Positions 1 through 40,366 of a stretch of DNA of 40,366 nt are shown piece by piece (the first letter of the stretch is position 1; each line of letters begins with the position of its first letter). Made by a program: the position numbers and the translations under genes. The notes beneath the pieces are model-generated. The model did no database searches. It had not been told where the DNA came from and saw nothing but the letters and a program-made list of their open reading frames with translations. The stretch comes from Bacteroidota bacterium (lineage in GTDB: Bacteria > Bacteroidota > Ignavibacteria > UBA10030 > SZUA-254): the NCBI GenBank assembly GCA_033852415.1, contig JAWOMQ010000179.1, positions 1 through 40,366 of the forward strand, written 5' to 3'.

Positions 1-1
1 C

Positions 2-784
2 CCCATCAAACATAAACGCAGGATTCTCGTTGTTGTGGCAAATGATTTCCAGATCCCTTTCCATGACCCGAAAGCATTGAAGCTTTTTCGGAGGTTCCTT
101 GCTATGGAGAAACCCAATTGGCTCATCCTTAATGGAGACTTCATGGACTTCTGGGAAATCTCGAGTTTTGACCGGACACCCTTAACGGGACGGACATTCC
201 TTGAGGAAATAAGTACAGGCAGGAAAATATTGAGATCACTTCGTCGCGTCATCCCCAAAGCAAGGATCACATGGATCGAGGGGAACCACGAATTCAGGGT
301 CAGGAAATATCTCATCCGAAATGCTAAGGAACTCTATGGCCTTTCATCCCTCACTATTCCGGCACTTTTCAATCTCCGCGAGCTCAAGATCAAATACAAG
401 CCATGCGGAGCTCGATCATCGAGCTTTACTGACAACTACGTCAAAGTCGGAAACCTCTATGTCGGCCATTGGAACAAGGTGGCGAAGCAGGGAGGATACG
501 CCGCGAAAGCCCTTGTGGAGGACAAGAGCGTGAGTCTCCTCCAAGGCCACACACAGCGATTCGGCGCTCACGCACGCACAAGTGTGGACGGGCGCGTCCT
601 TCTTGGAATTGAAAACTTTTCCATGTGCGAACGGAAAGCGAGCTACGTCGCAAACCCCAATTGGCAGGTGGGCTTCTCAGTGATCGAAATGGAACCGAGG
701 TCCGGTCGTTTCCAGTGGTTTCCCATCCTCATGGATCACCATCGGTTTTATTGGCATGGAATGGAATTCAAGCCGAGGAAGTAA
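2..784 (+). CDS. Calcineurin-like metallophosphoesterase (phage/MGE type), 5' end truncated by the window
   Basis: Motifs DFQ (DxH variant), GDFMD, GNHE, GH, GHTQ. The frame is open back to position 2 (PIKHKRRILVVVAND), so the true start is upstream. Confidence 0.85.
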   Translation, partial: PIKHKRRILVVVANDFQIPFHDPKALKLFRRFLAMEKPNWLILNGDFMDFWEISSFDRTPLTGRTFLEEISTGRKILRSLRRVIPKARITWIEGNHEFRVRKYLIRNAKELYGLSSLTIPALFNLRELKIKYKPCGARSSSFTDNYVKVGNLYVGHWNKVAKQGGYAAKALVEDKSVSLLQGHTQRFGAHARTSVDGRVLLGIENFSMCERKASYVANPNWQVGFSVIEMEPRSGRFQWFPILMDHHRFYWHGMEFKPRK

Positions 785-818
785 GATGTAGGCGGTTTAT
801 CCTGTATCTTGACAACGC

Positions 819-846
819 TTGATATTTGTGTCGTATATGGTATAAT
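819..846 (+). promoter_or_regulatory. Putative sigma70 promoter of the HTH-RuvC pair
   Basis: TTGATA (819-824), 16-nt spacer, extended -10 TGgTATAAT (838-846). Confidence 0.6.
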
Positions 847-867
847 GGGCGTTGAGTGATCTCTGCG

Positions 868-900
868 ACTTGCCGCTTGCGGCAAGTGACGCCTTCTTTC
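868..900 (+). promoter_or_regulatory. Element-specific motif copy 1 (palindromic operator plus directional tail)
   Basis: Perfect inverted repeat ACTTGCCGC-TT-GCGGCAAGT (868-887); core followed by N6-GCCTTCTTT. Similar copies at 8098-8128 and 9288-9318. Confidence 0.65.
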
Positions 901-967
901 GTGAGTGCGCATGTCTGGTATTCTGGTGGCGGTGGATCTGATTCCGTCACAAATGAACGCACTCACC

Positions 968-1327
968 ATGTCACAGAGACTCAACAACTATCTCCGCACG
1001 TATCGCCGCCGCAGCGGCCTCTACCAAGAGGACGTCGCGCTGCTATTGGGGTGCGAGAACGGATCGAAAGTATCCCGGTACGAGTGCTCTGCTCGTGAGC
1101 CGAGTTTAGAAAATACGCTTGCCTACGAAGCGATCTTTGGCATCCCCATCCGTGAACTCTACGCGGGGATGTATCAAAAGGTCGAAGAGAAGACCATGCG
1201 GCGGGCGAAGGAGCTCCTGCAGAAGTTATCAGCGCAGAAACCAGAGCAATGCGGAGCACGAAGGCTTGCACTCATCAAGGCACTCGCTGGTGCGCACCCG
1301 CCCCATCACGCAATTCCAAAATCATGA
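968..1327 (+). CDS. XRE-family helix-turn-helix transcriptional regulator
   Basis: LRTYRRRSGLYQEDVALLLG...VSRYE...REPSL is a Cro/C1 HTH pattern. ATG at 968 chosen; its stop overlaps the next start (ATGA). Confidence 0.85.
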   Translation: MSQRLNNYLRTYRRRSGLYQEDVALLLGCENGSKVSRYECSAREPSLENTLAYEAIFGIPIRELYAGMYQKVEEKTMRRAKELLQKLSAQKPEQCGARRLALIKALAGAHPPHHAIPKS

Positions 1328-1827
1328 ATCAGTATAGAACTACAGTGCAACGGATTCTTGCGATTGATCCTACGAGCAGAGGCTTTGGATATGCGGTGTT
1401 CGAAGGCCCGGAATTACTCATCGATTGGGGTCTGAGAGTCGCTTACAAGGACAAATATAATGTGTGTCTCAGAAGGGTCACTCGCCTTATCGAGCAATAT
1501 GACCCTCAAGTGATTGTCATCGAAGATACCAGAGCAAAGAACTCTCGTCGGTGCAAGCGGGTCCAGGAACTCCTAAACGGGATCGTTCAGCTTGGAAAGG
1601 GGAAAGGCTTTCGGACAAAATTGATAGCGTCCCCACAAGTGAAAAAGACTTTCGCCGATTCAGGTGCGTCTACAAAGGAAGAAATTGCCGGGGTCCTTTC
1701 AGCGAGATATCCTGAGCTTCTGCAACACCTCCCGCCTCATCGGAAGTGCTGGATGAGCGAGGACGTGCGGATGAGTATTTTTGATGCAGCAGCACTTGGG
1801 TATGCCTTCTTGAACTCTCTGGAGTAG
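1324..1827 (+). CDS. RuvC-like (RNase H fold) Holliday-junction resolvase family protein
   Basis: RILAIDP..GFGYAV, VIVIED, G.sTKEEI and FDAAAL match the RuvC acidic triad layout; ATGA coupling to the HTH gene. Confidence 0.75.
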   Translation: MNQYRTTVQRILAIDPTSRGFGYAVFEGPELLIDWGLRVAYKDKYNVCLRRVTRLIEQYDPQVIVIEDTRAKNSRRCKRVQELLNGIVQLGKGKGFRTKLIASPQVKKTFADSGASTKEEIAGVLSARYPELLQHLPPHRKCWMSEDVRMSIFDAAALGYAFLNSLE

Positions 1828-1871
1828 AGTGATCCGGATGCTTCTTTGAGAGTGCGGTTCCCAAGGGCCGA

Positions 1872-2930
1872 TTAAGGAGAGTTGCTGCCCAAATGATCTC
1901 GCGCGATTTGAATTATTTTTCTGGGGCTCCCTCCACACCCCCCGAAAATATACTCGATAGACTCACAAAAATCTATCGCGGATGCATTTCTTTGAAAACA
2001 GGTCTCCCGATATCCTCGAGCCCTTCTGAGCAGCTCTTCTACGCTATTCTGTCGGATATTTCCTAATATCTCAACTTTTGGTTCCCGCAAAAGAAACCAC
2101 TTACAGTTTAATCCCGTTTCTGCGTCGACAACACAATTTCCAATATTGTCAACATGCAATCCTGTGATGATCGATGGGCATATGGGTCGAGTGTAACCCT
2201 TCCAAAGTAGATGTTCAACTCTTTCCTTGAGCGACACTATATTTGCGTGATCCAAGGCCAAGTCCTGATAGGTTTTCTTCCTCAACGTTCTCCCGGCCTG
2301 TTCAAGCTCTCCGACAGAAGGGAAGATGTTCTTTTCTTTTGCATACTCGATTACTTTATCGATGCCATTAAGATTTAGTTGCGTTGGAACAATAGAGAAG
2401 GCCATATCTGTATAATCTGCGTAACCCTTTCCATAACCGGAACTCAGCAAGAACTCGGTTGCCTCGTAAATTCTTTGGGCGGCACCCTTTCTTCCAAGTA
2501 TCCTATCAAAATCGGGCTCCTCAAAGGTGTCCATCTTAAGGACAAGATTCACAGCCTTTTTGTGTAACCAGGTTGCTGTCTGCGCGTCAATCAGGATTCC
2601 ATTTGTGAAGACAGACATCCTAACATCATGAATTGCAGCCTCCTCCACAAGGCCCACAAACCTGTCGTCCTCAAGAGGTTCACCCAAACCACAAATGTAA
2701 ATCCATTTCAGCCCGCAACTTAGAGCCTCCTCCAAGAGATTTTTCGTCTCGGCTTTGGTCAACTCATTTGTATACTTACTTCCCACCTTCGGTCGGGAAT
2801 CGCAGTATATGCAGGACGCAGAAGTGCAATTGGCCGTGAGTTCCAGGTCCAGAGTGACCAAATCACCAGAATCGTGCGCCCTCAAGCACTCATCGAGCAC
2901 TTCATCACACCAAGGATAGTAGGTGATCAT
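1872..2930 (-). CDS. Radical SAM protein with atypical Cx4Cx2C motif and SPASM/Twitch-like C-terminus
   Basis: LELTANCTSASCIYC, GLGEP, FTNG; C-terminal CPS..G..C..LGNI...C..GGCGG. Confidence 0.85.
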   Translation of the reverse strand: MITYYPWCDEVLDECLRAHDSGDLVTLDLELTANCTSASCIYCDSRPKVGSKYTNELTKAETKNLLEEALSCGLKWIYICGLGEPLEDDRFVGLVEEAAIHDVRMSVFTNGILIDAQTATWLHKKAVNLVLKMDTFEEPDFDRILGRKGAAQRIYEATEFLLSSGYGKGYADYTDMAFSIVPTQLNLNGIDKVIEYAKEKNIFPSVGELEQAGRTLRKKTYQDLALDHANIVSLKERVEHLLWKGYTRPICPSIITGLHVDNIGNCVVDAETGLNCKWFLLREPKVEILGNIRQNSVEELLRRARGYRETCFQRNASAIDFCESIEYIFGGCGGSPRKIIQIARDHLGSNSP

Positions 2931-3030
2931 CGGACAATCAATCAGTGTTTGAATTGAAGAGTTACATGAGTTTGTAAATATGATGTAATCTTACCTCAAG
3001 GTCGGGCGGTTTCGTATCCATTGCCACTTT

Positions 3031-3963
3031 TTATCCCTGATTGCTAGTCCCCTCTCGCTTATTGAAATCAAATTGCAACTGCTTTGTAACCACGTGTGTC
3101 CCTCGTTCATCCATCATAGACTGCAGGGACTTAACGAATATCGCCCATGCGTCTTTGGGTTTTGAATCGACCTTATAGACAAGGGGATATTTCGCTTTTT
3201 CGTATAACTGACTCGTGGGAAACTTCACCAGTACCGTAGGCGGCTCACCATAGGCATCATAAATAATGACCGTCATATAAACCAAATATTCCGGGACCAA
3301 GAAGCACTGGATTTGTTCCTTCGCTTGTTGTACTGACAGGCCAGAGGACCTTTTCCACTCCGACGCTAGCTCCATCATCCTGTTCTGAAGCCGTTTGTCT
3401 TCGCAGGGAATCAGATATTTGTACTTTATGCCCTTCTTGAAATTTTCTTGCAGGGTCTCTTTGAGCTCTTCATTCTCAAGTACGAGGGAAGAAGTCAGGA
3501 CCCAAATCTCACTTCTCTCTCTGACGCTTCTCTCGATCCGCACCAGATCCTCGTATGTAATCAGAGATTCTCTGAATTCCCCCTCCATAAGCTGCTTTAC
3601 TGTATTTATAGAGAGGTTTAAAGATTGGATACACCTTTCACACGTGAGCGAGTTTGAAAGTACTCTGTCTATTTCGGTCTTGAATTGACCGATTTGCACC
3701 TTGGTTTCATCAAATTTCTGATCAAGCTCTTGAGTGGCCGCGACTAATTGTCGTCCAGCAGTTAACTTTGCGACAATTGCTCCTACGAAAGATGACAAAG
3801 ATACAAAAAGTATGGCCAACAAAATGTTCCTGAGTTTGAATTCCAAGAGCAAACTCTCGAGAGCAATTGTGCCAGCGACTACGCATACCACAATGACAAT
3901 ATGCACCCACCACGGCAATTCGAGTTTAGTTCCCGACATTTCCGTCCTTATATTAGTTGACAA
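3031..3963 (-). CDS. Hypothetical membrane protein: two N-terminal TM helices, coiled coil, soluble alpha/beta C-terminal domain
   Basis: Two hydrophobic stretches near the N-terminus followed by a heptad-like segment; overlaps the upstream gene's stop, so it is operonic. Confidence 0.75.
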   Translation of the reverse strand: MSTNIRTEMSGTKLELPWWVHIVIVVCVVAGTIALESLLLEFKLRNILLAILFVSLSSFVGAIVAKLTAGRQLVAATQELDQKFDETKVQIGQFKTEIDRVLSNSLTCERCIQSLNLSINTVKQLMEGEFRESLITYEDLVRIERSVRERSEIWVLTSSLVLENEELKETLQENFKKGIKYKYLIPCEDKRLQNRMMELASEWKRSSGLSVQQAKEQIQCFLVPEYLVYMTVIIYDAYGEPPTVLVKFPTSQLYEKAKYPLVYKVDSKPKDAWAIFVKSLQSMMDERGTHVVTKQLQFDFNKREGTSNQG

Positions 3964-4876
3964 CGTTTTTAGGATTTCCGGTTATGAACGCCTCAATGTT
4001 AGAAAAGCATTCGTTCACTTGTCGAGTCTTTGCTTCCACGGTGTTAAATCCAACATGAGGTGTCAAAACAACACGATCTGAATTCAACAATTCCTTTGGC
4101 AGCTCGATCTTTCCTCCTTCAACTGCAACATCAAGTCCGACTCCGCGGATGCGATGGTTCTGCAAGACCTCTATCAGATCATCAAGCACGATTATATTCC
4201 ATGTGGCCGCGACAAGAATCGCATCACGTTTCATGGTGTTGAAGCTATCCTTGTTAAGCATTCCCCTTGACTCATTATTGAGCGGGCATGATACGCAGAT
4301 TACGTCGCTTGAGGAAAGAAGTTCACCAAGAGACCCGTAAGGAACATCACCGCGCTTCTCCCGATGGCGCGTGTGCGCAACCACTTCCATGCCTAAGCAT
4401 CTGGAGATTTCAGCAACTCTCCTCCCAATTTTCCCGAAGCCGATGATTCCCATCCTACGACCCTTTAACTCCACACCCTCCAAATAACCCTTTTCAGTTC
4501 TGCCGGTTCTCAGATTATGGTCTCCAACCATAGTCTGGCGTGCCACACACAGCGCCAATCCAATTAGATGCTCCGCAACTGCTTCCGTGGCATATTCAGG
4601 TACGTTGCTGATGAGTATCCCCTGTTTCCTCGCCTCGTCCCTATGCTGAATCCATCCATACCCCGTGGACATTAGCGCAACTAGAGATGGTGATTTCATA
4701 GAGAGAATAAACCCAGAAGGATCTATCCAATCTACTAAGACCACATCCGCTCCTCTGATTCTTTCGGGTATTTCGTCATCGCTCGAGGATTCAAACCAGT
4801 CGACGCGTCCTAGTTGCTCCAGGCGCTTCGTCTGCGCTTTTGATCTTTCAATTTTCTCCAACACTACAATTTTCAT
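3953..4876 (-). CDS. D-isomer-specific 2-hydroxyacid dehydrogenase family protein (divergent active site)
   Basis: SNVPEYATEAVAEH, ELKGRRMGIIGFGKIG (Rossmann), SDVICVSCPLN, LDV, LTPHVG. Confidence 0.9.
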   Translation of the reverse strand: MKIVVLEKIERSKAQTKRLEQLGRVDWFESSSDDEIPERIRGADVVLVDWIDPSGFILSMKSPSLVALMSTGYGWIQHRDEARKQGILISNVPEYATEAVAEHLIGLALCVARQTMVGDHNLRTGRTEKGYLEGVELKGRRMGIIGFGKIGRRVAEISRCLGMEVVAHTRHREKRGDVPYGSLGELLSSSDVICVSCPLNNESRGMLNKDSFNTMKRDAILVAATWNIIVLDDLIEVLQNHRIRGVGLDVAVEGGKIELPKELLNSDRVVLTPHVGFNTVEAKTRQVNECFSNIEAFITGNPKNVVN

Positions 4877-6006
4877 TTTTTTTTGCCTCTATATATTTGA
4901 TTTACCTTTATCTTATACAGATCGTGGTCTATTGTGCAACCTTCACAAAGGAGACACCCCTGGTTCCTGTCCGGGCATATGCCGTTTTCAATCATCGCGT
5001 CCACAGCAGCCTCGCTTGCCTCAATAAGGTCCTGTGGTCTACAAGGTGGGCGGTATCTGAAAGCAGATTTATCCCACGGCTTGAATGGCAAGATGCACGG
5101 TTGTGACCCGACATCTGCCAATGCTCTCACGCATTCAATCGAATCTTTTATTGGCTCGAGCCCCACGAGGAGACAGCTTCCCACCCGATTCGGCCCCAGC
5201 GTATCTACTACTTTTTGACATGCCCTCAAATATGTAGTCTTAGGGATTTCAGATTTTCCCGGACAGATCCCTTTGCGTAGCTCATCATTCCATATCTCGA
5301 TATTAAATCCGAAGCTGCTGACGCCTGCTCTTACAAGGCGTAAAATGTCGTCATCTGATTCAGGGGGGACCATCTCTACCCATATTGGCACTTCAGGGTT
5401 ATTTTCTCGGATGACAGAGGCACACTCGCAAAAATAATCGACATTTCTGCTCAAGGGCATTCTGGTTCCGCCACCGAGGCAGACATGATATGCTGAGTTT
5501 CCCCTGAGCGCTTCAGAAACAATTTGAGCAACTTCTGTCGGACTGGCGATCTCCCATTTGGCACCCGTACCACAGAACTTACATTGTTTTCCCCCTGCGT
5601 AGTAATCACATCCCGTGTAAGCTTGATGCAGAAACTTCTTTCCTTCATGCAGAAAAAAGTTGCCCATCGCGATCCCCGTGCTAGTTTTCTTGTGACACCA
5701 GTTGCCTGTCGATACTTCCTCCACTCGACAAACAACCAAACCGTTCTTCAGCAGGGCAAGACCACTTTCAATTGCTTCCAACGAATAAGGCGATTTCCTA
5801 TCAAATTGGTGGGAAATGGTAACGAGTGCACTGCTTGCTCCATCAATAGAGATATGGATTCCCACATTACCCGTCTTCCAGTCTCCATAAGGATTCTGCC
5901 TTTGGTACATAGCCTTAGCAACATCATTAGGATATACTCCTTTGCATAGCAACTCTGCTTTGAGACCTGCGATATATAGTGGCCGAGATTGTGGTTCTTC
6001 AAACAT
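4873..6006 (-). CDS. Radical SAM protein with Cx8Cx2C motif (resembles MSMEG_0568/biotin-synthase-like clade)
   Basis: CDYYAGGKQCKFC, LGGG, FNIEIW, ICPGK, LVGLE, C-terminal GCLLCEGC. Start is ATG 6006 or TTG 6039. Confidence 0.85.
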   Translation of the reverse strand: MFEEPQSRPLYIAGLKAELLCKGVYPNDVAKAMYQRQNPYGDWKTGNVGIHISIDGASSALVTISHQFDRKSPYSLEAIESGLALLKNGLVVCRVEEVSTGNWCHKKTSTGIAMGNFFLHEGKKFLHQAYTGCDYYAGGKQCKFCGTGAKWEIASPTEVAQIVSEALRGNSAYHVCLGGGTRMPLSRNVDYFCECASVIRENNPEVPIWVEMVPPESDDDILRLVRAGVSSFGFNIEIWNDELRKGICPGKSEIPKTTYLRACQKVVDTLGPNRVGSCLLVGLEPIKDSIECVRALADVGSQPCILPFKPWDKSAFRYRPPCRPQDLIEASEAAVDAMIENGICPDRNQGCLLCEGCTIDHDLYKIKVNQIYRGKKK

Positions 6007-6174
6007 GGAGCTAATCGAAGTGTCAAAAGTTTTGATCAAGATAGCGATTTTTCGGGCCTTTTCAAAAAGGCTCGCGTGAAAAAAATACGCAGGGGGAACC
6101 GCTCCGCGATTTGATCCTTATCCGAACTCTTCATACCTTTCGGCATCAATTTTCCACCGTTCTCCTAATCCACC

Positions 6175-6316
6175 AAAGTCCCGCAACGAAGGGTGTCGCG
6201 CATGCGTGTTCGCCTCCCACACCATGCACAGCTTCCTTGCGGATTGAAAAGTCCCGTCTATGAGACCCACGTGGGTTGCTACGCCTCCCCAGTGACTCAT
6301 AACTCATAGACAGGAC
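6175..6316 (-). other. Twin-hairpin structured element A (putative ncRNA or ssDNA signal)
   Basis: 14-bp stem GTCCTGTCTATGAG/CTCATAGACGGGAC enclosing CTGGGGAGGCG and CACGTGGG; second hairpin with loop GGGAGGCGA; homologous to 10870-11024. Confidence 0.6.
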
Positions 6317-6331
6317 AGCTTTTTTCGAGAC

Positions 6332-6367
6332 AAAAAAATGCCCGCCGTATGGTGACGACGGGCTTTT
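6332..6367 (-). terminator. Intrinsic terminator after radC-like gene
   Basis: Minus strand: GCCCGTCGT-caccat-ACGGCGGGC followed by ATTTTTTT. Confidence 0.8.
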
Positions 6368-6370
6368 ATT

Positions 6371-6829
6371 TCAGAGCAATCCTCGCTCCGCGAAGCTCAT
6401 GTAGCCATTCTGTTCCGTGACGATCACATGGTCATTGAGAGGTATGCCGAGAAGCTTCCCCGCTTCGACCAGTTGTTTCGTTATGGCAAGATCATCACTT
6501 GACGGCTCACTGTTTCCCGAAGGGTGATTATGCACCACGATAACCGATGCAGCATTCACCATGTAAGCGAGCTTGAAGACTTCCCGGGGATGTACGAGGG
6601 AGGCGTTCAAGACACCCACAGAAATCGTATGAACGCCGATTAACCGATTTGCATTGTTCAGGTAGAGTCCAATGAAGTGTTCCCGATCCACTCCGCGCAG
6701 ATACTCGACCGCGATCTTGGCCGCATCTGCTGGAGATTGGATGTACGGATTCTCGACCGTGAGGTTTGCATCGTGAACGAGAATCACTTTATAGATCGGG
6801 GTTTCACAGAAGAGTCTTGGTTTTTTCAT
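6371..6829 (-). CDS. radC: RadC-family JAB/MPN domain protein (MGE type, no N-terminal HhH)
   Basis: DREHF, VHPREVFK, HNHPSG...PSSDD, DHVIV; ATG 6829 overlaps the upstream stop (ATGA). Confidence 0.92.
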   Translation of the reverse strand: MKKPRLFCETPIYKVILVHDANLTVENPYIQSPADAAKIAVEYLRGVDREHFIGLYLNNANRLIGVHTISVGVLNASLVHPREVFKLAYMVNAASVIVVHNHPSGNSEPSSDDLAITKQLVEAGKLLGIPLNDHVIVTEQNGYMSFAERGLL

Positions 6830-7632
6830 ATGCTCAGCTCGACTTCTTGTTTCGGCCGCTCTGCCTTCACCCCCACGTTCCAGATGGGGCAGAGATGCGC
6901 ATACTCGCAGTCTTTGCACCACCACCCCGTGCGCGGAAAGAAGATGCCTCCCGTGATCCCTTTGTATACCTGCTCTGCAACCCTGAAGAACATCGAGTGA
7001 TGATCCCTTCCGCGAGTCGTCATGAGGACCTCGAGTTTGGGTTTCTTGTACTTCACGAAGTTCACGATCTTCAAGGCTCGCGGTTGCCTCCCCGAGAGTC
7101 GTGTATAGGCGTACGCATAGGCCGTGAGCTGAAGGTGAGATTGGATGTCACTCTCCGTTAATGGCTGTGCCGAGGTTTTGAACTCAACGATCGTATCACC
7201 TTCCTCCACAAGATCGAAATACCCGTCGAGGTGCACTGGAAGCTCTTCTCCCGTTGAAGGATTCACAAGTGGGATCGTGAACGGAATCTCAGAACCCATG
7301 ACCTTTCTGTACGGCTCCTTGAAATAGAGTCCGAGCATCTCCTTTCCCATCACCGTGAGTTTCAGGTTCTCTTCGTTATCCTTGTAACGGATATCGGCAT
7401 CGACGGTTTGGCTGAACCAATCGACATCGAAGATTTTGTAGAGCCGTTCCAAGGATACGCCGTTGCCCTTCATCCGCTCCTGGTGAAGCCATGCGAGAGC
7501 GGAGTGGAGTGCGCTTCCGAAGGCAAGGGCGGACGCTTTGAAGAGTCTTGGAATCTTCTCGATGTACTGGAACTTGTACTTCTCTCCGCACTGGAGGTAG
7601 AGGTTGATCTGGCTGCTAGAAAGGTGTTCCAT
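6826..7632 (-). CDS. PD-(D/E)XK nuclease, Cas4/RecB-AddB-like, with 4-Cys Fe-S ligands
   Basis: LSSSQINLYLQC, FGSALH, GYFDLV, IVEFKT, QLTAY, CKDCEYAHLC. Confidence 0.9.
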   Translation of the reverse strand: MEHLSSSQINLYLQCGEKYKFQYIEKIPRLFKASALAFGSALHSALAWLHQERMKGNGVSLERLYKIFDVDWFSQTVDADIRYKDNEENLKLTVMGKEMLGLYFKEPYRKVMGSEIPFTIPLVNPSTGEELPVHLDGYFDLVEEGDTIVEFKTSAQPLTESDIQSHLQLTAYAYAYTRLSGRQPRALKIVNFVKYKKPKLEVLMTTRGRDHHSMFFRVAEQVYKGITGGIFFPRTGWWCKDCEYAHLCPIWNVGVKAERPKQEVELSI

Positions 7633-8035
7633 TGTCGCCGTCTCCTTTCACGGTTTCGAGCAAGCGTTCGATGAGTTTGCTCGCGTCGAACTTCGTGATC
7701 TCCCGAAGCGATTGCACGTTCAAGAGGTTCTTGAGGTGCTGGGTGGCTTTGTCACCTTCGATCTTCTGATCGGCCAGGAGGCGGAAGATGTATCGCTTCT
7801 GGGCATCGGTCATGGACTCCGGTTCTCCCTTTCCGTCCCTTCTCCCGTGTGTCTTGGGTGCGGCGGAGGTGGGCGCCTTCCTTTGAGGCTGCTGTCCCTC
7901 CCCATCTGTGGGCGATAAAGATTGCGGCTGAAGTTCGGACCGCATTCCCTGTGGTTCTTGTTCCGTCACATTGATTCTGAAAAGCACTGTACCGTCGGCT
8001 CTTTGCACTTCGATACAGAGTGGTTGCGTGGTCAT
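7616..8035 (-). CDS. Hypothetical protein with TxxQ...T(K)xxASxxI helical motif
   Basis: AAGGAG RBS upstream; MTDAQKRYIFRLL...ITKFDASKLIERL; overlaps the nuclease start. Confidence 0.75.
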   Translation of the reverse strand: MTTQPLCIEVQRADGTVLFRINVTEQEPQGMRSELQPQSLSPTDGEGQQPQRKAPTSAAPKTHGRRDGKGEPESMTDAQKRYIFRLLADQKIEGDKATQHLKNLLNVQSLREITKFDASKLIERLLETVKGDGDNGTPF

Positions 8036-8097
8036 ACTGTGCTCCTTTCTTGGTGTTGTAAATGTGCGACTTCAAGTGTTGCACACGGAGCCCATGG

Positions 8098-8128
8098 AAC
8101 AAGAAAGCAGAACGTGCCGGGAGCGGCA
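8098..8128 (-). promoter_or_regulatory. Element-specific motif copy 2
   Basis: Minus strand TGCCGCTCCCGGCA-cgttct-GCTTTCTTGTT upstream of the 8035 start. Confidence 0.6.
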
Positions 8129-8171
8129 ACCAATACCTCCCTGCATCGTAGCTATCATCACTTCGAGTAAT

Positions 8172-8207
8172 AAAAAATCCTGAACGGGCTTGAATTGTTC
8201 AGGATTT
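8172..8207 (-). terminator. Intrinsic terminator after DUF932 gene
   Basis: Minus strand AAATCCTGAAC-N11-GTTCAGGATTTTTT. Confidence 0.75.
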
Positions 8208-8226
8208 GTTTCTGCGAGGAAGCGAG

Positions 8227-9189
8227 TCAATTTCTCGCCGTCATCATATCGAGCGCGAGCTTGAAGGCGTGCTGTTTGATCCTCTCACCGGAGCCGAACC
8301 AGATCGACCGCAAGCGCGTCGAATCACCATTTGTGAGACGGCGATAATAATCCACATACTCCGTGACGGCGTTATACGCGCCCCAGAGCGTTCCACGGGC
8401 GAGATCAGCGCCTTTCCCGACATGCGCAAGCTCGAAGACCTTTTCCCGGACAGGGTTCCTCCGATGGGGGCAGCCGTTTGTGAGAGGATCGGGGAAGACC
8501 TTCGCTACGTAATCAGAGAGTACTCGTCCATCGATTCGGGTACTGCTCATCTGGTTGAAGATGTGATCGAGCTCTTCGTAAAGTTTGTTCGTGAGCCCAA
8601 GAATCTCGTGTGCCTCTTTCATGCGCTCCGATGCGTGCGCGGTGTGTCGGATACGGACTTCCTGTTCCGCGCCGCTCAACGCGAGGGAGAGTGTGTTCTC
8701 GCAGACAACACGGATCGGTGTGAGCTTCACTCGCACGACGCTACTGCCGTCATGGGAGTTCGTGAGGAGGAGGAATTTCTCGACAAGATCGTTTCCCCTG
8801 ACGCGGATATAATCGGGAAGCTTGGCTAAGAGCCAGATGCGTTCTCCTTTTCCCAAGGCTCCTGCCGTGTGGTAGATTGCTTCTCCTTCTCCGACTAAAG
8901 CATCGAAGGTCATGAAAGCTTCGTGGTTCTGTATCGGAACGTAGCGTGATCCCACGACACCCAAGACTTGGTTTGTATCCATCCGAACCGTAGCGAAGTG
9001 GGACTCGATGGGGAGAGCTGTTTCTGTGGTAAGGGGAATCTTATGGACGGTAAAACCCAATCCTGCTGATTGAATTGCTTCCTCGGCCGTGGCCGGTTCG
9101 TCGAGCTTTGTGCCGAGCTTGTGCCAAGGCACTTCGCCGACGTACATCATGCCGATCTGGCCATTGGCTTCATTGAGGTTGTGACCCAT
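8227..9189 (-). CDS. DUF932 family (phage/plasmid-like) protein
   Basis: PWHKLG, LGVVGSRYVPIQN, TAGAL..GERIW, NSHDGS, TPIRVVCENTL, IRHT, GTLWGAYNAVTEYVD; AAGGAG RBS before ATG 9189. Confidence 0.92.
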   Translation of the reverse strand: MGHNLNEANGQIGMMYVGEVPWHKLGTKLDEPATAEEAIQSAGLGFTVHKIPLTTETALPIESHFATVRMDTNQVLGVVGSRYVPIQNHEAFMTFDALVGEGEAIYHTAGALGKGERIWLLAKLPDYIRVRGNDLVEKFLLLTNSHDGSSVVRVKLTPIRVVCENTLSLALSGAEQEVRIRHTAHASERMKEAHEILGLTNKLYEELDHIFNQMSSTRIDGRVLSDYVAKVFPDPLTNGCPHRRNPVREKVFELAHVGKGADLARGTLWGAYNAVTEYVDYYRRLTNGDSTRLRSIWFGSGERIKQHAFKLALDMMTARN

Positions 9190-9287
9190 GAGTTGTTGCT
9201 CCTTTCTGTGTATGGTGACGTTGGTTGATATGCACCCCTTTGAAGTTTTCAAAGTGCACGCTCAGTTTCATGCATCATTAACTCACC

Positions 9288-9318
9288 AACAAGGAAGCTC
9301 AACCTGCCGCAAGCGACA
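9288..9318 (-). promoter_or_regulatory. Element-specific motif copy 3
   Basis: Minus strand TGTCGCTTGCGGCA-ggttga-GCTTCCTTGTT in the divergent DUF932/ATPase intergenic region. Confidence 0.6.
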
Positions 9319-9384
9319 TGGGATGCTTTCTTTCAGTTACGGTGCGAGGAGCCATACAATGTGTTCACTTCAAGCGAAGCAATC

Positions 9385-10707
9385 ATGGAGAACAAAGACA
9401 AAGAACCCTTGACGCCGATCGCGGTGACGAACTGGCGGGACATCCGACGGGTGTTTGGCATCAAACAAAAGAATCGGAGGGGTCATATCTACGTGATCGG
9501 AAAGACAGGCACGGGAAAATCGACGCTCATGGCTCGGATGATGATCGACGACATGCAGCAAGGGTACGGCATCGGGGTCGTCGATCCACATGGCGATCTC
9601 GCAGAAACAATCCTCCAACACGTACCGAAGGAGAGAGTGAACGACGTGATCTATTTCAATGCTGCGGACTTTGACTATCCCATACCCTTTAATCCCTTGG
9701 AGCAAGTTCCAAATCAGGAGCGACACCTTGTGGTGTCTGGACTCCTATCCGTATTCAAGAAAATGTGGCATGACTTCTGGGGCCCACGGCTTGAACACAT
9801 ACTCCGCCATGCGCTCTTTACACTCCTTGAGGTTCCCGGAAGTACGCTCCTTGATGTCCCCAGGTTACTGACAGATGCAGAGTTTCGGAAGATGGTGTTA
9901 ATGGGCGTGAATGATCCTCATGTGCGCGCCTTCTGGACACGAGAGTTTGATAAGTATTCGGCCTGGCTTCGCTCGGAAGCGACATCTCCCATCCTCAACA
10001 AAGTGGGGCAGTTCCTCACAGCTCCGCCGCTTCGGAACATCGTCGGGCAACCGCATGATTCCTTCAGGATGCGCGAGGTAATGGATGAGGGGAAGATTCT
10101 GATCGTGAATCTCTCGAAAGGGAAGATTGGGGAAGACAACTCTTCGCTCTTAGGCGCGATGATTGTTACTGAGCTACAGCTTGCAGCCATCAGTCGCGCG
10201 CATCTCCCGGAACATGCTCGCAAGGCCTTTTATCTCTACGTGGACGAGTTCCATAACTTCCTCACGCTCTCGTTTGCCGATATGCTTTCAGAAAGCCGGA
10301 AGTATGGGTTGAATCTCATTCTCGCACACCAGTACCTTGATCAAATGCACGAGAAGGTGCGCCTGGCGGTTTTTGGGAACGTGGGAACGATCATTTCGTT
10401 CCGGGTTGGTGCGGAGGATGCGAAGTGCCTGGCAAGGGAATTTCACCCCACTTTCGATGAAACTGACTTTGTAAATTTGCCAAATTACCAAATTTACCTA
10501 CGGTTGATGGTTGATGGTGCCACATCGGAGCCATTTAGCGGAACGACTATGGCACTCGGCCATTCCGGCGGGGATCAAGGTTCCCGTTGTGTGGAAGCAT
10601 CAAGAGCAAATTACGCGCGGTTGCGGAGCAACGTGGAGATCCAAGTTCTGGAAAGGTGCGCTACGTTGGCAAATAAGAAGAAACGCCTCCCCCTTGGGTT
10701 GTTATAA
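9385..10707 (+). CDS. Soluble VirD4/TraD/HerA-like P-loop ATPase (type IV coupling protein-like)
   Basis: HIYVIGKTGTGKS (Walker A), VVDPHGDL, FNPL, LYVDEFH (Walker B), SESRKYG, LAHQY, FGNVGT; no TM segments. Confidence 0.88.
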   Translation: MENKDKEPLTPIAVTNWRDIRRVFGIKQKNRRGHIYVIGKTGTGKSTLMARMMIDDMQQGYGIGVVDPHGDLAETILQHVPKERVNDVIYFNAADFDYPIPFNPLEQVPNQERHLVVSGLLSVFKKMWHDFWGPRLEHILRHALFTLLEVPGSTLLDVPRLLTDAEFRKMVLMGVNDPHVRAFWTREFDKYSAWLRSEATSPILNKVGQFLTAPPLRNIVGQPHDSFRMREVMDEGKILIVNLSKGKIGEDNSSLLGAMIVTELQLAAISRAHLPEHARKAFYLYVDEFHNFLTLSFADMLSESRKYGLNLILAHQYLDQMHEKVRLAVFGNVGTIISFRVGAEDAKCLAREFHPTFDETDFVNLPNYQIYLRLMVDGATSEPFSGTTMALGHSGGDQGSRCVEASRANYARLRSNVEIQVLERCATLANKKKRLPLGLL

Positions 10708-10869
10708 CATGATACATCATGGATCCCATCAGTAACGTATTGACTTGGACCCTCTCTCGTTTATGGCATTCTTTATCACGGAAACGGCATCATCATTATG
10801 ATGTGAAATGATTTGTGACCTGCTCCCATTTGCTGTATTTGTGTACGCCGATTTATCAACATAATATAA

Positions 10870-11024
10870 ATCCCGTATACGAGCGGTGCGGCGCTGGGGA
10901 GGCGACAGTGCAGGCACGTGGGGACTCGTACACGGGATATATGTCCTTTGCCGGACAATGAAACCTGCGCGGTGGGAGGTAAGACGCGCACGAGAACGAA
11001 GCCTTCTACGCCAGGCAGAGAGAC
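10870..11024 (+). other. Twin-hairpin structured element B (homologue of element A, inverted orientation)
   Basis: Stem ATCCCGTATACGAG/CTCGTACACGGGAT enclosing CTGGGGAGGCG and CACGTGGG; second hairpin TGCGCG-gtGGGAGGtaaga-CGCGCA inside an outer stem 10943-11024. Confidence 0.6.
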
Positions 11025-11447
11025 GAATCACACGCGAATACGGAAAAGAACGGAGCGATCAGGATGATGGAAAGTGACGATTGAAGATAAAGAGAGATTT
11101 TGAAATTGTCAAGACTCTAAGACAAAAAGCCCGACCAATTATGATCGGGCTGCATAACAAGAGAAGAATAGTGATCGAACACGGCGAAATTACGCAGGTT
11201 CCTTGCAAGAAGCAAATTATCAAACGGTTAAATCTTTGCCCCTTCACCCCTTGTCATTTATTGGGGTTGGCAGGGTGTCGGGGAGGTATCTCGCCATCTA
11301 TGAATCCACGAATGAGTCGAAAGGGAGCTTTTCCCAAACCATAACCCTTCCTGATACCGCCTTCCCTGATTCGAGCACCGCGGGATTCTACCAGCAAAAT
11401 GAGCAAATATACTCGCACAAATACATCTATTTTTCGTAAAATTTAAC

Positions 11448-11476
11448 TTGACTTTCATCTCTCGTCTTCATAAATT
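11448..11476 (+). promoter_or_regulatory. Putative sigma70 promoter of the secreted-protein pair
   Basis: TTGACT-N17-TAAATT. Confidence 0.6.
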
Positions 11477-11594
11477 GCGACCATCACGCGGGTAGGCGTT
11501 CTTTCAAATCAAAGTTCTGCACGTAATTAAGAATCCAATACAGTTTTTGTGCGAAGGGTGTATCTCTGGAGAAACACAATTCGGAGGATAGCAT

Positions 11595-12278
11595 ATGAAG
11601 AAAACCATCTGCGTCGGCCTGATTCTGCTGCTTGCTACTGGTCTGTGTCATACGCAATCGAGCTTGAGCTCTGGCGAGCGCAAGATGCGAGGCATAGATA
11701 CTATGCTAGCTCACCATGGAATAACACGGGAAATGTCTCAGAGGATGAAAGAGAAAGGGCTGAATCTCAGGGATGAGCTGAGATATCGAACTAAACCCTT
11801 TGAGGTGGTAAACGTTTTTGTTTTTGATGTTGTGGTTGTAGGAAAAGTGAAAAGAATGATTGATTTACCTGCACCTAGGACTGATCCGTTCCATTCAAAA
11901 GCTGTAGTCGAGGTGAGCCAAGTGCTCAAAGGCCTCTCACCTGACACTAAGGAGATCGAGGTCCTACGGGAGAGTGGCCCGTTAACAGGAGAAGGGGATG
12001 TGCGCTTGCGTACTTCGTTGGAAGCATCGTTGGTCGTTGGTGAGGAGGCAGTCTTCTTCCTGGAAAAAATAGGAACCGCTACCTACATCCAGACTCCGTT
12101 CCGGACATACTTTAGAAACCACCCCGACAAATATTCCTCGGATGCGCTCTGGTTAGAGGGCGGTGCAAAGCTATCTATCAAGAATGGCGAGATATTCGAC
12201 GAGCATTTGAAGCAATATCGATCAATCAGCACAGTGATTCAAAACATGAAGGACGCACTTCAACTTTTGGCCAATTAG
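11595..12278 (+). CDS. Secreted protein, probable TIMP-like/NTR OB-fold domain
   Basis: GGAGG RBS; signal peptide MKKTICVGLILLL...; pattern DVVVVGKV...VEVSQVLKG...IEV....G...LVVGEEAVFFL. Confidence 0.6.
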   Translation: MKKTICVGLILLLATGLCHTQSSLSSGERKMRGIDTMLAHHGITREMSQRMKEKGLNLRDELRYRTKPFEVVNVFVFDVVVVGKVKRMIDLPAPRTDPFHSKAVVEVSQVLKGLSPDTKEIEVLRESGPLTGEGDVRLRTSLEASLVVGEEAVFFLEKIGTATYIQTPFRTYFRNHPDKYSSDALWLEGGAKLSIKNGEIFDEHLKQYRSISTVIQNMKDALQLLAN

Positions 12279-12298
12279 AAAACGAGAGGGAGCCGGAT

Positions 12299-14761
12299 AT
12301 GAAAACGACAATCGTTTGTTTGTGCTGTCTTTTGGTCTTTCTCCTCACTCAAATCACTACGTACGGCCAGTGCTCGCTTTATACTGGTGCAAAGTGGTCT
12401 TCTCCGGATGTTACGTACAAATTTGCGAGCACCTGGCCAAGCGGGTGGAGTACCACTGGTGTTGTCTCTGCCGCGACGATATGGGTTGAGAGTGCAAGTT
12501 GCTTCAGCCTTGATGTCAGTTCTTCTTCGACCAATCTTATTGACCAAGGACCGCTTGGAGATGTGACCACTGATCCATTCCCTGAATTCGCTGCAACAAC
12601 AGCGACTCTGAATGGGGCTGAGACTGAGGTGTTGGGATGTTACACCCAATTCAATAACGATCCGTCCGTGACATGGTATACTGGCAGTTCCGCGACCATC
12701 CCTAATGGAGATGCTGACATGGAAACAGTCGCACTGCATGAATTCGGATTATGGCTTGCCCTTAACGAGACTGGTTCCTATTCAAGTGTGATGGGACCAT
12801 ATTATTTTGACTATGACGGAAACGGTCTAGTCCGCCGAGATCTCACGGATGACGTGTCCGAATGCGTCGAGGCGATCTACTGCTCAACAACGGGGATATG
12901 CGAGACGAACTGTCCTCTGCCGGCACCAACCAACTTTCAAGCGGCGGTTGTTGGCTCAGACGTCCATTTGAGCTGGGATCCTTGTCAGGGTTGTAGCACA
13001 AGTGCGTTCTGGACCGGCTTAACACTTGAAATAAATTTCAGCGAGGTAGCGTTGAATGCCAACGCCACCTCGTACGTGGATGCGGGTGCTACCGCGCGAT
13101 TTCCTTTGACCTACAGGATTGTAGCAAATGGGATGATTGACATGGAATATACCGCTCAGTCAGCGAGCCCTATCATCTCGTTCTCACCGATACCAGGCGG
13201 ATGGGATATGTTGAGTGTGCCAAGTATTCTAAAAGATTTCAGCAAGTCATCTGTTTGGCCAACTGCGAAATCGCCAGCATGGCAATTGATAGATGGTAGC
13301 TATGCGGCAGCCGATCCTGTGACAAATGGGCCAGGTTACTGGGTTGATTTTCAACCCGGGCAACCACAGACAGTAAAATACGCGGGCGATCCTTTGGACC
13401 AGCTTGGTATTTTAGTTCATAGTGGGTGGAATATAATTGGTGCGATGCATCTCCCAATTAATACTGCGACGATAGTATCGACTCCCACAGGAAACATTAA
13501 CTCACCCTATTTCGGATACGCACCCAATAGCGGTTATTATCTTGCACCCGCGCTTCAGGCGGGCTCAGGATACTGGGTGAATGTTAATGAGACGGGAATA
13601 CTTACCCTTGATCCGACATCAACTGCAAACAACCCGCCGCCAATAATTCAAGTCCAACCCCCCTCACCCCCTGGAGCGCCGCCAACGCCTGTACCTCTAT
13701 CCCCCTCGAACGGTGCTACGGGGCAACCATTGTCCCTAACTCTCAGCTGGTCCTCCTCCACGGGGGCGACGAAATACCACATGCGAGCTGCATCTGATCA
13801 AAATTTTAACAACCTGATATACGATAACTCGAATCTCACTGTTACCTATGCCTCGCTTGGGGGGTTAAGCTACGACTCGACCTATTACTGGGAGGTAAAT
13901 GCGTCCGATAGCGTGACCAGCCAATGGTCAAATATATTCAAATTCACGACGCAGGATCCTCCCTCGGGTGGGGGTGGAGGGTGTCAATGTTGTGCTAGTT
14001 CGATATCATCGTTAGACCAACTCACTGTCTCTGATTACAACGGGTACAGTCAGAAGCTCTACTTGGTAAACGGCAATCGGTTCGTAGACCTGGGTTTCAC
14101 AAACTATGGTATGCCGCCTCCACCTCCAAGAGGGATTTTCAATGCGCGATTCAGCTCTGGCAATCTGATTGAAACTATAGTACCCAACCCGCACGCACAG
14201 ACGCGGGTACCAATCCTGATAAAGGATGCTACCCTCCCGCTAGTGTTGAGCTGGGATCTTAGGACAGAGAATGCACTGAAGTATGTGCTTACACTTCCGG
14301 GGGTTTACGGACAGACCAAAGTTTCACTCGACGGTCAAACTGGAAGTATGGTTATTGGGGACTCTGGAAACGGGGTGCTAAACCTTAGTGTCCAACCGAT
14401 GCAGATAGCACCCTGCCCACCAGCGCAGGTAACGGTCAAACAAGGTGGGGAGAATGAAGAACTTCACCATACCCCCGCAGGCACGAAGCTGCTTTCAAAT
14501 TATCCTAATCCATTTAACCCATCGACAACCCTGCCCTATCAGCTCAATGAACCTGCGCGAGTGCAGATTAAGGTGTACAATCTTTTGGGAGAGGAAGTGG
14601 CAAAGTTGGTTGATGACGAATGGAAGGGTGCGGGCTATTATTCCGTAACGTGGAACGCAACGAAGATGGCTAGCGGCGTGTATTATGTGAGGATGGTGGC
14701 CACGGATATTTCCGCGAAGCATGTCTATCAGACTGTCGAGAAATTAGTATTGATGAAGTAG
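12299..14761 (+). CDS. Secreted multidomain protein: degenerate matrixin (M10)-like domain, FN3-like domains, C-terminal T9SS type-A-like sorting domain
   Basis: Signal peptide; DMETVALHEFGLWLALNE...SVM; PAPTNFQA..V.LSW; LSPSNGATG..LSW; NYPNPFNPSTT...GVYY...KLVLMK. Confidence 0.82.
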   Translation: MKTTIVCLCCLLVFLLTQITTYGQCSLYTGAKWSSPDVTYKFASTWPSGWSTTGVVSAATIWVESASCFSLDVSSSSTNLIDQGPLGDVTTDPFPEFAATTATLNGAETEVLGCYTQFNNDPSVTWYTGSSATIPNGDADMETVALHEFGLWLALNETGSYSSVMGPYYFDYDGNGLVRRDLTDDVSECVEAIYCSTTGICETNCPLPAPTNFQAAVVGSDVHLSWDPCQGCSTSAFWTGLTLEINFSEVALNANATSYVDAGATARFPLTYRIVANGMIDMEYTAQSASPIISFSPIPGGWDMLSVPSILKDFSKSSVWPTAKSPAWQLIDGSYAAADPVTNGPGYWVDFQPGQPQTVKYAGDPLDQLGILVHSGWNIIGAMHLPINTATIVSTPTGNINSPYFGYAPNSGYYLAPALQAGSGYWVNVNETGILTLDPTSTANNPPPIIQVQPPSPPGAPPTPVPLSPSNGATGQPLSLTLSWSSSTGATKYHMRAASDQNFNNLIYDNSNLTVTYASLGGLSYDSTYYWEVNASDSVTSQWSNIFKFTTQDPPSGGGGGCQCCASSISSLDQLTVSDYNGYSQKLYLVNGNRFVDLGFTNYGMPPPPPRGIFNARFSSGNLIETIVPNPHAQTRVPILIKDATLPLVLSWDLRTENALKYVLTLPGVYGQTKVSLDGQTGSMVIGDSGNGVLNLSVQPMQIAPCPPAQVTVKQGGENEELHHTPAGTKLLSNYPNPFNPSTTLPYQLNEPARVQIKVYNLLGEEVAKLVDDEWKGAGYYSVTWNATKMASGVYYVRMVATDISAKHVYQTVEKLVLMK

Positions 14762-14779
14762 AGAGATGGGTAAAGATCC

Positions 14780-14812
14780 AAAAAGCCCTGCTCTTTAGGG
14801 GCAGGACTTTTT
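14780..14812 (+). terminator. Intrinsic (probably bidirectional) terminator
   Basis: AAAAAG-CCCTGCTC-ttta-GGGGCAGGA-CTTTTT. Confidence 0.75.
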
Positions 14813-15004
14813 ATTGCGCCCGTACGATCTTCGGGTGATGCTCAAGCTCCCGTATGACTTGCTCTCTCAAGGGGTTTGTGATGTGGGCGTACATACGGGT
14901 GTTTTGAGTGTTGCGATGACCACGTTGGTCTGGGACTTACTCGTAGGTAGGTCTCATAAATGCGAGGCGTGAGATTGGAATTCGGGTCCTCGGCGGCGTG
15001 TCAC

Positions 15005-15943
15005 TTATCGTCTGGGCCCCATAAATTTTTCGCCGTTGAAGTGGATCATATGATCAGGATGTTCCACAATCCACACTTCTGTTTCCCAAGCGAGGTTGCT
15101 TGTGTGGCGCTTAAACTCACCGAAATCAGGGAATGCCGACACGTAAATCTTGCCTGCTTCACAATTCTTTAGAAATTCTTCGAGTTCCACGATTCGCTTA
15201 GGCGTTACGGGTCCATGTGAAGTCACTGCTTCGATAAGATACAGCCAATTCTTGGCGGGATCGTAAATCACGACATCAGGTAACTTGCTGTGCTGGTCAA
15301 TCGGAATTCCGAGCTTGGTCAGCATCCTGGAATCCATATGCAAGTCCTTCTTCGCGGCATCGCCAAGGTATAGTAAGAGAGAGCCCTTTGCGAAACGGGA
15401 AGCAAATTGATTTACGATGGCGGCCTGCACTTGGTTATGTTTTCCAGGAGAAAGAGTTATCGTGGTTCCATCTGCAAGTTTCAACGGGATGAGTGTCAGT
15501 TCACGGTCCTTGACATACTTTTTCTTCAGCTCGCCTACTTCGGTTTTGAACTTCGCCAATGCTATTGACCATCGTTTTGTCCCGAAAGTTTTGATCACCT
15601 CAAGAGCGGTTTTCGAGATCGCATAATGTGCATTCGGGCTATTTACGGGGAGGAGCGGATTGTCGGGATTGTAATCGGCAAGTCGTGCCTGAACGAATTG
15701 GTGCAACACTTGCCGCCTCACTGTTTCCCGAGTGTTGGGAGCATAGCGGCGTTTGTACTGCTTGGCTATGAAATCCATGATTCCCTTAGTGACCTTCAGA
15801 CTAGAGCGTTGAGCATCTTTCCACGCATCCCTTTGTTTGATGCTGCAAAGAGCAAGCAGCGTCAGGGCAGAAATTTCGTTTTGTTGGGCCTCGGGAAGGC
15901 CCAATTCTTGTAGGATAGTCTGAGCTTCTTTGATTTTATTCAT
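15005..15943 (-). CDS. Type II restriction endonuclease, BsuBI/PstI family
   Basis: LGLP..QQNE, YAPNTRETVRRQVLHQF, LSPGKHN, KLPDVV, LIEAVTSHGP, AWETEVW...HMIHFNG; start ATG 15943 overlaps the MTase end. Confidence 0.93.
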   Translation of the reverse strand: MNKIKEAQTILQELGLPEAQQNEISALTLLALCSIKQRDAWKDAQRSSLKVTKGIMDFIAKQYKRRYAPNTRETVRRQVLHQFVQARLADYNPDNPLLPVNSPNAHYAISKTALEVIKTFGTKRWSIALAKFKTEVGELKKKYVKDRELTLIPLKLADGTTITLSPGKHNQVQAAIVNQFASRFAKGSLLLYLGDAAKKDLHMDSRMLTKLGIPIDQHSKLPDVVIYDPAKNWLYLIEAVTSHGPVTPKRIVELEEFLKNCEAGKIYVSAFPDFGEFKRHTSNLAWETEVWIVEHPDHMIHFNGEKFMGPRR

Positions 15944-17573
15944 GCGTGCTGACAAGTTCCTTTTCCATCTCAAACACCTGACTCACAACCTCGTCAACGA
16001 TGGGCTGAGTGAATTCGTTCTTGAGGATGATTGTGTTGCCGATTTGTTTGATTGTCTCGAGGGGCGGCAAGGGCATCTCACGCAGTTCTGTGGCACTTAC
16101 GTTGATATTTCCGTTGAACGTTCTGAAGTAAGTATCAAACAGGCTGCTATTGAGTAATGCTGCAAGGCCGATGATCTCGTTACGGTCCAAGTGGCCGCTT
16201 GGTCGGTAAATATAGTTCAAGTGATTCTCGACACCGATAACATCGGCCTCAACGGTGTCGGCGAAATACGGCGTAGCCACTAGTCTGCTTTTGTCATCCT
16301 TGGAACTAAATCGGCGAAGGAAAATGTAGTTCTTGTTAGGAATCAGCAAAGACAGAGACTTTTCGCAAACCTCGATGTACTCACCTTTGCCGATTTTGTG
16401 GAGTGGCCACGTTAGCCTCATCTGGGAAGCGTTGTGTAGCCAATAGAGTGGGGCTAGCGATATCGCCATCGTGGGCTCGCCATGGATGAATCTCTTCGCT
16501 CTGAAGCAAACGACTGGTCCAGTAGAGATTTGGATGCTGTAAGCATTTAGACTTCCTAGCCATGATCTGAAAAGGCGAATGACATTGGCCTCGTAATCAG
16601 AACAGGGCAAGTGCAGAATCTTCTGATGGGAGCTAATATCTAACAACTCGTCCATATGGAACTTTTGAACCCTTCGGGACTCTAAATCTCTGAGCCCCTG
16701 TGAAAAGGAGACAGTGATCGCAGGTCGCTTCCCGTTTGCCTTCATGCGCCGGGCTGAGATAACGACATTCTCTTGTAAAACATCATCCTTCAGGAACGCT
16801 TCTTTTCTCGAGTCGAAGAGGTGAACGGCATCAAGTTGAACGAGCGAGAAAAACTTGGCACGGAACAGTCTGAAATAAAATCCCGATGAAAAGCTGCGGG
16901 GCGTGATAAAGATTAATTGCCCGTTCTCTACCAATAGCGTGGCGGCGATGTACAAGAAGATCGAATAGATGTTGGGTTGTCCGTGAACAACCGCATTGGC
17001 CGCCCTCGCTCTGGCATCCTCCTTTGGGAGCTTGAAATAGGGGGGGTTTGAGATGATGAGATCAAAATAGTCCCTGCTTCGTTCCTGATTTTCAAGAGTG
17101 TCGGAGTTGGAAAGCAGGAAATCGTCGGAGAGAATAGTGAAGTCAATTTCGACATTGTGATGAGCTAGCCACTTCTTGAGGTAGGACAACGATTGATGAG
17201 CAAGTGGAATCAATTCGTGGTCAGTTTCATAGGCCACGACCACTATCTTTGATAGATGTTTATGAGAATTCTGGAGTCGCTCTGATAACGCGCACGTGAG
17301 GATCGCTACGCCGCAACCCGGATCAAGGATTCTGATTGTTGACTTGCTGCAGAGACTCAGGCTTGCCATGAACCTGGCGAGGTCGGCGGGAGTAAAGAAC
17401 TGACCATGTTGTTTTTTGTACTCGTCCGAGACTTGAGATGAATAATATCTTCCCAGTCTCTCAGCAAACGAACTAGGCAATTCCTCTTTGAGTGGCGATA
17501 GCTTATCGCCAATCCCAAAATCGACGGGATTCGTGGTGATTTTTGGCGCCATGGGTAATGGTTCTCGTTTCAT
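15936..17573 (-). CDS. N6-adenine DNA methyltransferase (gamma class, M.BsuBI/M.PstI/Eco57I-like)
   Basis: GQFFTP, ILDPGCGVAIL, ISNPPY, FITPRSF, VLQEN, RRFSSK, ENHLN; start uncertain (17582/17573/17552). Confidence 0.93.
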   Translation of the reverse strand: MKREPLPMAPKITTNPVDFGIGDKLSPLKEELPSSFAERLGRYYSSQVSDEYKKQHGQFFTPADLARFMASLSLCSKSTIRILDPGCGVAILTCALSERLQNSHKHLSKIVVVAYETDHELIPLAHQSLSYLKKWLAHHNVEIDFTILSDDFLLSNSDTLENQERSRDYFDLIISNPPYFKLPKEDARARAANAVVHGQPNIYSIFLYIAATLLVENGQLIFITPRSFSSGFYFRLFRAKFFSLVQLDAVHLFDSRKEAFLKDDVLQENVVISARRMKANGKRPAITVSFSQGLRDLESRRVQKFHMDELLDISSHQKILHLPCSDYEANVIRLFRSWLGSLNAYSIQISTGPVVCFRAKRFIHGEPTMAISLAPLYWLHNASQMRLTWPLHKIGKGEYIEVCEKSLSLLIPNKNYIFLRRFSSKDDKSRLVATPYFADTVEADVIGVENHLNYIYRPSGHLDRNEIIGLAALLNSSLFDTYFRTFNGNINVSATELREMPLPPLETIKQIGNTIILKNEFTQPIVDEVVSQVFEMEKELVSTHE

Positions 17574-17629
17574 AGGTGACAAAAATATTGAGCGGCTCCC
17601 ATACGCTGCATTTTCCCACTCATGGGATT

Positions 17630-17658
17630 AGTATATGAAATTTTGATAATTTTAGCAA
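17630..17658 (-). promoter_or_regulatory. Putative sigma70 promoter of the R-M operon
   Basis: Minus strand TTGCTA-N17-TATACT. Confidence 0.6.
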
Positions 17659-17778
17659 TCAAGATTCGCGTCGTACACCGATCTCACAATGCTCGTCAGG
17701 GTAACAAAGGTGCTCTCGGTTCAAGTTGGTTTTGACATTTTCGGTATGTAAATTTCACCATCGACAGGATGGTGCCTC

Positions 17779-17940
17779 GTGCATAAAACCAAAACTATTC
17801 GTATCGGGATAAGAGTTTCAACCGAAGACCAGGTCAAGGGCGAGAGTTCGGGACATCGTGAGATGCAGGTACGTGGCTCCACGATGGCGCGAATTGAGTA
17901 TTGGTTCCTGTCGAAGATGCTGCTATCCACTGCAATTTAA
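17779..17940 (+). pseudogene. Remnant of a serine recombinase 5' end (paralogous to 18705-18803)
   Basis: Translates (V/M)[32 protein letters not shown] versus integrase [33 protein letters not shown]; similarity ends ~17877, stop at 17938-17940. Confidence 0.85.
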
Positions 17941-17958
17941 ACTTCTAAAGGAAGGTTC

Positions 17959-18654
17959 TTGAAAAGCAAAAGTGACCAATTTCTTACTCTGAGCATTGAT
18001 GAGGCAGAGAACGGCATTAATAAATGCCTTGAGACTGCCAGGAGACTCGTTAGGGCGGCGAAACTTCTTTGCGACGCTCAATATTTTGAGATTGCATCAT
18101 TTCTCCTTTGTGCGGCGATTGATGAGACTGGAAAGGCTTACCTTCTCTTGGATTTCCAAGACGAAAAATTTGAGAATAGACCAGAGAGTGTACGAAACCT
18201 CGCGAGCTCATTTTTTGAGCACGTCGACAAACTTGAATCGGCCCTTGAAGCCGTGAGGACTCTTGAATCGCGCATTGAGTCAGTCCTCAAATTAAAATCG
18301 GAATGCAACTCGTCACCTGAAATCGTGGAGGCGATCCGCGAGCTCACCGGTGGATTCACGCCGCTGGCGGTCAGAGATGAGGCTAAAAAGACATTTCGTC
18401 GCCCGAACGAGTTTCTCTACACCGACTACCAGAAAGACAAGTTCATCATCCCGAAATGTCAGGCGACGTTGTCGGGATACCAAGCCCTTCTTAAATGCGC
18501 TGAGAAAGCCGTTACACTTGCTGAGTTTGAAAGGTTCCGGGATAAAGTATTTCGATTGAGAGGAGCGTCACGAGAAACGGTTAGCAAGATTTTCCTTGAG
18601 AGTTTGCCAGAGCTCATGGAGGTAGTACGGAAACAGCGGGCCCCGTGCAAATAG
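17959..18654 (+). CDS. AbiV-family (HEPN-like) abortive infection protein
   Basis: A.RL..AA.LL....F.IA.FL...AIDETGKAYLL, FFEHVDK and R.NEFLYTD pattern; TTG start with GGAAGG RBS. Confidence 0.72.
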   Translation: MKSKSDQFLTLSIDEAENGINKCLETARRLVRAAKLLCDAQYFEIASFLLCAAIDETGKAYLLLDFQDEKFENRPESVRNLASSFFEHVDKLESALEAVRTLESRIESVLKLKSECNSSPEIVEAIRELTGGFTPLAVRDEAKKTFRRPNEFLYTDYQKDKFIIPKCQATLSGYQALLKCAEKAVTLAEFERFRDKVFRLRGASRETVSKIFLESLPELMEVVRKQRAPCK

Positions 18655-18704
18655 CCGCAAAGAATTTTGTCGATTATGGGATGAAATCACTTTAACAGGT
18701 ATCA

Positions 18705-20204
18705 ATGGAGAACACGAAAAATATCGGGATCTGGATCCGGGTCTCAACTGAGGACCAGGTAAAAGGCGAAAGCCCGGAACATCATGAGAAGCGGGCACGT
18801 GGGTATGCGGAGTCGCGCGGCTGGGAAATGAAAGAGATATATCGGCTTGAAGCTGTCAGCGGTAAGTCGGTCATGGAGCATCCCGAGACAAAGCGGATGC
18901 TCTCCGACATCCGGTCTCAGAAAATTACGGGGCTTATCTTCTCAAAGCTTGCTCGTCTTGCCCGGAACACCAAGGAACTCTTGGAGTTTGCTGAAATCTT
19001 CAACCAATGCCATGCCGATCTTATATCCCTCCAAGAAGCAATCGACACCACTACCCCGGCCGGTCGCCTTTTTTATACGATGATCGCTGCAATGGCACAG
19101 TGGGAAAGGGAAGAAATAGCCGAACGTGTTGCAGCCTCCGTGCCAATTCGAGCAAAGCTTGGCAAGCCGTTGGGGGGAGCGGCTCCATACGGTTATCAGT
19201 GGGTCGAGAAGAAACTTGTTCCCGATCCCAAAGAAGCTCCCGTCCGGAAACTCATCTTTGAACTCTTTCTTGAACATCGAAGGAAGAAGAAGGTTGCGCG
19301 TCTCTTAAGCGAGAAGGGGTATCGTACGAGGAACGGAGGCGCGTTTTCCGATACCACCATCGAGCGGCTTATCCGCGACCCCATCGCCAAGGGCATGCGC
19401 CGTGCCAATTACACCAAGAGCCTTGGCGCAAAGAAGAATTGGGTCATGAAGCCGGAATCTGAGTGGGTCTTTACGAATGTTGAGGGGATTGTCTCACAGG
19501 ATTTGTGGGATCAATGCAACCGCATCTTAGATGAGCAACGGAATGGCCGGAAAGCTCCCGGCCCCAAGCCGGTGCATCTCTTTACCGGAGTCGTCTATTG
19601 CACGTGTGGCGCAAAAATGCGCGTCCCTTCTAATTCACCGAAGTATATCTGCCGAAAATGTAAGACAAAGGTAGGAGTGCCGGACTTGGAGACCGTCTTC
19701 CATGAGCAATTGAAGAACTTCTTCTTCTCCGAGGAAGAGATTACAAATCACCTCCAGCAAGCCGATGAACGTATTAAAGAGAAAGAAGAGCTACTGGAGA
19801 GCCTTACAAGCGAAGCGAAGAAGCTCAACGCCGAAATGGATCGCATGATGCGACTCTATCTCGACGGAGAGCTTCCCAAAGAGGGTTTTGGGAAGCGCTA
19901 CAACCCCCTGGATCAACGGGTGAAACAAATCGAGGATCAAATCCCAGAGTTACAGGGTGAAGTGGACTTTCTGAAGATACAACTGCTCTCCAAAGACGAA
20001 GTAATCAGTGAAGCGAGGGACCTATATGGCCGTTGGACAAGGTTATCTGCGGGAGAGAAGAGAAAGATCGTTGAAACCATAATTGGCAAAATCACAGTCG
20101 GGAATGAAGAAATCTCTATAAATTTAAGCTACATGCCTTCGTCTGCTGAAATGATGTCAGAAAGGCAACACAACGTCATGGGTTCATCGCACAGACAAGC
20201 ATAA
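18705..20204 (+). CDS. Large serine recombinase (integrase)
   Basis: IRVSTEDQ (catalytic Ser), [26 protein letters not shown], zinc ribbon CTCG...YICRKC, coiled coil. Confidence 0.96.
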
Positions 20205-21234
20205 AATTTGCCGGATAGTCTACACTCATTTTTGATCGGCTGATTGTTACTTTATTGTCTTCGAGGGGCTGCCGGAGGACCTCGAGCACATTCCGCGCAA
20301 ATTCCGGTAGCTCGTCGAGAAACAATACCCCATGATGGGCAAGCGAGATTTCCCCTGGCCGGGGAATAGTGCCGCCCCCGACCAGAGCGCTGTCGGATAT
20401 TGTATGGTGCGGAGATCGATAAGGACGGGTCGTAATGAGCGACCGACTTCCGGAAACCAGACCTGCGACCGAATGAATTTTCGTCGTCTCGATGGCTTCA
20501 TCAAACGTCATCGGCGGCAGTATTGACGGCAGCCGCTTTGCCAGCATGGTCTTTCCTGATCCTGGTGGTCCGATCATAATGATGTTGTGGCCGCCGGCCG
20601 CCGCGACTTCAAGCGCGCGCTTGACGTTCTCCTGTCCTTTGACATCGCTGAAATCTGACGAGTATCTTGGGTTTGCTTCGAAAACTGTTCTTATGTCGAT
20701 GGTATAGGGCTTGAGCAGCTCGTGCTCCCCGTTTAGGAAGGATATAGTTTCACGCAGCGATTCCAATGGATAAATCTCGATGCCTTCGATGATCGCTGCT
20801 TCATTTGCGTTCTCCTTCGGTAAGATCAGACCCCGGATCTTTTGGTTTTTGAGTTCCAGGGTGATTGGCAAAATCCCGTGCACAGGTCGTAAAGTGCCGT
20901 CGAGAGCAAGTTCACCGATCAGCGCAATTTTGTTCAACTGTGTCAGAGACACCTGCGATGTGGCCGCGAGAATCCCCACAGCTATCGGCAGATCGAATGA
21001 GGATCCCTCTTTCCGGAAACCGGCTGGGGCGAGATTAACCGTCATCCGTTGCCCGGGGAATTTAAACCCCGAGGTTTTGATTGCCGCGAACACCCTGTCG
21101 CGGCTTTCTTTGACGGAGCTGTCAGGTAGCCCCACGACTGTGTAGGTGTGGAGCGCGGGCGCGATATGAATCTCTACTTCAACAACGTGGGCATCAATTC
21201 CGTAGGTGGTCGAACTTATGAGATGCGAGAACAT
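20176..21234 (-). pseudogene. comM: comM/yifB (Mg-chelatase-like AAA+ helicase), 5' part, interrupted by the element
   Basis: [50 protein letters not shown]; ends at AMNP-stop where CPCG normally follows; GGAGG RBS before ATG 21234. Confidence 0.93.
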
Positions 21235-21399
21235 TGCAGTTATCCTCCCTGTGGCAACCAAAAAGCGAAATCTTCAAACAAATTCAGAATTCGAAGATTT
21301 ACTCCCGATTATATACTAACTATTTCTATAAGAATCAAATGCTTTTTTCACCCTTTTATTGCTTTTAGAAGTACTTTTCGTTATCATAAATCATACCTG

Positions 21400-23739
21400 A
21401 TGATGCCTGTGGGTCCGATATCACGTCCAAGAAGTTCCTCGCGGTACAGGACGAGTTTTCCGCGAAAATCCATTCCCGCCGTCGTGCTACTTCTGCTGTT
21501 CGCAAGTTGTTCATTCTACCGGGATCTTACCGGATATTTTAACACGTACTATAATTCCAAAAAGCTCTTCGACGACGCTGTCAACGAAGTCCTGCAATCG
21601 CCGCAGAAAGATCAGGACACAAACTATTTTGCGCCGTATGCTATTTCTGCCTCGACGGCTAAGAAGTTTGACAGCGTTATTGTGAAGTGTTCGCGACTTA
21701 TCCAGTTCTATCCCACGACCCGATGGGTCGTGAACGGAATTCTCATGATCGGAGAGGCATACGAATACCAGGGTGAAAGTGAATCTGCCATAAGGAAATT
21801 CAAAGAGCTTCTCGCCAATTTTCCAGCAAGTGATCAACGGTTCGAAGCGCGGCTCTGGATGGCGAAGGCCGAATATCACCAGAGGAATCAGGACGAGGCG
21901 CTGAACATTCTCAAGGAACTCTTTCCGGAACTGCGTTCCGAAGGCAAGACAGACCTCTTACTTGAATCGTTGATGCTTCAGGCTCAGATCTACACCGACA
22001 GAAATGAATTCGATCAGGCGTCACAGGCTTACGCACTTGCCTGCGAAGTCCCCGGCGATGATGCCATGAGATCGTTTGCCCAGTATCAGTATGGGACGGT
22101 TCTTGAAAAACTTGGCGACAAAGAAAAGGCGGCAGGCGCATTCATGCGGGTTCTCAAGTTTAGTCCCACGTTCGCCCTGGAATTCAGGGCGCGACTGCGG
22201 GCGGGGATGATGATGAACCAGGGCAAGCATCCGGAAGCCGCACTGAAAATTCTGAATGATCTTAATGACGAACCGCTCAAGCCTGAAGAACACGGGCTTG
22301 TCGACCTTGAGATCGCGAATACCTATCGCTCGATTGGCGACACGGCAACCGCCTTTCCGATTTACAATCTGATTGATACAACGTTCAAGCATACGGAGGC
22401 TTCTGCGAGAAGTATGTATGAGCGGGGGCGGTACTACGAAAAAGTTGCCCGGGATTTCAAAACCGCGCGCATCTATTATGCGAAATCCCGCGGGGAGAGT
22501 CAGGCGCTGAATATCAGCGAAACCGCCGCAAGGAAAGCCACGGACTTTGCCAGGTATTTCGTTCTGATGGATGATGTTAACAGGTTTACCGCTTCACTCC
22601 ATAAAGACTCGGCAAATCAGGTCCACCTCGGCACCGATACGGTCGAGATTGCTCCACCCTCCGAAACCCTGCTTCTCGACAATGAATTGCTCGCCGCCGA
22701 AGCCCGCAATTCGACAGGATATCGTCCACCGGAAGGGCTCTCTTCGCCCTCTCAATATGCAGCCCAGGGTGCAACTGTCGGTGGTAGTGAGGCATATAGA
22801 AGGCGGCACATGGACAGAGACCTGGTGAGCGACGATGAAGACTCAGCACTGCCGGCTGACATGGCTGCAATGGTGAACGACACGAGTCGATCCGCAAAAT
22901 CTGACTCACTGGGTCGTTTTGCAAAGCCGCGTCAGGTCAAAACCTCCATGCTGCTGACCGTTGACTCGGTTCACTCTCTTCTCGCCCAGTCGTACTATGA
23001 ACTCGGAGCGCTCTTCTTTCTCGAACTGAACGAACCCGATTCTGCAATTTATTGGTACAACCGCGCGCTTGAGGAGTTTCCCTCGTCGCACTATACAGCT
23101 CGCACGTATTATGCGCTGGCTGCCGTTTATGCTCCTTCAGATTCAACGGTTGCCGATTCCCTCGATAAAATAATTCTGGACAAGTACGGCGAGACTGAAT
23201 ACGCCAACGAGCTGAAATCTCTCAAAGGTATCAAAGCGGGCGAAAAGATTATCGATCCGATCGTTTTCAAGTACGACCATGCTGAGAGTACACTCGTTCA
23301 AGGAAATGTCGACGAAGCCATCAGACAGTTTGAATCACTCGCTCTCCACAAACCACGGCATCAGCTGAGCACAAAATCCGCCTACGCAGTCGGATGGATT
23401 TATGAAAATGTCCTTCATAACAATGACAGCGCAGCGTCGTGGTACAAGCGGATGTTGAAGAGCGATTCGACGAGTATTTATGCAATGGCTGTCAGACCGA
23501 AACTTGCCGTGAAAGATAATCCTGAGTATTTGAAGGAACTCCTCAAAACAAAGGAAAACGAGGTTCCGGCAAAGGCCGATAAGACGGCTACCCAGAAAAC
23601 CGTCCCCACCCGGCAGCAAGTGAAGGAGGATGAGAAGGTCAATCAGATCGACGATGAGCAGAACGATGATGAAGAGAAGGATGATGAAGACGTTCCGGAT
23701 ACGACAGCTACTGATGATGACGATAACAACATACCCTGA
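21400..23739 (+). CDS. TPR-repeat lipoprotein, SprE/PorW-like
   Basis: Lipobox LLLLFASC followed by YRDLTGYFNTYYN; many TPR-like helices; acidic tail. Start placed at ATG 21400/21403. Confidence 0.75.
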   Translation: MMPVGPISRPRSSSRYRTSFPRKSIPAVVLLLLFASCSFYRDLTGYFNTYYNSKKLFDDAVNEVLQSPQKDQDTNYFAPYAISASTAKKFDSVIVKCSRLIQFYPTTRWVVNGILMIGEAYEYQGESESAIRKFKELLANFPASDQRFEARLWMAKAEYHQRNQDEALNILKELFPELRSEGKTDLLLESLMLQAQIYTDRNEFDQASQAYALACEVPGDDAMRSFAQYQYGTVLEKLGDKEKAAGAFMRVLKFSPTFALEFRARLRAGMMMNQGKHPEAALKILNDLNDEPLKPEEHGLVDLEIANTYRSIGDTATAFPIYNLIDTTFKHTEASARSMYERGRYYEKVARDFKTARIYYAKSRGESQALNISETAARKATDFARYFVLMDDVNRFTASLHKDSANQVHLGTDTVEIAPPSETLLLDNELLAAEARNSTGYRPPEGLSSPSQYAAQGATVGGSEAYRRRHMDRDLVSDDEDSALPADMAAMVNDTSRSAKSDSLGRFAKPRQVKTSMLLTVDSVHSLLAQSYYELGALFFLELNEPDSAIYWYNRALEEFPSSHYTARTYYALAAVYAPSDSTVADSLDKIILDKYGETEYANELKSLKGIKAGEKIIDPIVFKYDHAESTLVQGNVDEAIRQFESLALHKPRHQLSTKSAYAVGWIYENVLHNNDSAASWYKRMLKSDSTSIYAMAVRPKLAVKDNPEYLKELLKTKENEVPAKADKTATQKTVPTRQQVKEDEKVNQIDDEQNDDEEKDDEDVPDTTATDDDDNNIP

Positions 23740-23754
23740 ACAATCCCGAGTGCG

Positions 23755-24522
23755 ATGATACAGACACAAGCGTCTGTGTTGCAAATCCAAACCGTCGCGC
23801 ACAATCTCCTGACAATTTCATTGTTCGCTCCTGAGGTTTCCCCGCTCGTTCAACCCGGTCAATTTATCAATGTGAAAGTCGGTGACCTCGGTGAACCTCT
23901 CCTGCGCCGCCCATTCTCGGTCTACCAGAGAGAGGGAACAACGCTCCGGATTATTTTCAATATCGTGGGGAGCGGGACGCTGATGCTTTCTCGCATAAAA
24001 CCGGGTGATAATCTCGACATCATCGGCCCCCTCGGACATCCGTTCAATATAGACGAGGATTTCGACACCGCGATTCTCATCGGAGGTGGACTCGGTGTAG
24101 CACCGTTGCCCATGCTGACGGAATTCGTTCGACGAAAGAACAAAAGAATTGTCACATTTCTGGGTGCACGAACAGCCGACCAGTTGGTGCCGACCTACCT
24201 CGAATCTGTCATCGCGTCGACTGATGATGGAAGTGCCGGATTCCATGGGACGGTTGTAGATTGTTTCGAGGATCACTGGCGTCGTCACGAAACTCCCCGG
24301 CCGAAGGTTTTTGCCTGTGGGCCGACGCCGATGCTCAAAGCCCTTGCCCCGGTAACGCGGAAATTTGGAATTCCTTGTGAAGTATCATTGGAAAGTGTCA
24401 TGGCATGCGGCATCGGTATCTGCCAGGGATGCCCCGTGGAGCTGCAGGGCGACCCCAGGAAGTATGCGCTGGTGTGTAAGGATGGTACGGTATTTAACAT
24501 CAATGTAATCCGGTTTTCTTAA
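23755..24522 (+). CDS. pyrK: Dihydroorotate dehydrogenase electron transfer subunit
   Basis: PGQF, LRRPFS, GPLG, GGGLGVAP, ACGP, MACGIGICQGC, VCKDG; adjacent to pyrD. Confidence 0.95.
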   Translation: MIQTQASVLQIQTVAHNLLTISLFAPEVSPLVQPGQFINVKVGDLGEPLLRRPFSVYQREGTTLRIIFNIVGSGTLMLSRIKPGDNLDIIGPLGHPFNIDEDFDTAILIGGGLGVAPLPMLTEFVRRKNKRIVTFLGARTADQLVPTYLESVIASTDDGSAGFHGTVVDCFEDHWRRHETPRPKVFACGPTPMLKALAPVTRKFGIPCEVSLESVMACGIGICQGCPVELQGDPRKYALVCKDGTVFNINVIRFS

Positions 24523-25467
24523 ATGGCTGACTTAAGCGTATCAATAGGGAAGATGGTTCTCGCAAATCCGGTCCTTGTTGCATCCGGCACCTTTGGGTAC
24601 GGCGACGAGTGCCGTGACCTGACAGACATTAACCGCCTCGGTGGTATTGTTACCAAGTCCCTTTCTCTCAAACCACGCGATGGTAACCCGCCGCCCAGAG
24701 TCGCCGAAACCCATTGCGGCATGTTGAATTCAATCGGGCTGGCAAATATCGGCGTGGAACGCTTCATCAAGGAAAAACTTCCTTACCTTCGTTCGATCGT
24801 CTCGAAAAAGATCGTGAATATTGCCGCGAGCAGCATAGACGAGTATTGCACCGTGCTCGAAATTCTCGACCGCGAGGAAGGCATCGACGGCTACGAAATT
24901 AATGTGTCCTGTCCTAATGTGAAGGAAGGAGGTCTGAGCTTCGGCACGGACCGTGCGTTGACCGCGGAAATCACAAAACGACTACGCCGGATCACCAGCA
25001 AGACCCTCATCGTCAAACTTACACCCAACGTCACGCATATCGGTGAGTTTGCCCGTGCAGTCGAAGCCGAGGGGGCAGATGCCGTATCGGTGATCAATAC
25101 ACTCGTCGGCATGGCAATCAATATTCACACGAGAAAGCCAAAATTGTCGACCGCCACGGGAGGCTTGTCAGGTCCGGCGATTAAACCTGTAGCCCTCGCG
25201 AAAGTGTTTGAGGTGGCCCAGGTCGTCTCTATTCCAGTCATTGGTATCGGAGGAATAGTCACTGCGGAAGATGCCATCGAGTTTTTGCTTGCGGGCGCAA
25301 CAGCGATTCAGGTTGGCACTGCGAATTTTGTAGATCCGAATAGTGGCGTCAAGATCCTCGAGGGGCTCCACCAATACTGTGCCCGCTATCGGATTCATGC
25401 CATCGCCGACTGCATTGGGAAGGTGGAAGTCGTACGAGAGACCTCGGTCCTGCATAGCTGGCTCTGA
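24523..25467 (+). CDS. pyrD: Dihydroorotate dehydrogenase family 1B catalytic subunit
   Basis: ASGTFGYG, GNPPPR, MLNSIGL, NVSCPNV, VKLTPN, GGLSG. Confidence 0.97.
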   Translation: MADLSVSIGKMVLANPVLVASGTFGYGDECRDLTDINRLGGIVTKSLSLKPRDGNPPPRVAETHCGMLNSIGLANIGVERFIKEKLPYLRSIVSKKIVNIAASSIDEYCTVLEILDREEGIDGYEINVSCPNVKEGGLSFGTDRALTAEITKRLRRITSKTLIVKLTPNVTHIGEFARAVEAEGADAVSVINTLVGMAINIHTRKPKLSTATGGLSGPAIKPVALAKVFEVAQVVSIPVIGIGGIVTAEDAIEFLLAGATAIQVGTANFVDPNSGVKILEGLHQYCARYRIHAIADCIGKVEVVRETSVLHSWL

Positions 25468-25488
25468 GTTTTATCCCGAGCGCCCGTC

Positions 25489-26778
25489 ATGACTCCGTCT
25501 TCCGCTGTCAAGTTTCTCTATGATCTCCAGTTTTTCGGGATGAAGGCTGGATTGGAGAACATCACGCTGCTGCTTGATGCACTCGGTCACCCTGAACGTT
25601 CCTATCCTGTCATTCATATCGCTGGGACAAACGGGAAGGGCTCAGTATCCTCAATGATTGCCTCTGTCCTTTCTTCAGCAGGGTTTAAAACGGGATTGTA
25701 CACCTCCCCTCACCTCGTCGATTTCACCGAGCGGATCAGGGTCGATGGCAAACTCATTCCGCGAACGAAAGTTATAGAATTCACGGTTATGCTTCGTCCC
25801 CTCATCGAGAGGATAAAGGCAACCTTCTTCGAAGCTACGACCGCCATGGCATTCCAGTACTTCAAGGAGAGCGGAGTGGATGTTGCCGTCATCGAAACAG
25901 GTCTGGGCGGACGCCTCGACGCTACGAACGTCGTCACTCCGATGGTTTCCGTGATCACCAATATCGGTTTCGATCATACTGAGCACCTTGGAAATAGCCT
26001 CAAGGCGATTGCGCGGGAAAAAGGAGGCATCATAAAAAAGGGAGTTCCGATTGTGACCGCAGAACGTGAAGGTCCGGCTTTTGAGGAACTCGCGCGCATT
26101 GCACGGCGAAAATCCTCTCGTCTGTTTTCTGCTGGAGATTTTGTGCGTTTCTCTGTGCGCAAGAGGTCGCTCGAATACACGGATATCACCTTTCAGACAG
26201 ATAAGTGGCGGGAATTCAGCGCACAACTTAGTCTTGCAGGGGATCATCAGACGAAAAATGCACAAACCGCCCTCGCTGCATTGCAGCGGTTGCCCGACCC
26301 GTTTTCAAAGCAGCTGGATCGTCGCGCAATTGTTGATGGTTTGGCTGGAGTCCAACGTCGGACGGGTTTGCGCGCACGCCTTGAGGTTGTACGACGGAAC
26401 CCGCTTATTGTCGTCGATGTTGCCCATAATCCTCAGGGGATTTACACTTCCCTGCGGTCGTTGAGGTCCCTGCTCGCCGGAAGATGGCTTATTGTCTTTG
26501 GCGTGATGGCGGATAAGAACTTCCGACCGATGGTGGAGGAAATCGGACGGTACAGTCGGTTAGTGATTGCGGTCCGTCCCCTTATATCACGTGCACTTGA
26601 CTCTCGCGTCCTCGTAGATTGTTTCCATGGTTACGGCGCCAGGGCGCTTGATGGTGGACGTGTTGCTCATGGGCTTGCCCTGATGAAGACCGAGCAGAGG
26701 GCGGGTGAACCGGTGGTTATCCTGGGATCTCATTTTGTAGCCGGAGAGGCATTAATTTTCCTTAATTCTGAGAACTAA
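25489..26778 (+). CDS. folC: Folylpolyglutamate synthase/dihydrofolate synthase
   Basis: HIAGTNGKGS, YTSPHL, ETGLGGRLDATN, DVAHN. Confidence 0.96.
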   Translation: MTPSSAVKFLYDLQFFGMKAGLENITLLLDALGHPERSYPVIHIAGTNGKGSVSSMIASVLSSAGFKTGLYTSPHLVDFTERIRVDGKLIPRTKVIEFTVMLRPLIERIKATFFEATTAMAFQYFKESGVDVAVIETGLGGRLDATNVVTPMVSVITNIGFDHTEHLGNSLKAIAREKGGIIKKGVPIVTAEREGPAFEELARIARRKSSRLFSAGDFVRFSVRKRSLEYTDITFQTDKWREFSAQLSLAGDHQTKNAQTALAALQRLPDPFSKQLDRRAIVDGLAGVQRRTGLRARLEVVRRNPLIVVDVAHNPQGIYTSLRSLRSLLAGRWLIVFGVMADKNFRPMVEEIGRYSRLVIAVRPLISRALDSRVLVDCFHGYGARALDGGRVAHGLALMKTEQRAGEPVVILGSHFVAGEALIFLNSEN

Positions 26779-26781
26779 AAC

Positions 26782-26810
26782 TTGACTTTGAGCAAACTGA
26801 GGTTTATATT
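26782..26810 (+). promoter_or_regulatory. Putative sigma70 promoter of rho
   Basis: TTGACT-N17-TATATT. Confidence 0.7.
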
Positions 26811-26987
26811 TATTACGGAGTTAAAGAGGAAGCTCGTTATCTTCCCTGTAAGCTGTAAATTAACCACCACTCAGCACATCGGATTTATCCTCATTTACCT
26901 GTAATAGTGCTACTGTAAAACGGTCGTCAGACTTTAAGTCTTTTCCCAAAATTTTTTCATTTCAACCTTATAGGGTATTAAATCGCT

Positions 26988-28241
26988 ATGCCTATGGACA
27001 TTGCAGAGCTGAAATCCAAAAAGATTTCTGAGCTCACAAAAATTGCCAAGGAACTTAATATTGTCGGCTATGCGGATTTGCGTAAACAAGACATGATTTT
27101 CAAGATTCTCGAAGCGCAAACTGAGAAGGATGGGCTGACATTCAGCAAGGGGGTACTTGAGGTTCTCCCCGATGGTTACGGATTTCTCCGCTCGGTCGAC
27201 TATAACTACCTTCCCTCTCCTGATGATATCTACGTTTCACCTTCGCAAATCAAGAAATTCAATTTGAGAACAGGGGATTCTGTCACCGGTCAGGTGCGCC
27301 CTCCAAAGGAAGGGGAACGTTTTTTTGCGCTCCTCCGGGTTGAAGCCGTAAACGATGAAAATCCTGACGCGATTCGCGATCGGGTCCTCTTCGATAATCT
27401 CACTCCGCTATATCCAAACAACCGTATTAAACTTGAAACCTCTCCCGGCGAATACTCAATGCGTATCATGGATCTCCTCACGCCGCTCGGAAAAGGTCAA
27501 CGGGGAATGATTGTATCTCCACCAAAAGCCGGGAAGACAATCCTCCTCCAGAAAATCGCAAACAGTGTACTCCGGAATCATCCCGAAATTTTTCTCATCG
27601 TTTTGCTTATTGATGAACGCCCTGAAGAAGTAACCGACATGGAACGGTCGGTCAACGCTGAAGTTGTGAGTTCGACGTTCGACGAACCGCCGGAGCGCCA
27701 TGTTCAGGTTGCGGATATGGTTCTTGAGAAGGCAAAACGCCTTGTTGAAGCGAAAAAAGATGTCGTTATTCTCTTGGACAGTATCACCCGGCTCGCGAGG
27801 GCACACAATACGGTTGTTCCTCACAGCGGCAAGATTCTCTCCGGCGGTGTCGACGCAAATGCTCTCCACCGGCCCAAACGGTTTTTCGGTGCCGCAAGAA
27901 ATGTAGAAGAAGGTGGAAGCCTTACCATCATTGCTACTGCACTGATTGAAACCGGTAGCAGGATGGACGAGGTCATATTTGAAGAGTTTAAGGGTACGGG
28001 CAATATGGAAATCATACTGGATCGCAAACTGAGCGATCGCCGCATGTTCCCAGCAATTGATGTCAATCGATCTGGTACACGTAAAGAAGAGCTTCTTCTC
28101 GATGCCGATGAGCTCAACAGGGTATGGATCCTGCGCAAATTGTTAAGCGATTTCTCAACCGTCGAGGCGATGGAGTTCTCCCTTGAGAAAATGCGCGGAA
28201 CGAAGACCAACAAAGAGTTCCTACGCTCAATGAATAGCTAA
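26988..28241 (+). CDS. rho: Transcription termination factor Rho
   Basis: [47 protein letters not shown]. Confidence 0.99.
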
Positions 28242-28289
28242 ATCTCCCCAATTTACTTCATTTTTGTCAATTCTGACTTTGTTTAGGGC

Positions 28290-28318
28290 TTGACTTTAAT
28301 CTGTGCAAGCAGTAAATT
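28290..28318 (+). promoter_or_regulatory. Putative sigma70 promoter of the OmpA-family gene
   Basis: TTGACT-N17-TAAATT. Confidence 0.6.
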
Positions 28319-28345
28319 GCCCACGTGATAATACGTCATGGCTGC

Positions 28346-29884
28346 ATGAAAACGGCAAAATACCTCGTCATTGCGCTTGTTTCTCTCACAGCCGGCGTCC
28401 TCTCAGCTTACGCCCAGGTCGTAAAAAGTCCTGATGACCTTCAGGATAATATTGGAGTTGGGATCTTCCTTGGAGAGGCTTCGCCGTACACCGATATTCC
28501 TGAGCATAACACGTACCCCATCGCCAGAGGCTTTGTCAGATACTATGCATCCTCCAATTTTGCCTTCGAACTCGGGGTTGGACTGACGAGACTGGCGGCA
28601 GACGACGGGAACCACTATTTCTCTTCCAGCCTGTTCCCGGTCGATGGCCGTCTGGTCGTCAATCTTTTGAAGGAACAAAAGTTTCAACCTTACGTTTTCG
28701 CAGGTGTAGGTCTCGTTCACTTCAATCCTCTTAATCAAAGTGATCTCGCACTCCCGAGAAACGCCCAGAATGAATATAGTCACTTCACAACCGAAATACC
28801 CGTTGGTGCAGGCTTTCAAACCATGATTTCTGATGCTACGGGAATCGGTCTCCAGGTGGTTTACCATTCTCTCGGAACCGATAATCTCGACGATCTGAAA
28901 AGTGGTGGAAACGATTATTTCTGGAGTTTTGGTTTGAATATTATCTCCTTCCTGAAACCAGTCAATAATGATTGGGATGGAGATGGTCTAACGAATGATG
29001 AAGAAATACAGCTTGGAACTGATCCTCACAATCCGGATACGGATGGTGATGGATTACGGGATGGAGAAGAGGTGCATGTGTATCATACCGATCCGCTGAA
29101 ATTCGACACCGATGGTGATGGTCTCAGCGACGGCGATGAAGTGTTGAAATATCATACCGATCCACTCAAATACGATACCGATGGAGACGGTCTCAGCGAC
29201 GGTGATGAGGTGTTGAGGTATCATACCGATCCATTGAACAAGGATACTGACGGAGACGGTCTGACTGACGGCGACGAGGTCCTTAAGTATCATACCGATC
29301 CATTAAATAAAGACACTGACGGAGACGGGTTGACCGATGGCGATGAAGTACTGAAATATCATACCGATCCTCTGAAGAAAGACACCGATGGAGACGGGCT
29401 GACAGACGGCGATGAGGTGTTGAAGTACCATACTGATCCGCTGAAACTCGACACCGATGGTGGTGGGATGCCGGACGGCAAAGAGGTTCAACTGGGGCTC
29501 AATCCTCTGGATCCAAGCGATGATGTCCCTATCATCAACGTCGGCGAGAGGATAATCCTCGAAGGGGTCAATTTTGAGACGGGAAAAACGACATTGCTCC
29601 CGGCAGCCAAGAACATCCTTGATCAGGTTGCCGCAAGTCTTCTGGCCGCTCCCACTGCAGAAGTCGCCATACACGGTCACACCGACAACGTCGGCGGTGC
29701 GAAATATAACATGCAGCTCTCCGTAGGTCGCGCAGAGGCCGTGAAAGCGTATCTTGTCAGCAAAGGAATCGCGGCTTCTCGTATCACAACCAAAGGATTC
29801 GGGTTCACAAAACCGATCGCTGATAATTCGACTGCGGCAGGCCGGGCAAAAAATCGTAGGATTGAATTCATCCGGTTAAAGTAA
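28346..29884 (+). CDS. OmpA-family protein: N-terminal beta-barrel, TSP3-like Ca-binding repeats, C-terminal peptidoglycan-binding domain
   Basis: Signal peptide; DTDGDG repeats; VNFETG, GHTD, LSVGRAEAV, NRRIEF. Confidence 0.92.
   Translation: MKTAKYLVIALVSLTAGVLSAYAQVVKSPDDLQDNIGVGIFLGEASPYTDIPEHNTYPIARGFVRYYASSNFAFELGVGLTRLAADDGNHYFSSSLFPVDGRLVVNLLKEQKFQPYVFAGVGLVHFNPLNQSDLALPRNAQNEYSHFTTEIPVGAGFQTMISDATGIGLQVVYHSLGTDNLDDLKSGGNDYFWSFGLNIISFLKPVNNDWDGDGLTNDEEIQLGTDPHNPDTDGDGLRDGEEVHVYHTDPLKFDTDGDGLSDGDEVLKYHTDPLKYDTDGDGLSDGDEVLRYHTDPLNKDTDGDGLTDGDEVLKYHTDPLNKDTDGDGLTDGDEVLKYHTDPLKKDTDGDGLTDGDEVLKYHTDPLKLDTDGGGMPDGKEVQLGLNPLDPSDDVPIINVGERIILEGVNFETGKTTLLPAAKNILDQVAASLLAAPTAEVAIHGHTDNVGGAKYNMQLSVGRAEAVKAYLVSKGIAASRITTKGFGFTKPIADNSTAAGRAKNRRIEFIRLK
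28970..29524 (+). repeat. Coding tandem repeat, ~69 bp (23 aa) unit, 8 copies
   Basis: Unit DTDGDGL(S/T)DGDEVLKYHTDPLxx; CATAC(C/T)GATCC recurs every 69 nt. Confidence 0.95.
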
Positions 29885-29907
29885 TTATCAAGTTCGTACG
29901 TGCGTCT

Positions 29908-29945
29908 AAATCCCATCCCCACTTTGTGGGAGTGGGATTTTTTTT
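29908..29945 (+). terminator. Intrinsic terminator
   Basis: AAATCCCATCCCCAC-ttt-GTGGGAGTGGGATTT plus T run. Confidence 0.8.
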
Positions 29946-30119
29946 GCATCTTTTTCGATTTTGTAGTAACTTCTTCGAAATCGACTTGTCACGTACCAGC
30001 TCATAGAGGTTTTATCATTTGTGTCCTGGAAGCGTGCAACGACTGGTCAAAGGTGAAACTCTCATTCCGCTGTGACTCCCTGAACCAGGATGATCATGAA
30101 GAAAGTTGAGTGACTGTCT

Positions 30120-31298
30120 ATGGCTAATGAAGTTGTCATCGCAAGTGCATGCCGAACCCCCATCGGTTCTTTTAATGGGGTCCTTTCTCCGGTGTCGGCG
30201 ACCCAACTCGGTGCTACGGTGATAAAAGAGGCCCTGACAAGGGCAAATCTCAAACCGGAATCCATTGATGAGGTGAACATGGGATGTGTGCTGACTGCAG
30301 GCATCGGTCAGGCACCTGCGCGCCAGGCTGCGATATTCGCCGGGCTCCCGAGTTCTGTTCAGTGCCTGACCGTAAACAAGGTTTGCGGCTCCGGCTTGAA
30401 AGCGGTGATGCTTGGCGCACAGTCGATTATGCTGGGAGACGCGAATATTGTGGTTGCAGGGGGTATGGAGAGTATGTCCAATGTCCCCTACTTGCTCGAC
30501 AAAGCGCGATCGGGCTACCGCATGGGGCATGGCCAGCTCATTGACTGCATGATTAAGGACGGTCTCTGGGATGTCTATAATGATTTTCATATGGGAAATG
30601 CGGCAGAACTTTGTGCGGCCGCATGTGATATCCCTCGTAACGCGCAGGACGAGTTTGCAATTGGAAGTTATAAGCGCGCGTTGGAAGCTCAGACCAGGGG
30701 ACTATTCAGAGAGGAGATCGTTCCGGTCCCGGTTCCGCAAAGATCCGGGGAACCGGTGCTTGTCCGCGAGGATGAAGAGCCCGGCAAAGCAAAATTCGAT
30801 AAAATACCTACGTTGAAACCGGCTTTCAAGAAGGATGGCACTGTGACAGCTGCCAACGCATCCAAAATCAATGACGGTGCCGCTGCTGTTGTCTTGATGA
30901 GCAGCGAAACTGCTTCGAGGTTAGGAGTAAAACCACTTGCCCGGATAATTGCTCACGCTTCTTTTGCGAAGAAACCGGCTGAGTTTACGACCGCTCCCGC
31001 GGATGTCATTCAGAAGGTTTTGGGCAGAGCCCATCTTTCTAAAGACGACATCGACCTGTTTGAAATCAATGAGGCATTTTCTGCTGTCACCATTGCTGTA
31101 AACAAGTTAATTGGACTGGATGCGTCAAAGGTTAATGTCCACGGTGGGGCAGTGGCTCTCGGTCACCCAATCGGCGCGAGCGGGGCGAGGATCCTGGTGA
31201 CACTGCTTTACGCACTCAAGCAACGGAATGCTCGCCGCGGGATGGCGGCAATCTGTATCGGTGGAGGCGAGGCGAGCGCGGTCATCGTCGAACGGTAA
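30120..31298 (+). CDS. atoB: Acetyl-CoA C-acetyltransferase (thiolase)
   Basis: [39 protein letters not shown]. Confidence 0.95.
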
Positions 31299-31309
31299 GA
31301 GGCACTTCT

Positions 31310-32167
31310 ATGCACATAAAGAATATTGTTGTGATTGGGGCGGGTACGATGGGTAATGGAATAGCCCATGCTTTTGCGCAGTATGGGTTTCCTGTGGTTC
31401 TCAATGATGTCAAAGATGAGTTCATTCAACGCGGCCTGAACACGATCACATCGAACCTTGATCGCCAGGTTAAGAAGGCTGTCCTTACGGTAGACCAAAA
31501 GACGCAAACCCTCGCCCGAATCAGCCCAGTGCTCGACTTGTCACAGGCAGTTTCAGCAGCAGATCTGGTTATCGAGGCTGTGACCGAGAATCTGACGATC
31601 AAAGAGAAAATATTCCTGGCGGCCGACCAGTCTGCGCCGAGGGACGCAATCCTTGCTTCGAACACTTCATCCATCTCTATCACCGAGTTGGCTGGAAAGA
31701 CCCGTAGACCCGAAAAGGTGATTGGGATGCATTTTATGAATCCCGTTCCTGTTATGAAACTCGTTGAGGTCATCAGAGGATTGGCTACATCGGAGGAAAC
31801 GACCCGCTCCATTCTCGAGGTTACGAGAATCCTTGATAAGACTCCGGTCGAGGTCATGGATTATCCCGGCTTCATCTCGAATCGAATTCTGTTACCCATG
31901 ATTAACGAAGCAGTTTTTTGTGTCATGGAGGGAGTAGCGACGCCCGAAGCGATCGATACCGTTATGAAGCTTGGCATGAACCATCCTATGGGGCCTCTCA
32001 CACTTGCTGATTTCATCGGATTGGATGTCTGCCTGGCTATTATGGAAGTTCTTCACACAGGACTCGGGGACGACAAGTATCGTCCCTGTCCACTCCTCAA
32101 GAAAATGGTCGCGGCGGGACGACTCGGGAGAAAGTCGGGGCAGGGTTTCTATAGTTATAATAACTAA
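31310..32167 (+). CDS. hbd: 3-hydroxybutyryl-CoA dehydrogenase
   Basis: [41 protein letters not shown]. Confidence 0.95.
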
Positions 32168-32204
32168 AATGTGATCACCGCTCTTATTCTCATAAGGATT
32201 GAAA

Positions 32205-33347
32205 ATGGATTTTGACTTCAATGAAACTCAGTTGATGATCCGCGATACCGCCCGGAAATTTGCCATCGAGGAGCTGGCCCCATCCGCTGTGGAACGGGAC
32301 GCAAAGGAAGAGTTCCCGCATGAGGCAGTTGCGAAAATGGGCGAATTGGGTTTCATGGGTATGATGGTTCCAGAGAAATATGGTGGTTCCGGATTCGATA
32401 CAGTGAGTTACGTTCTGGCACTCATCGAAATTTCGAAGGTGGATGCCTCGTGCGGCGTCATTATGTCAGTGAATAACTCACTGGTTTGCCACGGCCTTCA
32501 CCTATGGGGCTCTGAAGAACAAAAGCAGCGATATCTGCTGCAGTTAGCCTCGGGGAAAAAGCTCGGCGCATTTGCCCTCTCCGAGCCCGAAGCGGGGAGC
32601 GATGCATCAAACCAACATACAATGGCAGAGCGTGGAGATGGATATTACCTCCTTAACGGCACCAAAAACTGGATCACTAACGGTTCGACTGCCGACTATG
32701 TCCTTGTCATGGCTACAACCGATCGGTCAAAGGCATCGCACGGGATCAGTACGTTTCTCGTTGAGAAAGGGACACCTGGATTCGCGGTGGCGAAGAAAGA
32801 GAAGAAACTCGGGATAAGAAGTTCAGATACTGTTTCTCTTTCATTCCAGGATTGCAAGGTTCCTGTCGAGAACCGGATCGGGGAAGAAGGGTTTGGATTC
32901 AAATTTGCCATGAAAACTCTTGATGGCGGACGTATCGGAATCGCTGCGCAGGCGGTCGGGATTGCGCGGGCATCGCTGGACGCTTCGATCAACTATGCGA
33001 AGCAACGAAAGGCGTTCGGGAAGCCGATCTCAGATTTTCAGGCGATTCAATTTAAGATTGCTGATATGGCCACGAAAGTGGATGCGGCCGAGCTCCTGAC
33101 ACTTAAAGCTGCCTCGCTCAAGGATGCCGGACAGCCCTTTGCGAATGCTGCCGCAATGGCGAAATTGTATGCTTCCAAGGTTGCGGTCGAAGCAGCGCTT
33201 GAGGCGATCCAGATCCACGGAGGATATGGATATGTTCAGGAATATTTGGTCGAACGTTACTTGCGGGATGCGAAAATCACTGAGATTTATGAAGGGACAT
33301 CTGAAATCCAACGGATTGTTATTTCTCGAGGGTTGTTGAAGGACTAA
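32205..33347 (+). CDS. Acyl-CoA dehydrogenase (short-chain/butyryl-CoA type)
   Basis: FALSEPEAGSD, GTKNWITNG, GRIGIAAQ, QIHGGYGY, IYEGTSEIQ. Confidence 0.95.
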   Translation: MDFDFNETQLMIRDTARKFAIEELAPSAVERDAKEEFPHEAVAKMGELGFMGMMVPEKYGGSGFDTVSYVLALIEISKVDASCGVIMSVNNSLVCHGLHLWGSEEQKQRYLLQLASGKKLGAFALSEPEAGSDASNQHTMAERGDGYYLLNGTKNWITNGSTADYVLVMATTDRSKASHGISTFLVEKGTPGFAVAKKEKKLGIRSSDTVSLSFQDCKVPVENRIGEEGFGFKFAMKTLDGGRIGIAAQAVGIARASLDASINYAKQRKAFGKPISDFQAIQFKIADMATKVDAAELLTLKAASLKDAGQPFANAAAMAKLYASKVAVEAALEAIQIHGGYGYVQEYLVERYLRDAKITEIYEGTSEIQRIVISRGLLKD

Positions 33348-33361
33348 TCACAATAAAGGAG

Positions 33362-33835
33362 ATGTTCATGAAAGCGCTCTTTTTCTCGTTCTTGCTCCTT
33401 ACGTTCTGCATATCAATGGCAGATTCTCAAATCATTACTCTTGGAGGACGCCTCGGGTTATCAGATCTCAGTTCATCGACGGGGCTGCAAATTGGTGCAA
33501 CCGGAGATTATGCGTTCAAACATAATATGCTGATCGGCACTGACCTAAATTTGAATACGCAGGATAATACACCGTTTGAGTGGGCGAATTACTTCAAGTA
33601 CTTGATAGACCTTCCCACAACCAATGCACAACCATACGTCGATGCGGGATTCAGCATTTGGGCATTTACTGGCGGACCATATTTTGGGCTCCGTTTCGGA
33701 GGGGGTGTCTATTTTCCCCTTACCAACCAATTGTATATTCCGGCAGATCTACAGCTTGGTCCGGTTTTCACAAACGGATCGTCAAGTTTCTACTTTGTCA
33801 TATCAAGCGGAATTAGGTATGTTCTACCAAATTGA
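33362..33835 (+). CDS. Small outer-membrane beta-barrel protein
   Basis: AAGGAG RBS, signal peptide, alternating amphipathic strands, PYV..G, terminal GIRY. Confidence 0.75.
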   Translation: MFMKALFFSFLLLTFCISMADSQIITLGGRLGLSDLSSSTGLQIGATGDYAFKHNMLIGTDLNLNTQDNTPFEWANYFKYLIDLPTTNAQPYVDAGFSIWAFTGGPYFGLRFGGGVYFPLTNQLYIPADLQLGPVFTNGSSSFYFVISSGIRYVLPN

Positions 33836-33879
33836 GAAATTCGGGTATATGCCGCAAAACACGTTGATTTAAAAAGAAC

Positions 33880-33908
33880 TTGACAACTGTGGTTTTTTTT
33901 GGTATAAT
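33880..33908 (+). promoter_or_regulatory. Consensus sigma70 promoter
   Basis: TTGACA-N17-TATAAT with extended -10 TG. Confidence 0.85.
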
Positions 33909-33967
33909 TAGCAGTTCTTGAAAAGGACGTTCGTAGTTCACAATTTATCCAATAACTGTTGGAGGGT

Positions 33968-34600
33968 ATGATGAAAAAAGCTCTAATATTAACAGCGGTT
34001 ATTTTGTTGGTAGGTTTATCCGTTCAGGCCCAGACTGCGAATCCGATTTATTTTGGCGCGCGTGCAGGTTTGAATATGGGAAATGCTACTTTTGATCCTG
34101 ATCTTGGGATATCAAAAAGCATGCGGACGGGTTTGGGTGCCGGCGTGTATGCCGAATTCGGGCTTGTGGAGAACCTCGCGATCACAGTGGAAGGTCTTTA
34201 CCTCCAAGATGGTTTGAAGGAAAACACTCTCCTTGGTGATGAGACCGTAAAATTGGACTTCATTCAAGTTCCCGTCAACTTGAAATACAAGTTCGCCATT
34301 CCCAATAGCCCCGTAAAACCGTTCATATTTGCTGGTGGGAATGTCGGATTCACTGCAAAAGGTGAAGTCGAAGATCCAAGTGGTGCCACTACCGATATTA
34401 AGGACTCTGTTGAATCAGTGGCATATGGCCTGCAGTTTGGTGTGGGCGCAGAATACGAAGTTTCTCCCGGCGTGAATTTGTTCTTGGATGGACAATATGG
34501 GCTCGGGCTCAAGAATGTGAATAAAGCGGGCGGTGGAGTTGAATCAATTAAGCCGTACAACATTGCCGTTATGGTTGGCCTCTCGTTCAAAGTAAACTAA
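33968..34600 (+). CDS. Outer-membrane beta-barrel (porin/PorT-like family)
   Basis: Signal peptide, FGARAGLN, FIQVPVNLKY, PFIFAGG, YGLGL, terminal GLSFKVN. Confidence 0.85.
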   Translation: MMKKALILTAVILLVGLSVQAQTANPIYFGARAGLNMGNATFDPDLGISKSMRTGLGAGVYAEFGLVENLAITVEGLYLQDGLKENTLLGDETVKLDFIQVPVNLKYKFAIPNSPVKPFIFAGGNVGFTAKGEVEDPSGATTDIKDSVESVAYGLQFGVGAEYEVSPGVNLFLDGQYGLGLKNVNKAGGGVESIKPYNIAVMVGLSFKVN

Positions 34601-34624
34601 TCTCGTCGTACATAAGTTGTTTTG

Positions 34625-34658
34625 AAAGGGGAAACCTTCGGGTTTCCCCTTTCTTTTT
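34625..34658 (+). terminator. Intrinsic terminator
   Basis: AAAGGGGAAACC-TTCG-GGTTTCCCCTTT plus CTTTTT (cUUCGg tetraloop). Confidence 0.9.
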
Positions 34659-34729
34659 CCCTGGAAAGCGTATAATTGATTGTCATATAATGACTTAGTG
34701 ATTATACTTAATAACATACAAAAAACAAC

Positions 34730-34758
34730 TTGACAAAATGTAAATAATTTGGTATAAT
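34730..34758 (+). promoter_or_regulatory. Consensus sigma70 promoter
   Basis: TTGACA-N17-TATAAT with extended -10 TG and AT-rich upstream region. Confidence 0.85.
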
Positions 34759-34829
34759 CAATTCGCAAATTTTGATGGACATAAATCGTTGAATTAATTC
34801 ACGCACCCTAAACAACAAAAAGGAGTAAT

Positions 34830-36221
34830 ATGAAAAAACTTGCTATCGTGGCTATATTGTTACTTGCGATATGCAGTCTGGCTTCTTCGCAGGCGAAACC
34901 TGGTGGAATAGCCCGCGAAATTGCGATGGGAGGGTCTCAGGCAGGGACGAGCCTCATCCTGAACCCATTCATGATGGATGATCCGGCACTCCTGCTTCTG
35001 AATCCGGCCTACCAGATACAATACAAGGACTATGCTTGGATGAATATCGCAGGTGGTGGACTAACGGGTCTGACGAGTTCCAGCAACATCTACGGCAAGC
35101 AGAATGCCGGTGTTGCTTTTGGCCTGAACAGCGATTGGGCACTTGGCGTGACATTGAGTTATGACCCTTCAGCTATTAATGCCGTCAATACACTTATGGG
35201 CCCGGTGCCATCTCCATGGGGCACAGTCCCATCGATAGAGAGTGGGCGCAGGGCCTCGGGCGCGCAATCAATACCATCAGTAGCAAATGTATGGGAAATT
35301 GTGGCAGCCAATCATCTGTCCTCTCTGGATTGGGGAATAGGAGTAATGTACGGTTGGTCAAACAGCGATTCAAAGGTTGATAATGTCAGCGGCTCTGCGT
35401 CAAACACAGAGGCGTCTTCGCATGTTTGGGGTTTCCGCGGCGGTATTAATCTTCCCTTCGGAACAGGTAACTCTCTCGACGTGAGCGCTGCCTTGAGGTT
35501 GGACAAAGCAACCGATAAAATCGACCTCACTCCGACTGTGAACAACGCTGACGGTGCGTACTCGGCATCTGGTACCGAATTCCAGGTCAATGCCAGGGCA
35601 AAGCTCAATGTTTCAAGCAAGTTTAACTTTGTCCCTTACGGGTCTTTGATCACGATAAGTGCTAATCCACAAGAGGACACGAGACCGACCGGCGTAACCA
35701 CCGCACCTGTGACAATAAACTACAATGTCTTTGCATATGCGGTTGGTGTCGGCGGGGAATATCGTACTAGTGCATTCTATTTCGCGGGTGGATTAAGCCT
35801 GCAGTCAGCACGCCTCAAGCTGGAATTCACACCTCCGGGTTCGGCGTTGCAAACATATACGTTCACGTATTCAGCGATTCCTGTGGCTAACCTCGGTGGT
35901 GAGTGGTGGTTTACGGATTGGCTGGCGGGCCGCGCTGGATATTATCGCTCCATTGGAAACATCAACAATAAGACCGAAACGTCTACTCTCACGGCTGAGA
36001 CAAATCTTTCAGTTCCGAACAGCATGATCTTTATCGGTGATGTCCCGACGACTGCTGATCAAGGTCTCGTGACCCTCGGTATTGGCTTGAAGTTCGGGGG
36101 ATGGGCTCTGGATGGAACCGTGAGTGAAGAGGCATTGCGGCGTGGTCTTGGATTGGTTGGGGCGAATGATAATATCAACACCTTCGGGTACCTCACAGCG
36201 AGTTATTATTTCGGAGAGTAA
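34830..36221 (+). CDS. Large outer-membrane beta-barrel protein (FadL/PorV-like architecture)
   Basis: AAGGAG RBS, signal peptide, AREIAMGG...NPA N-terminal motif, many amphipathic strands, terminal TASYYF. Confidence 0.75.
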   Translation: MKKLAIVAILLLAICSLASSQAKPGGIAREIAMGGSQAGTSLILNPFMMDDPALLLLNPAYQIQYKDYAWMNIAGGGLTGLTSSSNIYGKQNAGVAFGLNSDWALGVTLSYDPSAINAVNTLMGPVPSPWGTVPSIESGRRASGAQSIPSVANVWEIVAANHLSSLDWGIGVMYGWSNSDSKVDNVSGSASNTEASSHVWGFRGGINLPFGTGNSLDVSAALRLDKATDKIDLTPTVNNADGAYSASGTEFQVNARAKLNVSSKFNFVPYGSLITISANPQEDTRPTGVTTAPVTINYNVFAYAVGVGGEYRTSAFYFAGGLSLQSARLKLEFTPPGSALQTYTFTYSAIPVANLGGEWWFTDWLAGRAGYYRSIGNINNKTETSTLTAETNLSVPNSMIFIGDVPTTADQGLVTLGIGLKFGGWALDGTVSEEALRRGLGLVGANDNINTFGYLTASYYFGE

Positions 36222-36247
36222 CTTCTCTATTCATGTTGTTGTGTTCG

Positions 36248-36284
36248 GAAGGGCGACTTGCATAAGGTCGCCCTTTCTTGTTTT
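36248..36284 (+). terminator. Intrinsic terminator
   Basis: AAGGGCGAC-N9-GTCGCCCTT followed by TCTTGTTTT. Confidence 0.75.
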
Positions 36285-36399
36285 CATCTGCCAATCGGTG
36301 CGCGCATGTGTCAGCCTCATCTCTGGCGTGAAATTAACCGGTATGAAAGTTATATTGCTGTGAGAATTTCGTTTCCTGTTGAACGTTGTGGGATGAATC

Positions 36400-39300
36400 A
36401 TGCTTGAAGATGAACGAACAGCTAGCTTCATGCCCTTCGAAGAATATTTCGGTCGGATTGGTGACCAGGAAATTGTTTTCCTTGTGTCCCCCGACATGGC
36501 TGTATGGCGGCGCTGGCGGGATTGGATTGTCCCCGCATTGGGGCAACAAAGGAAAGTTGTCCATCTTGTCCCTTCCGATGCGATTCCTCCTCTCGGACTA
36601 GCCCGGGGGTATTACGGGAAGTTCATCCTCCCTGAAAAAAGGCGGATTACTTTGTCCCTCGTCAGGAAGGCGCTTGCCGCAATTCCGCCTAAACGAGTCC
36701 TGGTGCTGGAAGAGCTATCCCTTTGGAAAGCCCAATGGAAGAGTGATAAAGCAGTGTGCGAATTCTACGCTTTGATTCTCTCTCTGGCAGCAAGGAAAAG
36801 GTGGGTTGTCATTTCAAGTGTGCTCAGGTCCGCGTTTGATCTTCAGACACTCGCCCGGTTGAAGGATGCTGCGTCAATCTGCCTCGATGCGTCAGAAGAG
36901 AATAAGGATGTTTTACTCTATCCGGTTTCGATCAAGGGACGATACAAGCGGCCGTATGAGCTCACTCGTCCATTCTCCCTGGGCCGACTCGAAAAGCTCT
37001 CCGAGCCGGCGATCCAGGTTGAAACCGACGCTGACCGCCTTGCACGAGGCCGTCAGTCCGTTTTCACGAACACAACTGAGTCTCTTATTCTCTTTCACCT
37101 GAATAAGGATTTGATTGAGCCGAACAATCGTGCTCTGGCGCTTCTCGGAATCCAGCGCGATGAATTCCTCCGACATCTGGGATTCGAATATCTTGCCGCA
37201 GGCAGCAGATTTAAGTTGCTGAAATCCGTTATCTCCCTGAAGAAACGGAAATCCGACTGCGTGGTCGTATCGTACAAACGAACTCCGACTGCGTCATCGA
37301 TCGAAGTTCGTTTGTCGAATCTCGGCGATGGGTTCGCGCTTGCTTCACTTCGTGATATTTCGGATGAGATTGCTGTCCGATCGAGGATGAAATCTCTCAC
37401 TGATGAGTATGAGAGATTCCTCGAGTCCATGCCGGTCCCATTTCTCGTTATGGCAGGACGGAGAATCGTCTTTGCCAATGAAACCTTCCGTCGACAGTTC
37501 CGGTACGGGAATACTCCCGAGGGGAAGGTATTGTTCGATCTTGTTTCACCGGCGTCGCACACAAGCGTGCGGGAAATGCTGCGCGCGCCAAAATCAGATG
37601 ACGGGCAATTCCACGAGATTGATTTCATCCCCGGTGATGGCGGAATTGCCCGCTGTCTCGCACGAAGTGCTAGGATTGTCTTCCGTCAGCGCGAGTGTGT
37701 TCAGATGAGTCTCGTGGAGATAACGGCGGAATATGAAACCCGAAGACGCCTTGCGACCTTTGAGGAAACGTTCAGGGGGCTGGCTGAAAACTCTCCATCG
37801 CCGGTCGCCATCCTCGAAGGTTCCACCTTTAATTATTGCAATCCTGCCTTCGCGCGTCAGTTCGGCTTTGCGTCGGTTGAAGAGGTGTATGGCAAACCAC
37901 ATTCGCTCATCGAACGCGAGCCCAATGACTGGGTTTCCGAAAAATGTTCGCGGCGGTCCTTCCAAAAGCACGCCCAACAGGCACACATATTTATCGCGAA
38001 GCTTGCAGGGGGGGAATCCGGCACTTTTCAGATTACGATTATCCCATTCGAGGGAAGAAGCAATCAGTTCATATTCTACTATGCAGATATCACGAAATTC
38101 ACAAGTCTCGAGCTCGACACGCGCCAGTTTTCAAAAGAAGTAGAATTTCTGAACGAAATTGTCTCCGTTCTCCATGGGAAAACCGACGTCGCGAAAATTC
38201 TGCACTGGTCCGTCGCAAAAATGATTGACCTTTTCTCCTGGTCATGTTGCGGTATCTACCTTCGGGGAACGGAAGGAACTGAATTTGTGTTGAGATCCAG
38301 CCGCAACGTGCCCCATCTCATTACTGAAAAGCTATCTACTATTCCCGCACTCGAGGGAATAGGCGGGTATCTCGCGAAAACCTTGGAACCACACCGCATC
38401 GATGTGCGCCGGTATCCGGCCTATTTGCCGTACAAGACGCTTTTCCAGGCGACAGACCTTGTCCAGCTTGCCATCATTCCGCTTGTGGCGCATGGAAGGA
38501 TGAATGGTGTCCTGTTTTTCGGTGCAAGAGAGGATGGGGGTCATCCCGTCTTCTCCGCGCGATTGTTTTCTTTGGTAGGCAAAGAGCTCGGATCCGTCAT
38601 TGCTTCCACGCAAGCCGTGCATGACCTCGAACGTGCCGCTGCCGAGTTCCATGACCTCGTGTCGTCTGGAAGCGAGATTTATTATCGGCTGGCAAAAGGC
38701 GGATCCTTCGACACGATAACCGACAATGTCGAGGCCCTACTTGGATATCAGCCGAAGGAATTCCGAAGAAACAGATCGCTCTGGCTGAGCCTTGTTCATC
38801 CGGATGACAAAAAACTGCTCCTTGACCGGACGACGAATCTGGAATCGTTGTCCGGGCGTTCTGTCCTTGAATACAGGATGCTGCCCAAGGGGAAAGCTAC
38901 GCATGTGATCGTTCAGGATATCTTATCGTTGCACAGGGGGCCGTCGCATGCGGAACGGGAATTCGTGGGGACCATAAGAGATATCACAGCTGAGAAACGC
39001 CTTGTCGATGATCTGGATGCGAAAATAGGTGAACAGAAGGCGATATTGACAGGGATCAGCGACCCGATGATTGTGTGTGATCCGCAGCTCACGATTATTC
39101 TGTGCAATACTGCTGCGGAGGAGGTGACGGGGAAGCACACTCATCAGATCATCGGATCATCGCTTGCATCGTTATTCTACGGAGAGGGAGCGGAGACCCT
39201 GGTTGATTGTGCACAGAGGAGTGTGAAAACGGAGTCTGCATTGCGTGAGGAGATTGTTCTCCAGGCAGGGAAATCGTCTGGTGGGAGGACATTCCTTTGC

Positions 39301-40366
39301 CGATTATCTCCCCTAAAGCACGTGCGGGGCACCCTGCTTGGGATTGTTTGTTTGTTCAGCGATATCGAACAGATAAAGGCGCGCGAGATCGCGGTCAGAA
39401 ATTCCGAGGAAGTTCTGCGTAACGTCATTGACACGATGGGGGATATCTTTATCATTACAGATCTGGACGGTACGATCAGGCAGTTTAACAAATCGCTGGA
39501 GAGGGTCTTGGGCTACTCATCCAGTGAAGCGCAGGGAAGTAAATTCCCCTATCCCTGGCTCCTTGAGGATGAGATGGGGAGGTATGTCCTTTGGATTTCC
39601 TCGCTGCGTGAAAAGAACCTTCTGCATGATTTTGACATGACGTGGCAGGCGAAAGATGGACGGCGGATCCCGATGAGCCTCAGCACGACTCTCCTCCGGA
39701 ATGCAAGTGGTGAACCGATTGCCATGCTTAATATCGCGCGCGACATCACTGATCGCGTCCACCTGATGAAGTATATTGAACAGCGGAATCGCCAGATTGA
39801 ACTTATTAACCGGATTGTCAGCAAGGCGAACGAGACGAATGATTTCGATGAGATTTTTCTATACCTAGCGCATGAAATTAATCAGATTGTCCCATGCGAT
39901 TTTGTCAACGTGGGCCTCTTCTCTGACGACGGCACCGAGCTGGTTGTCTATGCGGCGTCAGGCGCTTCGGGAAAAAAGCCGGGTGACCGGCTGCCGATCA
40001 GTCGCACCGTCTCGCAACTTGTTCTCCACGAATCGCAGCCGGTCATTATCGACGATTTTCAGAAGCATCCCGGCTATCGCACGATGGAGTCCATCGCGAA
40101 GGGTATGAGATCTCAACTTTCTCTGCCCATCATGTTGAAAGGAAAAGTTGCCGGGACACTGAACCTTGGTAATAAACAGCCGGCAATCTATACCTCCGAC
40201 CATGCGGAGATCCTTCAACCACTCGCGCAGCACATCGGCACAATCATCGACCGGGTTCATTTGTTTAACCGTGTAAAGAACGATTCGACCTATATCCGCA
40301 GTCTGCTCGATTCGATCGATAACATTGTTTATACGGTCGACACTGCAGGCAAAATTCGGGAAGTAA
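36400..40366 (+). CDS. Very large cytoplasmic multi-PAS/GAF sensor protein (probably a histidine kinase), 3' end beyond the window
   Basis: Hand-translated frame begins ATG 36400 (MLEDERTASF) and shows no stop to the window end. PAS signatures (FLESMPVP, LAENSPSP, LVHPDD, VIDTMGD, RDIS/RDIT) and two GAF-like segments (IPL..HG...GVL; LPIMLKGKVAGTL). Confidence 0.88.
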   Translation, partial: MLEDERTASFMPFEEYFGRIGDQEIVFLVSPDMAVWRRWRDWIVPALGQQRKVVHLVPSDAIPPLGLARGYYGKFILPEKRRITLSLVRKALAAIPPKRVLVLEELSLWKAQWKSDKAVCEFYALILSLAARKRWVVISSVLRSAFDLQTLARLKDAASICLDASEENKDVLLYPVSIKGRYKRPYELTRPFSLGRLEKLSEPAIQVETDADRLARGRQSVFTNTTESLILFHLNKDLIEPNNRALALLGIQRDEFLRHLGFEYLAAGSRFKLLKSVISLKKRKSDCVVVSYKRTPTASSIEVRLSNLGDGFALASLRDISDEIAVRSRMKSLTDEYERFLESMPVPFLVMAGRRIVFANETFRRQFRYGNTPEGKVLFDLVSPASHTSVREMLRAPKSDDGQFHEIDFIPGDGGIARCLARSARIVFRQRECVQMSLVEITAEYETRRRLATFEETFRGLAENSPSPVAILEGSTFNYCNPAFARQFGFASVEEVYGKPHSLIEREPNDWVSEKCSRRSFQKHAQQAHIFIAKLAGGESGTFQITIIPFEGRSNQFIFYYADITKFTSLELDTRQFSKEVEFLNEIVSVLHGKTDVAKILHWSVAKMIDLFSWSCCGIYLRGTEGTEFVLRSSRNVPHLITEKLSTIPALEGIGGYLAKTLEPHRIDVRRYPAYLPYKTLFQATDLVQLAIIPLVAHGRMNGVLFFGAREDGGHPVFSARLFSLVGKELGSVIASTQAVHDLERAAAEFHDLVSSGSEIYYRLAKGGSFDTITDNVEALLGYQPKEFRRNRSLWLSLVHPDDKKLLLDRTTNLESLSGRSVLEYRMLPKGKATHVIVQDILSLHRGPSHAEREFVGTIRDITAEKRLVDDLDAKIGEQKAILTGISDPMIVCDPQLTIILCNTAAEEVTGKHTHQIIGSSLASLFYGEGAETLVDCAQRSVKTESALREEIVLQAGKSSGGRTFLCRLSPLKHVRGTLLGIVCLFSDIEQIKAREIAVRNSEEVLRNVIDTMGDIFIITDLDGTIRQFNKSLERVLGYSSSEAQGSKFPYPWLLEDEMGRYVLWISSLREKNLLHDFDMTWQAKDGRRIPMSLSTTLLRNASGEPIAMLNIARDITDRVHLMKYIEQRNRQIELINRIVSKANETNDFDEIFLYLAHEINQIVPCDFVNVGLFSDDGTELVVYAASGASGKKPGDRLPISRTVSQLVLHESQPVIIDDFQKHPGYRTMESIAKGMRSQLSLPIMLKGKVAGTLNLGNKQPAIYTSDHAEILQPLAQHIGTIIDRVHLFNRVKNDSTYIRSLLDSIDNIVYTVDTAGKIREV

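What the first reader, a model, noticed from the sequence alone, without database searches (positions are those of the whole stretch)
1872..6006. Candidate undescribed defence or small-molecule system: two atypical radical SAM enzymes, a dehydrogenase and a 2TM protein
Seen: four co-oriented genes, the first three overlapping (4873-4876; 3953-3963). They appear AT-richer by eye than the flanking genes and sit as cargo in an island that also has R-M and AbiV. No precursor peptide, transporter or regulator is evident. Known: many antiphage systems pair enzymes that make a signal or modified nucleotide with a 2TM effector (CBASS, Thoeris, Pycsar), and viperins show radical SAM enzymes can be antiviral. 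I do not recognise this combination as a named system. Inference: the enzymes make or modify a metabolite or nucleotide that is sensed by, or acts with, the membrane protein.
Basis: partly seen in the sequence, partly recalled or inferred. Interest (0 to 1): 0.85.

Follow-up and report, generated by a model that had tools for sequence, protein, structure and literature searches.

The report
Mobile two-radical-SAM cassette, function unknown
Four genes (two unusual radical SAM enzymes, an altered dehydrogenase and a membrane-anchored protein) form a cassette that recurs in the same order in distant bacteria, mostly on mobile DNA, and matches no described system, so it is a good candidate for a new conflict or small-molecule system.

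Summary
Four intact, co-oriented genes lie at 1872-6006 (- strand). They are a Cx8Cx2C radical SAM enzyme (rSAM1), a 2-hydroxyacid-dehydrogenase homologue that lacks the catalytic Arg (DH), a 2TM/coiled-coil protein (TM2) and a Cx4Cx2C radical SAM enzyme (rSAM2). This stretch has the lowest GC of the contig. It has its own upstream region and lies in a mobile island inserted in comM, with PstI-type R-M and AbiV.

The same gene order recurs in 6 of 14 genome loci (Kiritimatiellae, Clostridia, Lachnospiraceae) and 15 of 19 evaluable metagenome loci. Firmicutes forms add a fused methyltransferase and a TrmFO paralogue. The cassette was not found in 40 relatives, 400 same-phylum genomes, plasmid or phage collections. 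The most recurrent neighbours are T4SS coupling proteins, with R-M and candidate defence genes nearby.

TM2's C-domain has a PLD-superfamily fold without the HKD histidine. The partner enzyme varies (dehydrogenase, SDR or aminotransferase), and distant rSAM2 relatives sit beside NUDIX, deaminase and MetK genes. No conserved precursor peptide was found, and no named defence family matched.

Best reading (about 0.35): a mobile conflict module that makes a modified, probably nucleotide-derived, metabolite which TM2 binds. Function remains untested.

The parts
4873..6006 (-). rSAM1: variant radical SAM enzyme (377 aa from the ATG at 6006; the ORF is open to the TTG at 6039). It has a Cx8Cx2C cluster motif, a C-terminal CxxCxxC, and an N-terminal domain of about 130 aa with no assigned fold.
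   Evidence: NF045502 at 159.2 bits against a cut-off of 125. The Cys residues are invariant in 26 homologues. AF2 pLDDT is 94.4. The nearest folds are LipA, MqnE, HydE, BioB and ThiH.
3953..4876 (-). DH: D-2-hydroxyacid-dehydrogenase-fold NAD enzyme. The substrate-binding Arg of the 'ARG' motif is replaced by a conserved T-W motif. The catalytic His (TPH) is kept.
   Evidence: PF02826 1.5e-40 and PF00389 2.4e-15. Alignments to 5aov and 1wwk. The (S/A/T)TW(G/D/N) motif is present in all 22 DHs longer than 280 aa from loci that also hold TM2 or rSAM2.
3031..3963 (-). TM2: two N-terminal TM helices, a roughly 60-residue stalk helix, and a C-terminal PLD-superfamily-fold domain (about residues 130-300) with no HKD histidine. 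The probable start is the ATG at 3939.
   Evidence: AF2 pLDDT 87.4. Foldseek and VIA-align Z 8.1-11.0 match PPK1, SauUSI, FAM83, NucT, TrmB, Zucchini and Nuc. His occurs in at most 17 of 59 sequences in any column. The family has 171 representative clusters.
1872..2930 (-). rSAM2: MoaA/SPASM-twitch-like radical SAM enzyme with a Cx4Cx2C motif and a C-terminal auxiliary-cluster Cys set (C251, C266, C276, C332).
   Evidence: PF04055 2.7e-10. All equivalog models score far below their cut-offs. Conserved Cys residues. The nearest solved sequence is MoaA at 3.5e-6.
6038..6363 (-). The cassette's own upstream region. An intrinsic-terminator-like hairpin plus T-run (6363-6340) ends the RadC operon. 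A promoter-like hexamer pair lies at 6065-6038.
   Evidence: the promoter-like count is not above the shuffles; sequence.
6371..10707 (.). Mobile-element backbone next to the cassette: RadC 6371-6925 (-), PD-(D/E)XK 6826-7632 (-), a 139-aa ORF 7616-8035 (-), DUF932 8227-9252 (-) and a TraD/VirD4-like ATPase 9361-10707 (+).
   Evidence: Homologues of the ATPase and of the 139-aa ORF also flank the cassette in L018 and L026/L027.
15005..21261 (.). Island end: PstI-type REase 15005-15973 (-), N6-MTase 15936-17582 (-), AbiV 17959-18654 (+), serine recombinase 18705-20204 (+) and comM truncated at 361 aa, 20176-21261 (-).
   Evidence: comM has a 519-aa open frame in the same-genus genome G001.

Best explanation
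The four genes are one horizontally mobile functional module, carried as cargo by integrative or conjugative elements of anaerobes.

Inferred mechanism:
- The two radical SAM enzymes build a modified small molecule together with the Arg-less dehydrogenase. rSAM1 is LipA/MqnE/ThiH-like with an auxiliary cluster. rSAM2 is MoaA/twitch-like with an auxiliary cluster.
- Firmicutes forms add a fused small-molecule-type SAM methyltransferase and a TrmFO paralogue.
- The product is most likely derived from a nucleoside or nucleotide.
- TM2 binds that product, or a related phosphate-bearing ligand, through its catalytically dead PLD-fold head. It transmits this through a long stalk to its two membrane helices.
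- The module would then act as a conflict system (antiphage, or aimed at rival mobile elements) rather than as housekeeping metabolism.

Shown: gene content, motifs, folds, cassette conservation, mobility and neighbourhood.
Inferred: the nature of the product, ligand binding by TM2 and the conflict role.
For: (1) Cassette conservation. The order rSAM1-DH-TM2-rSAM2 is found in 6 of 14 genome loci from Kiritimatiellae, Clostridia, Lachnospiraceae and Ca. Fimenecus. It is also found in 15 of 19 evaluable metagenome loci whose rSAM2 is at least 44% identical (L026/L027 and L039/L040 are near-duplicates). TM2 lies directly upstream of rSAM2 in 24 of 28 such loci.

(2) Accessory and mobile.
- rSAM2 was found in 0 of 40 relatives and 0 of 400 same-phylum genomes.
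- The cassette has the lowest GC of the contig and lies in an island inserted in comM.
- T4SS coupling proteins are the most recurrent neighbours, 6 of 108 flanking ORFs, and a MobL relaxase and serine recombinases also occur.
- The cassette sits in different positions relative to the same backbone genes in the window, L018 and L026.

(3) Defence-type neighbours. The window has R-M and AbiV. Among the 108 neighbours are Type I, IIG and ISP R-M, Schlafen/AlbA_2, HD-CE and OLD-like AAA_15/21, with PADLOC hits to PDC-M60A/B/C, PDC-S68, PDC-S15, HEC-09 and PD-T4-6.

(4) Modularity. The DH is replaced by an SDR (L036) or an aminotransferase (L045). TM2 is replaced by another 2TM protein, cl24 (L045, L047, L052). 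The methyltransferase and the TrmFO-like gene are optional.

(5) Hints of a nucleotide substrate.
- rSAM2's nearest relatives are MoaA, BlsE and viperin-type enzymes.
- Distant rSAM2 relatives sit beside NUDIX, adenosine-deaminase-like, MetK and methyltransferase genes (L077), or beside a NACHT STAND protein (L066).
- rSAM1 relatives sit beside rSAM::HD, a nucleoside 2-deoxyribosyltransferase-like protein, a helicase and a HAD phosphatase (L006, L013).
- The fifth gene is a TrmFO paralogue, i.e. a flavin-dependent uracil-C5 methylase.
- The DH has lost the carboxylate-binding Arg, replaced by a conserved Trp.

(6) TM2. It has a confident PLD-superfamily fold (Z up to 11.0). It has no conserved His, but conserved E144, S158, N174, K177, Y181, Y183 and K247. 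This fits a binding domain rather than a hydrolase.

(7) No conserved precursor-peptide ORF was found in 20 cassettes.
Against: - There are no functional data at all.
- None of the four proteins hits a PADLOC defence model convincingly: rSAM1 and DH have no hit, TM2 hits a '2TM effector' at E 0.025, and rSAM2 hits pVip at 4e-6 over the N-terminal core only.
- The defence enrichment among neighbours has no background control. Single PADLOC HMM hits do not prove systems. Some loci are flanked by housekeeping genes (His biosynthesis and ComEC in L005, V-ATPase in L009).
- The swap between DH, aminotransferase and SDR, the GNAT partners and a B12-rSAM partner are equally typical of secondary-metabolite clusters.
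- The fused methyltransferase resembles UbiE, BioC and Tam small-molecule enzymes, which says nothing about nucleotides.
- The nucleotide-type neighbours belong to distant relatives (30-41% identity), not to the cassette itself.
- A long stalk holding a PLD-like head could equally bind nucleic acid or protein.
- All cassettes come from uncultured genomes or metagenomes. Context could be read for only about 95 loci.
Confidence: 0.35

Rival explanations
1. The cassette is a specialised-metabolite pathway carried as mobile cargo. It makes an antimicrobial, antimetabolite or cofactor-like compound, for example a nucleoside analogue or a sulfur-containing acid. TM2 serves as self-immunity, membrane anchor or regulator, not as a sensor of infection.
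For: The cassette is rich in enzymes. The redox and amino-transfer partner is interchangeable, and relatives have GNAT, B12-rSAM and PEP-utilising partners. The fused methyltransferase is of the small-molecule type. rSAM1 is closest to the LipA, BioB, MqnE, HydE and ThiH cofactor-building enzymes and has an auxiliary cluster.
Against: The cassette holds no transporter, regulator, carrier protein or resistance gene. It is very small and always includes a 2TM protein, either TM2 or cl24. It is absent from relatives. Its neighbourhood is dominated by transfer and defence-type genes rather than biosynthetic genes.
Confidence: 0.25
2. The cassette is a nucleic-acid base hypermodification module. 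The enzymes modify uracil or another base in the element's DNA, or in tRNA or rRNA. This would protect the mobile element from restriction or nucleases, or alter translation.
For: The Firmicutes forms carry a TrmFO paralogue (NF003739 at 298 bits against a cut-off of 262). L007 has a tRNA U5-methyltransferase-family gene directly upstream. The cassette lies beside RadC, DUF932 and PD-(D/E)XK transfer-associated genes. Phage thymidine hypermodification uses radical SAM, PLP, flavin and acetyltransferase enzymes (PMC8989533; abstract and passages read).
Against: The four-gene form in the window has neither the TrmFO-like gene nor the methyltransferase. No DNA- or RNA-binding or targeting domain was detected in any component. 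No relatives were found in IMG/VR with rSAM1 or in INPHARED phages with rSAM2. A membrane-anchored component has no obvious role.
Confidence: 0.15
3. The cassette works by HXS-like logic. The radical SAM enzymes modify TM2 post-translationally, and the matured membrane protein is the effector.
For: rSAM2's best full-length similarity is to SPASM/twitch protein and peptide maturases: mycofactocin maturase 1.7e-14 over residues 26-332, plus SkfB and anSME. TM2 or cl24 is the gene most tightly linked to rSAM2, including L054 and L073. The HXS defence system uses two rSAM enzymes to mature a protein effector (PMC13128918; abstract read).
Against: The dehydrogenase, aminotransferase, methyltransferase and TrmFO-like partners do not fit protein maturation. 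rSAM2 scores far below every maturase cut-off. HxsB/HxsC models were not among the hits listed for the window's proteins. TM2 has no repeat and no conserved Cys or His that would suggest a target site.
Confidence: 0.1
4. The cassette is an ordinary core-metabolic cluster (cofactor, nitrile/Nit1C-type or molybdopterin-related) that only happens to lie in this island.
For: rSAM1 is related to the MSMEG_0568 family (TIGR04043, 9.9e-34) and rSAM2 to MoaA (1.8e-12). Some rSAM1 relatives pair with a GNAT, as in Nit1C (the Nit1C composition is recalled, not taken from a call).
Against: Both scores are far below the cut-offs: 116.8 against 303.7, and 47 against 231. No nitrilase, AIR-synthase-like or Moa genes lie nearby. 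rSAM2 was not found in 0 of 40 relatives or 0 of 400 same-phylum genomes. The distribution is patchy across phyla and on mobile elements.
Confidence: 0.03

Closest known systems
Prokaryotic viperins (pVip)
   Same: A radical SAM enzyme of the MoaA/viperin neighbourhood, carried among defence genes. A plausible nucleotide substrate and a small-molecule mode of action.
   Different: rSAM2 scores 24.6 bits against the viperin model's cut-off of 180 and matches only the N-terminal core. It has Cx4Cx2C rather than CxxxCxxC and a C-terminal auxiliary cluster. pVips act alone or with kinases, not with a second rSAM, a dehydrogenase and a 2TM protein.
HXS system (HxsA-D; PMC13128918, abstract read)
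   Same: Two radical SAM enzymes in one small defence operon together with a non-enzymatic envelope-associated protein.
   Different: HxsB/HxsC family models do not match the window's enzymes. Distant rSAM2 relatives reach only 18-26 bits against a cut-off of 268. There is no HxS-repeat or peptidoglycan-binding effector and no HxsD. The dehydrogenase has no counterpart.
Ophion (OpnABC; bioRxiv 10.1101/2025.09.30.679545, passages read)
   Same: A radical SAM-containing multi-gene defence system proposed to make interfering nucleotides.
   Different: Ophion pairs the rSAM with PHP and PRTase proteins, which are absent here. It is found in Gammaproteobacteria and has no membrane component.
Signal-plus-TM-effector systems (CBASS, Pycsar, Thoeris, type III CRISPR Cam1/Csx23)
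   Same: The architecture of enzymes plus a small protein with N-terminal TM helices and a cytosolic ligand-type domain.
   Different: There is no CD-NTase, cyclase, TIR or CARF/SAVED domain. PADLOC finds no such component. The head domain is a PLD fold, which is not known as a signal receptor in these systems (this last point is recalled).
HKD-less PLD-fold proteins (TrmB sugar-binding domain, FAM83 DUF1669, PPK1 C-domains)
   Same: The TM2 C-domain aligns with them at Z 9.6-11.0 over 128-142 residues and, like them, lacks the catalytic His.
   Different: TM2 is membrane-anchored through 2 TM helices and a long stalk, shares no detectable sequence family with them, and has its own conserved residue set (E144, N174, Y181, Y183, K247).
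MSMEG_0568 / Nit1C-type variant radical SAM proteins
   Same: rSAM1 passes the NF045502 'variant_rSAM' domain model. Its relatives pair with, or are fused to, GNAT acetyltransferases.
   Different: It scores below the TIGR04043 cut-off (116.8 against 303.7). The other Nit1C genes are missing here. rSAM1 has different partners (DH, TM2, rSAM2) and is mobile.

Membership tests
Prokaryotic viperin (pVip) | Score at or above the curated cut-off of the viperin family model | tested here: not met
   NF038283 gives 24.6 bits against a cut-off of 180. PADLOC pVip gives E 4e-6 over residues 30-151 only.
Prokaryotic viperin (pVip) | Canonical CxxxCxxC radical SAM motif | tested here: not met
   rSAM2 has C35-x4-C40-x2-C43, conserved in 29 homologues.
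HXS system | HxsB/HxsC-family radical SAM maturases | tested here: not met
   No Hxs model is listed for rSAM1 (6 families) or among the best 25 of 30 families for rSAM2. Distant relatives score 18.3 and 25.9 bits against a cut-off of 267.9.
HXS system | Effector with His-Xaa-Ser repeats | tested here: not met
   TM2 has no conserved His in any column (maximum 17 of 59) and no repeat was seen in its sequence.
Ophion | PHP and PRTase partners of the rSAM | tested here: not met
   The cassette's partners are a 2-Hacid_dh protein and a protein with no family; no PHP or PRTase domain was found.
CBASS / Pycsar / Thoeris-type signalling defence | Nucleotide cyclase, CD-NTase or TIR signal generator | tested here: not met
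   No such Pfam or PADLOC hit in any of the four proteins.
CBASS / Pycsar / Thoeris-type signalling defence | Effector with TM helices that responds to the signal | not testable with these tools
   Two TM helices are present. The PADLOC '2TM effector' hit is only E 0.025. Ligand response needs experiment.
Phospholipase D (HKD) superfamily | PLD fold | tested here: met
   VIA-align gives Z 8.1-11.0 to 21 PLD-type entries over residues about 130-300. Foldseek gives E down to 1.2e-4.
Phospholipase D (HKD) superfamily | HxK(x)4D catalytic motif with a conserved His | tested here: not met
   No column has more than 17 His in 59 sequences. The residue two positions before conserved K247 is Leu, Ile or Val.
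D-isomer-specific 2-hydroxyacid dehydrogenase | Catalytic and NAD-binding domains | tested here: met
   PF02826 1.5e-40 and PF00389 2.4e-15.
D-isomer-specific 2-hydroxyacid dehydrogenase | Arg-Glu-His catalytic set, with the Arg of the 'ARG' motif binding the substrate carboxylate (the role is recalled) | tested here: not met
   'ARG' and 'SRG' of 5aov and 1wwk align with 'ATW' and 'TWN'. All 22 cassette DHs have (S/A/T)TW(G/D/N). The His of TPH is kept in most. All NCBIfam equivalog scores are below their cut-offs.
MSMEG_0568 family / Nit1C cluster | TIGR04043 score at or above the cut-off | tested here: not met
   116.8 bits against 303.7. The broader NF045502 domain model is met (159.2 against 125).
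MoaA / mycofactocin maturase / other named rSAM equivalogs | Score at or above the curated cut-off | tested here: not met
   MoaA gives 47 bits against 231, and MftC gives 53.7 against 265. All 25 listed families score below their cut-offs.
RiPP biosynthetic cluster | A precursor peptide gene conserved next to the maturase | tested here: not met
   No small ORF (18-95 aa) is shared across 20 cassettes within 600 bp of their flanks or in their gaps. Only L010 and L037 share an HTH ORF. The method misses very short or very divergent peptides.
TrmFO (fifth gene of the Firmicutes form; not in the window) | TrmFO equivalog models | tested here: inconclusive
   NF003739 gives 298.2 bits against a cut-off of 262 (met). 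TIGR00137 gives 253.5 against 428.65 (not met). It is a paralogue.

The most novel reading that the evidence does not exclude
This is a previously undescribed class of mobile-element-borne immune or conflict system. Two non-canonical radical SAM enzymes and an Arg-less dehydrogenase make a new modified nucleotide-like molecule. A membrane-anchored, catalytically dead PLD-fold receptor reads that molecule and acts on the membrane. Radical SAM chemistry would here serve as a signal or effector-ligand generator, not only as a chain-terminator factory as in viperins.
Probability: 0.2. Interest if true: 0.9.

Novelty: new variant of a known kind. Interest (0 to 1): 0.68.

Why it matters
Known radical SAM roles in bacterial immunity are few: viperins, Ophion and HXS. 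This cassette combines two enzymes with non-canonical cluster motifs, a dehydrogenase that has lost its carboxylate-binding Arg, and a new membrane-anchored HKD-less PLD-fold protein family with 171 representative clusters.

It moves between phyla on conjugative or integrative elements of gut and sediment anaerobes. If it is a conflict system, it would add new chemistry and a new receptor fold to bacterial immunity. If it is a metabolite pathway, it would point to a new natural product, possibly a nucleoside analogue.

Either way, four protein families that are now 'radical SAM protein' or 'hypothetical' would gain a testable joint context.

Tried and rejected
- PADLOC on the four proteins gave no convincing system hit.
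- The viral-contig scan with the rSAM1 alignment found none. tblastn of rSAM2 against PLSDB plasmids and INPHARED phages found no match. These are absences in those collections only.
- The search for related loci with the TM2 alignments A3 and A2 failed because no stretch was conserved enough. I used the rSAM2 alignment A4 instead. So TM2's contexts outside rSAM2-linked loci were not sampled.
- The ESM Atlas search on the TM2 C-domain returned only hypothetical-protein clusters at 0.90-0.91, plus a weak DUF5919 lead. I did not follow this up.
- Complex prediction of rSAM2 with the TM2 C-domain returned 'no answer' (score 0.02). This is no evidence either way.
- hhalign of cl24 against TM2 gave only 24% probability. 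I treat cl24 as an analogous 2TM protein, not a shown homologue.
- A RiPP reading was rejected for lack of a conserved small ORF.
- A core-cofactor or Nit1C reading was rejected on scores and distribution.
- Literature. Six full-text searches found no paper describing this gene combination. Three papers were opened: passages of 10.1101/2025.09.30.679545, the abstract and outline of PMC13128918, and passages of PMC8989533. Supplements were closed, so candidate lists in the supplementary tables of defence-discovery papers could contain this cassette without my seeing it.
- The defence enrichment among neighbours was not tested against a background.
- The window genes beyond 28241 were not annotated.

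Full report
**What is there**

The window is a whole 40,366-bp contig of a MAG that is 64% complete. Four intact ORFs lie head to tail on the - strand:
- rSAM1, 4873-6039. The database's version starts at the ATG at 6006 and has 377 aa.
- DH, 3953-4876.
- TM2, 3031-3963.
- rSAM2, 1872-2930.

The rSAM1 stop and the DH start overlap as ATGA. The DH/TM2 overlap exists only if TM2 starts at a TTG. An ATG eight codons downstream, preceded by AAGGA, is at least as likely.

The cassette has 45.9% GC. It is the lowest 4.2-kb window of the contig (mean 49.5%, sd 1.5%), against 51-52% in both flanks.

A hairpin plus T-run at 6363-6340 ends the upstream RadC gene, and about 300 bp separate it from rSAM1. 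The cassette therefore looks like its own transcription unit. The promoter-like match there is no better than chance.

**The proteins**

rSAM1
- It passes NCBIfam's 'variant_rSAM' domain model: 159.2 bits against a cut-off of 125.
- It does not pass the MSMEG_0568 equivalog: 116.8 bits against 303.7.
- In 26 homologues C133-x8-C142-x2-C145 and a C-terminal C351-xx-C354-xx-C357 are invariant.
- Its AF2 model (pLDDT 94.4) is closest to lipoyl synthase, MqnE, HydE, biotin synthase and ThiH. By sequence its nearest solved relative is ThiH, at 7.6e-6.
- The first 130 residues or so form an extra domain that those matches did not cover.

DH
- It is a clear D-2-hydroxyacid-dehydrogenase-fold protein (PF02826, 1.5e-40).
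- Every NCBIfam equivalog scores far below its cut-off.
- In alignments to solved glyoxylate reductase and phosphoglycerate dehydrogenase, their 'ARG' and 'SRG' motifs face 'ATW' and 'TWN'.
- All 22 cassette DHs carry (S/A/T)TW(G/D/N) at that place and keep the TPH histidine in most.
- From recalled enzymology, that Arg binds the 2-oxo-acid carboxylate. Its conserved loss suggests a different substrate.

TM2
- It has no Pfam family.
- A profile search found 171 representative clusters.
- The AF2 model (pLDDT 87.4) has a TM helix at 18-40, then one helix spanning 44-127 (second TM segment plus a stalk of about 60 residues), then an alpha/beta domain.
- That domain is a PLD-superfamily fold. VIA-align gives Z 8.1-11.0 to 21 PLD-type entries (PPK1 C-domain, SauUSI, FAM83, NucT, TrmB, Zucchini, Nuc, BfiI and others). 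Foldseek agrees.
- The family has no conserved histidine, at most 17 of 59 sequences in any column. It is therefore not an HKD hydrolase.
- Conserved residues are E144, S158, N174, K177, Y181, Y183, W203, Y235 and K247.

rSAM2
- It has C35-x4-C40-x2-C43 and conserved C251, C266, C276 and C332.
- It resembles the mycofactocin maturase, MoaA, NirJ, BlsE and viperin only at superfamily level. All scores are below their cut-offs.

**Is it a unit?**

Yes.

Genome loci. A scan of one genome per species with the rSAM1 alignment gave 14 loci.
- Six have rSAM1-DH-TM2-rSAM2 in that order: Kiritimatiellae L005, and Clostridia, Lachnospiraceae and Ca. Fimenecus L007-L011.
- Three more have rSAM1 next to a DH.

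Metagenome loci. A scan with the rSAM2 alignment kept 80 loci. Among the 36 whose rSAM2 is at least 44% identical to the window's:
- TM2 lies directly upstream in 24 of 28 evaluable loci.
- A DH is present in 18 of 24.
- rSAM1 is present in 17 of 19.
- All four genes in order occur in 15 of 19. L026/L027 and L039/L040 are near-duplicates.
- The four exceptions are informative. L016 lacks rSAM1. L036 has an SDR in place of the DH. L045 has an aminotransferase plus another 2TM protein (cl24). L023 has rSAM2 with a PEP-utilising enzyme and an aminotransferase.

Firmicutes-type loci.
- Twelve loci fuse a UbiE/BioC-like SAM methyltransferase to the N-terminus of rSAM1 (L007-L011, L034, L037-L041, L043).
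- Those twelve loci, plus L028, L036 and L042 without the fusion (15 in all), add a fifth gene. It was seen in 9 of the 23 metagenome loci with enough downstream sequence.
- The fifth gene is a TrmFO paralogue: NF003739 at 298 bits against a cut-off of 262, and TIGR00137 at 253 against 428.

No small ORF is conserved around 20 cassettes.

**Mobility and neighbourhood**

The window island
- A serine recombinase abuts a comM truncated at residue 361. The same-genus genome G001 has a 519-aa comM frame.
- The island also carries a PstI-type R-M, AbiV, a TraD/VirD4-like ATPase, DUF932, PD-(D/E)XK and RadC.
- It runs off the contig start.

Distribution
- rSAM2 was not found in 40 relatives (2 of the same genus, 22 of the same family, 16 of the same order).
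- It was not found in 400 genomes of the same phylum.
- It was not found in PLSDB plasmids or INPHARED phages.
- rSAM1 was not found in IMG/VR.

Neighbours
- Among 108 ORFs flanking 32 cassette loci, T4SS coupling-protein domains are the most frequent (6 members).
- Also present are a MobL relaxase, Type I, IIG and ISP R-M, Schlafen/AlbA_2, HD-CE, OLD-like ATPases and several PADLOC candidate-system models. Housekeeping genes also occur.
- Homologues of the window's ATPase and of its 139-aa ORF flank the cassette in L018 and L026, but in different relative positions. So the cassette moves as a module among related elements.
- I had no background control for the defence-type hits.

**What it may do**

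Shown: two Fe-S radical enzymes with auxiliary clusters, a redox enzyme with an altered substrate site, and a membrane-tethered non-catalytic PLD-fold head, all inherited together and exchanged horizontally.

Inferred: they make and handle a small molecule. The hints toward a nucleoside or nucleotide origin are indirect.
- rSAM2's nearest characterised neighbours act on GTP, CTP or cytosyl-glucuronate.
- Distant rSAM2 relatives sit with NUDIX, adenosine-deaminase-like, MetK and methyltransferase genes, or beside a NACHT STAND protein.
- rSAM1 relatives sit with rSAM::HD, a nucleoside-2-deoxyribosyltransferase-like protein, a helicase and a HAD phosphatase.
- The optional fifth gene is a flavin-dependent uracil-C5 methylase paralogue.
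- The DH has exchanged its carboxylate-binding Arg for Trp.

The swap between DH, SDR and aminotransferase says that a carbonyl intermediate is reduced or aminated.

TM2 has two TM helices, a stalk and a ligand-type head. In variants it is replaced by another 2TM protein. This is the layout of ligand-gated membrane effectors, but nothing here shows binding or gating.

I put about 0.35 on 'conflict module making a modified metabolite that TM2 binds'. The rest I spread over:
- a mobile specialised-metabolite pathway (0.25),
- nucleic-acid hypermodification (0.15),
- HXS-like maturation of TM2 (0.10),
- core metabolism (0.03),
- the unknown.

**Comparison with known systems**

The radical SAM defence systems I could find are viperins (recalled, and via the models), Ophion (10.1101/2025.09.30.679545, passages read) and HXS (PMC13128918, abstract read). 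The cassette fails the testable defining features of each, and those of CBASS-type signalling systems, HKD phospholipases, Nit1C and RiPP clusters (see Membership tests).

Six literature searches found no description of this combination. Supplementary tables were not readable.

**Verdict**

I rate it a new variant of a known kind (enzyme-made small molecule plus membrane protein on mobile elements), with a 0.2 chance of being a new class. Interest is 0.68.

Noticed in passing
window 18705-21261: A large serine recombinase (499 aa) abuts a comM (Mg-chelatase-like) gene truncated at residue 361. The same-genus genome G001 has a 519-aa frame. So an island of at least 20 kb is inserted in comM, and its other end lies beyond the contig start.
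   Followed up: partly
window 12299-14761: An 820-aa island-borne protein has weak matrixin (M10) and purple-acid-phosphatase-N hits and a Por/T9SS C-terminal sorting domain. This hints at an FCB-group host and a secreted cargo protein.
   Followed up: no
window 2-1827: Downstream of the cassette and convergent with it lie a calcineurin-like metallophosphoesterase (cut by the contig start), an XRE-type HTH protein and a 192-aa protein with a weak RuvC-like hit. This may be another small cargo module.
   Followed up: no
L006 118-6740 and L013 8515-15900: This is a different rSAM1 context in Firmicutes MAGs: an rSAM::HD fusion, rSAM1, a nucleoside 2-deoxyribosyltransferase-like protein, a ResIII/DEAD helicase, a HAD-like phosphatase and a GNAT_C protein. 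It looks like a nucleoside-modifying or conflict cluster in its own right.
   Followed up: partly
L075-L083 (e.g. L077 3642-9648): In human-gut metagenome loci, a distant rSAM2 relative (about 32% identity) sits with a small methyltransferase. Divergently transcribed from it are a NUDIX hydrolase, an adenosine-deaminase-like protein and an extra SAM synthetase copy. This set is conserved in 4-6 loci.
   Followed up: partly
L066 8001-14375: Two rSAM2-like genes flank a 1011-aa NACHT STAND NTPase fused to an FGE-sulfatase-like domain, followed by an aldehyde dehydrogenase. This is a possible NLR-like conflict system with radical SAM partners.
   Followed up: no
L011 900-9109: Next to the Firmicutes cassette lie a 1026-aa HD-CE plus HATPase_c_3 protein and an operon of 1076-, 147- and 403-aa proteins with no Pfam hit for the largest. 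This is a probable defence-island neighbourhood.
   Followed up: no
L010 9020-9265 and L037 403-678: An 81-91-aa XRE-type HTH ORF lies directly upstream of the cassette in two closely related Firmicutes loci only. It is a possible local regulator.
   Followed up: no
L016 4917-9047 and L025 1353-3857: These are decayed or reduced cassettes. L016 keeps DH-TM2-rSAM2 but has no rSAM1 within 8 kb upstream. L025 has a short rSAM1 fragment, no DH and a split TM2.
   Followed up: partly

What the first reader, a model, noticed from the sequence alone, without database searches (positions are those of the whole stretch)
6175..11024. Two homologous, covarying twin-hairpin elements with GGGAGG loops flank the element core in inverted orientation
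Seen: A (minus, 6316 to 6251) is gtcctgtctatgag-ttatgagtcaCTGGGGAGGCGtagcaaccCACGTGGGt-ctcatagacgggac. B (plus, 10870-10938) is atcccgtatacgag-cggtgcggcgCTGGGGAGGCGacagtgcaggCACGTGGGga-ctcgtacacgggat. The stems differ by compensatory changes (G-C to A-T, T-A to C-G, T.G to C-G) while the loop motifs are identical. Each is followed 70-80 nt later by a second hairpin presenting GTGGGAGG(C/T), then a purine-rich tail containing AGAACGG. They lie just past the 3' ends of the two divergent core units (radC side, ATPase side) and just before the cargo modules. Covariation implies selection on structure. Inference: an undescribed ncRNA family (SD-like loops as ribosome/CsrA decoys, or anti-SD CCUCCC on the opposite strand), or ssDNA signals such as paired priming sites (like RSF1010 ssiA/ssiB), an oriT-like site or cargo-capture sites. 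Wobble pairs do not settle the strand unambiguously.
Basis: partly seen in the sequence, partly recalled or inferred. Interest (0 to 1): 0.85.

Follow-up and report, generated by a model that had tools for sequence, protein, structure and literature searches.

The report
Small RNA genes with anti-Shine-Dalgarno loops
The two hairpins are real, but they are two copies of a previously undescribed small-RNA gene family that is spread through the genomes of one uncultured Bacteroidota family, is read from the strand opposite to the one proposed, and shows ribosome-like CCUCCC loops.

Summary
They are not specific to the mobile island. A covariance model finds 10 copies in this 64%-complete genome and copies in 39 of 44 genomes of the same taxonomic family (31 of 31 high-quality ones). 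Outside that family only plain terminators matched, where inspected. Covariation is strong: 91% of cells are paired against 62% in shuffles, and 22 of 23 pairs change on both sides. On the opposite strand there are 114 G.U and 14 A.C pairs, a U-rich tail follows the stem, and sigma-70-like promoters lie upstream (14 of 14 in one subtype, ending 5-7 nt before the stem). The RNAs are therefore about 85-215 nt. Each ends in a long terminator hairpin with a CGCCUCCC apical loop and a CCCAC internal loop. The genome uses Shine-Dalgarno sites, so the likely action is pairing with ribosome-binding sites, as in the alphaproteobacterial CCUCCUCCC ("cuckoo") sRNAs. That step is inferred. No Rfam family matches. 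Two homologous island cores in related genomes have no copy next to the core genes, so flanking the core is not a conserved feature. Expression could not be tested.

The parts
6111..6139 (+). Candidate promoter of sRNA A' (TTGATC-N17-TACCTT). It is weak and lies back to back with a - strand promoter-like site at 6065->6038.
   Evidence: The consensus scan did not list it (only 3 of 6 in the -10), so the A' start is inferred.
6146..6327 (+). Candidate sRNA A' (about 180 nt). It has a pyrimidine-rich 5' stretch, a 5' hairpin, a terminator hairpin and a U-tract.
   Evidence: Fold (z = -3.8). R2 match at 6239-6336, 71.3 bits.
6181..6242 (+). 5' hairpin of A', with loop CGCCUCCCAC (CCUCCCAC at 6213-6220).
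6251..6316 (+). P1 arms are 6251-6264 and 6303-6316, the internal loop CCCAC is at 6266-6270, and the apical loop CGCCUCCCC is at 6282-6290.
6320..6325 (+). U-tract after the A' hairpin.
6340..6363 (-). Separate intrinsic terminator of radC, convergent with A'.
11084..11112 (-). Promoter of sRNA B' (TTGACA-N17-TATCTT, 10 of 12).
   Evidence: The -10 is the same as in the family's type I promoters.
10860..11077 (-). Candidate sRNA B' (about 215 nt) with the same layout as A'.
   Evidence: Fold (z = -3.1). R2 match at 10850-10950, 74.1 bits.
10967..10990 (-). 5' hairpin of B', with loop UCUUACCUCCCAC (CCUCCCAC at 10979->10972).
10870..10938 (-). The apical loop holds GCCUCCCC at 10903->10896. 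It is followed by UUUAUAUUAU.
11128..11151 (-). Ordinary - strand terminator just upstream of the B' promoter. It separates B' from upstream - strand transcription.

Best explanation
A and B are two genes of a multi-copy small-RNA family that was found only in one uncultured family of Bacteroidota-labelled genomes among those searched.

Supported by sequence evidence (covariation, strand asymmetry, motif positions); no transcript was observed:
- A sigma-70-like promoter starts transcription either at the foot of a long irregular hairpin or 20-145 nt upstream of it.
- The hairpin has three helices: P1 (14 bp), P1b (4 bp) and P2 (5 bp).
- It carries an internal CCCAC loop and an apical C(G)CCUCCC loop.
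- It is followed by a U-tract, so it is expected to double as the intrinsic terminator.
- In the window, A' (+ strand, about 6146-6327) and B' (- strand, about 11077-10860) each carry an extra 5' hairpin with a second CCUCCCAC loop.
- Each is convergent with the last gene of a core operon (radC on one side, the ATPase on the other).

Inferred:
- The exposed CCUCC(C) loops copy the anti-Shine-Dalgarno core of 16S rRNA. They would pair with GGAGG-type ribosome-binding sites of mRNAs and repress or modulate translation. This is how other C-rich-loop sRNAs work.
- The island simply carries two paralogues of a host family. The copies are not part of the island's transfer machinery.
For: Copy number and spread:
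- 10 R2 matches lie on 8 contigs of the window's genome, and all fold to the same shape.
- 39 of 44 genomes of family f1 have a match, and 31 of 31 high-quality ones.
- In the order scan, f1 has 30 of 32 and the other families 3 of 118, all weak.
- In the phylum sample, 2 of 149 genomes outside f1 matched. Both turned out to be plain terminators lacking the inner part.

Structure:
- On 49 distinct sequences, 91.0% of cells are paired against 62.1% in shuffles (0 of 500 shuffles reach it).
- 22 of 23 pairs change on both sides.
- Sliding the partner columns gives 36-43% paired.
- MAFFT plus RNAalifold on 22 non-seed sequences recovers 10 pairs of P1, all with double changes.

Strand:
- On the opposite strand G.U is 114 and A.C is 14. 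Among the 35 non-seed sequences it is 79 against 10.
- The 10 nt after P1 hold a mean of 7.1 T. The mirror position on the other strand holds 3.6.
- Promoter-like sites scoring 9 or more within 160 nt upstream number 14 of 14 (type I) and 16 of 35 (type II).
- In type I the -10 ends 5-7 nt before P1 in 14 of 14.

Independent gene:
- In the 12 of 14 type I loci whose flanking ORFs could be read, the sRNA lies convergent with a roughly 180-aa ORF and divergent from a roughly 140-150-aa ORF.
- Pfam names these as a PduO-type cobalamin adenosyltransferase and nuoA, followed by nuoB and nuoC, in the three loci scanned.

SD usage in this genome:
- GGAG, GAGG and AGGA peak at -15 to -8 before crude ORF starts. 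GGAG reaches 16-37 per position there, against mostly 1-7 farther upstream, over 1523 ORFs.

Not a housekeeping RNA under another name:
- No Rfam match.
- SRP RNA is found elsewhere in 3 of 4 genomes checked.
Against: - No expression data: no RNA run was listed. All starts and ends are predicted.
- The A' promoter is weak and failed the consensus scan. 19 of 35 type II copies have no promoter-like site scoring 9 or more within 160 nt.
- The B' U-tract is interrupted (UUUAUAUUAU).
- The inner helices P1b and P2 are supported only by model-fitted alignments and single-sequence folds. The de novo alignment recovered P1 alone.
- No target was established. A crude duplex scan of island start regions gave nothing convincing, and any CCUCC-bearing RNA will match many SD sites.
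- In type I the whole inner sequence is invariant across genera. That is more than a pairing seed needs and could point to a protein partner.
Confidence: 0.7

Rival explanations
1. Elaborate intrinsic terminators or 3'-end modules with only a local role. They would stop or insulate convergent transcription and stabilise 3' ends, and would have no trans-acting function.
For: - Every copy ends in a U-rich tail.
- Many copies abut the 3' end of a convergent gene. A' lies 35 nt from radC and B' 143 nt from the ATPase, and the copies on contigs C74 and C4 are similar.
- One copy follows a same-strand histidine-kinase gene by 85 nt.
Against: - Type I copies have their own near-consensus promoter 5-7 nt before the stem and no upstream same-strand gene.
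- Loop sequences are conserved while stems vary. Termination does not require that.
- radC already has its own terminator at 6340-6363.
- Homologous islands use plain terminators at the corresponding places.
Confidence: 0.12
2. A protein-binding RNA (sponge, decoy or RNP component). Its C-rich loops would be recognised by a protein rather than by mRNAs.
For: - The 40-nt inner part of type I is invariant across at least 8 genera.
- Type I is single-copy and syntenic in many genomes.
Against: - No partner is known.
- Type II copies vary freely outside CCCAC and CCUCCC. That fits short pairing seeds.
- The RNA is not SRP RNA, and at about 85 nt it is too short for 6S.
Confidence: 0.1
3. One reading: an RNA on the drawn strand whose GGGAGG and GUGGG loops mimic SD sites and titrate ribosomes or CsrA.
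For: - The hairpin also folds well on that strand.
- In A, the one non-Watson-Crick pair of the outer stem is a U.G on that strand.
Against: - A.C 81 against G.U 15 on that strand.
- The flank after the hairpin on that strand is not U-rich, and the flank before it is A-rich.
- Promoter-like sites on that side number 2 of 49.
Confidence: 0.02
4. A DNA-level signal of the mobile element: an ssDNA priming site, an oriT-like site, a recombination or cargo-capture site, or a REP/MITE-type repeat.
For: - The two copies are inverted and sit at the edges of the only part of the island shared with related islands.
- G.T pairs are also tolerated in ssDNA.
Against: - Copies lie beside ordinary chromosomal genes: a histidine kinase, a LuxR-type regulator, an EamA transporter, a TPR protein and nuoABC.
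- All 31 high-quality genomes of the family have it, whereas the island ATPase is found in 7 of 44.
- Homologous cores in G023 and G018 have no copy next to the core genes.
- Stems differ between copies within one genome, unlike REP or MITE copies.
- Four pattern matches in viral contigs were all chance.
Confidence: 0.04

Closest known systems
Cuckoo RNA family (alpha-r14 / RSs0680-CcsR / NfeR1) of Alphaproteobacteria. Source: passages read in PMC4615179 and PMC10746234.
   Same: - Hairpins whose stems vary through compensatory changes while a C-rich anti-SD loop motif stays fixed.
- Several paralogues per genome, on chromosomes and on accessory replicons.
- Presumed or shown action by pairing with ribosome-binding sites.
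   Different: - The motif here is C(G)CCUCCC plus an internal CCCAC, not CCUCCUCCC.
- Most members have one long three-helix hairpin that is also the terminator, not 2-4 adjacent simple hairpins. Only A', B' and two others have a second C-rich loop.
- The host is a Bacteroidota-labelled lineage.
- There is no Rfam match, so this is likeness in kind, not homology.
RsaE/RoxS and other C-rich-loop sRNAs of Firmicutes (recalled, not read here).
   Same: Unpaired C-rich motifs are thought to mask SD sequences. Each is a short RNA ending in a terminator.
   Different: No sequence or model match. The architecture differs and the taxon is unrelated. Regulation and targets here are unknown.
Ordinary Rho-independent terminators.
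   Same: A G+C-rich stem followed by a U-tract. Outside the family the model matches only such terminators.
   Different: About 66 nt of structured, sequence-conserved interior, an own promoter, and family-wide conservation.

Membership tests
Any Rfam 15 family | Match to a curated covariance model. | tested here: not met
   No match at gathering score over the whole window. At E<=1 on 5800-11500 the only match was an unrelated terminator at 11121-11166.
Cuckoo / alpha-r14 / CcsR sRNAs | Loop motif CCUCCUCCC. | tested here: not met
   The loops read CGCCUCCC(C/A), CCCUCCC and similar. The defining motif is quoted from PMC4615179.
Cuckoo / alpha-r14 / CcsR sRNAs | 2-4 adjacent hairpins, each carrying the motif. 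| tested here: not met
   45 of 49 members have one composite hairpin. 4 of 35 type II copies, A' and B' among them, have a second C-rich motif upstream.
Base-pairing sRNA with a C-rich (anti-SD) seed, as a kind | Own promoter and own terminator, in an intergenic position. | tested here: met
   Promoter-like sites in 14 of 14 type I and 16 of 35 type II copies, against 2 of 49 on the control strand. U-tails. Intergenic positions.
Base-pairing sRNA with a C-rich (anti-SD) seed, as a kind | Conserved unpaired seed with covarying stems. | tested here: met
Base-pairing sRNA with a C-rich (anti-SD) seed, as a kind | Transcript detected, and targets regulated through SD pairing. | not testable with these tools
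   No RNA run was listed. The host does use SD sites, which makes the mechanism possible but does not show it.
REP / MITE repeats | Many near-identical copies, stems included. No promoter. | tested here: not met
   10 copies in the genome, with different stems and conserved loops. Promoters are present.
Conjugative ssDNA signals (ssi, Frpo-type promoters, oriT) or integron attC-like sites | Tied to transfer or integration modules and conserved with them. | tested here: not met
   No copy next to the core genes in the two closest homologous islands. Present beside housekeeping genes in genomes without the island ATPase. The defining motifs of attC and ssi are recalled and were not scanned.
CsrA/RsmA-titrating RNAs | Several GGA-bearing loops on the transcribed strand. 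| tested here: not met
   The GGA-bearing strand is not the structured, transcribed one.
SRP RNA / 6S RNA | Match to RF00169 or RF00013 at this locus. | tested here: not met
   RF00169 matches elsewhere in 3 of 4 genomes. RF00013 matches nowhere in the 4. At about 85 nt the RNA is far shorter than 6S.

The most novel reading that the evidence does not exclude
The family is a 16S-tail mimic system. This Bacteroidota lineage still uses Shine-Dalgarno sites, and a core single-hairpin RNA (type I, beside nuoABC) together with a swarm of paralogues would display the CCUCC anti-SD to mask SD-led mRNAs globally. The comM-integrated island would have captured two double-loop variants (A', B') and would use them to tilt host or rival-element translation in its favour, while they also insulate its core operons.
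Probability: 0.12. Interest if true: 0.7.

Novelty: new member of a known kind. Interest (0 to 1): 0.45.

Why it matters
- It adds a well-supported, unannotated RNA family (49 distinct aligned members, and more matches in the scans) to a phylum whose riboregulation is little known.
- It is another independent invention of the design "variable stem, fixed anti-SD loop". Here the design is folded into the terminator itself.
- The lineage uses Shine-Dalgarno sites, unlike Bacteroidia. That makes the family a handle on how SD-dependent translation is controlled there.
- For genome annotation, these hairpins should not be read as mobile-element signals.
- The finding gives a ready covariance model and a single-copy, syntenic orthologue (type I) suited to comparative target prediction.

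Tried and rejected
Searches that gave nothing useful:
- Rfam at gathering score and at E<=1: nothing relevant.
- Exact pattern scan of genome contigs: 26 stretches, about the number I expected by chance. Only one (L004, a MAG titled Bacteroidota bacterium) had the outer stem. Its hit is identical to that of G001.
- The same pattern in viral contigs: 4 stretches, and none matches model R2 at the pattern site.
- RNA-seq: no RNA holder was listed.

Tests that were inconclusive or rejected:
- Link to the island. The ATPase protein was searched in 44 family genomes and 7 had a match. The two close islands (64% ATPase identity, 86% DUF932 identity) were fetched and scanned with filters off. Within 20 kb there were only plain terminators next to the core genes and one degenerate copy about 10 kb from the ATPase gene.
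- Target hunting. Counts of GTGGGAGG or GGGGAGG before ORFs and duplex energies of the four island loops against 18 island start regions were uninformative. The best value (-18 kcal/mol) lies inside the PD-(D/E)XK gene about 100 nt before the likely radC start. I do not count it.
- The CACGTG palindrome as a protein site: rejected. Other copies read CCCACUUG, CCCCCGUG or UCCGCUUG.
- Decayed coding sequence: rejected. Copies differ by indels of 1-2 nt and by paired changes. The small ORFs over A and B have no Pfam hit.
- 6S (RF00013) was not found in the 4 genomes checked. This says little, because the control rang in only 5 of 14 reference genomes.
- Of the three weak out-of-family hits, only G064 was inspected. 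G089 and G137 were not.
- Supplementary files of the papers were not opened.

Full report
**Observation.** A lies at 6316->6251 on the - strand and B at 10870-10938 on the + strand. Each has a 14-bp outer stem around CTGGGGAGGCG ... CACGTGGG. Each is followed by a small hairpin showing GTGGGAGG, and later by AGAACGG. Both fold far better than shuffles (z = -4.4 and -4.8). No Rfam 15 family matches, either at gathering score over the whole window or at E<=1 over 5800-11500. At E<=1 the only listed match is an ordinary terminator at 11121-11166.

**Setting.**
- The genes between the two hairpins are radC (6371-6925, -), a PD-(D/E)XK nuclease (6826-7632, -), an unknown ORF (7616-8035, -), a DUF932 protein (8227-9252, -) and a TraD/TrwB-like ATPase (9361-10707, +).
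- Further right lie a T9SS-tailed protein, a BsuBI/PstI-type restriction-modification pair, an AbiV protein, and a large serine recombinase (18705-20204) that abuts a truncated comM (20176-21261, -).
- The C-terminal piece of comM is on another contig, C35. The window from base 1 to about 20.2 kb therefore lies inside an element integrated into comM, and both hairpins are island-borne.

**The element is not private to the island.**
- The two-part motif occurs a third time on another contig of the same genome.
- An exact-pattern scan of 185,579 species genomes gave 26 stretches, about the number I expected by chance. Only one had the flanking stem, a MAG titled Bacteroidota bacterium.
- A first covariance model (R1) found 9 good matches in the window's own 64%-complete genome. 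It also matched 26 of 43 other genomes of the same taxonomic family f1 and none of 57 genomes of eight sister families.

**The strand.**
An A.C on one strand is a G.U on the other, so the structure is selected on the opposite strand.
- A second model was built in that orientation (R2). On 49 distinct sequences it gave 891 Watson-Crick, 114 G.U and 14 A.C. On the 35 sequences not used to build it, it gave 79 G.U and 10 A.C.
- On this strand the 10 nt after the stem hold 7.1 T on average (range 4-9). The mirror position holds 3.6.

**Structure.**
- On alignment A5, 91.0% of cells pair, against 62.1 +/- 1.1% in shuffles (0 of 500 reach it).
- 22 of 23 pairs show changes on both sides.
- Sliding the 3' partners by 1-3 columns drops pairing to 36-43%.
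- That alignment is fitted to the model, so I also ran MAFFT plus RNAalifold on 22 non-seed sequences. It recovered 10 pairs of the outer stem, each with double changes, but not the inner helices.
- The inner helices rest on the fitted alignment and on single-sequence minimum-energy folds, which reproduce P1, P1b and P2 in all eight further copies of this genome.
- The consensus reads: P1 (14 bp), then an internal loop (A/U)(C/U)CCAC, then P1b (4 bp), then P2 (5 bp) closing an apical loop C(G)CCUCCC, then a short A-rich 3' internal loop, then the P1 return, then U-rich tail.

**Distribution.**
- R2 matches 39 of 44 genomes of family f1 and all 31 that are at least 90% complete and at most 5% contaminated. 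There are 1-10 matches per genome.
- In an even sample of the order, f1 has 30 of 32 and the other eight families 3 of 118, all weak and short.
- In a phylum sample, 2 of 149 genomes outside f1 matched. Both are plain terminators in which the model's 41 inner positions are skipped.
- Two of the three weak order-level hits were not inspected.

**Two subtypes and promoters.**
- Fourteen sequences (type I) share an invariant interior (UCCACGGUUUCUGACUUCGCCUCCCAAGUUGGAAUGCCACA) with covarying P1.
- All 14 have TTGACT-like / N17 / TATCTT or TATAAT hexamers whose -10 ends 5-7 nt before the first P1 base. Transcription should therefore start at the foot of the hairpin and give an RNA of about 85 nt.
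- In the 12 of 14 type I loci whose flanking ORFs could be read, the sRNA is convergent with a roughly 180-aa ORF and divergent from a roughly 140-150-aa ORF. Pfam names these as a PduO-type cobalamin adenosyltransferase and nuoA, followed by nuoB and nuoC, in the three loci scanned. This points to an orthologous chromosomal gene.
- The other 35 sequences (type II, including A and B) are dispersed and have variable 5' extensions.
- Promoter-like sites scoring 9 or more within 160 nt upstream occur in 14 of 14 type I and 16 of 35 type II copies.
- The window's genome lacks a type I copy in its pduO-nuoA spacer.
- Its other copies lie next to ordinary genes: a hybrid histidine kinase, a LuxR-type response regulator, a T9SS substrate, an EamA transporter and a TPR protein.

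**The two window copies re-read.**
- B' has TTGACA-N17-TATCTT at 11112->11084. It would run from about 11077 to about 10860.
- A' has only a weak TTGATC-N17-TACCTT at 6111-6139, which the consensus scan does not list. It would run from about 6146 to about 6327.
- Both fold into a pyrimidine-rich single-stranded 5' part, a 5' hairpin whose loop contains CCUCCCAC, and the family hairpin with its tail.
- A second C-rich motif at that position occurs in only 4 of 35 type II copies, three of them in this genome. A' and B' are therefore a two-loop variant and are probably close paralogues.
- Each is convergent with the last gene of a core operon. radC has its own terminator at 6340-6363.

**Is the flanking arrangement meaningful?**
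- The island ATPase has close relatives (64% identity) in two family genomes.
- Their cores share DUF932 (86%), PD-(D/E)XK, the unknown ORF and radC, but in a different order, with radC after the ATPase.
- Scanning 72 kb around them with filters off found only plain terminators next to the core genes, plus one degenerate copy about 10 kb from the ATPase gene.
- The hairpins do sit at the edges of the shared core in this island. That is a single case, and the arrangement is not conserved.

**Mechanism.** The genome uses Shine-Dalgarno sites. Over 1523 crude ORF starts, GGAG reaches 16-37 per position at -15 to -9, against mostly 1-7 farther upstream. GAGG and AGGA behave alike. The conserved unpaired CCUCC(C) equals the anti-SD core, so pairing with ribosome-binding sites is the economical reading. 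It parallels the alphaproteobacterial cuckoo / alpha-r14 / CcsR RNAs, whose hairpins have variable, compensating stems and a fixed CCUCCUCCC anti-SD loop, occur in several copies, and sit on chromosomes and megaplasmids (passages read in PMC4615179 and PMC10746234). This step is inferred. I could not establish targets or expression. The full invariance of the type I interior leaves room for a protein partner. The RNA is not SRP RNA, which is found elsewhere.

**Novelty and print.** My three literature searches returned analogues in Proteobacteria but nothing on this lineage or this motif. Their terms were: anti-Shine-Dalgarno / sRNA / CCUCC / sibling; CCUCCUCCC / cuckoo / CcsR; and Ignavibacteria / small RNA / Bacteroidota / anti-Shine-Dalgarno / C-rich loop. 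Only the listings were seen, apart from the two papers named above. Rfam 15 has no model for it. I file it as a new family of a known kind, namely C-rich-loop or anti-SD sRNAs. It has one unusual trait: the seed-bearing hairpin is itself the terminator, and in type I it is the whole RNA.

**Verdict.** The elements are sRNA genes read on the opposite strand. They belong to a host-family-wide set and are not transfer or capture signals of the island. Interest is moderate.

Noticed in passing
window 18705-21261; G000 contig C35 4965-5258: A large serine recombinase gene abuts a truncated comM (N-terminal 361 aa). The missing C-terminal comM domain is on another contig. The island is therefore integrated into comM and runs off the left end of this contig.
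   Followed up: partly
window 15005-18654: The island carries a defence cluster: a BsuBI/PstI-type restriction enzyme, an Eco57I/N6 methylase and an AbiV-like HEPN protein.
   Followed up: no
L104 (G023:C53) 7099-11770; L105 (G018:C15 8000-27999) 3796-9455: Homologous island cores keep the same five genes in another order, with radC following the ATPase instead of lying at the far end of the opposite operon. A second, partial radC-like match sits just after the first in L105.
   Followed up: partly
G000 contig C228 9262-9361 (+) and 9711-9808 (-): Two family members face each other 350 nt apart. This is the same convergent geometry as A' and B', but nothing lies between them. G013:C24 has two copies in tandem 560 nt apart, and one of them recurs with the same score on G013:C26.
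   Followed up: no
G000 contig C27 3575-3806: The pduO-nuoA spacer holds the type I RNA in other genera. Here it lacks a model match but keeps the conserved nuo-side promoter-like motif and a CUCCUCCCCAG stretch on the expected strand, possibly a decayed copy.
   Followed up: partly
window 6826-6925: The radC ORF as listed overlaps the PD-(D/E)XK ORF by 100 nt. The RadC domain starts at residue 62 and relatives align from residues 26-33, so the real start is probably further downstream.
   Followed up: no
window 1872-6039: Left of A' lies a - strand cluster inside the island: two radical-SAM proteins, a D-2-hydroxyacid dehydrogenase and an unknown 310-aa protein. It is not shared with the related islands.
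   Followed up: no
G000, G001, G005, G025: The general 6S RNA model (RF00013) finds nothing in these four genomes.
   Followed up: no
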